DNA of 64,000 bases from an uncultured delta proteobacterium. GTDB lineage: Bacteria; Myxococcota_A; Polyangia; Fen-1088. Positions 1 through 64,000 of this stretch are shown here, piece after piece. The notes beneath the pieces were generated by a model. That model was not told where the DNA came from. It did no database searches and saw only the letters and a program-made list of their open reading frames with translations. Position 1 is the stretch's first letter, and every line of letters begins with the position of its first letter. The translations under genes and the position numbers were made by a program. The stretch lies in assembly GCA_963767925.1 (NCBI GenBank), contig CAVYGB010000013.1:132576-196575 (forward strand), in the 5' to 3' direction.

Positions 1-198
1 GACCTTGACCGAGACGTTCGACAGATCGATTTTCTCGAACTTCGCCAGCACCGCCAGCAGCTCCTGTTGTAGCTGGGGGAGGTAGTCGGGACCACGGCCT
101 CGGGTCGCGTCCCGCTCGCGCGCGACGATGATCGAGAGCCTTTCCTTGGCGATCGCGGCGGGTCGCGGCCGCCGACGGAAAAAATCGAGCAGCGTCAT
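1..198 (-). CDS. minE: Cell division topological specificity factor MinE (3' end runs off the window)
   Basis: Manual translation from ATG at 198: [29 protein letters not shown]...[18 protein letters not shown], matching the MinE motifs AKERL.IIVA.ER and PDYLP.L..E. Lies directly downstream of minD. Confidence 0.93.
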
Positions 199-219
199 GG
201 GAGTGACCTCAACGCCCGA

Positions 220-1029
220 CTAGCTGAACAGGCGCGAGAAAATTCCGGCTTTTCGATCCTGCATGAACCGATGTGCACGCTCCTGACCGAGGAACCGATA
301 GGTCACGTCTAGGTACGCCTGGGCCACGTCGGTGTGCTCTTCCATGATCGAGGGCGTCCCCTTGTTGGAAGACAGCAGCACCGCCTTGGACTCCGGGATC
401 ACGCCCAGCAGGGGGATGCCGAGCAGCTCGAGCACGTCCTCCGCGCTCAGCATGTCGCCCTTCTTCACCTGGGAAGGGACGTAGCGGGTCAGCAGGAGGT
501 GGGTCTTGACCGGGACGCCCCCGGCCTCCGCGCGGTTGGTCTTGGAGGCGAGCAGGCCGATCACCCGGTCGGCGTCCCGCACCGACGAGACCTCGGGGTT
601 GGCCACCACGATGGCCTCGTCCGCGAAGTACATCGCCATCTGGGCGCCCTTCTCGATGCCGGCGGGCGAGTCGCAGATGATGTATTCGAAGCCGAGGTTC
701 CGCAGCTCGGTCATCACCTGGGAGACCCCCTCGATGGTGAGCGCCTCCTTGTCCCGGGTCTGCGAGGCGGCCAGCACGTACAGCGTGTCGATCCGCTTGT
801 CCCGGATGAGCGCCTGGTGCAGCTTGGCCTCGCCCCGGATGACGTTGATGAAGTCGTAGACGACCCGCCGCTCCACCCCGAGCACCAGGTCCAGGTTCCG
901 CAGACCGACGTCGAAGTCGATGGTGGCGGTTTTCTGTCCCATCATGGCGAGCCCGGCAGCGATGTTCGCGGCAGTGGTGGTCTTCCCCACCCCCCCTTTG
1001 CCTGACGTAACGACGACGACTTTGGACAC
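220..1029 (-). CDS. minD: Septum site-determining ATPase MinD
   Basis: Deviant Walker A SGKGGVGKTT, DFDVGLRNLDL, DSPAGIE, and C-terminal amphipathic membrane-targeting helix GIFSRLF. Confidence 0.97.
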   Translation of the reverse strand: MSKVVVVTSGKGGVGKTTTAANIAAGLAMMGQKTATIDFDVGLRNLDLVLGVERRVVYDFINVIRGEAKLHQALIRDKRIDTLYVLAASQTRDKEALTIEGVSQVMTELRNLGFEYIICDSPAGIEKGAQMAMYFADEAIVVANPEVSSVRDADRVIGLLASKTNRAEAGGVPVKTHLLLTRYVPSQVKKGDMLSAEDVLELLGIPLLGVIPESKAVLLSSNKGTPSIMEEHTDVAQAYLDVTYRFLGQERAHRFMQDRKAGIFSRLFS

Positions 1030-1148
1030 GTGTGCCTCCTATTAGAGCGGAACCCTCTAGAGGTCCCAACCGTGTCTTCCACTAAAGGGCAGGATCGCTC
1101 CCGCCACAAATTTTTTGCCTGTTTTCGCCCGGTGGGGACCCCTGCGCC

Positions 1149-1973
1149 TCACAGCGGCAGGATCACGCACTCGCCGTTGCGGACGAAGATCTGGGCCGGC
1201 TTGCCCAGGCGGTCGGGGGGGATGTCGTCGAAGGTGACGTAGGCGCCGCTGACCGCGATCAGCTCGGCCTCCAGCTTCTGGCAGAAGATGCAGGCATCGG
1301 TGAAACCCTTGGCTCCCGCCACCGCCCGCCCGCGCAGGGGCGCGTAGACGTGGATGTTGCCGTCGGCGACGATCTGCGCGCCCGGGTTCACAGGGGCCAG
1401 GACGATGAGGTCGTTCCGTTCGGCGTAGATCAGCTGCCCCGAGCGCACCGGCTCGCGGATCACCATCGGCACCCGGTGGGCGGCCAGCGGCGGGCGCAGG
1501 GCCGCCTCGGCGGGCGGCCCCGCCGGGGCGGCGGTCGCGGCGCCGTCGGACCCGGGCGTGGCGGTCGGGCCGGGCGCCGAGGGGGCGCGGGGCGCGGGGC
1601 CGATGGGCGCGTTCAGCGAGACGATACCCAGGCCGGCGGCCAGCGCCGCCGCCCGGTAGGCGTCGTCGATGTTGGCCACCGCCACCGGGACCACCCGGCA
1701 GACCCCGAGGGCCCGCACCAGCGCGCCCAGCGGGAACCCGGCCAGCCCCCCTTCCAGCTCGGCCAGGTCGAGCACCACCGGCGCGTCCTGGAAGAACTGC
1801 GGGAACTGGGTCACCTTGGCCCGGAGCTGCCGCTCGATGAGGTTGAGGTCGCGGGATCGCAGCCGCAGGACCGTCATCGAGGCCATCACCCCTTTGAGGT
1901 CGAAGGCGGCGTGGCTTCGGGTCACGGCCGTCACGGCGCTTTCCGGGGGGCGGTCGCTCGAGAACGCTTCCAT
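1149..1973 (-). CDS. minC: Septum site-determining protein MinC
   Basis: C-terminal beta-helix motifs PVRSGQ.IYA, VNPGAQIVADGNIHVY..LRGRA.AG and LEAELIAVSG; N-terminal P.FF..APVVLDL. Start taken at ATG 1973; first gene of the minCDE operon. Confidence 0.93.
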   Translation of the reverse strand: MEAFSSDRPPESAVTAVTRSHAAFDLKGVMASMTVLRLRSRDLNLIERQLRAKVTQFPQFFQDAPVVLDLAELEGGLAGFPLGALVRALGVCRVVPVAVANIDDAYRAAALAAGLGIVSLNAPIGPAPRAPSAPGPTATPGSDGAATAAPAGPPAEAALRPPLAAHRVPMVIREPVRSGQLIYAERNDLIVLAPVNPGAQIVADGNIHVYAPLRGRAVAGAKGFTDACIFCQKLEAELIAVSGAYVTFDDIPPDRLGKPAQIFVRNGECVILPL

Positions 1974-2160
1974 GTTTTTTGCCTGACCTCCAGGCGGGGT
2001 TAATCCGCCGATTGTCGGCGACCCCCGTCGCCCGTCAACTTTCACGCCCGGGAAGCGCGCTACCGGGTGCGTCGCGCGCTTCGCACTGGAGGGCCCCGAG
2101 GTCGGCAATTCGTTTTGCACCGCGCTGCATAAGAGGGCGGAAACATGGGGTCAACGTCGC

Positions 2161-2176
2161 TGGCCCGCAAGATGCA
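2161..2176 (+). promoter_or_regulatory. Putative sigma54 (-24/-12) promoter
   Basis: TGGCCCGCAAGATGCA versus consensus TGGCACG-N4-TTGCW: GG and GC correctly spaced, two mismatches. Lies about 40 nt upstream of an AGGAGG-preceded ATG. Confidence 0.6.
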
Positions 2177-2214
2177 ATTGTTTCCCGGTGTCACCGTCAG
2201 GAGGAAAAAACCAG

Positions 2215-2400
2215 ATGTCCATGACCGCTCTTCGTCAAGCTGCTTTCGGCGCCCGTCGGCTCTACACCGTCGGCAATGGGTCCGAGGGCAAGCGGGCCGA
2301 AAAGGGCAGCTCGGACGCGCAGACCGATCGCGACGCCCGCGACAACCAGGTGGCCCTCGAGCCGCACTGGCAGGCCGCGATCGACTCCGCCACGGACTAG
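2215..2400 (+). CDS. Small hypothetical protein, 61 aa (ends EPHWQAAIDSATD)
   Basis: Perfect RBS AGGAGG at 2199-2204 and ATG at 2215; upstream sigma54-like promoter and downstream intrinsic terminator. Confidence 0.7.
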   Translation: MSMTALRQAAFGARRLYTVGNGSEGKRAEKGSSDAQTDRDARDNQVALEPHWQAAIDSATD

Positions 2401-2441
2401 CTCCGCCGCCTGGCTGCAGCCGCGCCAGGCCCCAGATTTCC

Positions 2442-2511
2442 AGAGGGGAGGGCAGCGGCGCCGAGGTCGACTTGCCATTGCCTCGGCGCCCTGTTCCTCC
2501 CTCTTTTTTTT
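2442..2511 (+). terminator. Rho-independent terminator
   Basis: Long GC stem AGAGGGGAGGGCAGCGGCGCCGAGG / CCTCGGCGCCCTGTTCCTCCCTCT followed by a T-tract. Confidence 0.75.
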
Positions 2512-2527
2512 CCGGCGGGAGGGTCGG

Positions 2528-3424
2528 CTACCTTGCCCGATTCGCTGCGCTGGCTCTGGCGCGATCACCGCTCGCCCCCCGCGCCGGCTGCGCCCCCCAC
2601 CACCACCGCAGGTCGATGACCGGCAGCAGGAGGTTGGACCGGACCGGCCGGCCAGCCTCGTCGACCGCGTGCTGGTAGTCGTTCCAGGCGTACACCCCCA
2701 GCACCAGGCGGGTGCGGGCCCCCAGGGCCAGATCCAGGCCCAGCCCGGCCCGGACGGTGAGGCGGGAGAGAAAGCCGCGGGTGTGGTCCTCGTCGACCCC
2801 GTGCAGGTAGAGGTCGGCAGAGACGCGCCAGCGCAAGCGCTGGCCCAGGGCCCGGTCGAACAGGGCCCCCAGCCGTCCCCGGTACCCCGCCAGCACCGGA
2901 TCGAAGACCAGGTCGAGGGGCGCCAGGCTCTCGAGCGGTCGGGCATCCGTCGCCACCAGGGGGACGCCGACCGCCACCTCCGCGCGCGCGGTCAGCACCG
3001 CCCGCTCGCTCCCGTGGCTGGCCAGCAGCCCCACCCGCGGCACGAGCGTCCAGCCCACCTCGCCGCCACCCCGCTCCCAGGAGGGGAAGAGGTGCCCCTG
3101 CAGCAGGCGCATCGCCGGCGAGGGGAGCGCCAGCCCGTATTGTCCGGTGAGCTGCCAGGGCCCCGCCTGCAGGTGCCGCACGCTGGCCTCGAGGTGGGGA
3201 GCGGCGAAGAAGAGCAGGGGGTGGGCGGCCAGCTCGACCCGGTCGTTGACCGCGTAGCGCAGGGGGCTCCACACCCCGGCGGTCCAGCGGCCGGCCGGGG
3301 CGGTGCGGGCCTGGTCGCGCGCCTCGAGCAGCGGCCCGCCGCCGTCGGTGCCGGCCCGCGCCCGGGGGCTGGCGCTCGCGAGCGCCGCCAGCAGGATCGC
3401 GCGCGCCAGCGCCCGCGACTTCAC
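2528..3424 (-). CDS. Putative secreted/outer-membrane beta-barrel-like protein
   Basis: GTG at 3424 overlaps the TGA of the upstream gene (GTGA coupling). Signal peptide KSRALARAILLAALASA..A; alternating hydrophobic beta-strands; ends near LLPVIDLRWWW. Confidence 0.6.
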   Translation of the reverse strand: MKSRALARAILLAALASASPRARAGTDGGGPLLEARDQARTAPAGRWTAGVWSPLRYAVNDRVELAAHPLLFFAAPHLEASVRHLQAGPWQLTGQYGLALPSPAMRLLQGHLFPSWERGGGEVGWTLVPRVGLLASHGSERAVLTARAEVAVGVPLVATDARPLESLAPLDLVFDPVLAGYRGRLGALFDRALGQRLRWRVSADLYLHGVDEDHTRGFLSRLTVRAGLGLDLALGARTRLVLGVYAWNDYQHAVDEAGRPVRSNLLLPVIDLRWWWGAQPARGASGDRARASAANRAR

Positions 3425-4572
3425 GGCGCCACCTGCCAGGTCCCCACCACCGGGCAGTGGTCGGACAGCAGCATCGGGTCGGCGCCGATGCCGAGCCGCC
3501 CCGGCTCCTGCAAGGTGTCGGTGCTCCCCTCCTGCCAGCTCGAGGGCGGCTTCACGAACAGGTAGTCGAGCGTACGGGTCCAGAAGCCGGGCTCGCCCCT
3601 CGCCCCCACCCGGTCCCGGCCGATCACGCTGTGGGTGAAGTGCTGGCGCTGGCTCTCCAGGGTGGTGCCGTAGCGCTCGCGCGAGATGGCCGCCACGTAG
3701 TCCTCGTAAAACGGGGTCATGTCCCCGAGCTGGTAGGGGGGCTGGGCGAACTCGGTGCCCCGGGACTCCGGGTGCTCGTCGTTGAAGTCCACCGAGCGCA
3801 GCGAGCCGGGCGGGATGGCGTTGAAGTCGCCGCCCACGACGAAGGGCAGGCGCTCCTCGGCCAGCACCTCCCGGATCTCCCGGAGCTGGCGCGACTTGGT
3901 GCCGTCGGTGTCGTAGGCCTCGGTGTGCACGACCAGGGCCGCCACCTCCTGCCCGCCGAGGTCGAGCACCGCCCGGCCGATGGCCCGGTGGATGTAGAAG
4001 GCGGCGGTGGCGGGGTCCTGGTCGGTGCGATCGGACTGCGGGATCCGCTCGGCCGCGCGGATCGGGTAGCGGGAGAAGATGGCGTTGCCCAGATCCATGC
4101 GGCCCAGGCCCTCCGAGGCGATGTAGCGGCTGCGCCAGGTCGAGACGTAGGCCACCTGGGACAGGCCGGTGCGGGCCAGGATCTCCCGCACCATGTTCAC
4201 GTAGGCCGAGCGGCGCGAGTTGACCTCGATCTCCTCGACCAGCAGGAGGTCGGGGTTCACCTCGTTGATGAGCGCCACCAGCCCCTGCAGGTTGGACTCG
4301 ACCTCGGCGCGGGTCATCTGTACGCGGTCGCCCCACATGTCGAACCAGAAGTCGATCCGCCCGCCCGCGAACTTCAGGTTCCAGGCCATCACCTTGAGAC
4401 GGCCTCCGGGCGGGGGCGGCGGGATCACCGATCCGGGCTCGACCTCGACCCGCACCGGCCCGGGTAGCTCCCAGGTGGTGAAAAGTGGTTCACACCCAGA
4501 TGCCACAAGAAAAACGACAAACGTCGTGAGCCAGCCCGATGCGGTGCCAGGCCGCAGCAGCCTTGATTTCAT
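3421..4572 (-). CDS. Endonuclease/exonuclease/phosphatase (EEP) family lipoprotein
   Basis: Lipobox VASG-C; EEP motifs KVMAWNL, DLLLVEEI, GNAIFSRYPI, VGGDFNA, LDYLF, SDHCPV. Confidence 0.88.
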   Translation of the reverse strand: MKSRLLRPGTASGWLTTFVVFLVASGCEPLFTTWELPGPVRVEVEPGSVIPPPPPGGRLKVMAWNLKFAGGRIDFWFDMWGDRVQMTRAEVESNLQGLVALINEVNPDLLLVEEIEVNSRRSAYVNMVREILARTGLSQVAYVSTWRSRYIASEGLGRMDLGNAIFSRYPIRAAERIPQSDRTDQDPATAAFYIHRAIGRAVLDLGGQEVAALVVHTEAYDTDGTKSRQLREIREVLAEERLPFVVGGDFNAIPPGSLRSVDFNDEHPESRGTEFAQPPYQLGDMTPFYEDYVAAISRERYGTTLESQRQHFTHSVIGRDRVGARGEPGFWTRTLDYLFVKPPSSWQEGSTDTLQEPGRLGIGADPMLLSDHCPVVGTWQVAP

Positions 4573-4689
4573 GGAGCTTTTTCCCCGTCTCTCGGTAGGA
4601 CATGTCTTCCTGTGGAAAACGTTTCGCGTCGTCCGACCCGGGCTTGCGAGCACCTTCACGGCAGCACAAAATGTGAGACTCAGGTCGAG

Positions 4690-6075
4690 ATGGCCCGTCG
4701 CGGTAGCAATTACGAAGATACCCGGACCGACTGTGACACCACCAGGCTTCCAGCTCGTGCCGTCCCCGTCCTGATCGTTGTCGGCGACGCGGCCCGGCTG
4801 GGAGCCAGCCGCGCCATCATGCGCATTCAGGGGTCGCTCCAGATCGGGAGGGCACCCGATGCGCCACCCGAGCAGGCCTGGGCCCTGGAAGACGACCGGG
4901 TGTCGCGCCGGCACGCCCTGATCGAGATCGAGTCGCCCGGCCGCGCCTACATCCGGGACCTCGGCAGCCGCAACGGCACCCTGATCGACGGCCGCTCGGT
5001 CGGGCCCGAGCCCTGCCAGCTCAACCCCGGGTCGATCGTCTCCTTCGGCACCCACGTGGCGATCTTCCGCTTCGCCGCCGAGACCGACCTGGAGGCGATG
5101 GAGCAGGACTTCCTCACCCCCTTCACGCCGGTGGCCACCGCCTCGCCGGCGCTCGCCCGCAAGACCATGATCCTCCGCCACCTGGCCAAGGGAAACGACG
5201 ACCTGCTGATCGTCGGCGAGACCGGGGTCGGCAAGGAGGAGTTCGCCCGGGCGATCCACGCGGTCAGCGGCCGCTGGGGCAAGTTCGTGGCCATCAACTG
5301 CGCCGCCCTGCCGGGGTCGCTGATCGAGAGCGAGCTGTTCGGCTACGTCAAGGGCGCCCACTCGCAGGCCAACCGGGACAAGCTCGGCCTGATCGACGAG
5401 GCCGAACACGGCACCCTCTTCCTCGACGAGTTCGCCGAGATCACCATGGAGGTGCAGGCCAAGCTGCTGCGCTTCCTGGAGAACAAGGACATGCAGGCGC
5501 TCGGCTCGACGAAGTCCCGCCGCATCGACACCCGCATCCTCGCCGCCACGAACCGGGAGATGGGCGCCCTGCGGGCCGACATCGCCGCCCGGCTGGGGCC
5601 CGAGCCGATCCGCCTGCCGCCCCTGCGCGACCGGCCCGAGGACATCGGCGCCCTGGCCAGCCACTTCCTGCGCGACCGGCCCGGCCTGGGCCTGGAAGTC
5701 TCGGCCTTCCAGGCTCTGTGCCTGCACGACTGGCCAGACAACGTGCGCGGCCTGCGCAAGGCCATCACCCGCGCCGCCGACCTGGCCGGCGCCCAGGGCG
5801 CCTCCCTGATCGGGCTCGATCATCTGCCCGAGGGGCTCGGCCGGCGGACCATCCCGGCGGCCCCCCTCGCCGGGATCCCCGAGCCATCCGAGGTGGCCCG
5901 CGCCGGCTCGCGCCGCCGCCCCCGCGCCGCCCCCACCAAGGAGGAGCTGCAGGCCCTGCTCGAGCGGCACGACTGGGTCGTGGCCCAGGCCGCCCGCGAG
6001 CTCGACCGCGACCACGCCATCGTGTGGCGCTGGATCAAGCGCTACGGCCTCGAGGCCCACAAGGCTCAGGCCTGA
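4690..6075 (+). CDS. FHA-domain AAA+ enhancer-binding (sigma54-activator type) transcriptional regulator
   Basis: FHA (VSRRHA, DLGSRNGT), Walker A GETGVGKE, INCAALP, ESELFG, GTLFLDE, WPDNVR and C-terminal HTH. The GAFTGA loop reads GAHSQA. Confidence 0.92.
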   Translation: MARRGSNYEDTRTDCDTTRLPARAVPVLIVVGDAARLGASRAIMRIQGSLQIGRAPDAPPEQAWALEDDRVSRRHALIEIESPGRAYIRDLGSRNGTLIDGRSVGPEPCQLNPGSIVSFGTHVAIFRFAAETDLEAMEQDFLTPFTPVATASPALARKTMILRHLAKGNDDLLIVGETGVGKEEFARAIHAVSGRWGKFVAINCAALPGSLIESELFGYVKGAHSQANRDKLGLIDEAEHGTLFLDEFAEITMEVQAKLLRFLENKDMQALGSTKSRRIDTRILAATNREMGALRADIAARLGPEPIRLPPLRDRPEDIGALASHFLRDRPGLGLEVSAFQALCLHDWPDNVRGLRKAITRAADLAGAQGASLIGLDHLPEGLGRRTIPAAPLAGIPEPSEVARAGSRRRPRAAPTKEELQALLERHDWVVAQAARELDRDHAIVWRWIKRYGLEAHKAQA

Positions 6076-6099
6076 GCTCGTCAAGCCGCCGACCTCCGG

Positions 6100-7509
<1,410 letters not shown>

Positions 7510-7568
7510 CCTGCCCAGTTTAGCAGTCTGTGACCTCGATCGAACCGGCCCGAACCTGCCGAAGATCC

Positions 7569-10500
7569 CTACAATTCCGCACTTCCGGCCGCTCCGGACA
7601 GGCCGGCGATCCGCTGCCCGATCCGGCCGGCCATGACGTTGGGGATGCGGGCGCAGACGGCGAGGGCCTCCTGCCAGAACCGGCGGGCGGCGGCGCGGTC
7701 CTGCCGGTTCGTGGCCTCGAGGCCAGCCAGCTCCAGCACCTCGATCAGCTCCTGGCCCTGGGCCACCGCGCGGGCGCGGCCGACCAGCGCCGCCCAGCCG
7801 GCGTCGTCGCCGCCGTGGACCAGCAGGGTGGCCATGTCGAGCAGGAGCTTGTCGTTCGGCAGCAGCAGGAGGTCGTGCGCGCTCCGGTCGCGGGCCTGAG
7901 CCTGCTGGCGGTGCACCTCCTCGACCACCCGGGCCGCCTCTTGCCGCTGGTTCTGGGCCCACAGGATGCGAGCGAGCAGCACCGAGCCGTCGGGCCGGTA
8001 CCCCCCCTGCCAGAAGTGGCGCTCGTCGACCTCGATCCAGCGGCGGGCGTAGGGCAGGGCCTCGTCGAGCTCGCCTCGCCAGTAGAGGAAGTAGGCGGCG
8101 TTCTGGTTGCCGAGCCGCTCGAGGTTGGCGTTGCCCATGCGGCGGGCGTTGTCCAGCACGCGCTGGTTGTACACCCGGAAGCGGGCCGGATCGTTGCGGG
8201 CGATCCAGAGGCAGGACCAGTTGTTCCACACCCCCGCCAGGTGCAGCTCGTCGCCCTTGGCCTCGCACAGCCGCTGCGCCCGGGTCAGCCGCTGCTCGGC
8301 CTCGTCGGCCTGACCGAGGAAGGGGAGCAGGAAGCCGAGCATCATGTCGGCCACCACCTGCACCTCGTAGCCGGCGTCGCCGGCCTGCTCGGCCAGGCTG
8401 GAGGCCGCCCGCAGGGCCGCCGCCGCCTCCGGGTCCCGGTTGAAGCGCTGGGCGGAGCGGCCGAGCGCCATCAGCACCCGGGCCTGCAGGGCCAGCGCGG
8501 GCTCGGCGAGACCTTCGGCCAGGGCCTGCGCCTGCTCGGCGAGCTCGCGCGAGCGCTGCCACTCGAACAGCCAGTCGAGCGCCTCCGCCTCGTCGAGCAG
8601 CACCTCGACCTGGGTGCGGCGGTCGTCGCCCTGGAAGGCGAGGGCCCGGGCCTGGGCCAGGTCGTCCCGCGAGCCCTCGTGGCGGGCCACCCGGTAGCGC
8701 ATGATCCCCCGGCCCTGGAAGGCGCGCAGCCGGTTGCCGAGGTCAGCCTCCTCGAGCTGGCCGAGGGCCCGCGAATACAGGAGGTCGGCGTCGAAGTAGG
8801 CGTGGCGCTGGCGGGCCGCCTCGGCGAGGGTGAGGTAGGCGGCGGCCGCCTCCTGGCGCGCGCCGAGGGCGGCGGCGTGCCAGGCCAGGCGGGGCAGGCG
8901 GGTGGTGTCGGGCAGATCGGCGCTCCGGTAGTAGCCGAGGGCGGCCCGATGCAGCCGGTTGCCCAGCGCCTCGGCCACCGTGCGGGCCACCGCCTCGCGC
9001 ATCATCTCGTTGCGGAACACGAAGCGCTCGCCCCGCCGGCGCACCAGCAGGCCCAGCTCCTCGAGGCGCGACATGCCTACCTGGGCGTCGAGCGGGAACA
9101 AATCGGCCAGCTCCCCCTCCATCGCCGCCAGCACCCCCGCCAGCTCCTCGCCGGTCAGCTCGTGGGCCAGGACCGACAGCAGGCGGGCGTGCGCCGCCAG
9201 GGCCTGCGGCAGCTCGTCCAGCTCGCGGCTGGCCAGCCACTCGAACAGCGGCGAGTCGGAGATCCGATCGAGGACCTCGCTGGCGACGTAGTAGGCGCCC
9301 CCCGCCTGCTCGCGCACCAGCCCCTGCTGGCGCAGGCCACGGATCAGATCGCACAGCAGCAGCGGGATCGACTGGGCCCGATCGACCAGGCGCTGGATGA
9401 GCGTCTCGGGGATCTGGCTGGCGGGCGCGAGGAGCTGGCGGCACAGCGAGGCGGCGCTGGCCGGATCGAGCGGACCCAGGCGCAAGGTGTGGGCGCCGGC
9501 GGCCCGTTGCCCCCAGGTGGGCCGGCTGTCGGCGAACCCCGGGCGGCCCAGGGCGCACACCCACAGCGGCAGCTCGGAAACGGTGGCCTGCTCCAGCGTG
9601 TCGAGCAGGGTGTCGTCGGCCCAGTGGGCGTCGTCGAGCAGCACAAGCACCGGCTGGCCGGCGGCCAGCCGGAGCAGCGCCGTCACGCCGGCCCGGGCGG
9701 CGTTGGCCCGCAGGGCGCCGGGGGCGGCCTGCAACGAGAGCACCGCCGGGTGATCCGGAGGGATCCAGCCGAGCAGCAGGGCGGCGGCGGTGGCGGGCTC
9801 GGCGGCGTCCAGGCCCAGCCGCTCGACGAGCAGGGCCCGGCCGTCCCCCACCGCGGGCAGGGCGGGCAGGTCGAGGGTCCGCCGCAGCAGCCCGGCCAGC
9901 GCCTCGTCGGCGCCGTTGCCGAGCGGCTCGCGCGCGACGAGCTCGATCACCTCGGCGCCCGGCGCCTCGGCGCGCAGCCGCCGGGCGAGCTCGGCGGCCA
10001 GGCGGGTCTTGCCCAGGCCCGGCTCGGCCAGCACCCGGGCCGCCCGCGGCCGGCGCTCGGCCAGCGCCCGCTGGGCCTCGGCCACCAGCGCCTGCAGGTC
10101 GGCGTCGCGGCCGGCCAGGGGCAGCGCCGCTTCCGGGAGCGGCCGCTCGGCCACCCGCGTGCGATCGAGGTCGGGGGCGAGGGGGAGGTAGTGCTGGGGG
10201 CGGTCCGCGACCGCCTGGCAGGGCACCGCCGACAGGATGCTGCGCGCGGAGGCGGTGAGGAGGATGGCCCGGGGATCGCCGGCGGTGGGGAAGCGCGACT
10301 CCTGCGCGAAGATCGGGCTCGAGAGCCGGGCGGGGCCGTCGGGGCGCGGGCGGGCGACGATCGTGTCGACGTCGACGATGAGCCGGGCGGCCAGCCCCCG
10401 GGCCATCAGCACCTGGGCGGCGGCGTAGGCCCGCTGTCCCGGGTGGTCGCCGGCCCGGTGGGTGAAGGCGCAGACGCAGCGGCCGGGCGTGACGTGGGCG

Positions 10501-11600
10501 AGCTGGCCGCCGAAGGGGTCGAGCGCGCTCTGGATGTCGGTGGGGGCTCCGCCGTCGGTGAGCAGGAAGAGCAGGGCCGCCTTCTGGCGCGCGCCCGCCG
10601 GCGCCGAGCGCCGGGCGCCCCCGCGCTCGGGCCCGCCCGGGGTGGCCAGCGCCGGGGCGTCGGCCGGCGCCTCCTCGGGCGCGCCGAGCGCCTCCTCGAA
10701 GGCGCCCAGCAGGGTGACCGCGTCGGCGAAGCGCTGCGCGGGGTCCTTGGCCAGGCAGCGCCGGATCAGCTCGTCGATCGCCGGCGGCAGCGCCACGAAG
10801 CGCGAGGGGGCGGGGGCCCGGAACGACAGGTGGGCATACTCCAGCTCGCGGCGCTCGCCGACGAAGGGGGGCCGCAGGGTGTAGAGCTCGAACAGGATGA
10901 CGCCGAGGCCGTACACGTCGGAGCGGGCGTCGGCGTCCTGGCCGGTGATCTGCTCGGGGGCCATGTATTCGGGCGTGCCCGCCCCCGCGTCGGTCAAGCT
11001 GCGCTCGCCGTCCGGCGTCGCCGCCCCCAGCGCCAGGCCGAAGTCGATCAGCCGGACCAGCGGCCAGGGATCGCCCGCGGTGAGGAAGACGTTCTCCGGC
11101 TTGAGGTCCCGGTGCAGGACGTGCCTCCGATGCAGGGCCGCGACCGCGGTCAGCACCCCGCGGGCCACCGCGGCCGCCTGGGCCAGCGCCGGTCGCGCCG
11201 GCCAGGACAGGAGCTCTTCGTCCAGGGTGCGGCCCTGCAGGCGCTCGGTGGTCAGGTAAGCCCGCCCGTCGGCGAGGGCGCCCCAGCCGGCCACTGCCGG
11301 CACGTGGGGCGGGCCCACCCGGGCCAGCAGCTCGGCCTCGCGCCGCATGCGCTGGCGGACCCGCGCGTCGGCGGCGTGGCTCACCTTCAGCGCGACCAGC
11401 TCGCCGTCCCCGGTGCGGGCGAGCCAGACCGACCCGAAGCCGCCCTGGCCGATGCGCCCCTCGACCCGGTGGCCCGCCAGCTCGGGCGCCACCGGTTCGA
11501 CCACCTCCCCGGCCGGGTCCGCCGCGGGTGCCGGGGCGCCGTCGCCCGGGCAGGTGGCCCCGGGCGCGACCCGCCGGTGACAGCGCGGACAGCGCGACAT
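7569..11600 (-). CDS. Ser/Thr kinase - AAA (STAND-like) ATPase - TPR multidomain protein
   Basis: N-terminal CxxC...C; kinase motifs GQGGFG, VALK, HRDLKPEN, DFG, GTPEYMAPE; LAGRDADL, Walker A AEPGLGKT, Walker B LLDDAHWAD; helical-repeat C-terminus. Confidence 0.9.
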   Translation of the reverse strand: MSRCPRCHRRVAPGATCPGDGAPAPAADPAGEVVEPVAPELAGHRVEGRIGQGGFGSVWLARTGDGELVALKVSHAADARVRQRMRREAELLARVGPPHVPAVAGWGALADGRAYLTTERLQGRTLDEELLSWPARPALAQAAAVARGVLTAVAALHRRHVLHRDLKPENVFLTAGDPWPLVRLIDFGLALGAATPDGERSLTDAGAGTPEYMAPEQITGQDADARSDVYGLGVILFELYTLRPPFVGERRELEYAHLSFRAPAPSRFVALPPAIDELIRRCLAKDPAQRFADAVTLLGAFEEALGAPEEAPADAPALATPGGPERGGARRSAPAGARQKAALLFLLTDGGAPTDIQSALDPFGGQLAHVTPGRCVCAFTHRAGDHPGQRAYAAAQVLMARGLAARLIVDVDTIVARPRPDGPARLSSPIFAQESRFPTAGDPRAILLTASARSILSAVPCQAVADRPQHYLPLAPDLDRTRVAERPLPEAALPLAGRDADLQALVAEAQRALAERRPRAARVLAEPGLGKTRLAAELARRLRAEAPGAEVIELVAREPLGNGADEALAGLLRRTLDLPALPAVGDGRALLVERLGLDAAEPATAAALLLGWIPPDHPAVLSLQAAPGALRANAARAGVTALLRLAAGQPVLVLLDDAHWADDTLLDTLEQATVSELPLWVCALGRPGFADSRPTWGQRAAGAHTLRLGPLDPASAASLCRQLLAPASQIPETLIQRLVDRAQSIPLLLCDLIRGLRQQGLVREQAGGAYYVASEVLDRISDSPLFEWLASRELDELPQALAAHARLLSVLAHELTGEELAGVLAAMEGELADLFPLDAQVGMSRLEELGLLVRRRGERFVFRNEMMREAVARTVAEALGNRLHRAALGYYRSADLPDTTRLPRLAWHAAALGARQEAAAAYLTLAEAARQRHAYFDADLLYSRALGQLEEADLGNRLRAFQGRGIMRYRVARHEGSRDDLAQARALAFQGDDRRTQVEVLLDEAEALDWLFEWQRSRELAEQAQALAEGLAEPALALQARVLMALGRSAQRFNRDPEAAAALRAASSLAEQAGDAGYEVQVVADMMLGFLLPFLGQADEAEQRLTRAQRLCEAKGDELHLAGVWNNWSCLWIARNDPARFRVYNQRVLDNARRMGNANLERLGNQNAAYFLYWRGELDEALPYARRWIEVDERHFWQGGYRPDGSVLLARILWAQNQRQEAARVVEEVHRQQAQARDRSAHDLLLLPNDKLLLDMATLLVHGGDDAGWAALVGRARAVAQGQELIEVLELAGLEATNRQDRAAARRFWQEALAVCARIPNVMAGRIGQRIAGLSGAAGSAEL

Positions 11601-11704
11601 TCCGGTCCTTCTACCACCGGCAGACATCGGCCGATTCGACACACAGCGGCGGGATCGGCCCCTCCGCGGTTCAGCGCCAATGCAATCTGGTCAGGTCCGT
11701 CAAC

Positions 11705-11822
11705 CCTCTCCCCGCGGTCCGCCGTGAGGAGAGGGCAGGGTGAGGGGCGGTTGCCGCGCCGTGGGCCCCTCCCCGTCGCGCGGACGCGCCGACCTCTCCC
11801 CACGACAGACCGCGGGGAGAGG
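11705..11822. repeat. REP-like palindromic intergenic element (CCCTCTCCCC...GGGGAGAGG type)
   Basis: Perfect 15-bp inverted repeat CCTCTCCCCGCGGTC (11705-11719) / GACCGCGGGGAGAGG (11808-11822) with internal hairpins and a GGGTGAGGGG motif. Confidence 0.7.
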
Positions 11823-11883
11823 TGATGTTCCGGCGTGCCGCGGGAGAGGCGGACTCGCTCGGTTGACCGATCGGATACGACGC

Positions 11884-12372
11884 TCAGCGCCCGCTGGAGC
11901 GCGCCAGAGGGACGAAGTCGGGGCCTTCGCCCGCGCCGACCGCCGCCAGGGCCGAGTGCAGGGCCGGGACCGCGTACGCCAGGCGCCCTTCGCAGGTCGG
12001 CAGGCGCAGGCTGCGGCGGGTGGCCTCCACGCCGGTGGGCGTCTTCTGGATGAGCAGCAGCTCGAGGCCGGGATCGGGGGTATGGGCCGGCAGGGCCCAG
12101 GCCACGGTGACGCTGTCCTCGTGGGCCTGCACCGCCACCCCCGGCCTCCCCGGCAGCGGCACCGGCTCGGGCTCGATCGCCGCGCCGGCGGTGTGGCCCC
12201 CGGACTGCTCGAGCGCCGACAGCCGGCCGTTCCAGTCGGGGCAACGCTCCGACTCCGGGTGGCCGTCGACGAGCCGGCGGTAGATCGCGATCGCCTCCTG
12301 CAGCCGCCCCTGCGAAGCGCACAGCTCGGCCATGGTCTCGGTCTCGAAGAGCGTGTCGCCGCCGATGTTCAT
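11884..12372 (-). CDS. Hypothetical protein with an N-terminal TPR-like motif
   Basis: TETMAELCASQGRLQEAIAIYRRL is TPR-like; ATGA overlap with the ribF stop. Confidence 0.7.
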   Translation of the reverse strand: MNIGGDTLFETETMAELCASQGRLQEAIAIYRRLVDGHPESERCPDWNGRLSALEQSGGHTAGAAIEPEPVPLPGRPGVAVQAHEDSVTVAWALPAHTPDPGLELLLIQKTPTGVEATRRSLRLPTCEGRLAYAVPALHSALAAVGAGEGPDFVPLARSSGR

Positions 12373-13322
12373 CCCAGCACCTCCCGCGTCCGGCTCACAT
12401 CCCGCCCGATCTGCGCGATCAGCGCCTCCACCGTGTCGAAGCGGCGCTCGTCGCGCAGGCGGGTCGCGAACAGCAACCGCATCCGGGCGCCGTACAGATC
12501 GCCGCCCGGGTAGTCGAGCAGGTGCGCCTCCACCGTCAGGCGCGCAACCTCTCCCACCTGGAAGGTGGGGTTGGTGCCGATGCTCACCGCCGCCCGGAGC
12601 TCACCGCCGCCGTCCAGGAGCTGGGCGCGGGCGGCGTAGATGCCGGTGCGGAAGGCGGGGTCCTCCCCCTCGGGCTGCAGGTTGGCGGTGGCGAAGCCGA
12701 GACCCCGGCCGCGGCCGGCGCCGCGCACCACCACCCCGGTGATCTCGGGCGGGCGTCCCAGCAGCAAGGCCGCCCCCTCGATCCGTCCCTCCAGCAGGAA
12801 CTCGCGGATCTTCGTCGACGAGCAGTGCATCCCCTCGGCCGTCACCGGAGAGACCACCGTGACGCCGAAGCCGCGCGCGCGTCCGAGGTCGACCAGCATG
12901 GCGGCCGTGCCGGCCCGCCGGTGCCCGAAGCTGAAGTCGTAGCCGACCACCACGTGGCCCACGCCGAGCGCCTCCACCAGCACCTGGTCGACGAAGGCCA
13001 CCGGCGGCAGGGCGGCCAGCTCGGCGTCGAAGCGCTCTACCACCGCGAAGTCGGCGCCCGCCTCGCCCAGCAGCTCGATCCGCCGGGCGAGGGGCAGCAG
13101 CAGGGGGGGCGCCAGCGCGGGCGCGAAGAAGCGGGCGGGGTGGGGATCGAAGGTCAGCACGCCGGCCAGCACGCGCCGGCTGTCGGCCTCGGTGCGGGCA
13201 GCGGCTACCAGCGCCTGGTGTCCGCGGTGGACGCCATCGAAGTTGCCGATGGCGACGGCCGGCGATCGGGGCGCCTGCCCGAGATCCGCGACCAGCCGTG
13301 CGCGGCCCCGAGCGACCCTCAT
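12369..13322 (-). CDS. ribF: Bifunctional riboflavin kinase / FAD synthetase
   Basis: AIGNFDGVHRGHQ, LTFDPHP, VVGYDFSFG, SSTKIRE, GRGRGLGFATANL, SIGTNPTF, EAHLLD, LRDERRF. Confidence 0.96.
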   Translation of the reverse strand: MRVARGRARLVADLGQAPRSPAVAIGNFDGVHRGHQALVAAARTEADSRRVLAGVLTFDPHPARFFAPALAPPLLLPLARRIELLGEAGADFAVVERFDAELAALPPVAFVDQVLVEALGVGHVVVGYDFSFGHRRAGTAAMLVDLGRARGFGVTVVSPVTAEGMHCSSTKIREFLLEGRIEGAALLLGRPPEITGVVVRGAGRGRGLGFATANLQPEGEDPAFRTGIYAARAQLLDGGGELRAAVSIGTNPTFQVGEVARLTVEAHLLDYPGGDLYGARMRLLFATRLRDERRFDTVEALIAQIGRDVSRTREVLG

Positions 13323-13413
13323 GTTCACCGGATATACGTTGCGCCGAAGGTCGGTCAAGCACAACCGTGGCCAGGAACTCGACAAGGGTCCCGAAACGGC
13401 TTTCGATGTGGGC

Positions 13414-14679
13414 ATGCCGTTTCTGGCCAATCGCCGTCTGCGGACCTGGGTCGAGCTCGCGCTCGGCGGGGCGGTCCTGCTGACCGGCGCGCTGGCGCTG
13501 CCGCTCGGCCTGGCCAGCCTGGCCTCGGCGCCGCTGGTCGGCAGCGGGTACGCGCTGGCGCCGGCCGGCGTCGGCCCGTCGGTCCCGCCCCTGGCGGCGC
13601 TGGTGATCCGGGCCTTCGCCTGCCTGCCCCTCGGCGACGTGGCCACGCGGGCCAACCTCGCCTCGGTCGTGGCGGCCGCGCTGGCCGCGGTCTGGCTGAC
13701 CCGCCTGGCTCTGGAGGTGCTGGCCGAGGTGACCGCGCCGCCCGACGGGGCGACCCGCCCGGCGCGCGAGGCGACCTGCGAGGCGATCGCCGCCGCCGGA
13801 GCGGTGGCCTGTGTGATGTTCGCGCTCGGTGTGTTCGTGGCGGCCACCTCCGCGGCCGGCAGCGCGATGACGCTCGCCCTGCTGGCCGGGTTCTGGGTGC
13901 GGGCCTTCCGGCTGTACCGATCGCCGGACAGCCCGCGCGAGGGGCTGGTCCTGGCGCTGCTCGCCGGGCTCGCCCTCGGCGCCGACGGCCTGGCGGTCCT
14001 GGTCTGCTGGCCGGTCGCGCTGGCGCTGTGGGGACGCGCGCTCCGCCGGGGCGATCGCTGGCCGCTGTTCGCGCCGCTGCTGGCGGTGGCCGGCGCCGGT
14101 CTGGGCCTGTTCGGCGCGCTGGACGCGGGGATCGCGGGCTGGCTGGGCGCCACCTTCTCCGCCCTGCTGGCGCCCGCCGCGGCAGAGCCCGACCGGCTCG
14201 TCCTGCAGTCGGCGGCGGACGCGGTCACCGAGATCGGCCCCATCGCGGCGCTGGCGGCGGCGGTGGGGCTCGTCGTGCTGGCCGCCCGGGTCCCCCGCCT
14301 GGCCCTGGCGACCGTGCTCGCCGGGGGGACCGCGCTGCTGCTGGCCGGTCCGGGCGCCGCCGCCCTGGCCCCGGCCGCGGTGCCGCTGGCCGTGGGTATC
14401 TCCCACCTGGCCGGCAAGCTCGGTCCGGCCCGGGCCGCCGCCGCCCTCGTGATCGGGGTTGTCGCGCTGGGCTGGCCCGCGCTCGATGGCGGCGGTCGCT
14501 GGACCCGCCCGGCCCGCCTGCCCGAGCGCCTGCTGGGCGAGGCCCACGCCGGCATCGCGCCGCGCGCGCGGGTGAACCCGGGCAGCCGGCCGATGTCGGG
14601 CCTGCTGCTCTACGGCCGCGCGCTCGGCTTGCGCCCCGACGTCACCCTCGAGCCCGCGGCCACCGGGACGGTCCGCTGA
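13414..14679 (+). CDS. Polytopic membrane protein, DUF2723/GT-C-like
   Basis: Many hydrophobic segments; LPLGDVATRANLASVVAAALA resembles the DUF2723 signature. Confidence 0.55.
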   Translation: MPFLANRRLRTWVELALGGAVLLTGALALPLGLASLASAPLVGSGYALAPAGVGPSVPPLAALVIRAFACLPLGDVATRANLASVVAAALAAVWLTRLALEVLAEVTAPPDGATRPAREATCEAIAAAGAVACVMFALGVFVAATSAAGSAMTLALLAGFWVRAFRLYRSPDSPREGLVLALLAGLALGADGLAVLVCWPVALALWGRALRRGDRWPLFAPLLAVAGAGLGLFGALDAGIAGWLGATFSALLAPAAAEPDRLVLQSAADAVTEIGPIAALAAAVGLVVLAARVPRLALATVLAGGTALLLAGPGAAALAPAAVPLAVGISHLAGKLGPARAAAALVIGVVALGWPALDGGGRWTRPARLPERLLGEAHAGIAPRARVNPGSRPMSGLLLYGRALGLRPDVTLEPAATGTVR

Positions 14680-14790
14680 TCCCGGGATGACGCTTCGCTC
14701 TACGCCGAGAACTTGTTCGTAGACGACCCGGGTCTCCCCCAGACATAGTGGCTGCTCCCCGGGGCCCCAAAACCTCGAAGGGTATGCCCT

Positions 14791-16083
14791 ATGAGAGACG
14801 CAGCTCGTTCGCCCAGGGCGGGGTTTCGAGGCGTGGTGGCGGTGCTCCTGACAGGCCTCCTGGTCCTGTCTTGCCGAGACAATTTGATCCCACCGGTCCC
14901 CGAGGAGGTGGACCCGGGTCCGGGCGTGCCCGCCCCGGCCGGCTCCGACGCCGCCCGGCCCGACACGGGAGGCCCCGGTCCCGACCCCGACCCGCGGCCG
15001 CTGCCCCCCTCCGACGCCCGCCCCCCGGACACGGCGGAAGGGGAGGGCCCCACCGATGGTCCCCTCGCCGCCGACGCCCCGTCGATCGATCCGCCGGCGC
15101 CCCCGCCCGACGCCGCACCTGCGCCTCCGCCCCCGGCCCCGCCGCCGAGTTGCGGCCTGCCCGGTGGCCCCTGCTGTCCCGATGACAGCTGCGCCGGGGA
15201 TGCCTGCTGCGGCATCACCGTCGGCGGCGAGCCCCGCTGCGTCGCCCCCGGCGGCGCCTGCCGCCTGCCGGGCGGAGCCGCCGGCGGCACCTGCAACGCG
15301 GGCCTGTGTTCGGGCTGTGGCGCGGTCCTGAACCAGCTCTGCTGCCAGGGCGACACCTGCACCGGCGCCGGCCTCGTCTGCGGCGGTGACACCTGCGAGA
15401 CCTGCGGCACCGCCGGCGGTGCCTGCTGTCCCGGCGCGACCTGCAACGCCAACCTGGCCTGCGTGGCCGGCGAGTGCGAAGCCTGCGGCGGTCGAGGCCA
15501 GCCCTGCTGCGCCGGCCGGGCCTGCAACGCCGGCGGCTGCTGCCTCGGCGCCGGCACCGGCACCTGCACGGCTGCCGGCCAGACCTGCCTCCAGCCGGGC
15601 CCCAACGGCGGCCAGTGCCAGGCCGGCCGCTGCAGCCTGTGCGGAAACGCCGACCAGGACTGCTGCTCCGGCGCCGTCTGTTACGGCGGCCGCGCGTGCG
15701 TCAGCGGCACCTGCGCCGGCTGCGGCACCACCGGCGGCCAGCGCTCCTGCCCGGGCCGGATCTGCAACCCCGGCCTCTGCGTCGCCGACGGCGCCACCTG
15801 CATCGCCCCCGGCGTCCTCTGCGGCCAGAATTCCGGCCGCTGCACCCCCGACGGCTCCTGCGTCGACGGGAACACCGCCTGCGGCGGCCTCGACCAACCC
15901 TGCTGCGGCGCCAACGCCCTCCCCGCCGGCGTCTATTGCTCCCGCCCCGGCACCATCTGCACCGGCCTCGGCCTCAACCGCCGCTGCACCGCCTGCGGCA
16001 CCCCCGGCCAGCCCTGCTGCGAAGGCGACGTCTGCCAGACCGGCACCTGCCAGGGCCTCCTGCTCGACCGCACCTGCCGCTAG
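14791..16083 (+). CDS. Cysteine-rich repeat lipoprotein
   Basis: Lipobox LVLS-C, Pro/Asp/Ala linker, repeated CG..GQPCC-type modules. Confidence 0.8.
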   Translation: MRDAARSPRAGFRGVVAVLLTGLLVLSCRDNLIPPVPEEVDPGPGVPAPAGSDAARPDTGGPGPDPDPRPLPPSDARPPDTAEGEGPTDGPLAADAPSIDPPAPPPDAAPAPPPPAPPPSCGLPGGPCCPDDSCAGDACCGITVGGEPRCVAPGGACRLPGGAAGGTCNAGLCSGCGAVLNQLCCQGDTCTGAGLVCGGDTCETCGTAGGACCPGATCNANLACVAGECEACGGRGQPCCAGRACNAGGCCLGAGTGTCTAAGQTCLQPGPNGGQCQAGRCSLCGNADQDCCSGAVCYGGRACVSGTCAGCGTTGGQRSCPGRICNPGLCVADGATCIAPGVLCGQNSGRCTPDGSCVDGNTACGGLDQPCCGANALPAGVYCSRPGTICTGLGLNRRCTACGTPGQPCCEGDVCQTGTCQGLLLDRTCR

Positions 16084-16188
16084 CAGCCCATCGAACGCGT
16101 CCTCGTCCCGAGGTGAACGGAGGACGAGCACGTGAGTCGTGCAGGTCTGACGGATCCCGTCCCCCGTCCGGCGCGCCCCCCTCACCGC

Positions 16189-19100
16189 CTACGGCGGACA
16201 CACATTCGCCACCCCCTTGCTGGCCACCATTGCCACGAACCCCCCCGTCCCATCCGGACACCGCCCCACCGACGACACGTGCTCGGTCCACCCATACCGA
16301 TCGACAACCCGCCCATTCGGGTCATGCAGAGATCACCGCATCCGCTGCCCCCAGCCCGAACGGGAAATCCACATTCTGCTCGCGCACGAGCAACCCCCCC
16401 GGCGCCACCGTGGTCCCGGCCGGGAACGTGTACACGTGACCGATCCCCGTCTCCGCATCGGTGAAGAACCACCCCGTCAGATCGACCGCCTCCGTCCCCG
16501 GGTTCCATAGCTCCACCCAGTCCGGATTGGGATTCGACGCCACCTCGTTGAGGACGATCGTGCCCACCACCGGCACCGGCGGCGGAGGCGGAGGAGGTGG
16601 CGGCGGGGGAGGGGGAGGGGGAGGCGGCGGCACCGGCGCCAGCGGCAGCGGCAACCGCCCGAGCCGGTAGAAGAACGCCGCCTCCTCGCCCCCGTCGTTG
16701 TCGTTGGCCACGAACGTCCCCCGCGGCGTCGGGATGACGCTCTCGACCTTCTCGAAATCGAACCGGAACGGCGTATCGAGCAGGTCCACCGCCAGCACCT
16801 TGTCGATCGGGTCCGCGCTCAGGTTGGCCGTGCCGCTGCTCAGGCGAAACGTGTAGATCCGCTTGACCGCCGCGCTCCCCGTGCGCCGCTGGTCTCGCTC
16901 GAGCACCGAGAAGACGTCCCCCTCGAGGTGCGTGATCTCCGACAGCACGATGGCGTTGCGCGCGCCCGCGAGATCGGGCTGCAGCGGGTAGAAGTAGAAG
17001 CTCCAGGCGTTCGCGTCGACGTCGTATTCGCCGATGCGGGTCAGCCCCGGCGGGTCGACATTGCCCGACAGCGGCCGCTGGATCACGGTGTAGACCTTCA
17101 CCCCGCCCGCCGCCGCCCCGTTCGCGTCGATGGTTGTCACCCCCTCGAACCCGTTGCCGGTCAGCCGGGTCCAGTCGAGCCCGTTGGCCTCGCCGGTCGC
17201 CGCGCAGGGCAGATCGACGATGCCGTCGCCCCCGCCGTACGCCGGATCGAGCCGCCCCGTGGCAGCGACGAAAAGCAGGCGGTTGCGCTGCTTCTCGCTG
17301 CCGCCGGGGCCGGTCACGCAGGCCGCGTCGCTGCCGCCGTTGGCCGGGGTCCCCTCGCTGGCCAGGACGTACCCGCCGGCCGGGTTGAGCGCCAGCCCCT
17401 CGGGGTCGTAGCCCTCGAGCGGTCCGCCGTCGGCCGCCTCGAGCAGCAGCTCGTCGACGAGCTTCATGCCCCGCCCCGACTCGTCCTCCTGGAAGGTCCA
17501 GATCCGCTGGCGGGCGAAGGCGACGTCGGGCAGGACGATCACCTGCTTGGCCACCCCGTTCCAGGCGCCGCCGCTGATCGCCCCGAAGGGACGCCCGTCG
17601 CTGCGCGCCTGCAGCAGGTTGTCGGGGAAGGTCTGCACCTCCTCCGCCCGGGTCACCCCCTGGTAGATCCACACCCCCCCGCCCAGGAACGCATCGGTCG
17701 CGGCGCCGTCGTTGGGCCCTTCCCCCGCCACCACCACCAGGTTCCGGCCCGGGATCGCCACCACCCCCTCGGGCCGGAAGGGCGCCGGCAGCACCTGCAC
17801 CAGCTCGGGCCGCGCCGGATCGTCGACCCGGGCGACGAACAGCGAGCTGTTGCGCTCGCCCAGCAGGAAGGCGTATTCGGCGCCGCCGAAGCGGGCGGCG
17901 GCGCACCCCTCCACCTCGATGCCCCGGGCCCCCGAGCGCGAATCGGGGTATTGCCCGAAGCGGGCGGCCAGCCGCTCGAGCGCCGGCCCCGAATCGAAGC
18001 GCAGCGCCCCCTCGAGGTCGAAGACCGAGAAGCCGCGGCCGCCCGCGAGCTGCCCGTCCGCGGGGGCCGAGTCCCCCTCGTTGGCGGTGAGGAAGTGCCG
18101 GCCGTCGGCCAGAAGGCAGATCGAGTCGGCCTCCCGGCGCCCCACGAACGGCTGATCGAGCGCGATCTCGCCGTTGGCGGTGGTGTCGCCGCGGCTCGCG
18201 ACCGTCCCCAGATCCAGATAGCGCTCGATCCGCTCCTGCAGGAGGTCGACCACCGCCACGACGTTGTTCTCCTGCAGCGACACGAGGGCCCGGGTCCCGT
18301 CGCGCGAGATGTCGACGAACTCCGGCTGGGGATCGGTCCGATGGTTCCCCACCGGCGGCGCGACCGCCAGGGTGGCCACCGCCGACCGGCCCGGGTCGGC
18401 GTAGTCGAGGGTGACGATCTGGATGGCGCCCGGCCGACCGGCGGCGGCCGACTCGTCCTCGATCGCCACCACCGCGCGCAACCCGTCGGGCGTGAGGCGC
18501 AGGCTGTCGGGGCCCACCCCCAGCGGCACCCGGGCCACCACCCCCTCCGCCGGCTGCGCGAGGTCGATGAAGGCCAATGCCCCGGGGTTGGCCAGCGCCG
18601 GGGCGCTCGCGTCGAGCACCGCCGCCAGCGCGTAGCGCCCGTTGGGCGTGACCGCCACCGAGGTGATCGAGCCGGCGCCGGGCGTGCCCACCACGTTGCG
18701 GACGTCGGCGATCGCCAGCAGGCGCGGGGCGCGCGGGTCGGAGATGTCGAGCACCTCGACCGTGTTGGTGATGCCGTTCGAATAGACGACGGTGTTGCCG
18801 TCGGGCGTGGCCGCCACCGTCTCGGCCGCCGGGCCGGTGGGCGAGGCGTGGCGCCCCACCAGCCGGAAGCCCACGACCTCCGCCGGTCCGGCCTGGCACA
18901 GGTATCGAGTCTGGCTCACCTCGCCGGCGTCGAGCGTCCCGTCGCCGTCCGCGTCGACGCCGCTGCTGACCCGCAGGCCCCCGCCGGGGCAGTTGTCGCC
19001 GGGCGGCTCGTCGGCGAGATCGATCAGCGCCCGCTCGCCGGGAGGGCCGGGTGGTCCCGGGGGGCCGGGTGGTCCTCGCGGCCCCCGCGGCCCGCGCGGA

Positions 19101-19402
19101 CCCCGGGGCCCCTGGTGCCCGGCCAGCACCACCACCTCGTCGGGGTCGGTCAGCGTCCGGGCCAGCACCCGATCCATCGCCGAGGCGTCGCAGGTGTAGG
19201 TGACCGCGTCCACCTCCCACTCCGAGAGCAGCCCGTCGCGATCGTCGTCCATGCCGGCGCGGATGGCCTGTCCCCCGCGCGCGCAGTTGTCCCCCGCCGG
19301 CTCGGGGACGATCTCCAGCAGCGACACCCGCTTGCGCGAGCCGCCACAGCCACCGAGCAGCAGGAGGACGAGACCGGTCTGGACCAGGACGGCAAGGCGC
19401 AT
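16189..19402 (-). CDS. Mosaic lipoprotein: collagen-like repeat, beta-propeller (choice-of-anchor I-like), phytase-like esterase domain, poly-Pro linker, lamin-tail domain; one frameshift near 16330
   Basis: GGAGG RBS, lipobox LLGG-C, (GPR)4(GPP)4, QPEFVDIS, LTANEGD, DPEGLA, GNGFEG, VANDND, IVLNEV..DWVELWN. The lamin-tail end (HDPNGRVVDRYGW...GRCPDGTG...N) continues in another frame to TAG at 16189. Confidence 0.75.
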
Positions 19403-19565
19403 CGCAACCTCCATCGGGAGCCGGGAACCGCCACCCGTTATCGCAAGGGAAAAGCGGAGGGTGGTGTGACAGCTCGGACCCGGATCCGCCAACCACCACC
19501 CCCCCCAAGGACAAACGCGCGCGACGTTGCCTATTCCCTCCCCTGAGATAGGCTGTCGCCTCCCG

Positions 19566-20543
19566 ATGTCGCTGACGACCCCCTCGGCCGTGTTCGCCCT
19601 CGCCGTCGTGCTGGCCGCGCCGTCCCTGCGCGCCGAGGAGTTCCCCCGAAAGCCGATCACCTTGATCGTGCCCTTCTCGGCCGGGGGGCCCACCGACACC
19701 GTCAGCCGGCTGGTGGCCCAGGGCATGTCGAAGTCGCTCGGCAAGCAGGTGGTGATCGAGAACGTCGGCGGCGCCGGCGGCACCATCGGCGCCGGCCGGG
19801 TCGCGCGCGCCGCGGGCGACGGCTACACCCTGCTGCTCCACCACATCGGGATGGCCACCGCCCCCGCCCTCTACCGCAAGCTCCCGTTCAAGGTCCCCGA
19901 CGACTTCGCGCCCATCGGCCTGGTCGCCGACGTCCCGATGACCCTGGTGGCGCGCAAGGACTTCCCGGCCACGGACCTGCCCGAGCTGCTGGCCCACGTC
20001 CGGCAGAACCGGGACAAGGTCACCTACGCCAACGCCGGCATCGGCTCGGCCTCGCACCTGTGTGGGCTGCTCCTGATGAGCGCCATCAAGACCGACCTCA
20101 CCACCGTGCCCTACAAGGGGACCGGCCCGGCCATGAACGATCTGCTGGGCCAGCAGGTCGACTTCATGTGCGACCAGACAACCAACACAACCAGCCAGAT
20201 CAAGGCCGGCAAGGTGAAGGCCTACGGCGTGACAACCCGCCGCCCGGTCCCCTCGCTGCCCCAGCTCAAGCCGCTGCACGACAGCGGGCTGCCCGGCTTC
20301 GAGGTGGTGATCTGGCACGGCCTCTACGCCCCCAAGGGCACCCCCCAGCCGGTGATCGATCGGCTGTCCCGCGTGCTCGGCGAGGTGCTGCAGGACCGCA
20401 CCCTCGCCACCCGCCTGCGCGACCTCGGCAGCGAGCCCGCCGCCCGGGAGCGGGCCACGCCCGACGCCCTGCGGACGCTGCTCCGGTCGGAGCTCGACCG
20501 CTGGGGTGGCATCATCCGGCAGGCCGGCGTGTACGCCGATTGA
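19566..20543 (+). CDS. tctC: Tripartite tricarboxylate transporter substrate-binding protein (TctC/Bug family)
   Basis: FPRKPITLIVPFSAGGPTD, ENVGGAGG.IG, DGYTLL, VPYKG.GPA..DLLG. Confidence 0.93.
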   Translation: MSLTTPSAVFALAVVLAAPSLRAEEFPRKPITLIVPFSAGGPTDTVSRLVAQGMSKSLGKQVVIENVGGAGGTIGAGRVARAAGDGYTLLLHHIGMATAPALYRKLPFKVPDDFAPIGLVADVPMTLVARKDFPATDLPELLAHVRQNRDKVTYANAGIGSASHLCGLLLMSAIKTDLTTVPYKGTGPAMNDLLGQQVDFMCDQTTNTTSQIKAGKVKAYGVTTRRPVPSLPQLKPLHDSGLPGFEVVIWHGLYAPKGTPQPVIDRLSRVLGEVLQDRTLATRLRDLGSEPAARERATPDALRTLLRSELDRWGGIIRQAGVYAD

Positions 20544-20554
20544 ACGGATCGAAG

Positions 20555-21022
20555 ATGCCGCTGGCTCTCGACCGCAAGGACCTCGGCGCCGGCGCGTTGT
20601 TCCTCGGGTTCGGTCTGGCCACCGTGCTGCTGGGCCGTGACCTGCCGATGGGGACGGCCGTCCGCATGGGCCCGGGCTACTTTCCCACCGTGCTCGGCGT
20701 GCTGCTGGCGCTGATCGGCCTCGCCGTCCTGCTGCGTGCCCTCCTGCGCAAGCCGTCCCCGTCCCCGTCCTCGCCGCCCTTCGCCTGGAAGCCGCTGCTC
20801 CTCATCACCGGCGCCACCGCGCTGTTCGGCCTCCTCCTCCGGGGGGCCGGCCTGGCCCTCGCGACCGCCGCGCTCGTCCTCACCTCGGCCTGGGCGAGCC
20901 CCCGCTTCTCCTGGCGAGCGGCGGTGCCGCTGGCCCTGGCCGCGGCGGTCTTCTGCGCGCTGGTCTTCGTGCGGGCCCTCGGCGTGCCCATGCCCATCTT
21001 CGGTCACTGGTTCGGCAGCTAA
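20555..21022 (+). CDS. tctB: Tripartite tricarboxylate transporter small membrane subunit TctB
   Basis: MGTAVRMGPGYFP motif; four to five TM helices; located between tctC and tctA. Confidence 0.9.
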   Translation: MPLALDRKDLGAGALFLGFGLATVLLGRDLPMGTAVRMGPGYFPTVLGVLLALIGLAVLLRALLRKPSPSPSSPPFAWKPLLLITGATALFGLLLRGAGLALATAALVLTSAWASPRFSWRAAVPLALAAAVFCALVFVRALGVPMPIFGHWFGS

Positions 21023-21042
21023 AGGGACTGGGCGTCGATCGC

Positions 21043-22545
21043 GTGGACCTCCTCGCCAACCTGTCGCTGGGCCTGCAGACGGCGGTCACGCTGACCAACC
21101 TGACCGTCTGCTTCGCCGGCGTGTTGCTCGGCACGCTGGTGGGCGTCCTGCCCGGCCTGGGGCCGGTGGCCACCATCGCCATGTTGCTGCCCGCCACCTT
21201 CAACCTGCCGCCGGTCTCCGCCCTGATCATGCTGGCCGGCATCTATTACGGCGCGCAATACGGGGGCTCGACAACCGCCATCCTCATCAACCTGCCCGGC
21301 GAGTCCTCCTCGGTCGTCACCGCACTCGACGGTCATCAAATGGCCCGGCAGGGGCGCGCGGGCCTGGCCCTGGCCACCGCGGCCATCGCCTCCTTCGTGG
21401 CCGGCACCATCGCCACCCTGCTGCTGGCGCTGTCCGGGCCCGCCCTGGCCGAGGTCGCGCTGGCCTTCGGCCCCGCCGAATATTTCGCCCTCATGGTGCT
21501 GGGGCTGGTGGCCTCGATCGTGCTCGCTCAGGGATCGCTGCTCAAGGCGGTCGGCATGATCACCCTGGGCCTGCTGCTCGGGCTGTGCGGCACCGACGTC
21601 AACACCGGGGCCCCCCGCTTCACCTTCGGGGCCGCCGAGCTGGCCGAGGGGATCGGCTTCGTCGTGGTGGGGATGGGCGTGTTCGGGCTGGGCGAGATCG
21701 TGCGCAACCTGGAGGGCCCGGCCACCCGCCCCATCGTGATCGCCTCCGTCACTGGCCTTCTGCCCGGCCGGGAGGACTGGAAGCGCATCGTGGGCCCCAT
21801 CCTGCGCGGCACCGGGCTGGGGTCGCTGCTGGGGATCCTCCCGGGCGGAGGGGCCATGCTGGCCTCCTTCGCCGCCTACTCCCTGGAGAAGAAGCTGGCG
21901 CGCGAGCCGGGCCGGTTCGGCAAGGGCGCCATCGAGGGGGTGGCCGCGCCCGAGGCGGCCAACAACGCCGGCGCCCAGATGTCGTTCGTCCCGATGTTGA
22001 CCCTCGGGCTCCCCTCCAACCCGGTCATGGCGCTCATGATCGGGGCCCTCATCCTGCATGGGATCCAGCCCGGCCCCTCGGTCATGAGCGAGCAGCCGGC
22101 CCTGTTCTGGGGCGTGATCGTGTCGATGTGGATCGGCAACCTGCTGCTGGTGATCCTCAACCTGCCGCTGGTCGGCCTGTGGGCCCGCCTGGTGCGCGCG
22201 CCTTACCACCTGCTCTACCCGATCATCCTCGTGTTCTGCGCGGTCGGCGCCTTCAGCCTGAGCAACCGGGAGCTCGACGTCTTCCTGATGGCCGGCTTCG
22301 GCCTGCTCGGCTACCTGTTCGTCCGGCTCGAGTGCGAGCCGGCCCCGCTGTTGCTCGGCTTCATCCTGGGGCCGATGATGGAGGAGTACCTGCGGCGGGC
22401 GCTGCTCATCGCTCGCGGCGACGCCAGCGTGTTCGTGCGCCGGCCGATCAGCGCCGTGCTGCTGCTGGTGGCGCTGGTCGCGCTGCTGGGGGCCCTCGGC
22501 CCCCGCGCCCGGCGCGGCCGGGCGGTCGCCTTCCGGGCCGAATAG
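21043..22545 (+). CDS. tctA: Tripartite tricarboxylate transporter permease TctA
   Basis: GVLPGLG, IYYGAQYGGS, NLPGESSS, EGVAAPEAANNA, LGFILGPMME. Confidence 0.95.
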   Translation: MDLLANLSLGLQTAVTLTNLTVCFAGVLLGTLVGVLPGLGPVATIAMLLPATFNLPPVSALIMLAGIYYGAQYGGSTTAILINLPGESSSVVTALDGHQMARQGRAGLALATAAIASFVAGTIATLLLALSGPALAEVALAFGPAEYFALMVLGLVASIVLAQGSLLKAVGMITLGLLLGLCGTDVNTGAPRFTFGAAELAEGIGFVVVGMGVFGLGEIVRNLEGPATRPIVIASVTGLLPGREDWKRIVGPILRGTGLGSLLGILPGGGAMLASFAAYSLEKKLAREPGRFGKGAIEGVAAPEAANNAGAQMSFVPMLTLGLPSNPVMALMIGALILHGIQPGPSVMSEQPALFWGVIVSMWIGNLLLVILNLPLVGLWARLVRAPYHLLYPIILVFCAVGAFSLSNRELDVFLMAGFGLLGYLFVRLECEPAPLLLGFILGPMMEEYLRRALLIARGDASVFVRRPISAVLLLVALVALLGALGPRARRGRAVAFRAE

Positions 22546-22563
22546 CCACCCGCCGGTGGGCGA

Positions 22564-22854
22564 TCAGGGCGATTGGTCGGGGCTGCCCTCGCCCAGGGGC
22601 TCTTCCTGGGTCGAGACGTCGATGCTGATCAGCCGGTGCTCGTCGGGGTCGAGGCGCCAGTGGATGAACACCGGCTTCTCGGTGTTGCACACCCGGTAGA
22701 CCGCGTCGAAGTCGGAGGCGGGCAGGTTGGCGGTGAGAAAGCCGGTCGCCTGGTTGAGAAAACCGAGCTGGGACGGCGGCTTCTCCTGGAAGAACAGCGA
22801 GACGGAGGCGACCCCTTCGGTGGGGGTCTCATGCCCAGGGTGATCCAACGGCAT
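22564..22854 (-). CDS. Small hypothetical protein (true start possibly ATG 22909, with frameshifts)
   Basis: Globular-looking sequence (VYRVCNTEKPVFIHW...STQEEPLGEG); an AGGGAG RBS precedes an out-of-frame ATG at 22909. Confidence 0.5.
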   Translation of the reverse strand: MPLDHPGHETPTEGVASVSLFFQEKPPSQLGFLNQATGFLTANLPASDFDAVYRVCNTEKPVFIHWRLDPDEHRLISIDVSTQEEPLGEGSPDQSP

Positions 22855-23023
22855 GGTCCGGTCCTGGCCGAACGCACGATTCCACCTTGTAATTGAGGAT
22901 GGCTGGCATGAATGACTCTCCCTGCCGACATTTCCTCTCACGCGCCCCGACATGTCAATCGTGCCCGCCGTCCAGCCGCTGGTTCCCGCCGGGTGGTACG
23001 ATCCAGGGCACAGGGAGGTCCAG

Positions 23024-23368
23024 ATGATATTCAGGGCTCTCGTCCCGATCGCCCTCGCGGCCGGGCTGCTCGCCGCCGGCCCGGTCCAGGCCGCCGACCA
23101 GGCCGCCGTCGAGCGGCGGCAGGCCCAGATGAAGGCGCGCATCGACGCCCACGGCGCCGCCCTCGCCGCCCGCCAGGCGCAAGCCCGGGCCGAGCTCGCC
23201 GCGCGGGGCGCCGCCCTCGAGGCCCGCCGGCAGGTCGCCCGCCCGCGCCTCGCCGCCCACCAGGCCGCCGTCGATCGCACCCGCGCCGAGGTCCGCCAGG
23301 AGCTGGCCCGGCACAGCGCCGCCCAGGAGCAGCGCCGGGCGCGCGCCCGCGCCCAGCTCACCCGCTGA
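23024..23368 (+). CDS. Small secreted Ala/Arg/Gln-rich helical protein
   Basis: TGGTACGAT extended -10, GGGAGG RBS, signal peptide ending VQA-A, coiled-coil-like mature region. Confidence 0.65.
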   Translation: MIFRALVPIALAAGLLAAGPVQAADQAAVERRQAQMKARIDAHGAALAARQAQARAELAARGAALEARRQVARPRLAAHQAAVDRTRAEVRQELARHSAAQEQRRARARAQLTR

Positions 23369-23570
23369 GCGATCGAGCTGTCACGAGACGTGACAGGCCC
23401 CTCGGCCCCCGCCGACCCTCTCGCCCGGCGGAGCGCCCCGCGCTCTCGGGGGCCCTGTGGGGACCTGGGAGGCCGCGCTGGCCGCGCCGCCGGCAGCTTC
23501 GCGGCCACACCGCTGTCGCCTCGCCGGCGCCGATCGGGCATCATGCTGACTTCGCCAACGAGAGACACGG

Positions 23571-24131
23571 ATGAGGATCGCGCCGGCAGCTTTCGAGGGG
23601 GTCTTTCTGCTCGACATCGAGCCACGGGAGGACGAACGCGGGTTCCTGGCCCGCACCTTCAGCAGCGAGGAGCTAGGCGCCTTCGGCATGCAGACCCAGG
23701 TCGCGCAGGCTCAGATCTCGCTGACCGCCCGCCAGGGGACCGTGCGGGGCCTGTATTTCCACCGCGCCTCGGCCCGCACCACCCAGTCCGGCCAGCCTCC
23801 CGCCGACACGCGGCTGGTGCGCTGCACGCACGGCCGGGTCTTCGACGTCGTCGTCGACCTCCGCCCCGGCTCGCCGACCTTCAAGCGCTGGGACGCCATC
23901 GAGCTGTCGGCGGCCAACCACCGCTCGCTCTACATCCCCGGGGGCTTCGCCCACGGCTACCAGACGCTGAGCGAGGGGGTGGAGCTACTCTATCTGCTGG
24001 GAGGCTCGTACCCGCCCGAGCCCACCAGCGGCTTCCGCTACGACGACCCGGCCTTCGCCATCCCCTGGCCCGAGCCGGTCACCCTCGTCTCGCCGGCCGA
24101 CCTGGCCTTCCCGACCTTCGAGGCGAGCTGA
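23571..24131 (+). CDS. dTDP-4-dehydrorhamnose 3,5-epimerase family (RmlC/RfbC-like), divergent active site
   Basis: DERGF..RTF, GTVRGL, LVRCT.G.VFDVVVDLRPGSPTF, LYIP.GFAHGYQTL, RYDDP.F.I.WP. Confidence 0.85.
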   Translation: MRIAPAAFEGVFLLDIEPREDERGFLARTFSSEELGAFGMQTQVAQAQISLTARQGTVRGLYFHRASARTTQSGQPPADTRLVRCTHGRVFDVVVDLRPGSPTFKRWDAIELSAANHRSLYIPGGFAHGYQTLSEGVELLYLLGGSYPPEPTSGFRYDDPAFAIPWPEPVTLVSPADLAFPTFEAS

Positions 24132-24134
24132 TCC

Positions 24135-26486
24135 TCAGGGCGCGGCCGGCGGCTGCGCGGCCGGCGGCTGCTCCGGCGGCGGCTGCTCCGGTGGCGACCC
24201 GGGGGGGGGCTGGGGCGGCACGGCGTCGAGCTCGCTCAAGGCCTGCTCCAGCTCGGTGGTGAGGGCCTCGGGGATCTCGCGCTCGCCGTAGCGGGCCGCG
24301 CCGTAGTGCTCGCTGAGCTGGCTGAGGGCGGCGTGCCCGGGCAGCGCCGCCGCCTTCAGGCGGGCGGCGAACTCGCGCGGCGTCTCGTCGGGCGCCCGGG
24401 TCCAGCCCCGCCGGGCCAGCCGGGTGAGGGTGCTCTGGTACAGGCGGTAGATGCGCGGCCCCCCGTGGCGCGTTCCGCGGGAGGTCCGGGTGAACGGGTT
24501 GGCCAGGCGCAGGCGCCCGCGCAGGAAGCGGACCAGCAGGTAGAGCAGGGTGGCTCCCCCGGCCGCGCCCAGCATCCAGCGCAGGATGCGCTTGGTCTCG
24601 CGCAGGTCGAAGCTGGCCTGCCCCACGCCCACGCCGCGGCCGATGCGGCGGGCGATGTCGATCTGCCGGCTGACGTCGTAGTCGATCACCCAGCGCGACC
24701 AGAAGAACTCCACCGAATCGAAGAGCTGGCGCACCCGCCCCATGCGCGAGCCGCGCCCCGCCGAGGGGGTGGCGTCGATGCGCACCCAGCCGGCCGGGCC
24801 GATGTAGGCCTCGACCCAGGAGTGGGCCCGGTTGTCGCGCACGGTGAGGTACTTGCTGATGCCGTTCCACTCGCCCCCGAGGAAGCCGTTGACGTAGCGG
24901 CTGGGCACCCCCGACAGGCGCAGCAAGACCGCCGCCGCCGAGGCGAAATATTCGCAGTGGCCCGCCCGCTGATTGAAGATGAAGTCCTCCAGGGGGTCGG
25001 CGATGCGTTTGTCCCGCTTGAGATCGGTGGTGTATTCGTGGGTCTTCTGCAGCCACTCGATGATGGCGAGCGCCTTGGCCATGGGCCCCGGCTTCCCCTC
25101 GGTGATCCGGCGGGCCAGCTCGCCCATCCGGGGGGACAGGGTGGGGGGCACCACCAGGTAGTTGTCGAGCCGGTTGCCGTCGGCCTGCAGCTCGGCGAGG
25201 GCCCGCCCGCGCCGGAACAGCGCCCGGCCACTGGGCAGCCGGGAGTAGGCGAAGTAGCGGGCCCCGGCGAAGTCGGTGACCCCCGAGCCGGGCGACGATC
25301 CGACCACCCGGGTCTGGCGCAGGCCCACCTCGCCGCCGTAGCGCTTGTCCATGGTCAGCTTGGTGAAGGCGCCGGGCGCGGGCGGGGGGACCCGGAAGGC
25401 CAGCGGCTCGTCGAGGGCGAAGGCCACCGGGTGCGACAGGCCCACCACGTTGATCTCCTGCTCCTCGAGGCCGGCGAGCTGGCGCTCCGAGCCCAGCCGG
25501 CGCAGGTCGTCCGGCGCCTCCGGGCTGCGCACCAGGTAGAGATCGCTGCCGTCCGAGGAGCCCGGCTCGTCGAGGATGGTGAGGCTGCCCCGGTTGCGCG
25601 AGCGCAGCCACTGCCCGTTGCTGTAGGTGTCGTAGACCGTGCCCCTCCAGTAGAGCAGCCCGATGGCGTTGTCCCGGGCGCCCTCCTCCTCGATCGTCTC
25701 CAGGCGGGGGACCCGCACCCACAACACGACGGTCTGGTTCTCGTTGGAGATGAGGCCGTGGTGGCCCAGCGTCACCTCGTCGGAGAAGCCCACGATGTTG
25801 ACTCGGCGGCGCAGGCCTCCCGAGAGGAAGCCGATGCCGACCCGGGGGATCACGGCGAACACCATGATCGCCCCCACGAACACGCCCACCGCCATCAGCC
25901 CGGTGGCCAGGAAAAACGGCCGCCCCACCACCCGCCGCGAGTTGAGCACCCGCGCCGCCGTCACCTTCTCCGAGCCGGCCTCGGGCAGGTGCTTGATGAG
26001 GTAGTTGTCCTCGATCTCGCGCCGCAGGTGAAACAGGATCAGCGTCCAGGTGGCGAGGATGACGTAGGTGACGAACCCGAACACGAAGACGATGCTCTGG
26101 GCGAGCCAGGCCGCCGCCAGCACCACCAGGAACGACAGGATGTAGATCTGGAGGTAGTCGCGGTTGTTGCGCCGGTGGAACAGCTTGTAGCCGAGCAGGA
26201 AGAGGACGACGTTGAGGATGGGGGTCAGCTCGGGCTCGGGGAAGCTGTCGATCACCTCGAACAGCGACAGCCCGAAGAAGGCCAGGGCCAGCACGTTGAA
26301 CACCAGCCCGGCCTTGTCGAGGAGCTGACCCATGGTGGTGCCGGCCTCGACGAACCAGGAGAGGGCGCCCAGCACGAACAGCAGGATCCAGGTGGTGGCG
26401 GGGACGCTGCCGGTGGCCATCAGCGTGCCGAGGGCCGCCGCCGCCAGCAGGTACGACATCAGCTTGTGGACCGCCCGGAACCTCAT
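24135..26486 (-). CDS. DUF3488 / transglutaminase-like membrane protein (TgpA family)
   Basis: N-terminal TM region; LYWRG..YD; catalytic GHCEYFAS, AHSWVE, W..IDATP; DUF4129-like ETPREFA...Y..ARYG. Confidence 0.9.
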   Translation of the reverse strand: MRFRAVHKLMSYLLAAAALGTLMATGSVPATTWILLFVLGALSWFVEAGTTMGQLLDKAGLVFNVLALAFFGLSLFEVIDSFPEPELTPILNVVLFLLGYKLFHRRNNRDYLQIYILSFLVVLAAAWLAQSIVFVFGFVTYVILATWTLILFHLRREIEDNYLIKHLPEAGSEKVTAARVLNSRRVVGRPFFLATGLMAVGVFVGAIMVFAVIPRVGIGFLSGGLRRRVNIVGFSDEVTLGHHGLISNENQTVVLWVRVPRLETIEEEGARDNAIGLLYWRGTVYDTYSNGQWLRSRNRGSLTILDEPGSSDGSDLYLVRSPEAPDDLRRLGSERQLAGLEEQEINVVGLSHPVAFALDEPLAFRVPPPAPGAFTKLTMDKRYGGEVGLRQTRVVGSSPGSGVTDFAGARYFAYSRLPSGRALFRRGRALAELQADGNRLDNYLVVPPTLSPRMGELARRITEGKPGPMAKALAIIEWLQKTHEYTTDLKRDKRIADPLEDFIFNQRAGHCEYFASAAAVLLRLSGVPSRYVNGFLGGEWNGISKYLTVRDNRAHSWVEAYIGPAGWVRIDATPSAGRGSRMGRVRQLFDSVEFFWSRWVIDYDVSRQIDIARRIGRGVGVGQASFDLRETKRILRWMLGAAGGATLLYLLVRFLRGRLRLANPFTRTSRGTRHGGPRIYRLYQSTLTRLARRGWTRAPDETPREFAARLKAAALPGHAALSQLSEHYGAARYGEREIPEALTTELEQALSELDAVPPQPPPGSPPEQPPPEQPPAAQPPAAP

Positions 26487-27526
26487 GCGCTCTTGCGCGC
26501 GCCTCCGCCGCCGAGGGTCTCGACCGTCGGTCCGCCCGCGCCTCCGCCCGGGCGCACGTGCACCCGGGCCAGGTTGCGGGTGGCCGCGCCGGGCAGGGGG
26601 CGGGCGGTCCCATTTTGCACCAGGGCCAGCGAGGAGAGGATCTGGTGGGCCTGCAAGGCGCCTCCGGCCGGTGGGATGAAGGCGCCGCCGGCGGCGAGCG
26701 CCACCTGGAACCCACGCTTGATGAGCTGCACCGCGATCGAGGCGGCCATCGACACCGCCGCCTCGAACCCGGCCGGATCGGCCCGGGCGTCGTCGTCCAG
26801 CACCACCACCACGCTGCGGCTGCTCTCGTCCTCCGACTCGCGGATGAAGTAGCGGCCCCGCCGGGCCGAGACCCGCCAGTGGATGTCGCGGGGGTCATCG
26901 CCCGTGCGGTACTCGCGCAGGCCGTAAAACTCGCCCCGCCGGTTGAGGCTCTTGGTCTGCTTGCGGCCGTGTTCGACCCGCCGGCCGAAGATCAGGTGGT
27001 CGGCCACCGGCACAAGCGCGGGGAAGACCAGCAGGCGGGCGGGCGCGTCCACGTCGCGCGACTTGCGGATGAGGCCGAAGGGAAAGCGGGTCGACAGCCG
27101 GAACCCGGTCAGCTCGTGGTACCCCCGCTGGGGCAAGATGTTGCGGTAGGCCGTCTCCTGCACGCGTCCCGCGGGCAGCTTGAGGTAATAGCAGCGCCGG
27201 TCGACCGGGCGCCCCGCCACCAGGTCCTCCACCTCGAGCGAGAAGGTCGGCAGGCGGCCCTTGTTGTTGCGCACGGCGATCCCCATCAGGTAGGGGGTGC
27301 CGGCGTGGATGGCGGCCGGTGGCCGGCGGGTCACCTCCAGCCCGCGCAGGCACAGCTCGGAGAGCACGCCGCTGGCCAGGATGAGGAAGATCATCATCCC
27401 GAACACGAGGAACAGCAGGTTGATGCCGCCGTTGACCGCGGCCGCGCCGACCAGCAGCGTGGCCAGCAGGAACCACCAGCCCTCGCGCGTCGGAGGGAAC
27501 CGTCGCGGGAAGCGGTACCGAGCCAT
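26483..27526 (-). CDS. DUF58 domain protein
   Basis: PTREGW, RFPFGL, EFYGLREYR.GDD.RDIHW..SAR, FE.AVS.AASI. Confidence 0.9.
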   Translation of the reverse strand: MARYRFPRRFPPTREGWWFLLATLLVGAAAVNGGINLLFLVFGMMIFLILASGVLSELCLRGLEVTRRPPAAIHAGTPYLMGIAVRNNKGRLPTFSLEVEDLVAGRPVDRRCYYLKLPAGRVQETAYRNILPQRGYHELTGFRLSTRFPFGLIRKSRDVDAPARLLVFPALVPVADHLIFGRRVEHGRKQTKSLNRRGEFYGLREYRTGDDPRDIHWRVSARRGRYFIRESEDESSRSVVVVLDDDARADPAGFEAAVSMAASIAVQLIKRGFQVALAAGGAFIPPAGGALQAHQILSSLALVQNGTARPLPGAATRNLARVHVRPGGGAGGPTVETLGGGGARKSA

Positions 27527-27539
27527 GGCCCCGCCCGTT

Positions 27540-28517
<978 letters not shown>

Positions 28518-28525
28518 TTGACCAA

Positions 28526-28534
28526 ATTATAACA
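28526..28534 (-). promoter_or_regulatory. Extended -10 promoter of the moxR operon (probably leaderless mRNA)
   Basis: TGTTATAAT ends 8 nt before the moxR ATG, with no Shine-Dalgarno in between. Confidence 0.6.
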
Positions 28535-28623
28535 GGAGGAGACGTAGCCCGGCACACCGGCGGCAGCGTCATTGCGGGTGTCATCTATGTGACGGTGCGG
28601 GCCAGCGCGCGCCGGAAGAACGC

Positions 28624-28676
28624 CGGGCGTACGTCGGGCGTACGTCGGGCGCACGTCGGGCGCACGTCGGGCGCGC
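28624..28676. repeat. Tandem repeat, 11-bp unit CGGGCGYACGT x ~4.8
   Basis: cgggcgtacgt cgggcgtacgt cgggcgcacgt cgggcgcacgt cgggcgcgc in the divergent moxR / cyclase intergenic region. Confidence 0.9.
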
Positions 28677-28848
28677 CCGGCGGCGGCCTCCCGGTCGATT
28701 CCCTTCATATAAAGGGTGAGATCCCGTCGGGCCGGGGCCGAGGATTCTCGCGACGCTCAGCTCGGGCTACATCCCTTCCGTTGCCGCTCGTTGGTGGGTG
28801 GGTGTGGTGCGGGCGCGGGCGGGCGCGCCGGTGTGCTAGAGGGAGGCG

Positions 28849-30756
28849 ATGTCGATCCTCGCCGTCGTCGCCGCGTGGGCCGACGATCCGGCGCGCCGCG
28901 ATCGGGCCCGCCGCATGATCGAGCCGCTGGCCGAGCGGGCTCCCGACGGCCGGGCCAGCGTCGAGGCTCCCGGCGCGGCGCTCGCCTTCGGCAAGCTCGT
29001 CGTCTCGCGCCGGCAGGGGCACGCCGCCCAGCCGCTCAGCGACGCGGCCGCCGGCCTTTACCTCGTCGCCGACGTGCGCATCGACAACCGCGACGAGCTC
29101 CGCCCGACGCTGGGGTTGCCCGCCGCCGCCACCGACGCCGAGCTCGTGCTGGCCGGCTACCGCCAGTGGGGCGTGGCCCTGCCCGATCACCTGGTCGGCG
29201 ACTTCGCCTTCGCCGTGTGGGACGCCCGGGCCCGCCGCCTGTTCGCCGCCCGCGATCCCTTCGGCGTGCGCCCGCTTTATTACCGCCGCCTGCCCGATGG
29301 GGCGCTGCTCGTCGCCTCCGACGTCGAGTCGATCCTGGCCGTCGATCCCGGCGCCTGGAAGGTCGACGACCAGGCGGTGATCGACCACCTGCTGTCGGCC
29401 TGGCCCAGCCCCGAGCGGACCTTCTGGGAGCCGATCCGGGCGCTGCCCGCCGGCCATGCGCTGCTGGCCAGCGCCGCTGACTGCCAGGTGCAGCGCTGGT
29501 GGCGCCCGCCCGCCGTGCCCGCGATCCTCGCCGACCACGAGACCTGTTACCGGGAGCTGCGCCGCCGCCTGCGCCAGGCGGTGGCCGACCGCCTCGACGC
29601 CGACCACCCGGTCCTCGTCCACCTCAGCGGCGGCTTCGACTCGACCGCCATCGCCACCCTGGCCGGCACGATCGAGGCCCGGGCGCCCCTGCGCGCGGTC
29701 GGCGCCGTCTACCCCGGCCTGGGCTGCGACGAGTCCCTCTACATGGACGCGGTCCGGGCGCGCCTGCCGTACCCCACCGAATACTGGGACGGCACCCGCC
29801 CGCTGTCCCTCGATCTGGACGCGCCCGCGCTGGCCGGGCCCGGCCTGCGCACCTGCCTCAACGACGGCACCCGGGGGGATCAGGAGATCGCCCGCAGGGA
29901 AGGAGCGCGGGCGGTGCTCTCCGGTCTGGGCGGCGACGTCTGGCAGCCCTGCAACGAGAGCCAGCGAGACTACCTGCGCCGGGGCCACTGGCGGCAGCTC
30001 TGGCAAGCGGCGTTCATGCGCCCCGGAATGTCCTGGGGAGGCAGGGCGCGGGTGCTGCGCTGGTCGCTCGGTCAGGAGACGCCGGAGGCGATCCGCGCGC
30101 TCGGCCGCCGCCTCCGCCGCCGGGCGCCCGCCGCGGCCCCGCCCTGGCTGGCGCGGCCAGCCACGCGCGATCCGCTGCCCCCCGCGCCCGAAGCGCAGGC
30201 CCTGGCGCGCTCACACGGGCTGGCCCAGGCCCGCCGCCTGCTCGATCTCGGCGGGCCGCGGCCGGTGCACGCGCTCGCGCGGATGCAGGTCGTCGCGGCG
30301 GCCAACCAGGTCGAGATGCGCTTTCCCTTCCTCGACGTGCGCCTGGTCGACCTGCTGTGGCGGCTGCCCCTCACCATCTGGGGCCCACCCGGATACCCGG
30401 CGCGCCTCCACCCCCTGGTGCTGCGCGACCTGCTGCCCCCCGAGGTGACGTCGCGCCGCTGGAAGACGGATTTCTCGGCCGCGCTGGCCGCCCGGGCCGC
30501 GCTGGCCTGGCGGGCGCTGCGGGCCCGCTCCGACCCGCCCGGTCACCTTCTCCTCGAACGCTACTGCCGGGGCTCCCACATCGCCGCGCTCGCCGGCGCC
30601 GACCTGCCGCAATCGCCGCTAAAAGCCGATCGCTGGAGCGAGATCTGGCGCCTGGCCGTCCTTGAGGCCTGGCTGGAGATGGTCTATGGTCAGGCCCGCA
30701 GTCGCCTAACTTCGAGGGGGGAACATGGACACTGGCCCGAAAGCAACAATCGTTGA
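28849..30756 (+). CDS. Lasso peptide cyclase (asparagine synthetase-like, C protein)
   Basis: RIDNR.EL, L.GDFAF..WD, ARD.FG.RPLYY, HLSGGFDST, LSG.GGD, R.PFLD. Begins MSI rather than the MCG of glutamine-hydrolysing AsnB. GGGAGG RBS; adjacent to precursor, B2 and RRE genes. Confidence 0.88.
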   Translation: MSILAVVAAWADDPARRDRARRMIEPLAERAPDGRASVEAPGAALAFGKLVVSRRQGHAAQPLSDAAAGLYLVADVRIDNRDELRPTLGLPAAATDAELVLAGYRQWGVALPDHLVGDFAFAVWDARARRLFAARDPFGVRPLYYRRLPDGALLVASDVESILAVDPGAWKVDDQAVIDHLLSAWPSPERTFWEPIRALPAGHALLASAADCQVQRWWRPPAVPAILADHETCYRELRRRLRQAVADRLDADHPVLVHLSGGFDSTAIATLAGTIEARAPLRAVGAVYPGLGCDESLYMDAVRARLPYPTEYWDGTRPLSLDLDAPALAGPGLRTCLNDGTRGDQEIARREGARAVLSGLGGDVWQPCNESQRDYLRRGHWRQLWQAAFMRPGMSWGGRARVLRWSLGQETPEAIRALGRRLRRRAPAAAPPWLARPATRDPLPPAPEAQALARSHGLAQARRLLDLGGPRPVHALARMQVVAAANQVEMRFPFLDVRLVDLLWRLPLTIWGPPGYPARLHPLVLRDLLPPEVTSRRWKTDFSAALAARAALAWRALRARSDPPGHLLLERYCRGSHIAALAGADLPQSPLKADRWSEIWRLAVLEAWLEMVYGQARSRLTSRGEHGHWPESNNR

Positions 30757-30937
30757 GCCTGGCGAGGGTCAGCCGGCCCCGGCCTCGATCCCGTACGAGC
30801 CGCCGGCCGTCGTCCCGCTCGGCAACGTGCACGAGCTGCTCGCGGGCGCCGGCAGCCGGACCTTCGACGCCATGATGGACACCCCGTCCTGCGGGACCTC
30901 GGGCGGCCGGTTCGACAACCCCCAGATGGGTTGCTAG
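30725..30937 (+). CDS. Lasso peptide precursor (A); predicted core GAGSRTFDAMMDTPSCGTSGGRFDNPQMGC
   Basis: GAGGGGG RBS. Leader Y(-17)xxP(-14)xV(-12)xxxG(-8) has exact lasso spacing; core starts Gly1 with Asp at position 8; gene lies between cyclase and B2 protease. Confidence 0.85.
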   Translation: MDTGPKATIVEPGEGQPAPASIPYEPPAVVPLGNVHELLAGAGSRTFDAMMDTPSCGTSGGRFDNPQMGC

Positions 30938-30971
30938 CGGGGGGCCCGGGCTGCTCCCCGGCGCGACCCGC

Positions 30972-31367
30972 GTGACCGCCGCCGCGACGCTGCTGGCGCG
31001 CCTGCGCGCGGCCGCCGCCGACCTGTTGCAGGTGGCCGTCCTCGCGGTGCCCGTCGACCGGGCCCGCAGGCAAGAGGGCCCGCGCGATCTGATCGCCCGC
31101 CTGCGCCAGCGGGGCCGCCGCTTCTCCCCGCGAGACGCCGCCCGCCGGGCCGCCCTGCAGCGGGCGATCGCCCGGGTCGACCGCCTCTTCCCGGGTGGAC
31201 CCAACTGCTACCGGCGCGTCCTCCTGGAGATCGCCCTCGACGGCGGCGCTGCCCGCGAGCCGATCTCCTTCGGCCTGCGGGCGGGAGGTGGCCCCGGGTC
31301 GGGGCACGCCTTCCTCGGCAGCGAGCCCCCTCCCTCGTCGAGCTACGACGCCGTCTTCGACCTGTAG
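30972..31367 (+). CDS. Lasso peptide leader protease (B2, transglutaminase-like)
   Basis: RAIARVDRLFPGGPNCYRRVL...ISFGLR...GHAFL matches the B2 pattern (C at the CLxx position, FG, HAW-like His). Confidence 0.78.
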   Translation: MTAAATLLARLRAAAADLLQVAVLAVPVDRARRQEGPRDLIARLRQRGRRFSPRDAARRAALQRAIARVDRLFPGGPNCYRRVLLEIALDGGAAREPISFGLRAGGGPGSGHAFLGSEPPPSSSYDAVFDL

Positions 31368-32365
31368 ACCGCCAGCGCCCCGGCCAGCGCGGCCAGCCCG
31401 GCCGGCGCGCGGGCCCGCTCGCTCCGGACCAGCGCCCCCAGCGCCTGGCCGCTGGCGACGAACCGGCGCAGGCTCTCCGCTTCCTGGCGGCCCAGGAAGG
31501 TCGCCAGCAAGATGTCCCGCAGCGCCTCCGCCGCCGGAAGCGGCTCGGTCTCGAAGGCCGGCGCCCCCCGCCTCCCCGCGTCCAGGAAGATCAGCCTGGC
31601 GAGCGGGACCGCCGGCTGCCCGGCCGCCTGCGCCAGCCCCGCGCAGTCGAGCGGCTGATCGGGCTGCAGCGCCAGCGCGCGGGCGGCCTCCGCGCACCAG
31701 GCGTAGATCTCTTTCTCGGCCTCCGGGTGGCCCCAGGCCCGCCCGTCTCCGGCCGAGACCACCAGCAGCTCGTCGGTCCGCTTCGGCGTCTCGGGGGCGT
31801 CGAGCAGGCGGGCCACGGTGGACTTGCCGGCCCCGCTGGCGCCGCAGAAGGCGGTCAGCGCGCCCCCGATCTGACAGCTCGAGGCGTGAAGCACCAGGAG
31901 CCCCTGGGCGGCCAGGATCTTGGGGGCCAGCAGCCGCAGCCCGTGCTCGAGGGCGATCGGCAGCTCCTCGGGGCCGACGAGCAGGCGGAGATGACGGCCG
32001 TCACGGTCGATGCCGAGCAGCGCCCGCCCCCGGACGACCAGCGCGTATCCCCCCTCGGCCGGGCGGTAGGGGAGCTCGTCCGTCCAGACCGGCTCGCGGC
32101 GGGCGCTGGCCAGGGCGTCGCGCACGCCGGCCAGCGCCGCGCGGGCCTGCTCGGGCGACAGGCCCCAGTGCCGGCGGGTGGCCGCCAGGACCTCCTCCCA
32201 CGAGCCGCTCTCGGTGATGAACCGGCAGACCGCGGCCGCGCTGGCGTTGAGCGAGGAGTAGGTGCCGCTGTCGAGATCGAGGGCCAGTCCCCCTCCGGAA
32301 AACAGGGCGAAAACGTGGCGCGTGACAAATTCCTGGATCGGCTCGGAGGCAGCAGAGACGTTCAC
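31343..32365 (-). CDS. RRE(PqqD)-fused HPr kinase-related P-loop kinase
   Basis: N-terminal LALDLDSGTYSSLNASAAAV...EQARAAL (PqqD-like); C-terminal LVLHASS, Walker A GASGAGKST, and TDE at the HPrK DD position. GTG start coupled to the RRE stop. Confidence 0.8.
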   Translation of the reverse strand: MNVSAASEPIQEFVTRHVFALFSGGGLALDLDSGTYSSLNASAAAVCRFITESGSWEEVLAATRRHWGLSPEQARAALAGVRDALASARREPVWTDELPYRPAEGGYALVVRGRALLGIDRDGRHLRLLVGPEELPIALEHGLRLLAPKILAAQGLLVLHASSCQIGGALTAFCGASGAGKSTVARLLDAPETPKRTDELLVVSAGDGRAWGHPEAEKEIYAWCAEAARALALQPDQPLDCAGLAQAAGQPAVPLARLIFLDAGRRGAPAFETEPLPAAEALRDILLATFLGRQEAESLRRFVASGQALGALVRSERARAPAGLAALAGALAVYRSKTAS

Positions 32366-32655
32366 CGCAGCCTCTCGGCCAGACCGCTGGTCTCGAGCTC
32401 GACGCCGAAGCGGCCCACGTCGGACCGGAGCCGGTCGGGCGGGACGTCGAGGCTGACCTGCAACTCGGCGCACACCTCCTCGAGCGTGCGCAGGCCATCG
32501 AGCCGGCTCCAGACCTCGGCGCCGACCTGGTTGAGCTCGAAGCAGCCGCCGGTGCGGCCGTCGAGCAGCAGCGCCTTCTCGGGCAGCCGGCGGCACTCGA
32601 CCCCGTCACGCCGTCGCAGCCGGAGGGCCAGGATCGAATCCGACGAATCCGACAT
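32362..32655 (-). CDS. PqqD-family RiPP recognition element (lasso B1)
   Basis: 97 aa at the end of a shadow ORF: ALLLDGRTGGCFELNQVGAEVWSRLDG.RTL.EV...L....DV....L..DV..F...L...GL. Confidence 0.88.
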   Translation of the reverse strand: MSDSSDSILALRLRRRDGVECRRLPEKALLLDGRTGGCFELNQVGAEVWSRLDGLRTLEEVCAELQVSLDVPPDRLRSDVGRFGVELETSGLAERLR

Positions 32656-32690
32656 TGCCTGCGGCCATCGTACCATCGGGGGCGAGCGGG

Positions 32691-32705
32691 GTGCACTGGT
32701 TGCAC
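32691..32705. promoter_or_regulatory. Candidate palindromic operator in divergent promoter region
   Basis: GTGCA-N5-TGCAC between a minus-strand TGGTACGAT -10 (hexamer at 32667-32672) and a plus-strand TTGACG (32706-32711). Confidence 0.3.
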
Positions 32706-32784
32706 TTGACGACCGTCGGGGATTCTGTCGTCCTGATACCGACATCCTGTGCCGTTCAGCGCACTTATGACGAAAGGAAAGCCT

Positions 32785-35700
32785 ATGCGCAGCCCTCGGA
32801 GGGACCCTGGTGACCGGAGGCCTGGTCTCGTGTCGGCGCGGATCGCGCCGGCGTCCCTCGTCCTGCTGGCGCTGGTCGGCTGTGGCGCTGGCAGCGCCCC
32901 CCCGGCGCCGCCGCCCGCCGCCGCCGAGGGCGCCGCGCGCCCGCCCGCCACCCGGCCGGGGTGGCTGGCGGAGGTGCGCGAGGCGGTCGCCGCCGGCGAA
33001 TACCGGATCCGAGGGCAGGGGACCACCTTCGAGGCCGTCAACCGCTTGCAGGGCCTGCGCGCCCGCTGGTCGCGGGGCGAGCTGGGGGTGGCGGCGCGGA
33101 CCGGCCATGGTGCGGATCGCGCCGAGACCATCAAGCTGCGCACCGTCGGTCTGGTCGGCCGAGGTGGGGCCAGGGCCGCCGCCGGCCCGCACCACCTGGG
33201 CGACTGTGGCGGGCTCGCCGTCAAGGACGAGAACGGCCAGTGCCTCCGGCGCCTCGAGCGCGCGGGGAACGGCCTCGTCGAGCGCTGGGAGAACCGGCCC
33301 GACGGCCTCGCCCACAGCTTCCTGGTCTCGCCGCCTCCCGCTGGCGCCCGACCCGGGGCCGACGGCTGGCTGGCGATCGAGGTCGCGGTCACCGGCGCGC
33401 GGGTCGAGCTCGCCGCCGGCAGCACCAGCGCCGAGCTGATCGGCAAAGGTGGCCAGCGCCTGCGCTACGCCGGCCTCGCCGCCTGGGACGCCGACGAGAA
33501 GCGCCTGCCGGTGCGCATGCGCCGCGCGGCCGGAGGGATCCGGCTGGAGGTCGACGATCGGGGGGCTCGCTATCCGCTGCTCGTCGATCCGGTGCTGACC
33601 GCGGGGGCCTGGACCTCGGAGGGCAACCAGGCCGACGCCGGCGTGACGATGGTGGTGGCCGGCGCGGGCGACGTGAACAACGACGGGTTCGACGACGTGC
33701 TCGTCTCGTTCCCCCGCTACGACGGCGGCGGCACCGACGCCGGCGTCGTGTACCTCTATTTCGGATCGGGGACCGGACCCGACACAACCGCCGACTGGAC
33801 CTCGCAGGGGACCAGCGCGGCCGGGGCGGCGGCGGCCAGCGCCGATTCGCGCTTCGGCAACTCGATCGCCGGGGCCGGCGACGTGAACAACGACGGCTTC
33901 GCGGACGTGATCATCGGCCAGCCCCGCTTCAGCAACGGCCAGACCTTCGAGGGCCGGGCCTACCTCTTCCCGGGCTCGGCGGCCGGCCTGCCGGCCGTCC
34001 CCGCCTGGACGGTGGAGAGCGATCAGGCCAACGCCTTCCTGGGGCTGACGGTGGCCGGCCTCGGCGACATCAACGGGCCAGCGGGCGGGGCCAGCTTCGA
34101 CGACGTGGCGGTGACCGCCGGGTCGTTCGACAGCAACGGGCTCACCGACAACGGCCGGGTGCTGGTCTACCTCGGCGCGGCCGGCGGCCTGGCGGCCGCC
34201 CCCTCCGACACCATCGACGGCGCCTTCTCGGCCTTCGGCCTCGGCACCCTGGCCGCCTCCGCCGGGGACGTCAACGGCGACGGCCGCAGCGACGTCATCC
34301 TGGCCTCGCCCTACTACAGCAACGGCGAGATGGACGAGGGCATCGCCTACGTCCACCTCGGTCGCGCCGACGGCACGCTCGAGCGGACCGGGGCCTTCAC
34401 CTTCGAGACCAACGAGGCGGGCGCCCCCATCACCTCGGTCGCCGGCGTGGGTGACGTCAACGGGGACGGCTACGCCGACGTGGCCCTGGGCGTCCCGGGC
34501 AAGAACAACGGTGTCTCGGACGAGGGCGCCGTCCTGTTCTTCGCCGGCTCGGCCAGCGGGCTGGTGGCGGTCCCCACGATCCTCGGATCCAGCGACGGCG
34601 GCTCGAGCTTCGGCGTCACGGTGGCGGGACCGGGCGACGTCAACGGCGACGGCTACGCCGACATCGCCGTCGGGGCCTATCGCCGGGATACGCCCGGGCT
34701 GGCCAACGTCGGCAGCGTGACCCTGATCGCCGGCTCGCGCGGCGGGCCGGCCATCACCGCCGCTACGCTTGCTGACACAATCCTGTACGGCATCGCCGCC
34801 GAAGACAACCTGGGCAACGCCCTGGCGGGTGCCGGCGACGTCAACGGGGACGGCTACGCCGACGTGATCGCCGGGTCCACCGGGGCCGACAACGGCCAGG
34901 CCAACGAGGGGCGGGCCTCGATCTACTTCGGCTCGGCCAATACCAGCGGGCTGCGCGCGCTCAGCGATCTCGGGATCGAGAGCAACACCGCGGGCGCCGG
35001 GCTGGGGACGGCGCTGTCGGCAGCGGGCGATCTGAACGGCGACGGCTTCGGCGACTTCGTCGTGGCGGCGCCCAGCTTCGGCGGGGCCAACAACGGCACG
35101 GTGTTCGTCCACCTCGGCGCGGTGGGCGGGCCGGATGGCACGGCCGACGGCACCTTGACCGGGCCAGCGGGGGCCGGCTTCGGCGAGGCGGTGGCCGCGG
35201 CCGGGGACGTCAACGGCGACGGCTTCGCCGATCTCCTGGTCGGCGCCCCCAACTTCGGGGACGGGCAGGTCGACGAGGGGCGGATCTATCTCTATCCGGG
35301 GGCCAGCGGCGGCATCACCGCGGCCACTGTCCCGGTCACCTTCGACAGCAACGTCGCCGGGGCCCTGCTGGGCTCGGCGGTGGGCGCGGCCGACGTCAAC
35401 GGCGACGGCCTGTCCGACGTGGCGGCCGGGGCTCCCGGGCTGGCCAACGGACAGGTCGGCGAGGGGCGGGTCTACGTTCTGCGCGGCAGCCTGGCCGGCC
35501 TGACGACCGCCAGCCCGATCACGGTGGAGAGCGACCTCGCCCTCTCGCGCTTCGGCGCCGCGCTGGCCGGAGTCGGGGACGTGAACGCCGACGGCTACGC
35601 CGACCTCGCGGTCGGGGCGCCGGGCTACAGCAACGGGGAGATCGGGGAGGGTCGCCTCTACATCTATCCCGGCAGCGCCGCCGGCCTCGGCGCGCCCATC

Positions 35701-37785
35701 ACCCGGGAGGTCGACGTGGCGGGCGCCGCGCTCGGCACCTCGGTGGCCGGCGCGGGCGACGCCGACGAGAACGGCTACGCCGACGTGATCGCGGGCGCCC
35801 CCGGATCGAACAGCGGGGCCGGGGTTGTCTACGTCTACGAGGCGACCGCCGCGGGGGTCACCGACACCCCCTTCTCCTACGCCTCGGCGGTGGCCGGCGC
35901 CAGCCTGGGCGCCGCGGTGGCGGGGGCGGGTGACCTCGACAACGACGGCGTGGGCGACGTTGTCGTGGGCGCGCCCGGCTACGCCAACGGCCAGGCCGGC
36001 GAGGGGGCCCTCTACGTCTTCCTCTCGGGCGGCACGGTGCTGCCCGGCATGCCTTCGGCGATCATCGAGGGTGGGACGGCGGACCTCCGCCTGGGCAGCG
36101 CGGTGGCCGGCGCCGGCGACCTCAACGGCGACGGCGTGAGCGACGTCGTGGTGGGCGCGCCGGGCTACGCCAGCGGGCAGGCCGGCGAGGGCCGGGCCCT
36201 CGTGCACCTGGGGAACACGAACGGCCGGCCCTATCGGCTGCGCGCCCTGCGGCCGGGGACCAGCACCCCGGTGCAGGCGGGCAACGTCGTGCCGAGCTCG
36301 ATGGCCGCCTTCGACATCGCGATCTTCGCCACCGGCCCGCTCGGGATCACCAACGTGCGGCTCGAGACCGAGGTCAAGCCGGTGGGCGTGCCCTTCGACG
36401 GCAACGGCACCGTGCTCGACCCCGGCTTCACCAGCACCGGGCTCGCTGGCGTGACCCTCACCCGCAGCGTCACCGGCCTGGCCGGGCGCACCCGTTACCA
36501 CTTCCGGGCGCGCCTCCATTACGACCCGGCCCAGCGCACGCTGCTCGGCCTGACCACCCCCTGGATCAACGGGGGCGCGCTGGGCGACGCCGGCGGCGTC
36601 CACCTGCGCACCGACGGGGTGGGCCTGGGGACCGCCTGCACCATGGCCAGCGACTGCGGCTCGGGCTTCTGCGTGGACGGGGTCTGCTGTGACACCGACT
36701 GTGGCGGCGGCGCGACCGGCGACTGCCGGGCCTGCACCATGGCGGCCGGTGGCACCCTGGCCAGCGGCATCTGCAGCGACCGGGCGGTCGCCGCCACCTG
36801 CAGCGACGGCAACGGCTGCACGGCCGCCGACACCTGTCAGGCGGGCGGCGTCTGCCAGCCCGGGACTGCGGTCACCTGCACGGCGATGTCCCAGTGCCAC
36901 GACCTGGGGGTGTGCAACCCCGCGACCGGCATGTGCACCAACCCGACCAAGGCCGACGGCACCACCTGCAACGACAACAGCATGTGCACGACCGGCGAGA
37001 CCTGCCAGGCGGGGGCCTGCGCCAGCGGCACCGCCACCGTCTGCCCGCCGATGTCGACCTGCCACGACCCGGGCGTCTGCAACCCGGGCACCGGCACCTG
37101 CTCCACCCCGGTCAAGGCGGACGGGTCGTCATGCAGCGACGGCAACCTGTGCACGCAGACCGACACCTGCACGGCGGGCGTGTGCAACGGCGCCAACCCC
37201 GTGACCTGCGCCGCTCCCAACGCCTGCCAGGATCCCGGCACCTGCGTGGCCGCCACCGGCCTCTGCAGCTACCCGCCCAAGCCCGACGGCACCGCCTGCA
37301 GCGACGGAAACCTGTGCACGGGCACGGACGTTTGCACGGCCGGGTCCTGCGTGGGCCCCGCCGTGGACTGCAATGACGGCAACGTGTGCACCACCGACAC
37401 CTGCGTCCTCGCCACCGGCTGCGTGCGCACGCCGGTGGTCGGCTGCGTGCCGACCGACGGCGGCGCTGACGCCTCGGGCGACGGGCCCCGCGACGGCGCG
37501 GGGGATGGGGCCGGCGACGCCTCGGGCGACGGGGCCCGCGACGGCGCCTCCGGTGACGCCCGCCCGGCCGATGGCGCGACCGGCGACGCCCGCGACGCCG
37601 CCCGGGACACCACCTCCGCCGATCGCCCCGCCGACACGCGAGCCAGCGACGGCGGCGCGTCCATCCGGCGGGTCGGGGGCGGCGGCGGCTGCGACTGCGA
37701 CGTCGGGCGCGGCCAGGGCACCCTGCAGGCACCCCTGCTGCTGCTCGGCCTCGGGCTGATCTGGTACCGGCGGCGCCGCCGCTAG
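32785..37785 (+). CDS. Large surface protein: FG-GAP (integrin alpha-like) repeats, Cys-rich repeats, MYXO-CTERM-like sorting signal
   Basis: AAAGGA RBS; lipobox-like LVG-C; more than ten AGDVNGDGYAD(V/L)xVGAP repeats; C.DGN.CT..D.C repeats; Asp/Gly/Ala linker; tail GGGGCDCDVG...LLLLGLGLIWYRRRR. Confidence 0.88.
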   Translation: MRSPRRDPGDRRPGLVSARIAPASLVLLALVGCGAGSAPPAPPPAAAEGAARPPATRPGWLAEVREAVAAGEYRIRGQGTTFEAVNRLQGLRARWSRGELGVAARTGHGADRAETIKLRTVGLVGRGGARAAAGPHHLGDCGGLAVKDENGQCLRRLERAGNGLVERWENRPDGLAHSFLVSPPPAGARPGADGWLAIEVAVTGARVELAAGSTSAELIGKGGQRLRYAGLAAWDADEKRLPVRMRRAAGGIRLEVDDRGARYPLLVDPVLTAGAWTSEGNQADAGVTMVVAGAGDVNNDGFDDVLVSFPRYDGGGTDAGVVYLYFGSGTGPDTTADWTSQGTSAAGAAAASADSRFGNSIAGAGDVNNDGFADVIIGQPRFSNGQTFEGRAYLFPGSAAGLPAVPAWTVESDQANAFLGLTVAGLGDINGPAGGASFDDVAVTAGSFDSNGLTDNGRVLVYLGAAGGLAAAPSDTIDGAFSAFGLGTLAASAGDVNGDGRSDVILASPYYSNGEMDEGIAYVHLGRADGTLERTGAFTFETNEAGAPITSVAGVGDVNGDGYADVALGVPGKNNGVSDEGAVLFFAGSASGLVAVPTILGSSDGGSSFGVTVAGPGDVNGDGYADIAVGAYRRDTPGLANVGSVTLIAGSRGGPAITAATLADTILYGIAAEDNLGNALAGAGDVNGDGYADVIAGSTGADNGQANEGRASIYFGSANTSGLRALSDLGIESNTAGAGLGTALSAAGDLNGDGFGDFVVAAPSFGGANNGTVFVHLGAVGGPDGTADGTLTGPAGAGFGEAVAAAGDVNGDGFADLLVGAPNFGDGQVDEGRIYLYPGASGGITAATVPVTFDSNVAGALLGSAVGAADVNGDGLSDVAAGAPGLANGQVGEGRVYVLRGSLAGLTTASPITVESDLALSRFGAALAGVGDVNADGYADLAVGAPGYSNGEIGEGRLYIYPGSAAGLGAPITREVDVAGAALGTSVAGAGDADENGYADVIAGAPGSNSGAGVVYVYEATAAGVTDTPFSYASAVAGASLGAAVAGAGDLDNDGVGDVVVGAPGYANGQAGEGALYVFLSGGTVLPGMPSAIIEGGTADLRLGSAVAGAGDLNGDGVSDVVVGAPGYASGQAGEGRALVHLGNTNGRPYRLRALRPGTSTPVQAGNVVPSSMAAFDIAIFATGPLGITNVRLETEVKPVGVPFDGNGTVLDPGFTSTGLAGVTLTRSVTGLAGRTRYHFRARLHYDPAQRTLLGLTTPWINGGALGDAGGVHLRTDGVGLGTACTMASDCGSGFCVDGVCCDTDCGGGATGDCRACTMAAGGTLASGICSDRAVAATCSDGNGCTAADTCQAGGVCQPGTAVTCTAMSQCHDLGVCNPATGMCTNPTKADGTTCNDNSMCTTGETCQAGACASGTATVCPPMSTCHDPGVCNPGTGTCSTPVKADGSSCSDGNLCTQTDTCTAGVCNGANPVTCAAPNACQDPGTCVAATGLCSYPPKPDGTACSDGNLCTGTDVCTAGSCVGPAVDCNDGNVCTTDTCVLATGCVRTPVVGCVPTDGGADASGDGPRDGAGDGAGDASGDGARDGASGDARPADGATGDARDAARDTTSADRPADTRASDGGASIRRVGGGGGCDCDVGRGQGTLQAPLLLLGLGLIWYRRRRR

Positions 37786-37786
37786 C

Positions 37787-37941
37787 CCCCTGGAAAGGTG
37801 ATTTCTTGCATATCTCGCCGGTCCTCTTCGTCCCTGGCGGCGTTGCTCGCCGGTCGAATACGCCAGGTATTCGCCCTTCTCGCGCCTTGCCAGGAACGAA
37901 GATGCCTCGCCGACATACGCAAGACTTCACCGTTCCAGGGG
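37787..37941. repeat. ~155-bp imperfect palindrome (MITE-like element)
   Basis: Arms CCCCTGGAAAGGTGA.TTCTTGC...CGAATAC / GTATTCG...GCAAGA.TTCACCGTTCCAGGGG pair along the whole length. Starts just after a CTAG that contains the stop codon. Confidence 0.75.
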
Positions 37942-37963
37942 ATTGAGCAGACCGAACGGTCTT

Positions 37964-38149
37964 CCCGGAGCCCCCTCACCCCTCCCTGTCCCCGCTTGCG
38001 CGGGGCGAGGGCGAACGGGTTAGGGGAGGCCGAGATCCCGGAGGAACGCGGCCGGGATCGTTTGCCCGGGAGATGAGGGTGGCAGTCTCCGCGAGCTGTT
38101 CGCCCTCGCCCCGCGGCAGCGGGGAGGGGGGGGGTGAGGGGGCTCCGGG
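37964..38149. repeat. Inverted pair of ~52-bp REP-like units
   Basis: 37964-38016 (CCCGGAGCCCCCTCACCCC...GGGGCGAGGGCGAAC) is nearly the reverse complement of 38098-38149. Same motif family as 11705-11822. Confidence 0.8.
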
Positions 38150-38150
38150 G

Positions 38151-39017
38151 TCAGCGGGGACGCCGGGTCAGGCGTTCCCGCAGCCAGGGCAAGCCGTAGG
38201 TCGCCGCCACCCGGGGCAGGGCGCTGGGTCGGTCGGAGAGCAGGGGCTTGAGGACCAGGTGGCGCAGGTAGCGGGACACGCCCGCCCGCAGGTGGAGCTG
38301 GGGACGGGTGGCCACCCAGCGCTCCACCAGATGCCGCCGCAGCCGCAGCGGCCGGTGCCGCTCGAGCGCGAGCGGTGGGATGGCGCTGCCGCCGGCCCGC
38401 AGGGTATCGGCCAGCAGGACCAGGGGCAGGCTCAGCGCCGCGCGCCGGGCGCGCGCCTCGCACAGGTCCCAGTCGATCGGCTGCCGGGCCAGCAAGTGGC
38501 GGCAGTCGGCGGTGTGCCGGTCGTCGAGCGCGTAACAGTGGTTGGCGTGGTGGGCGGCGGCGTAGAGGATCTGGTCCTCCGCGCACAGCGAGAGGATCGG
38601 CCCATCGACGCTGTCCCAGGCCACCGCCCGGGCCAGCAGCTCGCGGGGGGCCAGCTCGAACCAGACCGGCTCGGTGAGGCCGCGGTGTAGATCGACCGTG
38701 AGGGCCCCCGCCGGCGGCTGGAAGGTCCACTCCTTGTGTCCGAAGTAGCGGTCGTAGGCCGTGGCGCCGTTGAAGTCGTAGCGCTGGAACCCGCGCGCCG
38801 TCAGCTCCGTCGCGAAGGCGGCGAAGGCCTCCGGCTGCACGAGGATGTCGACGTCGCAGCCGGTGCGCGCGCCCCGGCCGCCGTACAGCACCGGGTCGGC
38901 CCAGGCGGCCTTGAGGTAGACCACCTTGCTGCCGACCTTGCGCCCGATCTCGTCCAGCGCGCCCCGCTGGGCCTTGATGAGCAGGCTCTGGACCAGGCCG
39001 GCGTTGCTTGCCTTCAC
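38151..39017 (-). CDS. Nucleotidyltransferase family protein (NTP_transf_5-like)
   Basis: YLKA......LY.....R...DVDILV, VDLH..L, and LC.ED.ILY.A.H...H; family known to accompany kinase-bearing lasso clusters. Confidence 0.82.
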   Translation of the reverse strand: MKASNAGLVQSLLIKAQRGALDEIGRKVGSKVVYLKAAWADPVLYGGRGARTGCDVDILVQPEAFAAFATELTARGFQRYDFNGATAYDRYFGHKEWTFQPPAGALTVDLHRGLTEPVWFELAPRELLARAVAWDSVDGPILSLCAEDQILYAAAHHANHCYALDDRHTADCRHLLARQPIDWDLCEARARRAALSLPLVLLADTLRAGGSAIPPLALERHRPLRLRRHLVERWVATRPQLHLRAGVSRYLRHLVLKPLLSDRPSALPRVAATYGLPWLRERLTRRPR

Positions 39018-39030
39018 CTGGCCGTCACCT

Positions 39031-39080
39031 GCTCATCGGCTCATCGGCTCATCGGCTCATCGGCTCATCGGCTCATCGGC
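39031..39080. repeat. Perfect tandem repeat (GCTCATCG) x 6
   Basis: Six exact 8-mers lying 13 nt upstream of the nucleotidyltransferase GTG start. Confidence 0.92.
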
Positions 39081-39116
39081 GCACGGCTGTCGCCGTGGGC
39101 GCTGATCAGCCCCTGG

Positions 39117-40088
39117 TCAGCCCTTGCCCTTGGCCTTCTTGATCTCGGCGATGAGGGCGGGGATGGCGGTCTCCCAGGTGGCCACCAGGCCGTAGTCGGC
39201 GACCTGGAAGATGGGGGCCTCGGGGTCCTTGTTGATGGCGACGATGACCTTCGAGCCCTTCATGCCGGCCAGGTGCTGGATGGCGCCCGAGATGGCCACC
39301 GCGATGTACAGGTTGGGCGCCACCACCTTGCCGGTCTGGCCCACCTGCAGATCGTTGGGCACCATGCCGGCGTCGGCCGCGGCCCGGCTGGCGCCGAGGG
39401 CGCCGCCCAGCAGGTCGGTCAGCTCCTCCAGCACGCTGAAGTTCTCGCCGGTCTTCATGCCGCGCCCGCCCGAGACGACCACCTTCGCCTCGGTCAGCTC
39501 GGGGCGAACGCTCTTGGTGGCGTGGACCGCCACCAGCTCGGCCCCCAGCGTCTCGGGCGCCGCCACCGTGCCGGTCTCGACCGCCCCCGCGGCCGCCGCC
39601 GGCGCCGCCGGCGGGAACTCGGTCTGGCGCACGGTCGCCACCACGAGCGGCGTCAGCACCTCGACGTCGGCCAGCGCGTTGCCCGCGTAGGTCGGTCGGC
39701 GGAAGCTCTTCGGGCCGCAGCACCTTGGAGACGTCGCTGGCCATGCCCGCCTCCAGCAGGGCCGCCACCCGGGGCAAGATGTCCTTGCCGGTCGAGGTGG
39801 CGGAGCCGAGCAGCGCTGCCGCCCCCGCCTGCTTGACCGCCGCCGCCAGCACCGGCGCGTAGGTCTCGGCCAGGACCGGCCGCCAGGCCCGGGGCCTCGA
39901 GGCGGATCACCTTGTCCACGATAGGCGGCCGTCTGGGTGGCGGCGGCGCCGGTGTCGGCGCCCACCAGCAGGGCCACCACCGGACCGCCTGGTGTTTGGC
40001 CAGCTCGCGCGCGGCGGTCACCGCCGGCAGCGCGCTGGACTGCATCCCCTCGGGGCCACTCTCCACGAAGACCGCGACGCGCGCCCAT
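39117..40088 (-). CDS. etfA: Electron transfer flavoprotein alpha subunit (several frameshifts)
   Basis: [63 protein letters not shown]-terminal half split across three frames. Confidence 0.9.
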
Positions 40089-40912
40089 CAGAGCACCTTC
40101 GCTTCGGTTCGTGAGCTTGGCCACCAGCTCCTCGACCGAGGCCACCTTCTGACCCGCCTTGCGCGCCTCGGGCGCGGCGTGGCCGGTGGTCTTGACGAGC
40201 TGGGCGCCCGTCGACCCCCAGTGACTCGGCGGTGATCTCTTTTATCTCTTTCTTCTTGGCGGCCATGATCCCCTTCAGCGAAGCGTAGCGCTGGCTCTCC
40301 TCCCACTCGGCCTCGGCGGGCGCGAGGGCGGCGTTGCGGACCGCCTTCTTGCCGATGATGCGCAGGTCGACGGTCAGCACCGCCGGCAGGGGGACCCGCT
40401 TCTCCTCGACGCCGGCGTCCACCTCGCGTGTGACGGTGGCCGACTTGCCGTCGGCCGCCAGCATCACGCTGGCCAGGAAGGTCGCCTGGGGCCAGCCCAG
40501 GTAGCCCGCCAGGAGCTGCCCCACCTGGTTGGAGTCGCCGTCGACCGCCTGCTTGCCCAGCACCACCAGGTCGGGCGACTCGGCCTTCACCAGCGCCGCC
40601 AGCGTGCGCGCCACCTCGTCGGCGTCGAGGGCCGTGTCGTCCCCCGCCACCAGGATGCCCGCGGTCGGCGCCCATGGCCAGCAGACCTCGCATCTGCTGG
40701 GTGACCTCCTTGGGGCCGATGCTCACGAGCACCACCTCGCCGGCGTGCTCGCCGCCCTTGCCCTTCTCGGTCAGTCGAAGCGCCGTCTCGACCGCGTATT
40801 CGTCGAAGGGATTGACCTGCCAGCTCGCGCCAGACAGGTCCAGCCCGCCCCCGGCGAACTTCAGCTTCTGTTCCGGGTTGGGCACCCGCTTGATGGGAAC
40901 GAGTATTTTCAC
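40088..40912 (-). CDS. etfB: Electron transfer flavoprotein beta subunit (frameshifted)
   Basis: [59 protein letters not shown]; TGATG coupling to etfA. Confidence 0.9.
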
Positions 40913-40956
40913 GCGTCCTCCGAGGTCTCTGCGAGGTGAAGCGGCGCTGGCGCCGG

Positions 40957-41472
40957 TCAGGGTGGATCCGCTCTCAGCGGTGCGACGAGCGCCTCTTCGA
41001 GACAGCGCAAGATGTTGTCGTTCAGGTCGACGAGGTAGACGGTCGTCGGCTTGGGCTGCCGGTGGGCGCGCAGCTCGTCGACGATGGCCCGGCGGCGTCC
41101 GAGGGGTCGACGCCGCCGAGGCCGGTCCCCATGCCCGGCAGGGCGATGGTCTCGAAGCTCGTGATGTGCGGCGGCGATCAGGGCGGCGCGGGTCGCCCGC
41201 CGCACGTTTTCGACCCCGACCTTCTCGCCCGGCTCTTCCATGGTCGGCGCGTGAATGACGTGTTTCGCCCAGAGCTGCCCGGCGTCGTGACCACCGCGGC
41301 GCCAACCGCGATGGGGGCCAGCGACATGGCCTCGCGCTGGATGCGACGGCCCGCCCTTGCGGGACAGGGCGCCGGCCACGCCGCCGCCCATGATTCCCAA
41401 GGAATTCGCGGGGTTGACCACGGCATCCACCGGCATCTCCGTGATGTCGCTCTTGGCGATGTGGATCACCAT
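40957..41472 (-). CDS. Macro domain (ADP-ribose binding/hydrolase) protein (frameshifted)
   Basis: DIT...VDAVVNPANS.G.MGGGVAGAL, KHVIHAPTM. Confidence 0.85.
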   Translation of the reverse strand: MVIHIAKSDITEMPVDAVVNPANSLGIMGGGVAGALSRKGGPSHPARGHVAGPHRGWRRGGHDAGQLWAKHVIHAPTMEEPGEKVGVENVRRATRAALIAAAHHELRDHRPAGHGDRPRRRRPLGRRRAIVDELRAHRQPKPTTVYLVDLNDNILRCLEEALVAPLRADPP

Positions 41473-41622
41473 CGACGCGCTCGCAAGCTGCCCCGACGGC
41501 CGACCCGCCAGCCACCCCGACGACTGAGCTTGAGCGTTCGGACGATCAATTCGCCGGACACGGTAGCACTGGGCGGCGCGACCCAGCAAGCGTCGCGGCC
41601 ACCCGCCCCGCCGGGCCCACGC

Positions 41623-41711
41623 CCGGACTTCGGTTCCGGACTTCGGTTCCGGACTTCAGTTCCGGACTTCGGTTCCAGACTTCGGTTCCAGACTTCGGTT
41701 CCGGACTTCGG
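41623..41711. repeat. Tandem repeat, 13-bp unit CCRGACTTCRGTT x ~6.8
   Basis: Head-to-tail copies without spacers, immediately after the cdnL stop codon. Confidence 0.9.
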
Positions 41712-41712
41712 C

Positions 41713-42213
41713 CTAAGAGGTCCCCTCGGACAGCACCTGCTCGAGCTCCTTCACCACCGCGGCCTCGTCCGCCTTCCGGGCGGCCGAGATCTCCTGGACG
41801 ATGAGCCCGCGGGCGGTGTCCAGCATGCGCCGCTCGCCGAAGGAGAGCGTCTTGGTGGTCTTGAGCCGGAATAGGTCACGAAACACCTCCGCAACCTCGA
41901 ACAGCGAGCCGCTCTTGATCTTCTCCATGAAGCCCCGATAGCGGCGGTTCCAGGTGTGCCGGTCGCAGCGCACCGCCTTCTCACGCAGGATCTGCAGGAC
42001 CTCCTCGACGTCGTCGGCGCCGGCGACCGGCCGCAGCCCGACCTGCCCGGCCTTGTCGGTGGGGACGAGGATCCGGAGCCCGTTGTCCTCCAGGCGCAGG
42101 ACGTAAAAGCTCTGGACGCTGCCGTGGATCTCCTTCTTCTCGATGCCGAGAACCTCGGCGATCCCCCGCGACGGATAGACGGCCTTCTGACCGATGGCGA
42201 ACGTGACCGACAC
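41713..42213 (-). CDS. cdnL: CarD/CdnL-family RNA polymerase-binding transcription factor
   Basis: F..G.KAVYP..G, FYVL....NG.RI.VP, TWNRRYR..MEKIK.GS.FE.AEV.RDL, LSFGERRMLDTAR. No HMGA-like tail, so CdnL type. GGAGGT RBS before GTG. Confidence 0.9.
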   Translation of the reverse strand: MSVTFAIGQKAVYPSRGIAEVLGIEKKEIHGSVQSFYVLRLEDNGLRILVPTDKAGQVGLRPVAGADDVEEVLQILREKAVRCDRHTWNRRYRGFMEKIKSGSLFEVAEVFRDLFRLKTTKTLSFGERRMLDTARGLIVQEISAARKADEAAVVKELEQVLSEGTS

Positions 42214-42660
42214 TGCTTTACCTCCGAACGCGGAAGGTTGACGGACCCGGGCGTCCACAGGGGCGCAAAGGTAGGATATACAACTCTACTCCATAGAAAG
42301 AGTCGGGGTCCACCCCGTGTGCCAGGAACGCCTGCCCGCAAGCGGCATCTCCCGGGAACGTGAACGAATTTTTACCGAGAGAAAACCCGACGCGGATCCG
42401 GAGGGCTCCGGAAGCACCACGGCGCGATCGCGCTGAGCCGTCGCCGCCGCCGCGCTGCCGTCACGGAGAAATTCAGCGGCGAAGTCCAGGGCTTCCCGGC
42501 CGCCGCGATGGCTGACGCGCGCTTGCCCCCACCGCCGCTCGACCGGTACCCTTACATGCATGTCCCGCGACCACCGTTGCGGGGCAGGGAGGCAGAGCCG
42601 GTGTGGGGTGGGATGGGGAGGAAGCCAGCGGGGCTCGGTCGCCTCCGTGCAGGAACACTG

Positions 42661-45600
42661 ATGAACTTAGCGAAGCCTCTCTCCGCGGCGCGGCCGCGAC
42701 AGCTCCACGTTTGCCTCGCAGCGCTCGCGCTTGTCGCCGCGGCCTGCTCCGGCAAGTCGGGCGCCCGACCGACGGCGCGCTCGGACGGCGGCGCTGACGC
42801 GCGCGACGGCATGGGCGCCGTGGCGGGCGACGCCCGGATCGGTGACGCCGGCGCGGGCGACGCGTACGTTCGCCCCATCGTCGGATCCTGCGAGACCGTC
42901 CCGGTCACGAAGAAGGCCCGGGGAGAGGTCTGTAGCTGCCACGACGAGTGTCTCACCGGCAACTGTGTCGACGGGGTCTGCTGCAGCAGCGCCTGCAGCG
43001 GACCGTGCTTGGCCTGCAACCTGGCGGGCACGGCCGGCCAGTGCACGCCGGTGCCCGACGGGCTGCCGCCGGTCATCCCCACCCAGTGCCCGCGCGAGCC
43101 GGTGGCGAGCTGCGGGCTCGACGGCCTGTGCAACGGCCGCGGCGGGTGTCGCCGTTTTCCCGATGGCACCGCCTGCGAGCCCGGCACCTGCCAGGGCAAC
43201 TCGCTGGTGGGGGCCAAGCAGTGCAGCGCCGGAAAGTGCGCCGCCCCGGTCATCGTGACCTGCTCGCCCTACGGCTGCGACGCCGGCGCCAACCGCTGTC
43301 ACGACCGCTGCACGGACGGCAGCGCCTGCGCCGGAGGGGCCTGCCAGGCCGGGAGCTGCGGCAAGAAGGCGGCGGGCGCCACCTGCCAGGCGGCGGCCGA
43401 GTGCGAGTCGGGCTTCTGCACCGACGGGGTCTGCTGCAACAGCGCCTGCAGCGGCCCCTGCGTGAGCTGCCGCGAGCCCGGGCGCTTCGGCCAGTGCGCG
43501 CCGGTGTCGGCGGGCCACATCGATCCCCACGGCCAGTGCCAGCGGCAGGGCCCCGAGACCTGCGGTCAGACCGGCGTCTGCAACGGAGAGGGCGGCTGCG
43601 CTCGCCACGCCTCGGGCACCCGCTGTCGCCCCGGCTCCTGCTCGGGCGCCAGCTTCGTGCCGCCGAGCGTTTGCGACGGCGTCGGCTCCTGCGTCCCGAG
43701 CGCGCCGATAAGCTGCGCGCCCTTCATGTGTGCCCTGGGGGCTTGCCGGGGGACCTGCGGCACCAACGCCGACTGCATCCCGCCCAACTCCTGCCAGGGG
43801 GGGAGCTGCGGCAAGAGGGGGCTGGGCCAGCGCTGCGAGGGGAGCAGCGAGTGCCAGTCCAACCAGTGTGTCGACGGCGTCTGTTGCGACTCGGCCTGCG
43901 GGGGCAAGTGCGTCTACTGCGCCCTGCCCGAGGCGCTGGGCCGCTGCGTGAACGTCCCCGCCGGGGTGAACGACCCGCGCGCCGCCGCCGGCGTCAGCGA
44001 GCCTTCGCGCATCTGCGTCGACGAGGGGGTCGAGGCCTGCGGCAGCAACGGCCGCTGCGACGGGCAGGGCGGCTGCCAGACCTACCCCAACGGATCGATC
44101 TGCCAGCCGGAGAGCTGCGACCCGGGGGCCAACCGCTTCGCGGTGGGGACCTGCCGCAACGGGGCCTGCACCGTCGCCTCCCGGAGCTGCGCGCCCAACC
44201 GCTGCAACGGCAGCCGCTGCGGCCAGCGCTGCGCCGAGGACCCCCAGTGCGCCACGCCCAACGTCTGTCTGCGCGGCTCCTGCGGCAAGAAGCCCAACGG
44301 CGAGCCCTGCTCGGAGAGCACGGCCAGCGAGTGCGCCTCGGGGATCTGCGCCCAGGGGGTCTGCTGCGCGGGCGCCTGCGGCGGCTCCTGCGTCTCCTGC
44401 GCCTTGCCCCAGTCGGCGGGGGTCTGCTCGCCGGTGCCGGCCGGGCAGGCCGACCCGGCCCGGGCCTGCACCGACGCGGGGGCCTCGACCTGCAAGGGCG
44501 ACGGGCTGTGCGACGGGCGGGGCAAGTGCCGCCTGTACGGGGAGGGGACCATCTGCGCCGCCGCGACCTGCGGCAGCGGGGTGGCCCGCCGGGTCTCGCG
44601 CTGCGATGGCGAGGGGGCCTGCGTCCCTGGCGCCACCGAGGCCTGCGCCCCCATCGTTGTCTGCGATCAGCCGGGGGTGGCCTGCGAGAAGACCTGCACC
44701 TCCGACAGCCAGTGCGTCTCGGGCAGCCGCTGCTTCGAGGGGCGCTGCGGGCTGCTCGAGAACGGCAAGGCCTGCACCGGCAGCGGCGACTGCAAGTCGG
44801 GCTTCTGCGTGGACGGGGTGTGCTGCGATCGGGCCTGCGGCGGCAACAACCAGAACGACTGCCTGGCCTGCGCCCGCGACGCCGGGGCCACCGCCGACGG
44901 CAAGTGCGGCGCGCGCGGCGGCGGCACCCGCTGCAGCGACGGCAACGCCTGCACCGAGAACGACGCCTGCTCGGGCGAGACCTGCGCGGGGGTGACGGTT
45001 GTCTGCACCGCCAAGAGCCGGTGCCACGACGCCGGCACCTGCGACCCGGTGACCGGTCGCTGCACGACGCCCGCCCGCAGCAACGGCGCGCCTTGCGACG
45101 ACGCCAACTCCTGCACCAGCGCCGATAGCTGCAGCGGCGGGGCCTGCGGCGGCGTGGCGGTGGTCTGCCCGGCGGGGGGCCAGTGTGCGGTGTCGGCCTG
45201 CGATCCCGCGACCGGCATGTGCGCCAGCCAGCCTCGCGCCGACGGGACCACCTGCAGCGACGACAGCCGCTGCACCCGGGCCGACACCTGCCAGCGGGGA
45301 CAATGTGTGGGCAGCGATCCGGTCGTGTGCCAGGCGGGGGCCTGCCACGAGGCGGGGGTCTGCGAGGCGGCCACCGGCGTCTGCACCCGACCGGTGCGGG
45401 CGGATGGGACCCTGTGCGAAGACGGCAACCGCTGCACGCTCGAAGATCGCTGCGCGGGCGGGGCCTGCCTGGCGGGGCCGCCGAAGTCCTGCGCCAGCGC
45501 CGGCGTCTGCCAGACCGCCGGGAGCTGCGATCCCGCCGACGGCCAGTGCAAGGGGGGGACCGCCCGGCCCGACGACAGCCCCTGCGACGACGACAACCTG

Positions 45601-46416
45601 TGCACCACCGCCGATCGCTGCCGGGGAGGCCTGTGCGCCGGAGCGAGCGTGAGCTGCCCGGGGGCCACCCCCTGCCGGGTCGCCTCGACCTGCAACCCGC
45701 TCACCGGGATCTGCGCTCCGGGGGCGCCCCGGAACCCGGGGACGGCCTGCGACGACGCCACCCGCTGCACCCAGGACGACGTCTGCCGCAGCGACGGCGA
45801 ATGCCGGGGCGACCCGGTGTCGTGCCCGCCCGCCACCGCCTGCCTGGCCGCCTCGGCCTGCAACCTCGAGAGCGGGGTGTGCGCCGAGCGGGCCCCGCTC
45901 AACGAAGGCGGCGCCTGCGATGACGGCAGCTCCTGCTCCGAGGGGGACGTCTGCCGGCAGGGCACGTGTGTCGGTCGGGCCAAGACCTGCACCTCCAGCA
46001 ACGTCTGCGTGGGCCCGGGGGCCTGCGATCAGGCCAGCGGCCTGTGCACGGTGGGCAGCTTCCTCGACGGCACGAGCTGCAGCGATGGCAACGCCTGCAC
46101 CGACGACGATAGCTGCTCGGGGGGGAGCTGCCGGGGAAGTCCCCGCTCCTGCCCGGCCACCGTCTGCCACGCCCCGGGGAGCTGCAACCCCGCCACCGGC
46201 CAGTGCTCGGGGGGCGTCCCCCTCAGCGGGGCCGAGTGCGACGACAACGACGCCTGCACCACCACCTCCCTCTGTCAGGCGGGGGTCTGCCTGGGGACCG
46301 CCCCCAAGGACTGCAGCGACAGCGATCCCTGCACGCTGGACGCCTGCGCCGCGGGCGGCTGCGTGCACACGCCCATCGCCGGCTGCCTGCCCGACGCCGG
46401 CGCCGATGGGCCCTGA
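42661..46416 (+). CDS. Giant cysteine-rich repeat lipoprotein (~1,250 aa)
   Basis: Lipobox VAAA-C; about five C.SG.CVDGVCC..AC.G.C..C modules followed by about eight to ten C.D.N.CT..D.C..G.C modules. Confidence 0.85.
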   Translation: MNLAKPLSAARPRQLHVCLAALALVAAACSGKSGARPTARSDGGADARDGMGAVAGDARIGDAGAGDAYVRPIVGSCETVPVTKKARGEVCSCHDECLTGNCVDGVCCSSACSGPCLACNLAGTAGQCTPVPDGLPPVIPTQCPREPVASCGLDGLCNGRGGCRRFPDGTACEPGTCQGNSLVGAKQCSAGKCAAPVIVTCSPYGCDAGANRCHDRCTDGSACAGGACQAGSCGKKAAGATCQAAAECESGFCTDGVCCNSACSGPCVSCREPGRFGQCAPVSAGHIDPHGQCQRQGPETCGQTGVCNGEGGCARHASGTRCRPGSCSGASFVPPSVCDGVGSCVPSAPISCAPFMCALGACRGTCGTNADCIPPNSCQGGSCGKRGLGQRCEGSSECQSNQCVDGVCCDSACGGKCVYCALPEALGRCVNVPAGVNDPRAAAGVSEPSRICVDEGVEACGSNGRCDGQGGCQTYPNGSICQPESCDPGANRFAVGTCRNGACTVASRSCAPNRCNGSRCGQRCAEDPQCATPNVCLRGSCGKKPNGEPCSESTASECASGICAQGVCCAGACGGSCVSCALPQSAGVCSPVPAGQADPARACTDAGASTCKGDGLCDGRGKCRLYGEGTICAAATCGSGVARRVSRCDGEGACVPGATEACAPIVVCDQPGVACEKTCTSDSQCVSGSRCFEGRCGLLENGKACTGSGDCKSGFCVDGVCCDRACGGNNQNDCLACARDAGATADGKCGARGGGTRCSDGNACTENDACSGETCAGVTVVCTAKSRCHDAGTCDPVTGRCTTPARSNGAPCDDANSCTSADSCSGGACGGVAVVCPAGGQCAVSACDPATGMCASQPRADGTTCSDDSRCTRADTCQRGQCVGSDPVVCQAGACHEAGVCEAATGVCTRPVRADGTLCEDGNRCTLEDRCAGGACLAGPPKSCASAGVCQTAGSCDPADGQCKGGTARPDDSPCDDDNLCTTADRCRGGLCAGASVSCPGATPCRVASTCNPLTGICAPGAPRNPGTACDDATRCTQDDVCRSDGECRGDPVSCPPATACLAASACNLESGVCAERAPLNEGGACDDGSSCSEGDVCRQGTCVGRAKTCTSSNVCVGPGACDQASGLCTVGSFLDGTSCSDGNACTDDDSCSGGSCRGSPRSCPATVCHAPGSCNPATGQCSGGVPLSGAECDDNDACTTTSLCQAGVCLGTAPKDCSDSDPCTLDACAAGGCVHTPIAGCLPDAGADGP

Positions 46417-47623
46417 GGACCGCGACGAGATCCGGGTCGAGATCACCGGCCTGGCCCACGGAGGAGACGCGGTCGGCCGCCAGCAGGGTGGGGCGGCGGA
46501 CGGGCGCGTGACCTTCGTGCCGCTCGCCGCGCCCGGCGAACGGGTGCGGGCCCGGATCGTGCGCGCCCAGCCCCGGGTGGCCTGGGCCGAGCTGCTGGAG
46601 ATCGAGCGCCCGGGACCGGGGCGGGTCGCGCCCCCCTGTCCCCTGTTCGGCCGCTGCGGCGGCTGCCAGTGGCAACACGTCGGCGCCGAGGAGCAGCGCC
46701 TGGCCAAGGGCGCCGCCGTCTCCTGGGCCCTCGGCATCGAGGTGGGCGCGGCGCGCGCGGTGGGCCCTCCCTACGGCTACCGCGAGCGGGCCCGGCTCAC
46801 CGTGGGGCGAGGCTCGGCGATCGGGTTCCGGGCGCGTCGCTCGCACGAGGTGATCGACGTGCCCGCTTGCCCCTTGCTCGCCCCCAGCCTGGCCCGGGCC
46901 CTCCCGCTCGTGCGCGAGCGGGCGGCCGGGGCCCGCCCCGGCGAGCAGGTGTCGATCCAGGGCGGTCGGGAGGGCGAGGTGGTTTGGCGGCTCGGTCCCC
47001 GCGCCTGGCGGCTGGATCCCGGAGGGAGCGGCGAGGCCACCCGTCCGCGGGAGATCGATGGCAGCGACCCGGCGCTCTGGCCCGACGTCGCCGAGCCGGG
47101 TGGGACCGCGCTGCGGGTGCCGCCGGGCGGCTTCTCCCAGGTCGGCGGGGCGGCCAACGCCGCCCTGGTGGCGGCGGCGCTGGAGGCGGTGGGCCCCGAT
47201 CCCGGCCGCCTGCTCGAGCTGCACGCCGGGTCGGGCAACTTCACCCGCGCCCTGGTTGGCCGCACCCCCACGGTGATCGCCAGCGACGGCGACCGGGCGG
47301 CGGTCGCCCGCGGCCGGCGCAACGTCCCCGCCGCCCGCTGGTACCCGGAGGCGGAGCTGCCCGCCGAGCCGGTCGACACCGCCCTGGTCGATCCGCCCCG
47401 CGAGGGGCTCGAGGCCGGCAGCCTGGCCCGGGCGGCCGCCGCTGGCCGCCGCCTGGTGTACGTCTCCTGCGATCCCCAGACCCTCGCCCGCGACAGCAAG
47501 CGCTTGCAGGCCCGGGGCTGGCGGCTGCAGGGGGCGCTCGCCCTCGACCTCATGCCCCAGACCCACCACGTGGAGGTGGTGGCGGTGTATGTGGCCGATC
47601 CTGCGCGGGCGCCGTCGGTGTGA
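46406..47623 (+). CDS. TRAM-domain RNA m5U methyltransferase (TrmA/RlmD family)
   Basis: TRAM domain, [4Fe-4S] motif CPLFGRCGGCQWQH, FSQV, ELHAGSGNF, DPPREG, YVSCDPQTLARD, MPQTHHVE. Confidence 0.92.
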   Translation: MGPEDRDEIRVEITGLAHGGDAVGRQQGGAADGRVTFVPLAAPGERVRARIVRAQPRVAWAELLEIERPGPGRVAPPCPLFGRCGGCQWQHVGAEEQRLAKGAAVSWALGIEVGAARAVGPPYGYRERARLTVGRGSAIGFRARRSHEVIDVPACPLLAPSLARALPLVRERAAGARPGEQVSIQGGREGEVVWRLGPRAWRLDPGGSGEATRPREIDGSDPALWPDVAEPGGTALRVPPGGFSQVGGAANAALVAAALEAVGPDPGRLLELHAGSGNFTRALVGRTPTVIASDGDRAAVARGRRNVPAARWYPEAELPAEPVDTALVDPPREGLEAGSLARAAAAGRRLVYVSCDPQTLARDSKRLQARGWRLQGALALDLMPQTHHVEVVAVYVADPARAPSV

Positions 47624-47700
47624 GCCCAGCCGGGCCGGCTCTTTTTCGCCGCGCGCAGCGTTTCGTTGCTCCGGCGCGGATCGTTTCGAATGCTTGGGAG

Positions 47701-48315
47701 GTGCGGGCTAACGGACGTCGGGGTCGACAGGCTGGGTTTTCACTCATCGAGATGCTGATCGTCGTGGCGATCATCGGGGTCCTCGCGGCCCTCGCCACCG
47801 TGGGTTACAAGCGCTACATCGGGCGCGCCCGGGTCAGCGAGGCGATCACCTTGATTGCGGAGATGGCCAGCAAGCAGCAGATCTACTTCCTCGAGTTCGG
47901 CAGCTACTTGCCCCTGCGCGCCGACAACATGACGATCCCCAGTCCCAACGAGGACGCCACCGGCTTTTACCCGACCGACCCCACCACCAGCACCTTCTCG
48001 TCCGCGCGCACGGCGACCTCGATCGCCAACCCCACCGGCTGGCCCGCCGCCTGGCGGGCGGTGGGGCTGCGCCCGCGCCTGCAGAGCCTGTATTGCACCT
48101 ACATGCTCAACGTCGGCCGGGCCGGCGACGCGGCACCCGCCTCCTCGACCTACGGCCCCGCCTTGCTCGGAACCATCGCTGCCGCCAGCCCGCCCTGGTT
48201 CTACACGCTGGCGGCCTGCAACCTGAACGGCGCCACCGGCTGGCCCAGCAACGTCATGGTGCTGGGCATGAGCAGCAACGCCTCGGCGCTGCGCACCTTC
48301 AACGACGGGCAGTGA
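47701..48315 (+). CDS. Type IV pilin-like protein
   Basis: Prepilin cleavage/methylation motif RQAG|FSLIEMLIVVAIIGVLAALA with Glu+5; pair of C-terminal Cys; GGGAG RBS. Confidence 0.88.
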   Translation: MRANGRRGRQAGFSLIEMLIVVAIIGVLAALATVGYKRYIGRARVSEAITLIAEMASKQQIYFLEFGSYLPLRADNMTIPSPNEDATGFYPTDPTTSTFSSARTATSIANPTGWPAAWRAVGLRPRLQSLYCTYMLNVGRAGDAAPASSTYGPALLGTIAAASPPWFYTLAACNLNGATGWPSNVMVLGMSSNASALRTFNDGQ

Positions 48316-48328
48316 GCGCCCGCGCCAC

Positions 48329-48937
48329 CTACATGGTGGTGACGCAGCGACCGTTCATGCAGGCCCGGTTGGGCGGCTCGCAGTAGTTGCCGTTGCAGCA
48401 CAGCTCCCCGGTGTTGCCGCAGGTCTCGCAGCGGGCTCCGGCGTCGGTGCGCAGGCAGACCGTGAGCTCGCGGGCGCAATAGCCCCCGTCGGCGCCCTGG
48501 CAGCAGCTCTCGCGCAGGCCGCCGCAGATGCTGCCGCAGGTGGTGGTCAGGCAGCTCGCCGCGACGCCCTTGCACATGTCGAAGGCGGCGGTGCAGGTGC
48601 CGTCGGTGCAGCAGCCGTTGCTGTTGCAGCGGTTGCCGGGGCAGCACTTCTGGTCGGGGGCCCCGCAGGCCTCCCCCGCTTCGACCAGGCTGGCGTCGCC
48701 GGGCCGGTCGGTCACCCGGCTGTCGTTGGGGTCCTGGCCATTCGCGTCAACGGGCGGCGGATTCGAGGAGTCGTTGCTCCCGCCGACGCCACCCCGGCCT
48801 CCGGTTCCTCCGCTTCCGCCGATCCCGGCCAGCGGGCCGGCGTCGACGGGCGGTCGGACGTATTTGCGGCAGGCGGGCAGCGGTGCGGCCAGGACGGCCA
48901 GCAGGGCCGCAGCGGGAAGCCATCTCGCTAAGTGCAT
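48329..48937 (-). CDS. Cysteine-rich repeat lipoprotein
   Basis: Lipobox LPA-C, Gly-rich linker, CG..(D/G)..CC repeats like those of 14791-16083. Confidence 0.78.
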   Translation of the reverse strand: MHLARWLPAAALLAVLAAPLPACRKYVRPPVDAGPLAGIGGSGGTGGRGGVGGSNDSSNPPPVDANGQDPNDSRVTDRPGDASLVEAGEACGAPDQKCCPGNRCNSNGCCTDGTCTAAFDMCKGVAASCLTTTCGSICGGLRESCCQGADGGYCARELTVCLRTDAGARCETCGNTGELCCNGNYCEPPNRACMNGRCVTTM

Positions 48938-49131
48938 GTTTTGTCTAACCCTCGATGTCCTACTACGCGTGGCAAGCGCCCCGGCTGCCCCGGACGAAGC
49001 CTCATACTACTTCACTACTGGCTTGCCTACCGACTTGTGCGCAAACCCGGCCCCGCCGACGCCGGCCAGCGACGCCCATCACGCCGCCCAGCTCGTTTCC
49101 GCCGGCGGTGGCGCCATATAAACTGCGCTGC

Positions 49132-50351
49132 GTGCCAGACCCAGCCAGCCAGGAGACAGCCAGCCAGGACCGCGTCCTCGTCACCGTGACCGGACGGGAT
49201 CGCCCCGGCGTGACCGCCATGTTGAGCGAGCATCCTCGTCCAGAAGGGAGCGGTGCTCACCGACATCGAGCAGGTGGTCGTGCAGGGGCAGCTCACGCTG
49301 TGCCTCCTCGTCGATCTCCCTCGCTCCAGCGACGTGCTCAAGGAGCTGCTGTTCGCCGCCAAGCAGCTCGGCATGTCGCTCGACTTCAACCCGGTCAGCG
49401 ACGAGCCAGCCGCCGGGCAGGTCGATGTCTCCTCGAGCCAGCGCTACGTCATCACCGCCATCGCCCGCAGCCTGGGGGCCAGCCACATCCACGCCATCGC
49501 CTCCACCCTGGCGGGGGAGGGGGCCAACATCGAGAAGATCTCGCGCCTGTCCGAAGGGGCCCTCGCCTCGGTCGAGATCCACGCCACGTTGGCCCCCGGC
49601 GGCGATCCCGACCGGCTCAGGCGGGCCTTGCTGGGGGTGGCCACCCGCTCCTCGTTCGACGTGGCCCTGCAGCGCGAGGGGCTGTTTCGCCGCTCGAAGC
49701 GCCTCGTCGTGATGGACATGGACTCGACCCTCATCCGGATCGAGGTGATCGACGAGCTGGCCCGCGCCGCCGGCGTGCTACGAGCGGGTCGCCGCCATCA
49801 CCGAGCAGGCCATGCAGGGGGAGATGAACTACGACGAATCCCTGCGCCAGCGGGTGGCGCTGCTGGCCGGGCTCGAAGCGTCCGCCCTCGAGCGCATCGC
49901 CGCCGAGCTGCCCCTTGACCGAAGGGGCCGAGACCCTGGTGCGGGTGCTCAAGCGGCTCGGCTACCGGCTGGCCATCATCAGCGGTGGCTTCTCTCACGC
50001 CGCCGAGGCGCTCAAGCGCCGGCTGGGGATCGACTACGCCTTCTCCAACAACCTGGAGATCGAGGGCGGCAGCTGACCGGGCGCGTGCTGGGCCCCATCG
50101 TCAACGCCCACCGCAAGGCCGAGCTGGTGGAGATCATCGCCCAGCTCGAGGGGGTGGTGCTCGACCAGGTCGTGGCGGTGGGCGACGGGGCCAACGACAT
50201 CTTCATGCTGGAGAAGGCCGGCCTGGGCATCGCCTTTCACGCCAAGACCAAGCTGCGCGAGGCGGCCGACACCTCCATCTCGGGCGCCGGCCTCGACGCC
50301 GTCCTGTACCTCCTCGGCATCACCGCCCGCGAGATCAAGGAGATCCGCTGA
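49132..50351 (+). CDS. serB: Phosphoserine phosphatase with ACT domains (frameshifted)
   Basis: [23 protein letters not shown] motif [52 protein letters not shown], spread over several frames. Confidence 0.9.
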
Positions 50352-50374
50352 CGCCCGGTGCTCCCTGACCGCGT

Positions 50375-50405
50375 GACGTTCGGGTTCGACCGCAACCCGA
50401 ACGTC
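50375..50405. terminator. Hairpin between convergent serB and nadB (possible bidirectional terminator)
   Basis: Perfect 12-bp stem GACGTTCGGGTT / AACCCGAACGTC with a 7-nt loop. Confidence 0.55.
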
Positions 50406-50415
50406 GCCCGGGCGC

Positions 50416-52009
50416 TCAGGCCATGGGGCCGTCGCCGCGGGCGAGGACGGTGTCCTGCTCGAGGCGGGGGTCGCGGTCGGGGTGGTCGAGGTTGAAGTGC
50501 AGGCCCCGGCTCTCCTGCCGGCGGCGGGCGCTGTGGATGATGAGGTCGGCCACCAGGGCGATGTTGCGCAGCTCGAGCAGGTCGTTGTTGACGAGGAAGT
50601 TCCAGTAGTACTCGCGGATCTCCTCGCGGATGAGGCTGATGCGCCGCTGCGCCCGCTCGAGCCGGGCGTCCGAGCGCACCACCCCCACGTAGTTCCACAT
50701 GAGCCGCCGGATCTCGTCCCAGGTGTGGCTGACGATGACCGCCTCGTCGGGCAAGCTGGCCTCGCCCGGCGTACCAGGGGGCGACGTAGGGCGGCCGGCT
50801 CACCTGCGACGCCGCGGACGTCGTCGGCGGCCCGCGCGGCGTAGACCAGGGCCTCGAGCAGGGAGTTGGAGGCCAGCCGGCAGGCGCCGTGCAGCCCGGT
50901 CATCGACACCTCGCCGATGGCGTACAGGTTGCGCACGCTGGTGCGTCCGGGCTCGTCGACCAGCACGCCCCCACAGCTGTAGTGGGCGGCCGGCACCACC
51001 GGGATCGGCTCTTTCGCCATGTCGATGCCCAGCTCGAGACAACGGCGGTGGATGTTGGGGAAACGCTCGGCCAGGAAGGCGGCCGGCAGGTGGGTCATGT
51101 CGAGCACGACGTGGTCGTCGCCGGTGCGCTTCATCTCGGCGTCGATGGCCCGGGCCACGATGTCGCGGGGGGCGAGATCGCGCAGCTCGTGGTAGCGGGG
51201 CATGAAGGCCGATCCGTCGCGCAGCCGCAAGATGCCGCCCTCGCCGCGCAGGGCCTCGCTGATCAGGAAGGACTTGGCCTCCGGGTGATAGAGGCAGGTG
51301 GGGTGAAACTGGAAGAACTCCATGTTCGCCACCCGGGCGCCCACCCGGTAGGCCATCGCCACCCCGTCGCCGGTCGCCACGTCGGGGTTGGAGGTGTAGA
51401 GGTAGACCTTGCCCGCGCCGCCGGTGGCGATGATCACCGCCCGGGCGACGATGGTCTTCACCTCGCCGGTCTTCTGATCGAACACGTAGGCCCCGAACAC
51501 GACGTTGGGCCCTCCGTATTTGGCGGTCGTGAGCAGGTCGATGGCCATGTGATCGCGCAGCACCGTGATGCGATCGCTGCGCTCCTGCGGTGCGGGCCAG
51601 CAGCGCGGTCAGGATCGCCTCGCCGGTCGTGTCGCGGGCGTGGACGATGCGGCGCGCGCTGTGCCCGCCCTCGCGGCCCAGCGCGAACTGTCCGTCGGCG
51701 TCGCGGTCGAACTGGACCCCGAGCTGGTTGGCCAGGTTGCAGGATGTGCTCGGGCCCCTCACGCACACAGCGTTCGACCACCTCGCGCTGGCACAGGCCA
51801 TCGCCCACCTTCAGGGTGTCGTCGATGTGCTGCTCGGGGCTGTCGTCGGGGCCGAGCACGCCCGCCACCCCGCCCTGGGCGTATTGGGTGTTGGCCTCGT
51901 TGGGGGCTCGCTTGGTCACCACCACGACGCGGCCGTGTTCGGCCGCCCGCAGGGCGAAATACAGTCCCGCCAGGCCGGAGCCGAGGACGAGGTAGTCGGT
52001 TTCCTCCAC
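50416..52009 (-). CDS. nadB: L-aspartate oxidase (frameshifted)
   Basis: [86 protein letters not shown]. Confidence 0.93.
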
Positions 52010-52089
52010 GCGCCGAATCTACTCCAGGATCCAGGTCCAGGGCTGCGGCCTGCAGACCTGGTACGTGTTACGATCAGCGCTCTGTCGTG

Positions 52090-52986
52090 ATGCCCCGATC
52101 CGATCCCGCTCCTGTGCGCGCTGGCCGTGCTCTGCGCGGCCGTCCCGCGCAGGGGCGGCGGTCTGGAAACGCGTGCGCCCCGACGGCACCGAGGAGTTCA
52201 CCAACATCCGCCCCACCGGCAAGGAGTGGAAGCGGGTCAAGGGGGCAGGCGGTCCCGAGCGCAGCAGCGCCCCGCCGGTGCGCGAGTCGGCGGGCAAGCT
52301 GCCCATGGCCGCCGCCGCGGCCTCCAGCACCCGCACCGGCAGCACCATCTGGGGCCGGGAGAACGAGGACGGCACCCTCGAGTTCACCAACCTGAGCCCG
52401 GTGGGCTCGCGCTGGCGCGTCCTCTACCGCACCGGCCCGGGCAAGGCCGCCTCGACCCGCGGTCCTTCCGACCTGGTGCCGCCGCGGGATCGCTCGAGCG
52501 CCCGCTTCTCGCCGCTACGACGAGCACATCCGCGACCAGCAGGCGTTCTTCGGCATCCCCCAGGCCTTCGTGCGCGCGGTGATCAAGGTGGAGTCCGACT
52601 ACGACCCCCGGGTCGTCTCCAGCGCCGGCTGCGTGGGGCTGATGCAGCTCATGCCGGAGACCGCGCGTCATATGGGCGTGACCGACATCTGGGATCCCCG
52701 CCAGAACATCATGGGCGGCTCGCGCTACCTGCAGGTGCTGGCCCGCCGGTTCTGCCGGACCCCGGCCCGGCAGGGCGCCCCCGGCTTCATGTGCTCCTCC
52801 GAGGAGCTGGTGCGGGTCATCGCCGGCTACCACGCCGGCCCCGGGGCGGTGGAAAAATACGGGGGCATGCCGCCCTACGAGACCACCCGGGCCTACGTGA
52901 CCAACGTCTTGCAGCGGTACGAAGAGTACCGCCACCGCGAAGGGCAGAGCCGGGACGGCTCGACCCTCGCGGCGACCAAACCCTGA
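52090..52986 (+). CDS. Lytic transglycosylase (SLT) with duplicated DUF4124-like N-terminal motifs (frameshifted; start approximate)
   Basis: Two W....DGT.EFTN motifs; SLT motifs AVIKVES.YDP, GLMQLMP.TA, NI.GG..YL, AGYHAGPGAV, PPY.TT..YV. Confidence 0.82.
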
Positions 52987-53003
52987 GGGTGGGAGCTGGC
53001 GCC

Positions 53004-54271
53004 GTGTCGTCGCTGACTTCGCCCGTGGCGTCCGGGGAGCTGCCCCGGCCGCCCGCCCCCGACGCCTCCGCCCGCATGCGCCGGGCCGGTCAGCTCGTCT
53101 CGGAGCGGCGGCTGGCCGAGGCGGAGGTCGAGATCCTGGAGGCGCTCGGGGAGGCGCCCGACGACCTGCGGGCCCACAAGCTGCTGGCCCTGGTTCGGTT
53201 CCGCCTGGGGCGGCTGGTCGACGCGCGGGCGTCGTACCAGAAGGTTGTCGAGGCGGCCCCCGAAGACGCCGCCGCCCGCCTCAACCTGGGGCTCATCGCC
53301 CTCAAGCTCGAGCGCTTCGAGGAGGCGACCGACGAGCTGGCTGGCCGCCGTCCGGCTGCGCCCGAGATGCCCGGACGCTCGCCTACCTCGGCCATGCCCA
53401 GGCCCGCCTGGGCCGCACCGGCGAGGCGGCGCGCGCCTTCCGGCAGGCGGGGCAGCCCGATCTGGCCGCGAGATCGAGACCCGGGCCAGCCCGCTCGACT
53501 CCCCCTTCGACGCGCAGGAGGCACCGGCGCCCGATAGCCGCCCCGCGGCCGGCCAGCCGCTCACCGGGTTCGTGCACGCCCGGCTGCTCGACATCGCCGC
53601 CCCGGCCAGCCCGTCGGACGGGATCTACCGGATGGCGCTGGACCCCGACGCCGACACGAAGCCCCCCGCCCAGGCCTTCGTGCAGGCCGACCGGCTGCTC
53701 GTCGCGGTGGGGGCGGTGGCGGTGGAGCCCGCCCGCCGGCGCCAGCGCGGGCAGCAGACCGAGGCCCCCCTGGGCGGGACCGACGGCCCTTTCCTGTTTT
53801 GCCGGGGCCGGGGCGAGCTCTGGCTGACCCCCGCGGGCCCGCCCGGCAGCCTCGACGCCCTCGACCTGGAGGAGGACGTGCTGTTCGTGCGCGAGTCCTC
53901 GGTGCTGGCCTTCTCCGGCGAGCTGGTCTGGGAGTCGGGGGCCATCCCCCGCTCGGACGTGCGCCTGTTGCACCTGCACGGCAGCGGGCGGGTGATCGTC
54001 GACTGGTCGGCCCGCGACGTGGTGGCCCTGCGCCTGGTCGAGGGAAGACCCCTCGACCGTGTCGGCCGAGCGCCTGTGCGGCTGGATCGGACATGTGGTC
54101 GTGAGCCTCACCGGGGACAGCGTCCCGGGGCCTCTGGTCGCCTGCGAGGGCGAAGGGGTGCTATTGATCGCCCGCAATGGGCAAGCTGGCGAGCGAGTTC
54201 ACCAACGCGCCGAACCTGGTCACGATGGGCCGGGTCATCCTGATCCCGGGCGTGCTGTTCTTCATCGATAA
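53004..54271 (+). CDS. TPR plus AIM24-like domain protein (frameshifted; end uncertain)
   Basis: TPR helices (AHKLLALVRFRLG, ARLNLGLIALK), then C.G.GEL.L, LFVRESSVLAF, L.L.G.G.V and GEG.LLI, AIM24-like strands. Confidence 0.6.
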
Positions 54272-54787
54272 CTACAGCCCGCTGCGCAGCTTCATCGCGG
54301 CCCTGCTGTACCTGGTGTCGGCGGCCACCGACGCCCTCGACGGCTACCTGGCCCGCCGCCGCGGGCAGGTGAGCGTGCTCGGCAAGTTCCTCGATCCCCT
54401 GGCCGACAAGCTGATCGTCACCGCCGTGCTGGTGGTGATGGTGGGGCTGGGGCGGGTGCCCGCCTGGGTGGTGGTGGTGATGATCGCCCGCGACCTGGCG
54501 GTCAACGGCCTGCGCGGGCGTGGCCTCGGCCCACGGGCTGGTCATCGCGGCCAGCGAAGGGCGGCAAGGTGAAGACCGCCCTGCAGCTGGTGGCCATCGT
54601 GATGCTGCTGATCCACTTTCGCTACCCGGTGCTGGGGATGGAGGTCAGCGTCGACTACCACGCGGCCGGCATGGTGACCCTCTACGTCTCGCTGGCGATG
54701 TCGATGCTCTCGGGCGTCGAATACCTGCGCCAGTTCGTCGCGGTGCTGGGGCGCGAGGGCGATTCGGCGGGAAGCCCCGCGCCTTGA
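54177..54787 (+). CDS. pgsA: CDP-diacylglycerol--glycerol-3-phosphate 3-phosphatidyltransferase (frameshifted)
   Basis: PN.VT.GR, TDALDGYLARR.G.VS.LGKFLDPLADKL, ARDLAV.GLR, K.KTALQ. Confidence 0.9.
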
Positions 54788-56123
54788 TCGTCCTGCCGCT
54801 CGACGCCGCCGCGGCGTCCCGGCGGTCGGGAGGTGGCCCGGCGGCTCGGGCGGGGCCGGGCTCCCTGCTGGCTGATGTCGCCCGGCGCGGGCGAGCTGGG
54901 GCTGCACCGCGAATACCTGGCCAGCGATCCGGTCCAGGTCGTGCGCGGCGATTCCCTGCCCGAGCTGGAGCAGGCCTGGCAGCGGGCGCGCGCCGCCTGG
55001 GCGGCGGGGCCCGAGACGCCGGTGGCGGTGGGCTACCTGTCTTACGATCTCGGCCGCCAGCTCGATCGGCTGCGCAGCCGGCCTCCCGGCCGCCTCGAGC
55101 TGGGCGCCCCTCGAGTTTCGCTTCTACGACGCCTTCTGGGTGCAACGAGCCGGCCCGGGGGGCCAGCGCGATCTGGGCGGTCGACCGGGCGGCGGCCGAG
55201 GCGCTGCGCGTGCGGCTGGCGGTGGTCCCGCCCCCGCCGGCGCCACCCCACGCTGGACCCCCTGCTGCCGGTGGAGCCACCCGAGCGCTACCTGCGCGCG
55301 GCCGAGCGGGTGCTGGGCTACCTGCAGGCCGGCGACGTCTACCAGGTCAACCTGGCCCGCCGGTTGCGCGCCCGCTGCCGGGGCGACGGGCCGCCCGGCC
55401 TCGAGCTGTTCGCCCGGCTGGTCGAGCGGGCGCCGGCCCCCCACGCCCTGTGGCTGGCGGGGGAGGGCGGCCGGGCGCTGCTCGGCAACTCGCCGGAGCG
55501 GTTCCTGCGCCTGCAGGCCGACGGCGCCATCTCGACCGCGCCCATCAAGGGGACCCGCCCGCGCGGCGGCGCCGAGGACGCCGCCCGGATCGCCGAGCTG
55601 GTCGGCGCCCCCAAGGACCGGGCCGAACACGTCATGATCGTGGATCTCGAGCGCAACGATCTCGGGCGGATCTGCACCGGTCGGCTCGGTCACCGTAGAG
55701 GACCCCCTGCGCCTGCTGTCGCTGCCCAGCGTGTTTCACCTCGTGAGCACGGTGCGCGGCCAGCTCCGCCCCGGCCTGGGCCTGGCGGAGATCTTGCGAG
55801 CGACCTTCCCCGGGGGATCGATCACCGGCGCGCCCAAGCTGCGGGCGATGGAGATCATCGACGAGCTCGAGCCAGCCAGCCGCGGTCCTTACACCGGCGC
55901 CAGCGGCTGGCTGGGGGCTGCCGGGGACTTCGATCTGGCGATCGCGATCCGCACCGCCCTGCTGGAGGACGAGACGCTCACCCTCTGGGTGGGCGGGGGC
56001 ATCGTGGCCGACTCGTCACCGGAGGCCGAGCTGGAGGAGACGACGGTCAAGGCCGCCGCCTTCGCCGGCCTGGTCACCGAGCGCGGCGGCGCTACTCCCG
56101 CGGGCGCTCCACCACCCCGCTGA
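54784..56123 (+). CDS. Aminodeoxychorismate/anthranilate synthase component I family (PabB-like, frameshifted)
   Basis: VGYLSYDLG, GDVYQVNLAR, SPERFL, PIKGTRPR, KDRAEHVMIVDLERNDLGR, FPGGSITGAPKLRAMEII.ELE, GGGIVADS. Confidence 0.88.
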
Positions 56124-56466
56124 CGGCCATCGGCCGCGCCTCCACGGTGGCGTCCTCGGGGTTGGATTCGTCGACGCCCTCGGCGAACTCCTCCGCGGAG
56201 GAGGTCTCCAGGAAAGGTCCCCCGATCTCCTCGGACACGATCTGGTTCATCACCTCGTCGTCGACGTTGCCCCCGGTGGTCGCGGAGGCGACGAAGTCCT
56301 CGGCCAGCGTCTCGGCCAGGTCGTCGGGCGCGCGCGAGGGGCCGCCTTCCTGAGGATCGGGAAAAAATGCGTCAGCGGAATCGCTGCGCGCCGTCCGCTG
56401 GGCCAGCGTTCGGCGATCGTCGTTTGTGGAAAATTGCCGTCCGGATTGCTCGTCACGTTTGGCCAT
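56092..56466 (-). CDS. Small acidic hypothetical protein
   Basis: GC3-biased ORF with an ordered-looking acidic motif (DDLAE.LAEDFV.SAT.G...EEIGGPFLET....EFA.GVD.SNP); GGAG upstream. Confidence 0.65.
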   Translation of the reverse strand: MAKRDEQSGRQFSTNDDRRTLAQRTARSDSADAFFPDPQEGGPSRAPDDLAETLAEDFVASATTGGNVDDEVMNQIVSEEIGGPFLETSSAEEFAEGVDESNPEDATVEARPMAVSGVVERPRE

Positions 56467-56678
56467 GAAGCTGTCTCCCCGGGTCTTCTCTCCCTCTGCG
56501 GGTTGCTCTGCTGCAGTCAAAGATGGGTCGAGAAACGTCGCGTGGCCCTAGTTTTGTCGTCATCGGGGGCAGGCCTGTTACCTGCAAAACGTTCGTTTTA
56601 GCCGGCCGCCGTGCGGGACCGCCGAGGCCCATTGCGGGAGGTGCGGAACCCTCCTAGGGTTCTGCCCAGAGAAAACAC

Positions 56679-59600
56679 TTGGGGCGGGCAGTTCTTCGAC
56701 GGAGTTTTCAGGTCGCGGCGTGGGCCCTCGCCGCGATGGTCGGCCTCATCGCCCTGTGCGCCGTCCTGTTGCCGCTCGTCTTCCGGGGGCCCCGCCTGGC
56801 CTGGGCGCTGGGCAAGGCCTTGCCCCCCATGCAGGGGGAGATCCACCTCGGCGGTGGGCGGCTGGGGGTGGGGGCGCTGTTTTCGCTGGCCCTCGGGCGC
56901 CCGACCAGCCTGGTCCTGCAGGATCTGCGGGTGCTGGATCCGGAGGGGGTGGAGGTGTTCTGGGCGGCCGATCTGCGCGCCGCGCTCGCGGTGGAGCGCG
57001 CGCCCCTGCGGATCGTGATCCACGACCTGCGCCCGGGTGTGTCGCGCTGGCGGCTGGCCCGCATGCGCACGCGGGGCGGGATCGGGTTCTTGGCGGCCTT
57101 CGTGCCGCGGGGCCGGCGTCCCGAGCTGGCCCCGCCCGGTCGGCCCGCCCCGCCGGTCGAGCGCGAGCGGCCCGTCCGGCCGGAGGGCGCGACGCGGCCC
57201 CCGGGTGAGCCCCGGCTGCAGTTCGCCATCGCCAGCGCCCACCTCGACGGCACCCGTGCCACCTTCGACTTTCCCGGCTGGGGGCTCGACCTGCAGGACA
57301 TCCGCGCCACGGGCAGCTTCTGGGCCGGCCTGCGCGGCGACGGACGCCCGCCGATCGGCTTCGAGGTGCGCGATATCCACGCCCGCGGTGGCGGCGGCCT
57401 GCGCATCGGCGCGGGCCGCCAGGCCGCCCAGGTGCCCTTCGACAAGGCGCGCCTTCACTGGATCGGCACGCCGTCCCACGCGCCCGCCGACCTGCTGCTG
57501 CTCGTCTCGGGCGCCACAACCGGGCGCTCGCGGCTGTCGGGGCGGGCCCAGTTCGTCTCGCTGTTCGCTTCGCGGCGCGCCCTGACGGCGGCGCCCGGCC
57601 TGCCCCGGCCGGGCATGGAGATCGACGCCGACTGGGAGGAGGCCGCCGACGCTCTCGACGCCCTGGTCAAGCAGCGGGGCCTGCGCGGCGTCGCGGTGGC
57701 CGGCGAGGGGGCCCACGTGGAGGTCCGGGTCCGGGGCCCCTTCCGGCAGCTACAGGGCCGCTTCGAGGCGGAGAAGCTGGATCTCACGGTGGCCGGGTTC
57801 CGGCTGCGCGACCTGGCCCTCGACCTCGGCCTGCGCACGTCGCCGCTGCGGGTCGGGCTCGACCGCCTGTCCTTCAAGTCGCCCGGCGGGGGCGGCATAG
57901 AGGCCTACGGCGTGTTCTCCGGATCGGGCAACGCCCGCCTGCGCATGCAGGTCGACCGGCTGGCGACCGGCGCGCTGGTGCCGCCCTACCTGCGCCCGCT
58001 GGTGGGGGGCACCGCCCAGGGCTGGCTGGCGGCGCGGGCGGACATCCCGCGCCAGTCGTTCGTCCTCGAAGGGATGGAGCTGACGCTCGAGCGAGATCGG
58101 CGCGGCCCGCTGCCCCGGACCATCCGCCTCTTCACGGGCGCGCCCAGCGGCGCCGCCACCACCGGCGACGTGCTGCACGGCAGCCTCGAGGGGGTGCGCT
58201 ACCAGCGGGGGACGCTGAGCGTGCGGCGGGCGGCGGCCAGCGCCTTCGGGGCCCAGGTGGCGGCCTCGCTGGCGCTGCACACCCGCGGCCTGGACCGCGA
58301 CGGCAAGACGCCCCACCTCGAGTTCGGGTTCGATGCCCGCAACCTCGACCTGCGCAAGGCCCTGCCCCGGTTCCCCGTCTCGGGGAGGCTGTCGATGTCG
58401 GCCCGGGCCAGCGGACCGCTCGACGACCTCACGGCCCACCTGCGCTTCTTGCCGCCCGGCCGGCTGACCGTGTTCGACCAGCCCTACGGGCTGCCGCCGC
58501 AGGTGGATCTGCGGGTGCGCGGCGATCTGCTGGTCCTCTCGCCGTTTTCGCTGGCTCCGCCCGGCGGGGGCCAGCTCACGGTGGCGGGCAAGCTGGTCTT
58601 CGACCGCGAGGTCGAGCTCGATCTCGATCTGCGGGACCACCGGCTGGATCGCCTCCCGGTCCTGGCGCGCCGGATGGTGGGGGTGGCGGGCGACGTGTCG
58701 GCCAGCCTGCGGCTGCGCGGCCGCCCCGAAGAGCCCCGCCTGTCCGGGACCCTCGATCTCGACGCGCGGGAGGTCCCGCTGACCGCGCTGCTGCCCGGCG
58801 TGCCCGGGCTGGATCGGGCCGGCCTGCGCCTGGCGGGCGGGTTCGAGCTGGCGGTGTCCCGGCGCAAGCCGATGCAGATCGGGGCCGAGATCCGCGACCT
58901 GCAGCTCGCCTACGGCTGCTCGGGCGCGCGCCGGCCGGTCCGGGCCGGGAGCTGCGTGCGCTTCCAGAATAGCGGTCCGATGCGGCTGCGTTCGGTGGGC
59001 GGCATGCGGCGGATCGAGCTCGACCGGACCCGCCTGCGCACGGCGGGCAGCGACTTCTCGCTGGCCGGCCGGCTCTCCGAGGGGGACCTCGACGCCCGGC
59101 TCGAGGGTCGCTTCGCGGTCGGCCTGTTCGAGCCCTTCTACCGCCGCTGGCCCGTCTCGGTCGCCGGCACCATCGGGGCGGCGCTGCACGTCGGCGGCTC
59201 GACCCGGGCGCCTCGGGTCGAGGGCACCCTCCGCGTCGCCGAGCCGCTGGTGGTGCGGCACCGCTCGGGCCGGATCGAGCTGCAGATGGTGGAGGGCGAG
59301 CTGGCCCTGCGCGGCGGCCGGCTGTTCGCCTCCGGGGTCCAGCTCCTGGGCCACGGGGTGCGCCTGCGGCTCGACGGCGAGGCCCCGGGCGGGCGCGCCG
59401 ATCCCGACAGCCCGCTGCGCCTGCGCCTCGGCGGCGAGATCGACACCGCTCTGCTGGCCCGCTCGTTCCCCGAGGTCGTGACCCGGGCCAGCGGCACCGT
59501 CCGGCTCGACGGCAAGCTCGAGGGCAGCCTGGCCGCTCCCCGCCTGGACGGGCAGGTCGAGATCGGCGCCCTGTCGGCCCGGCTCCGCCAGCGGGACCTC

Positions 59601-60203
59601 GAGATCACGGTCCAGCCGGCGCGCATCGAGGTGCGCGAGAACCGGGTCACCCTGAGCGGGCTCACCGTCGACACCCGCCCGGGCGGGCGGCTGGTGGTGG
59701 GGCCACCCGGGGCGCCCGCTCAGCTCGAGATCCTCAAGCTCGTCCCCTTCGTGATGGGCCAGGTCCGGCTGCCGGTCGCGGGGCGCGGCCTGAACGTCGC
59801 CTTGCCCTGGCTCACCTTGCAGCAAGGCGCCTTCGACGTGATCCTGCAGGGGGACGCCGACCAGGGGCCGATCTGGCTGAAGGGTCGGGCCGAGGTCGGC
59901 GCCGGTCGCTACTGGCCCCTGCGGGGGCCCCGCACCGGCGGGGCGGGGGGCAACGCCGCCGCCCGGGTCCAGCGCCGGCTACCCCGCTCGATGCGCCCGG
60001 CGAGCTTGCCGATCCAGCTCGACCTGCAGGTCGTCGGCGACGGCCAGCGCTTCGTCATCGATCCGGGCTGGCTGCCCGACCTGCACCTCGACCTCGACGT
60101 CCGGATCGGCGGCACCGCCGCCCGCCCGCGCGTGGTCTGGGACGCCGATCCCCGCGGGTTGTGGACCCGGTTCGTGATGATGATCTACCGCTGGGTCTCC
60201 TGA
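56679..60203 (+). CDS. TamB/AsmA-like repeating beta-groove protein
   Basis: N-terminal TM anchor; long beta-strand-rich body with repeated G.L..P.L.G motifs; ends LDLDVRIGGT...P. Confidence 0.65.
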   Translation: MGRAVLRRSFQVAAWALAAMVGLIALCAVLLPLVFRGPRLAWALGKALPPMQGEIHLGGGRLGVGALFSLALGRPTSLVLQDLRVLDPEGVEVFWAADLRAALAVERAPLRIVIHDLRPGVSRWRLARMRTRGGIGFLAAFVPRGRRPELAPPGRPAPPVERERPVRPEGATRPPGEPRLQFAIASAHLDGTRATFDFPGWGLDLQDIRATGSFWAGLRGDGRPPIGFEVRDIHARGGGGLRIGAGRQAAQVPFDKARLHWIGTPSHAPADLLLLVSGATTGRSRLSGRAQFVSLFASRRALTAAPGLPRPGMEIDADWEEAADALDALVKQRGLRGVAVAGEGAHVEVRVRGPFRQLQGRFEAEKLDLTVAGFRLRDLALDLGLRTSPLRVGLDRLSFKSPGGGGIEAYGVFSGSGNARLRMQVDRLATGALVPPYLRPLVGGTAQGWLAARADIPRQSFVLEGMELTLERDRRGPLPRTIRLFTGAPSGAATTGDVLHGSLEGVRYQRGTLSVRRAAASAFGAQVAASLALHTRGLDRDGKTPHLEFGFDARNLDLRKALPRFPVSGRLSMSARASGPLDDLTAHLRFLPPGRLTVFDQPYGLPPQVDLRVRGDLLVLSPFSLAPPGGGQLTVAGKLVFDREVELDLDLRDHRLDRLPVLARRMVGVAGDVSASLRLRGRPEEPRLSGTLDLDAREVPLTALLPGVPGLDRAGLRLAGGFELAVSRRKPMQIGAEIRDLQLAYGCSGARRPVRAGSCVRFQNSGPMRLRSVGGMRRIELDRTRLRTAGSDFSLAGRLSEGDLDARLEGRFAVGLFEPFYRRWPVSVAGTIGAALHVGGSTRAPRVEGTLRVAEPLVVRHRSGRIELQMVEGELALRGGRLFASGVQLLGHGVRLRLDGEAPGGRADPDSPLRLRLGGEIDTALLARSFPEVVTRASGTVRLDGKLEGSLAAPRLDGQVEIGALSARLRQRDLEITVQPARIEVRENRVTLSGLTVDTRPGGRLVVGPPGAPAQLEILKLVPFVMGQVRLPVAGRGLNVALPWLTLQQGAFDVILQGDADQGPIWLKGRAEVGAGRYWPLRGPRTGGAGGNAAARVQRRLPRSMRPASLPIQLDLQVVGDGQRFVIDPGWLPDLHLDLDVRIGGTAARPRVVWDADPRGLWTRFVMMIYRWVS

Positions 60204-61969
60204 AAGACGGCGCCGGCGGCCAGCGTGAGCACCACCTGCTTGAGGTGGTTCATGTCGACCGGCTTGGCCACGAAGCTGTGGAACCCCGCCGCCATCGCCC
60301 GGGCCCGGTCGTCCTCCCGGGCCAGGGCGGTCAGGGCGATGGCGGGCACGTCGCCGCCCTGGTCGGGCGCCAGGGCCCGGATCTTCCGGAGCAGGCTGCA
60401 GCCGTCTTCCCCGGGCATGGCGATGTCGCTGAGCACCAGGGTCGGCTGGAACTCGGCGACGAGGGCGAAGGCGGCGGCCGCCGAGTCGGCCACCTGCACC
60501 AGCGCCCCGGCCTGGGCCAGCATCTCGGCCACCGCCTCGCGCGTGTCGCGATCGTCGTCGACAACCAGGATGCGCGGGCGCACCGACCCGCTGGGGCCCC
60601 GCGCCCGCAGGCCCGACCAGCCCGGCATGCGGGTCAGGGACATCGTCGCCAGCTCGTGGGCCTCCGTGCGCACCGCCAGCCGGGGCAGCCGCACCGTGAA
60701 GGTGGCGCCGCTGCCGGGGCCCGAGCTGTCCGCCTCGATCGACCCGCCGTGCAGCTCGACGAGGTGGCGGGCGATGGTGAGGCCGAGGCCCAGGCCGCCG
60801 TGGGCCCGGGTGGGGGACTTGTCGGCCTGGGTGAAGCGCTCGAACACCTGGGGCAAGAACGCCGGATCGATGCCGATGCCGGTGTCGCTCACCGAGAGCA
60901 GGGCCTCGTCGCCGTCCTCGGTCAGCGCGACCCGCACCCGCCCCCCTTCGGGCGTGAACTTGATGGCGTTGTTGATCAGGTTGGCCGCCACCTGCTCCAG
61001 CCGGACCGGGTCGCCCTCCACCATGCCCACCGGCTGCAGGTCGCTCTCCACCGTGATCTGCTTGCGCTCGGCCCCCACCTTCGCCGACTCGAAGGTCAGC
61101 GCCACCACCGCCCGCAGGTCGACCGCCCGCAGGTCCATCCGCACCTTGCCGCTGACGATGCCCGAGACGTCGAGCAGGTCGTCGATGAGCTGCTTTTGCA
61201 TGCGGGTGCCGCGGGCGATCGCCTCGTAGGCCCGCCGCCGGCGGGGCAGGTCCGGCTCCTTCTCCAGCAACATCTGGGCGTTGACCAGGATGCTCGTGAG
61301 GGGCGTGCGCAGCTCGTGCGAGAGGGTGGCGAGGAACTGATCTTCGGCCCCGTTGGCCCGCTCGGCCTCGGTGCGGGCGGCCACCGCGTCGGCCACCGAG
61401 CGGCGGAGGGCGTCGATGTCGACGAGCGAGAGGATGGCCCCGTCGATGCGGTTGTCGGCGGTCCGGTAGGGGCGGATCTGCAAGCGGTGCCAGCGCCCCT
61501 CGCGGTCGCGCACCTCCGACTCCTTGACCGGCACGCCGTCCATCACCTCGGCGATCTGGCCGTCGAGGTCGGGGACGCCGAGCACCTCGTAGGCGAAGCT
61601 GGCCATCGGCCGCCCGACGTCGGTGGGCTGCAGGTCGAACAGCAGGCGGGCCTTCGGCGTGAAGCGCCGGATGCGCTGGAAGGTGTCGACGATGAGCATC
61701 GGGACATCGATCGCCGACACCAGGTTGAGGAGGTCGCCGTTGATGCGCTCGCACTCGTGGTTGCGCCGGGCCAGCTCCTCGTTCACCGAGGAGAGCTCCT
61801 GGTTGACCCGGGTCAGCTCATCGTTGGTGGCCTCCAGCTTGTTCTGGGCGGCCTGCAGCTCCTCGTTGAGCAGCCGGAGCTCGTCGTTCGCGGTGGCGAG
61901 ATCGACCGGGCGTGGAGGCACCGCGCTCGGCACCGTGGTCGAAGAGGGGGATAGGCTGCTCCCTTTCAC
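60185..61969 (-). CDS. Hybrid sensor histidine kinase (coiled coil-PAS-HisKA-HATPase-REC)
   Basis: H-box FLATLSHELRTPL, NLINNAIKFT, DTGIGI, GLGLGL; receiver ILVVDDD, SDIAMP, KP. Confidence 0.93.
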   Translation of the reverse strand: MKGSSLSPSSTTVPSAVPPRPVDLATANDELRLLNEELQAAQNKLEATNDELTRVNQELSSVNEELARRNHECERINGDLLNLVSAIDVPMLIVDTFQRIRRFTPKARLLFDLQPTDVGRPMASFAYEVLGVPDLDGQIAEVMDGVPVKESEVRDREGRWHRLQIRPYRTADNRIDGAILSLVDIDALRRSVADAVAARTEAERANGAEDQFLATLSHELRTPLTSILVNAQMLLEKEPDLPRRRRAYEAIARGTRMQKQLIDDLLDVSGIVSGKVRMDLRAVDLRAVVALTFESAKVGAERKQITVESDLQPVGMVEGDPVRLEQVAANLINNAIKFTPEGGRVRVALTEDGDEALLSVSDTGIGIDPAFLPQVFERFTQADKSPTRAHGGLGLGLTIARHLVELHGGSIEADSSGPGSGATFTVRLPRLAVRTEAHELATMSLTRMPGWSGLRARGPSGSVRPRILVVDDDRDTREAVAEMLAQAGALVQVADSAAAAFALVAEFQPTLVLSDIAMPGEDGCSLLRKIRALAPDQGGDVPAIALTALAREDDRARAMAAGFHSFVAKPVDMNHLKQVVLTLAAGAVFQETQR

Positions 61970-62178
61970 CAGAGTCTCCCACCTGCCGTGGTTGCACCTT
62001 CCTCGATAGCCCCTGTGCTGCGCTGGGGTGCTATCGATGGTCTCACCCTGCTTTCATCTATGAGGCCTGCCTGGCGCATCCGTCAACGGCAAAGGGCCGC
62101 CGCCGCCGCCGGCCCAGCCGAGCGCGCCGACGACAAAGGTTGCCGCTGGCCCACCTTCCCAGATAACGTCGCCGCCCC

Positions 62179-63555
62179 TTGGCCGGCGAGGATGACAGAC
62201 AGGCCGCCCCGCGTGCCGAGACGACAGGCGCGGTGAAGCTCGTCGCCGCCGCCCTGTTGCTGGGCCTGGCCCTGCAGATCCGCAGCGGCCGCCTCGACCC
62301 GATCGCGATCGTCCTGGTGGCGGTCGCGCTGACCGCTGTCCTGCTCGCGCTGGTGGGTCGACCCTGGCCCGCGCTCGAGCAGCGCGGGGAGCAGGCGGTC
62401 GAGCTGGCGCTCGGCGCCGCCCTGGCGATCACACTGCTGGCCCACCTGCCGCGACCTCCCGGGATTCACCTCACGGTCGTGGGCTTCGCCGGAAGGGCGC
62501 CTTTTTTGATCGGGTTGGCGCTGACCGCGGCGCTGCTGGGCTTCGACTTCTGGCGACCGGCGCGGGCGCGGGCCTGGCGCGCGCCGCTGCTGATCGGCCT
62601 CTTCCTCCTGCTCGGGGGCTGGGTGGTCCGGCATTCGCCCGACCCTCAGATCGACGTGTTCATCTTCCAGCGCGACGCCGCCGCCGCTCTCCTCGCCGGC
62701 GACAACCCGTACCGCCTGACCTTCCCCAACATCTACGGCGACCGGCCCTACTACGGCGCCGGGCTGGCCTCGGCGGGGCGCCTCAACTTCGGGTTTCCCT
62801 ATCCGCCCCTGAGCCTCTTTCTGGCCCTGCCTGGCGCGCTCGCCGGCGACTTCCGCTACGCCCAGCTCGTGGCGATGGCGGGGGCGGGCGCCATCATGGC
62901 GGCGCTTCAGCGGGGGCGGATCGGGTTCCTCGCCGCCGCCCTCTACCTGTTCTCACCGCGGACCTTCTTCGTCCTCGAGCAGGGGTGGACCGAGCCGTTC
63001 CTGGTGCTGCTGGCCGCCGCCGTGTTGCTGGCCGCCCGCCGCGGGCGGGCGCTGCTGCCGGTCGCCATCGGGCTGTTCGTCGCCAGCAAGCAATACCTGG
63101 TGCTGGCCCTGCCGGTGTTGCCGCTGCTCTGGCGGGACCGGCAGGCCCGCCCGCCCTTCGGCCGCAGCGCCGTCCTCGCCGCCGCGACCGCCGCGCTGGT
63201 CACGCTCCCGCTCGCCCTGTGGGACTGGCCCCCCTTCTGGCACAGCGTCGCCCTGCAAACCGCCCAGCCCTTCCGGGACGATGCGCTCAGCTTCCTGGCG
63301 GTGGTGGCGTACCTGACCGGTTACCGCCCGTCCAGCCTGATCGCCTTCGTAGCCGCCGCGGCGGCGATGGTCGCCGCCTGGCGCCGCTGTCCCCGCACCC
63401 CCGCCGGCCTCGCCCTGGCCCTCAGCCTCGTGTTCTTCGGCTTCTTCGCCTTCAACAAGCAGGCGTTCTGCAACTACTACCACTTCGTCGTCGGCACCTT
63501 GTGCCTGGCCATCGCGGCCTGGCCCCCGGTCGCTCCCGATCGCGCGCGCACCTGA
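62179..63555 (+). CDS. Polytopic GT-C-fold glycosyltransferase-like membrane protein (GT87-like)
   Basis: About 11 TM segments; IDV....AA..LL.G.NPY, FPYPP.SL, KQY, K.AFCNYY. Confidence 0.7.
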   Translation: MAGEDDRQAAPRAETTGAVKLVAAALLLGLALQIRSGRLDPIAIVLVAVALTAVLLALVGRPWPALEQRGEQAVELALGAALAITLLAHLPRPPGIHLTVVGFAGRAPFLIGLALTAALLGFDFWRPARARAWRAPLLIGLFLLLGGWVVRHSPDPQIDVFIFQRDAAAALLAGDNPYRLTFPNIYGDRPYYGAGLASAGRLNFGFPYPPLSLFLALPGALAGDFRYAQLVAMAGAGAIMAALQRGRIGFLAAALYLFSPRTFFVLEQGWTEPFLVLLAAAVLLAARRGRALLPVAIGLFVASKQYLVLALPVLPLLWRDRQARPPFGRSAVLAAATAALVTLPLALWDWPPFWHSVALQTAQPFRDDALSFLAVVAYLTGYRPSSLIAFVAAAAAMVAAWRRCPRTPAGLALALSLVFFGFFAFNKQAFCNYYHFVVGTLCLAIAAWPPVAPDRART

Positions 63556-63592
63556 GGGCCGCCCCGCCCGCGGCGGTCTATATTTGCCGGGC

Positions 63593-64000
63593 ATGTTCCG
63601 GGCATCCGAGGTCGCCGTCCGCCGCTCGCCGATCTGGTTGACCGCCTGGCTGGGCCTGGCCCTCGCGCCGGGGTGCCTGTGCGCGCGCCCGCCCGCGACC
63701 GACGCGCCCCTGGCGGCGGTCTGGGCGGTGGGCGACGGGACGGCGATCGCCCGCGACGCCGGCGATCCGCCCGCCACCTCCCTCGTGTGGGACGGGACGC
63801 GGGTCAACCTGTTCGCCGCCAGCAACGAGATCGTCGCCTTCCAGCTCGTGGTCCGCGCCGGCCGCCGGGGCATCCGGGAGCTGCGAGCCGAGCTGCCCCA
63901 CCTGACCGCCGCGACCGGCGGGCGCATCACCTACCGCCCGCCCGGGCCCGATCCCTCCGACTTCGCCGGCCGGCCGATCCAGATCTTCTCGGTCGGGTAC
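63593..64000 (+). CDS. Secreted glycoside hydrolase-like protein (DUF4091/GH123-like N-terminus), partial
   Basis: Manual translation: signal/lipobox ...LALAPG-C, VWAVGDG.AI.RD, VWDG.RV.LFAA.NE.VAFQLVV; open to the window end. Confidence 0.55.
   Translation, partial: MFRASEVAVRRSPIWLTAWLGLALAPGCLCARPPATDAPLAAVWAVGDGTAIARDAGDPPATSLVWDGTRVNLFAASNEIVAFQLVVRAGRRGIRELRAELPHLTAATGGRITYRPPGPDPSDFAGRPIQIFSVGY

What the first reader, a model, noticed from the sequence alone, without database searches (positions are those of the whole stretch)
30725..30937. Precursor predicts a rare class IV (tail-tail disulfide) lasso with Leu replacing the near-invariant Thr-2
Seen: Y24-P27-V29-G33 fall exactly at -17/-14/-12/-8 if the core starts at G41 (nt 30845). 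The 30-aa core GAGSRTFD-AMMDTPSC-GTSGGRFDNPQMGC gives a Gly1-Asp8 ring, and both cysteines (C16 and terminal C30) lie in the tail. Position -2 is Leu (CTC, two substitutions from a Thr codon, so not a single-base error). Known: Thr-2 is highly conserved in lasso leaders, and a disulfide wholly within the tail defines the uncommon class IV. Inference: a disulfide loop in the tail could lock the threaded state, and Thr-based predictors may miss this peptide.
Basis: partly seen in the sequence, partly recalled or inferred. Interest (0 to 1): 0.82.

Follow-up and report, generated by a model that had tools for sequence, protein, structure and literature searches.

The report
Leu(-2) lasso peptide precursor, two cysteines
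This small gene is a genuine lasso-peptide precursor from a soil myxobacterial lineage in which leucine regularly replaces the usual threonine next to the cleavage site, and its product is probably also disulfide-bridged in the tail and phosphorylated in the ring.

Summary
ORF 30725-30937(+) encodes a 70-aa peptide with Y24/P27/V29/G33 at -17/-14/-12/-8, Leu39 (CTC) at -2, and a 30-aa core with Gly1, Asp8, Cys16 and Cys30. It lies between a lasso cyclase and a B2 protease. A stand-alone B1 and an RRE-kinase fusion converge on the other strand. Across genomes and metagenomes, 82 unique related precursors carry Leu (77) or Val (5) at -2. Each has 0 (39) or 2 (43) cysteines, never an odd number: 24 ring-tail and 19 tail-tail pairs. 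In cyclase relatives from other phyla, 59 of 65 candidate precursors have Thr(-2). The stand-alone B1 has Cys or Val in 15 of 17 cases, and never Tyr, at the column where TfuB1 Tyr33 lies; all 6 Thr(-2) clusters keep Tyr. I read this as a new variant of a known kind. Nothing has been shown chemically.

The parts
28849..30756 (+). Lasso cyclase (C), asparagine-synthetase-like, 635 aa. Its 3' end overlaps the precursor start by 32 nt.
   Evidence: PF00733 1.6e-27 and GATase_7 2.8e-24. The best NCBIfam hit is NF033535, lasso isopeptide cyclase: 250.4 bits, E 4e-74, below the curated cut-off of 525. Homologs sit directly upstream of the precursor in 16 of 18 related family loci; the other two are cut by contig ends.
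30725..30937 (+). Precursor peptide (A), 70 aa. Leader is 30725-30844 (40 aa, Y-17 P-14 V-12 G-8 L-2 A-1). Core is 30845-30934 (30 aa, Gly1, Ser4, Asp8, Cys16, Cys30). Stop is 30935-30937.
   Evidence: Homologous precursors.
30972..31367 (+). Leader peptidase B2 (transglutaminase-like cysteine protease), 131 aa from GTG 30972. The start codon is inferred.
   Evidence: PF13471 at 21.8 bits (cut-off 26) for the window protein; 17 of 19 family members hit PF13471, best E 1.7e-8. Cys79 and His112 are invariant in 19 aligned sequences and the C-terminal YDA motif is mostly kept. No PDB sequence match.
31343..32365 (-). Fusion of an RRE (PqqD-like domain) with an HPr-kinase-like kinase, 340 aa from GTG 32365-32363. 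The start overlaps the stop of the B1 gene (GTGA).
   Evidence: PqqD 23.2 bits at residues 28-86. A profile of 17 homologs hits TfuB1 6jx3_B (3.7e-12), TbiB1 5v1u (4.8e-11) and HprK 1jb1/2qmh (6.3e-5). AF2 model: pLDDT 89, pTM 0.85. Foldseek gives PEP carboxykinase and HprK/P folds. The H-x15-G-x2-G-x-GKS-x15-acidic pair matches the BsfK motif spacing given in PMC10368454 section 23. The window has D-E where 15 of 17 have E-D and 1 has D-D.
32362..32655 (-). Stand-alone B1 (RRE, PqqD family), 97 aa from ATG 32655. An in-frame ATG at 32675 is an alternative start.
   Evidence: PF05402 at 55.9 bits, E 5.3e-15, above the cut-off of 23.4. NF033530 lasso PqqD chaperone 2.7e-8. Found by HMM and read. 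A B1 lies directly upstream of the fusion gene on the same strand in 13 of 18 related loci.
38151..39017 (-). PF14907 nucleotidyltransferase (possible 'N' tailoring gene). Tentative part, separated from B1 by the FG-GAP gene at 32749-37785(+).
   Evidence: PF14907 at 83.6 bits. Homologs of 54% and 40% identity lie directly upstream of B1 in L117 and L134. Only these 2 strong hits and 2 weak ones among the 35 loci searched.

Best explanation
The ORF is the precursor of a lasso peptide made by a five-gene cluster in a 73% G+C genome. The cyclase's closest titled relatives are a Myxococcales MAG and a Polyangia MAG.

Proposed pathway; every chemical step is inferred. The leader's Y-x-x-P-x-V motif is bound by PqqD-type RRE domains. 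One RRE is fused to an HPr-kinase-like domain, which probably phosphorylates a ring Ser/Thr of the linear precursor. Ser4 is the best candidate. The model is BsfK/BsfB1 of Bradymonas, which phosphorylates ring Ser3. The stand-alone B1 presents the leader to the B2 cysteine protease, which cuts after Ala40. The S2 pocket for Leu(-2) is enlarged because B1 carries Cys where Thr(-2) systems carry Tyr (TfuB1 Tyr33). The cyclase joins Gly1 to Asp8 around the tail. After oxidation, Cys16 and the C-terminal Cys30 close a 15-residue loop in the tail. That gives a class IV-type lasso in which the loop cannot pass back through the 8-residue ring.

The cluster is a vertically inherited trait of one myxobacterial family. 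It is also common in metagenome contigs.
For: Gene content.

Architecture: C-A-B2 faces the RRE-kinase gene in all 18 family loci examined, with B1 just upstream of the fusion in 13 of 18.

Family spread: precursor hits in 36 of 89 genomes of the family.

Leader: 77 Leu and 5 Val at -2 among 82 unique precursors. -1 is Ala in 30 of 31 and Asp is at core 8 in 27 of 31.

Contrast: 59 of 65 regex-defined precursors next to cyclase relatives from other phyla have Thr(-2). The single Leu case is a Myxococcales MAG of this same family.

Cys parity: 43 with two, 39 with none, none odd; 0 of 100000 shuffles. 19 tail-tail pairs have spacing 8-14. The second Cys lies 0-4 residues from the C-terminus in all 43.

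Other lineages: tail-tail pairs also occur in Ile/Val(-2) precursors of another class of the phylum, for example L168 with Cys16 and Cys30 in a 30-aa core.

S2 covariation: the stand-alone B1 column equal to TfuB1 Tyr33 reads Cys 13, Val 2, Thr 1, Ser 1 and Tyr 0 of 17 in Leu/Val(-2) loci. It reads Tyr in 6 of 6 Thr(-2) loci. The Tyr33 mapping comes and passages of bioRxiv 10.1101/2022.04.06.487251.

Kinase target: Ser/Thr at core 4 or 5 in 71 of 82.

Literature: BsfK phosphorylates ring Ser3 and needs BsfB1 (PMC10368454, sections 22-25 read). In McjB the Thr(-2) pocket includes a B1-domain residue, and enlarging the pocket rescues a bulkier -2 residue (PMC11420955, passages).
Against: No chemistry or expression data exist. 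No RNA holder was listed. The published bsf cluster stayed silent in five heterologous hosts (PMC10368454, section 22).

The cluster holds no exporter or thiol oxidoreductase, so where and whether the disulfide forms is open.

The window's kinase has D-E at the catalytic acidic pair where 15 of 17 relatives have E-D and BsfK has D-D, so it may be impaired.

The cyclase and the window's own B2 score below the curated family cut-offs.

In BsfA, an I(-2)L change nearly abolished cleavage (PMC10368454, section 25), so Leu is not generally tolerated.

The parity and covariation counts come from related sequences and overstate independence. The covariation is imperfect in the Ile(-2) lineage: 3 Cys, 1 Leu, 1 Tyr of 5.

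Kinase homologs also accompany Thr(-2) clusters, so the kinase and a non-Thr(-2) residue are not strictly linked.

The same-genus genome G001 (86% complete) gave no hit.
Confidence: 0.8

Rival explanations
1. It is a lasso precursor, but the two cysteines stay reduced or serve another role such as metal binding or another cross-link. The mature product would then be a class II (plug-stabilised) lasso, with or without phosphate.
For: No oxidoreductase or exporter in or beside the cluster. 39 of 82 family members have no cysteine, so the scaffold does not need a disulfide. [quoted passage not shown]
Against: Cysteines occur strictly in pairs: 43 with two, none with one or three, 0 of 100000 shuffles. 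The second Cys is always within 4 residues of the C-terminus. The ring-tail subgroup copies the class III pattern.
Confidence: 0.25
2. The leader/core boundary is elsewhere, for example one residue earlier or later. In that case Leu is not at -2, or the ring is not Gly1-Asp8.
For: A few relatives outside the family (L169/L188, L167; leader ending VLG, VLA or LVG followed by Lys) fit better if the cut is one residue earlier. Residue 1 is not Gly in 6 of 31. No cleavage has been mapped.
Against: The distance from Tyr(-17) to the acceptor Asp is fixed. Asp is at core 8 in 27 of 31 and Ala at -1 in 30 of 31. Thr(-2) relatives in the same class align Thr exactly with this Leu (L022, L030). In BsfA the same register was confirmed by MS (PMC10368454, section 24).
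Confidence: 0.08
3. The cluster is a decaying or silent remnant, and the peptide is not made in this organism.
For: The acidic pair of the window's kinase is swapped (D-E). A 5-kb FG-GAP gene separates B1 from the nucleotidyltransferase gene that adjoins B1 in L117 and L134. One relative (L133) has a broken fusion gene. The genome is 84% complete with 5% contamination.
Against: All five reading frames are intact. The B2 Cys/His and the kinase P-loop are kept. The B1 stop and the fusion start overlap as GTGA, typical of coupled translation. The precursor has a strong Shine-Dalgarno-like GAGGGGGG.
Confidence: 0.12

Closest known systems
bsf lasso cluster of Bradymonas sediminis FA350 (Duan et al. 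2023, PMC10368454; abstract and sections 22-25 read)
   Same: Same phylum in the present taxonomy. Leader with YxxPxL at -17 to -12 and a hydrophobic, non-Thr residue at -2. Gly1-Asp8 ring. HPr-kinase-like enzyme with the same H/G/G/G/K/S/acidic-pair motif spacing. The RRE is needed for the kinase. There is a Ser/Thr in the ring.
   Different: -2 is Leu here, not Ile. BsfA I(-2)L was barely cleaved, so the pocket must differ. Here one RRE is fused to the kinase and a second B1 stands alone; in bsf, B1 and K are described as separate proteins. The candidate phosphosite is Ser4 or 5, not Ser3. The window core has a Cys pair. No D transporter lies in the cluster. I did not compare the bsf sequences directly, because they were not available as tool sequences.
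Class IV lasso peptides: LP2006, felipeptins A1/A2, pandonodin (PMC7689547 and PMC13352647, passages read)
   Same: One disulfide with both cysteines in the tail, an 8-residue Gly1-acidic ring, and the second Cys at the C-terminus (felipeptins C13-C17).
   Different: The predicted loop is 15 residues (Cys16-Cys30), against 5 in felipeptins. The leader has Leu(-2). A kinase is present. The producer is a myxobacterium rather than an actinomycete or Pandoraea. The felipeptin cluster has its own oxidoreductase FilE; none is present here.
C-terminally phosphorylated lasso peptides: paeninodin, ThcoK/SyanK substrates, pseudomycoidin (review PMC8498205, passages read)
   Same: An HPr-kinase homolog sits in a lasso cluster and acts on the linear precursor. 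A PF14907-type nucleotidyltransferase is sometimes associated.
   Different: Those kinases modify a C-terminal Ser. The window peptide ends in Cys, and only a minority of relatives end in Ser, so the target must be internal.
Class III lasso peptides (BI-32169; PMC13352647, passage read)
   Same: 24 of 82 family members have a Cys in the ring next to the acceptor Asp, plus one near the C-terminus. This is the ring-tail pattern.
   Different: The window peptide belongs to the tail-tail subgroup, not this one.

Membership tests
Lasso peptide biosynthetic system (RiPP) | Short precursor with a leader and a core, encoded beside the maturation genes | tested here: met
   70-aa ORF between C and B2. 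The same position holds in related loci.
Lasso peptide biosynthetic system (RiPP) | Leader recognition motif YxxPxL at -17 to -12, bound by a PqqD-type RRE (B1) | tested here: met
   Y24, P27 and V29, with Val in place of Leu. Stand-alone B1 hits PF05402 at 55.9 bits. The fused RRE profile matches TfuB1 and TbiB1. Binding itself was not tested.
Lasso peptide biosynthetic system (RiPP) | B2 cysteine protease of the transglutaminase-like superfamily with a catalytic Cys and His | tested here: met
   Cys79 and His112 are invariant in 19 sequences. 17 of 19 hit PF13471. The window protein alone is below the cut-off: 21.8 against 26 bits.
Lasso peptide biosynthetic system (RiPP) | Asparagine-synthetase-like lasso cyclase | tested here: inconclusive
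   PF00733 and the GATase domains are clear. The best NCBIfam model is the lasso cyclase NF033535, but at 250 bits against a cut-off of 525. Context supports the assignment.
Lasso peptide biosynthetic system (RiPP) | Acidic acceptor at core position 7-9 and a small residue at position 1 | tested here: met
   Gly1 and Asp8. Asp8 in 27 of 31 relatives and Asp9 in 4.
Lasso peptide biosynthetic system (RiPP) | Threaded (rotaxane) topology of the product | not testable with these tools
   Needs MS/MS, protease and heat assays, or NMR.
Canonical lasso leader | Thr at the penultimate leader position (94% of predicted precursors, according to PMC11420955) | tested here: not met
   Leu39, codon CTC. 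77 Leu and 5 Val of 82 relatives.
Class IV lasso peptide | Exactly two cysteines, both in the tail | tested here: met
   Cys16 and Cys30 of the core, both after Asp8.
Class IV lasso peptide | The two cysteines form a disulfide in the mature product | not testable with these tools
   Indirect support only: strict 0-or-2 Cys parity in 82 relatives.
Ring-phosphorylated lasso peptides (bsf type) | HPr-kinase-like enzyme with the H, G, G, G, K, S, D, D motif | tested here: inconclusive
   The spacing is identical and the residues are kept except the last acidic pair, D-E in the window (motif from PMC10368454, section 23). HprK and PEPCK matches by sequence profile and by fold.
Ring-phosphorylated lasso peptides (bsf type) | Conserved Ser/Thr in the ring as the acceptor | tested here: met
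   Ser4 and Thr6 in the window. Ser/Thr at core 4 or 5 in 71 of 82 relatives. Phosphorylation itself was not tested.

The most novel reading that the evidence does not exclude
A whole myxobacterial family of lasso peptides uses a re-coded S2 pocket: B1 Tyr is replaced by Cys, paired with leader Leu(-2). It also uses two RREs, one hard-wired to a kinase. The window's product would be a ring-phosphorylated (possibly further nucleotidyl- or glycosyl-modified) lasso. Its C-terminal Cys is tied back to Cys16, closing a 15-residue tail macrocycle. If the lactam ring encircles a segment of that macrocycle rather than sitting above it, the peptide would have an interlocked two-ring topology not described for natural lasso peptides.
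Probability: 0.15. Interest if true: 0.75.

Novelty: new variant of a known kind. Interest (0 to 1): 0.52.

Why it matters
Thr(-2) is used as a landmark for finding lasso precursors and for engineering leader peptidases. A natural lineage of at least 82 distinct precursors uses Leu or Val instead, and it shows a matching Tyr-to-Cys/Val change in B1. This gives a natural experiment on how the S2 pocket is built from B1 and B2. It suggests a testable pair swap: L(-2)T with B1 Cys-to-Tyr. It also widens mining rules.

The family offers many candidates for the rare class III and IV topologies in Gram-negative soil bacteria. It joins three features that have so far been studied separately: non-Thr leaders, ring phosphorylation and disulfide locking. 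The RRE-kinase fusion fits the published finding that BsfK depends on BsfB1.

Tried and rejected
Word-indexed protein search with the precursor found only the window's own peptide. It was uninformative, so I used six-frame genome searches instead.

Single-sequence and profile PDB searches for B2 found nothing meaningful.

The promoter and terminator scan of 28400-32900 found none. Sigma-70 consensus is a poor model for this organism.

Sequencing runs: one DNA holder with a small share (0.10) and no RNA holder listed. I did not lay reads, so this says nothing about expression or habitat.

Word-indexed search with the RRE-kinase fusion returned only 3 relatives, all named 'hypothetical protein'. 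It cannot show how widespread the fusion is.

I first read the cluster as having a single RRE, the fused one, serving both kinase and protease. One search rejected this by revealing the stand-alone B1, hidden in a long spurious open frame.

I first thought the kinase might be specific to non-Thr(-2) clusters. This was rejected because kinase homologs also lie beside Thr(-2) precursors (L130, L135, L200, L201, L203).

Complex prediction was not used. RRE-leader is a textbook pair and a pass would not have changed my odds.

Literature: no natural Leu(-2) lasso leader was found in the held library. Kretsch et al. 2023 (PMC10126823) and Zhu et al. 2016 (PMC4919450) are not held, and supplements are closed. 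A Leu(-2) case or an RRE-kinase fusion could therefore be listed there, including in the supplementary figures S2, S14 and S16 of PMC10368454.
Full report
**1. The observation**

The + strand ORF 30725-30937 translates to a 70-residue peptide ending in Cys. GAGGGGGG lies a few bases before the ATG. A script check confirms Y24, P27, V29 and G33. It also confirms Leu39 at -2, Gly41 as core residue 1, Asp at core 8, and Cys at core 16 and 30.

**2. Surroundings**

The window is 73% G+C, so long spurious frames are common and I relied on family searches.

- **Cyclase (C).** Upstream on the same strand, 28849-30756 encodes an asparagine-synthetase-like protein. It hits PF00733 (1.6e-27) and GATase_7 (2.8e-24). 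Its best NCBIfam match is the lasso isopeptide cyclase NF033535, at 250 bits, below the curated 525.
- **Protease (B2).** Downstream, 30972-31367 encodes a 131-aa protein with a weak PF13471 match. In an alignment of 19 family members, Cys79 and His112 are invariant, and 17 of 19 members hit PF13471.
- **RRE-kinase fusion.** On the minus strand, 32365-31343 encodes a 340-aa protein with an N-terminal PqqD-like domain and a P-loop domain. A profile of 17 homologs matches the lasso RREs TfuB1 (3.7e-12) and TbiB1 (4.8e-11), and it matches HPr kinase (6.3e-5). An AlphaFold2 model (pLDDT 89) finds PEP-carboxykinase and HprK/P folds.
- **Stand-alone B1.** An HMM scan of the window revealed a second RRE hidden at the end of a long spurious frame. 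It is a stand-alone B1, from ATG 32655 to stop 32364-32362, and hits PF05402 at 55.9 bits. Its stop overlaps the GTG start of the fusion gene.

The cluster therefore has five genes: C, A and B2 on one strand, converging on B1 and the RRE-kinase fusion on the other.

A PF14907 nucleotidyltransferase gene lies at 38151-39017(-). Its homologs sit directly upstream of B1 in two related loci. In the window a 1678-aa FG-GAP repeat gene lies between it and B1. Nearby genes include MoxR, DUF58, a TgpA-like transglutaminase, ETF subunits and CarD. I found no exporter or thiol oxidoreductase.

**3. Relatives**

The cyclase's closest titled relatives in genome contigs are a Myxococcales MAG (46% identity) and a Polyangia MAG.

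Six-frame searches with the precursor, and then with alignments of it, found matches as follows:

- 36 of 89 genomes of the window's own family.
- 32 of 401 sampled genomes of the class.
- 22 of 401 sampled genomes of the phylum.

In 18 family loci that I extended, B2 and the kinase gene are present and convergent in all 18. The cyclase is present in 16; the other two are cut by contig ends. A stand-alone B1 sits directly upstream of the fusion gene in 13 of 18. A MoxR gene (77-81% identity) and an ETF gene (72-84%) recur a few kb away in several loci. This points to a fixed chromosomal site and vertical descent.

A metagenome scan with the B2 alignment gave 80 loci. 69 of them had a precursor, 54 of those unique.

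**4. What the family shows**

The 31 unique genome-derived precursors read as follows:

| Position | Residues |
|---|---|
| -2 | Leu 28, Val 3 |
| -1 | Ala 30, Leu 1 |
| Core 1 | Gly 25, six other residues once each |
| Acceptor | Asp at core 8 in 27, at core 9 in 4 |

The union with the metagenome set holds 82 unique precursors:

- Leu 77 and Val 5 at -2.
- Two cysteines in 43 and none in 39. None has one or three.
- None of 100000 shuffles of the pooled core residues gave a set without an odd count. These sequences are related, so this is not a true probability.
- The pairs fall into two types. In 24, a Cys sits in the ring just before the acceptor Asp and the other near the C-terminus; this is the class III pattern. 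In 19, both are in the tail with spacing 8-14; this is the class IV pattern, to which the window belongs with spacing 14.
- The second Cys is 0-4 residues from the C-terminus in all 43.

Tail-tail pairs also occur in Ile/Val(-2) precursors of another class of the phylum. One of these also has a 30-residue core with Cys16 and Cys30 (L168).

Outside the lineage the picture differs. Of 79 loci around cyclase relatives from other phyla, 55 have regex-defined precursors. That gives 65 candidates, of which 59 have Thr at -2. The single Leu case is a Myxococcales MAG of this same family. Within the window's class, another family has Thr exactly where this family has Leu (L022, L030). This fixes the register.

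**5. The pocket for residue -2**

Published work places part of the S2 pocket on the RRE.

- Mutation of TfuB1 Tyr33 abolishes cleavage without affecting leader binding (bioRxiv 10.1101/2022.04.06.487251, passage).
- Tyr33 of FusE is suspected of contacting Thr(-2) (PMC10368454, section 25).
- In McjB a B1-domain residue and three B2-domain residues line the pocket, and enlarging it partly rescues a T(-2)M precursor (PMC11420955, passages).

I mapped Tyr33 onto the family profile using the printed alignment to chain 6jx3_B. The offset of 9 was checked against Val24, Leu26 and Gly31. I then read that column in all RRE domains:

| RRE group | Residue at the Tyr33 column |
|---|---|
| Stand-alone B1, Leu/Val(-2) loci (17, window included) | Cys 13, Val 2, Thr 1, Ser 1, Tyr 0 |
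| Thr(-2) loci (6) | Tyr 6 |
| Ile/Val(-2) loci of the other class (5) | Cys 3, Leu 1, Tyr 1 |
| Kinase-fused RRE (18) | Tyr 10, Phe 3, others 5 |

The window's stand-alone B1 has Cys. The loss of the bulky Tyr thus tracks the larger hydrophobic -2 residue, and it does so in the RRE expected to work with B2. Only a few independent lineages are involved, so this is suggestive rather than proof.

**6. The kinase**

The closest characterised system is the bsf cluster of Bradymonas sediminis (PMC10368454; abstract and sections 22-25 read). It has an Ile(-2) leader and a Gly1-Asp8 ring. Its HPr-kinase-like BsfK phosphorylates ring Ser3 of the linear precursor and is strongly stimulated by BsfB1.

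The window's fusion protein reproduces the BsfK motif spacing (H, then 15 residues, G-x-x-G-x-G-K-S, then 15 residues, then the acidic pair). The pair reads D-E in the window, E-D in 15 of 17 relatives and D-D in one.

Ser or Thr stands at core position 4 or 5 in 71 of 82 family precursors. The window has Ser4 after Gly3, and Thr6. The peptide ends in Cys, so the C-terminal-Ser mode of paeninodin-type kinases (review PMC8498205, passages) does not apply. I infer ring phosphorylation, probably at Ser4.

In other myxobacterial lineages B1 and the kinase are adjacent but separate genes. Kinase homologs also accompany Thr(-2) precursors. The fusion, together with an extra stand-alone B1, marks this lineage and two neighbouring ones (L197, L199).

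**7. Mechanism and verdict**

*Shown by sequence:*
- A complete lasso gene set.
- A conserved Leu/Val(-2) leader.
- A fixed Gly1/Asp8 register.
- Paired cysteines.
- An intact kinase P-loop.

*Inferred:*
- RRE binding.
- Phosphorylation.
- Cleavage after Ala40.
- Gly1-Asp8 lactam formation and threading.
- The Cys16-Cys30 disulfide, and its role as a lock.

How the peptide is exported, where it is oxidised and what it does are unknown.

Non-Thr(-2) leaders (Ile, Val, predicted Ala) and ring phosphorylation are in print. I found no report of a natural Leu(-2) lineage, of an RRE-kinase fusion, or of class III/IV-type cysteine pairs in this kind of cluster. Two key papers and all supplements could not be seen.

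I rate it a new variant of a known kind, of moderate interest.

Noticed in passing
L012, L014, L018, L031 (genome loci) and several of L204-L283: Family precursors with a non-Gly residue at predicted core position 1 (Glu, Asn, His, Met, also Ala, Ser, Thr, Leu, Gln, Asp, Ile, Lys). They keep Asp at position 8 and the same leader register. A 2025 paper called Asn1 unprecedented (PMC12670498, passage).
   Followed up: partly
window 32749-37785 (+): A 1678-aa FG-GAP repeat protein (13 FG-GAP stretches) lies between the stand-alone B1 and the PF14907 gene. FG-GAP-like stretches also lie near the lasso genes in 8 related loci, but at varying positions.
   Followed up: partly
window 24135-28526 (-): A TgpA-like transglutaminase (919 aa), a DUF58 protein and a MoxR-type AAA ATPase form an upstream minus-strand block. 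The MoxR gene recurs at 77-81% identity near the lasso cluster in 5 related loci.
   Followed up: partly
L133 (G352:C7) 6970-7931: The RRE-kinase fusion gene of this relative is split into three pieces in different frames, so it is probably broken. Its precursor, B2 and cyclase look intact.
   Followed up: no
L131 (G018:C240) 4758-6038: The stand-alone B1 and the RRE-kinase fusion lie in one open frame with no stop between them, giving a possible tandem-RRE kinase.
   Followed up: no
L169/L188 (G315) and L167 (G093): Variant leaders end in VLG, VLA or LVG and are followed by Lys. A cut one residue earlier would give a Gly/Ala1-Asp8 ring. These loci also carry the RRE-kinase fusion.
   Followed up: no
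G001 (same genus as the window): No precursor match in the only other genome of the genus (86% complete, 870 contigs), although 36 of 89 genomes in the family have one.
   Followed up: no
window 30725-30756: The cyclase reading frame runs 32 nt into the precursor gene. In relatives the cyclase ends about 25 nt before the precursor start.
   Followed up: no
P0011 (relative of the fusion protein): A 231-aa relative carries a precomputed Pfam label, PF27840, that is absent from the Pfam copy searched here. The kinase part may already have a new Pfam family.
   Followed up: no
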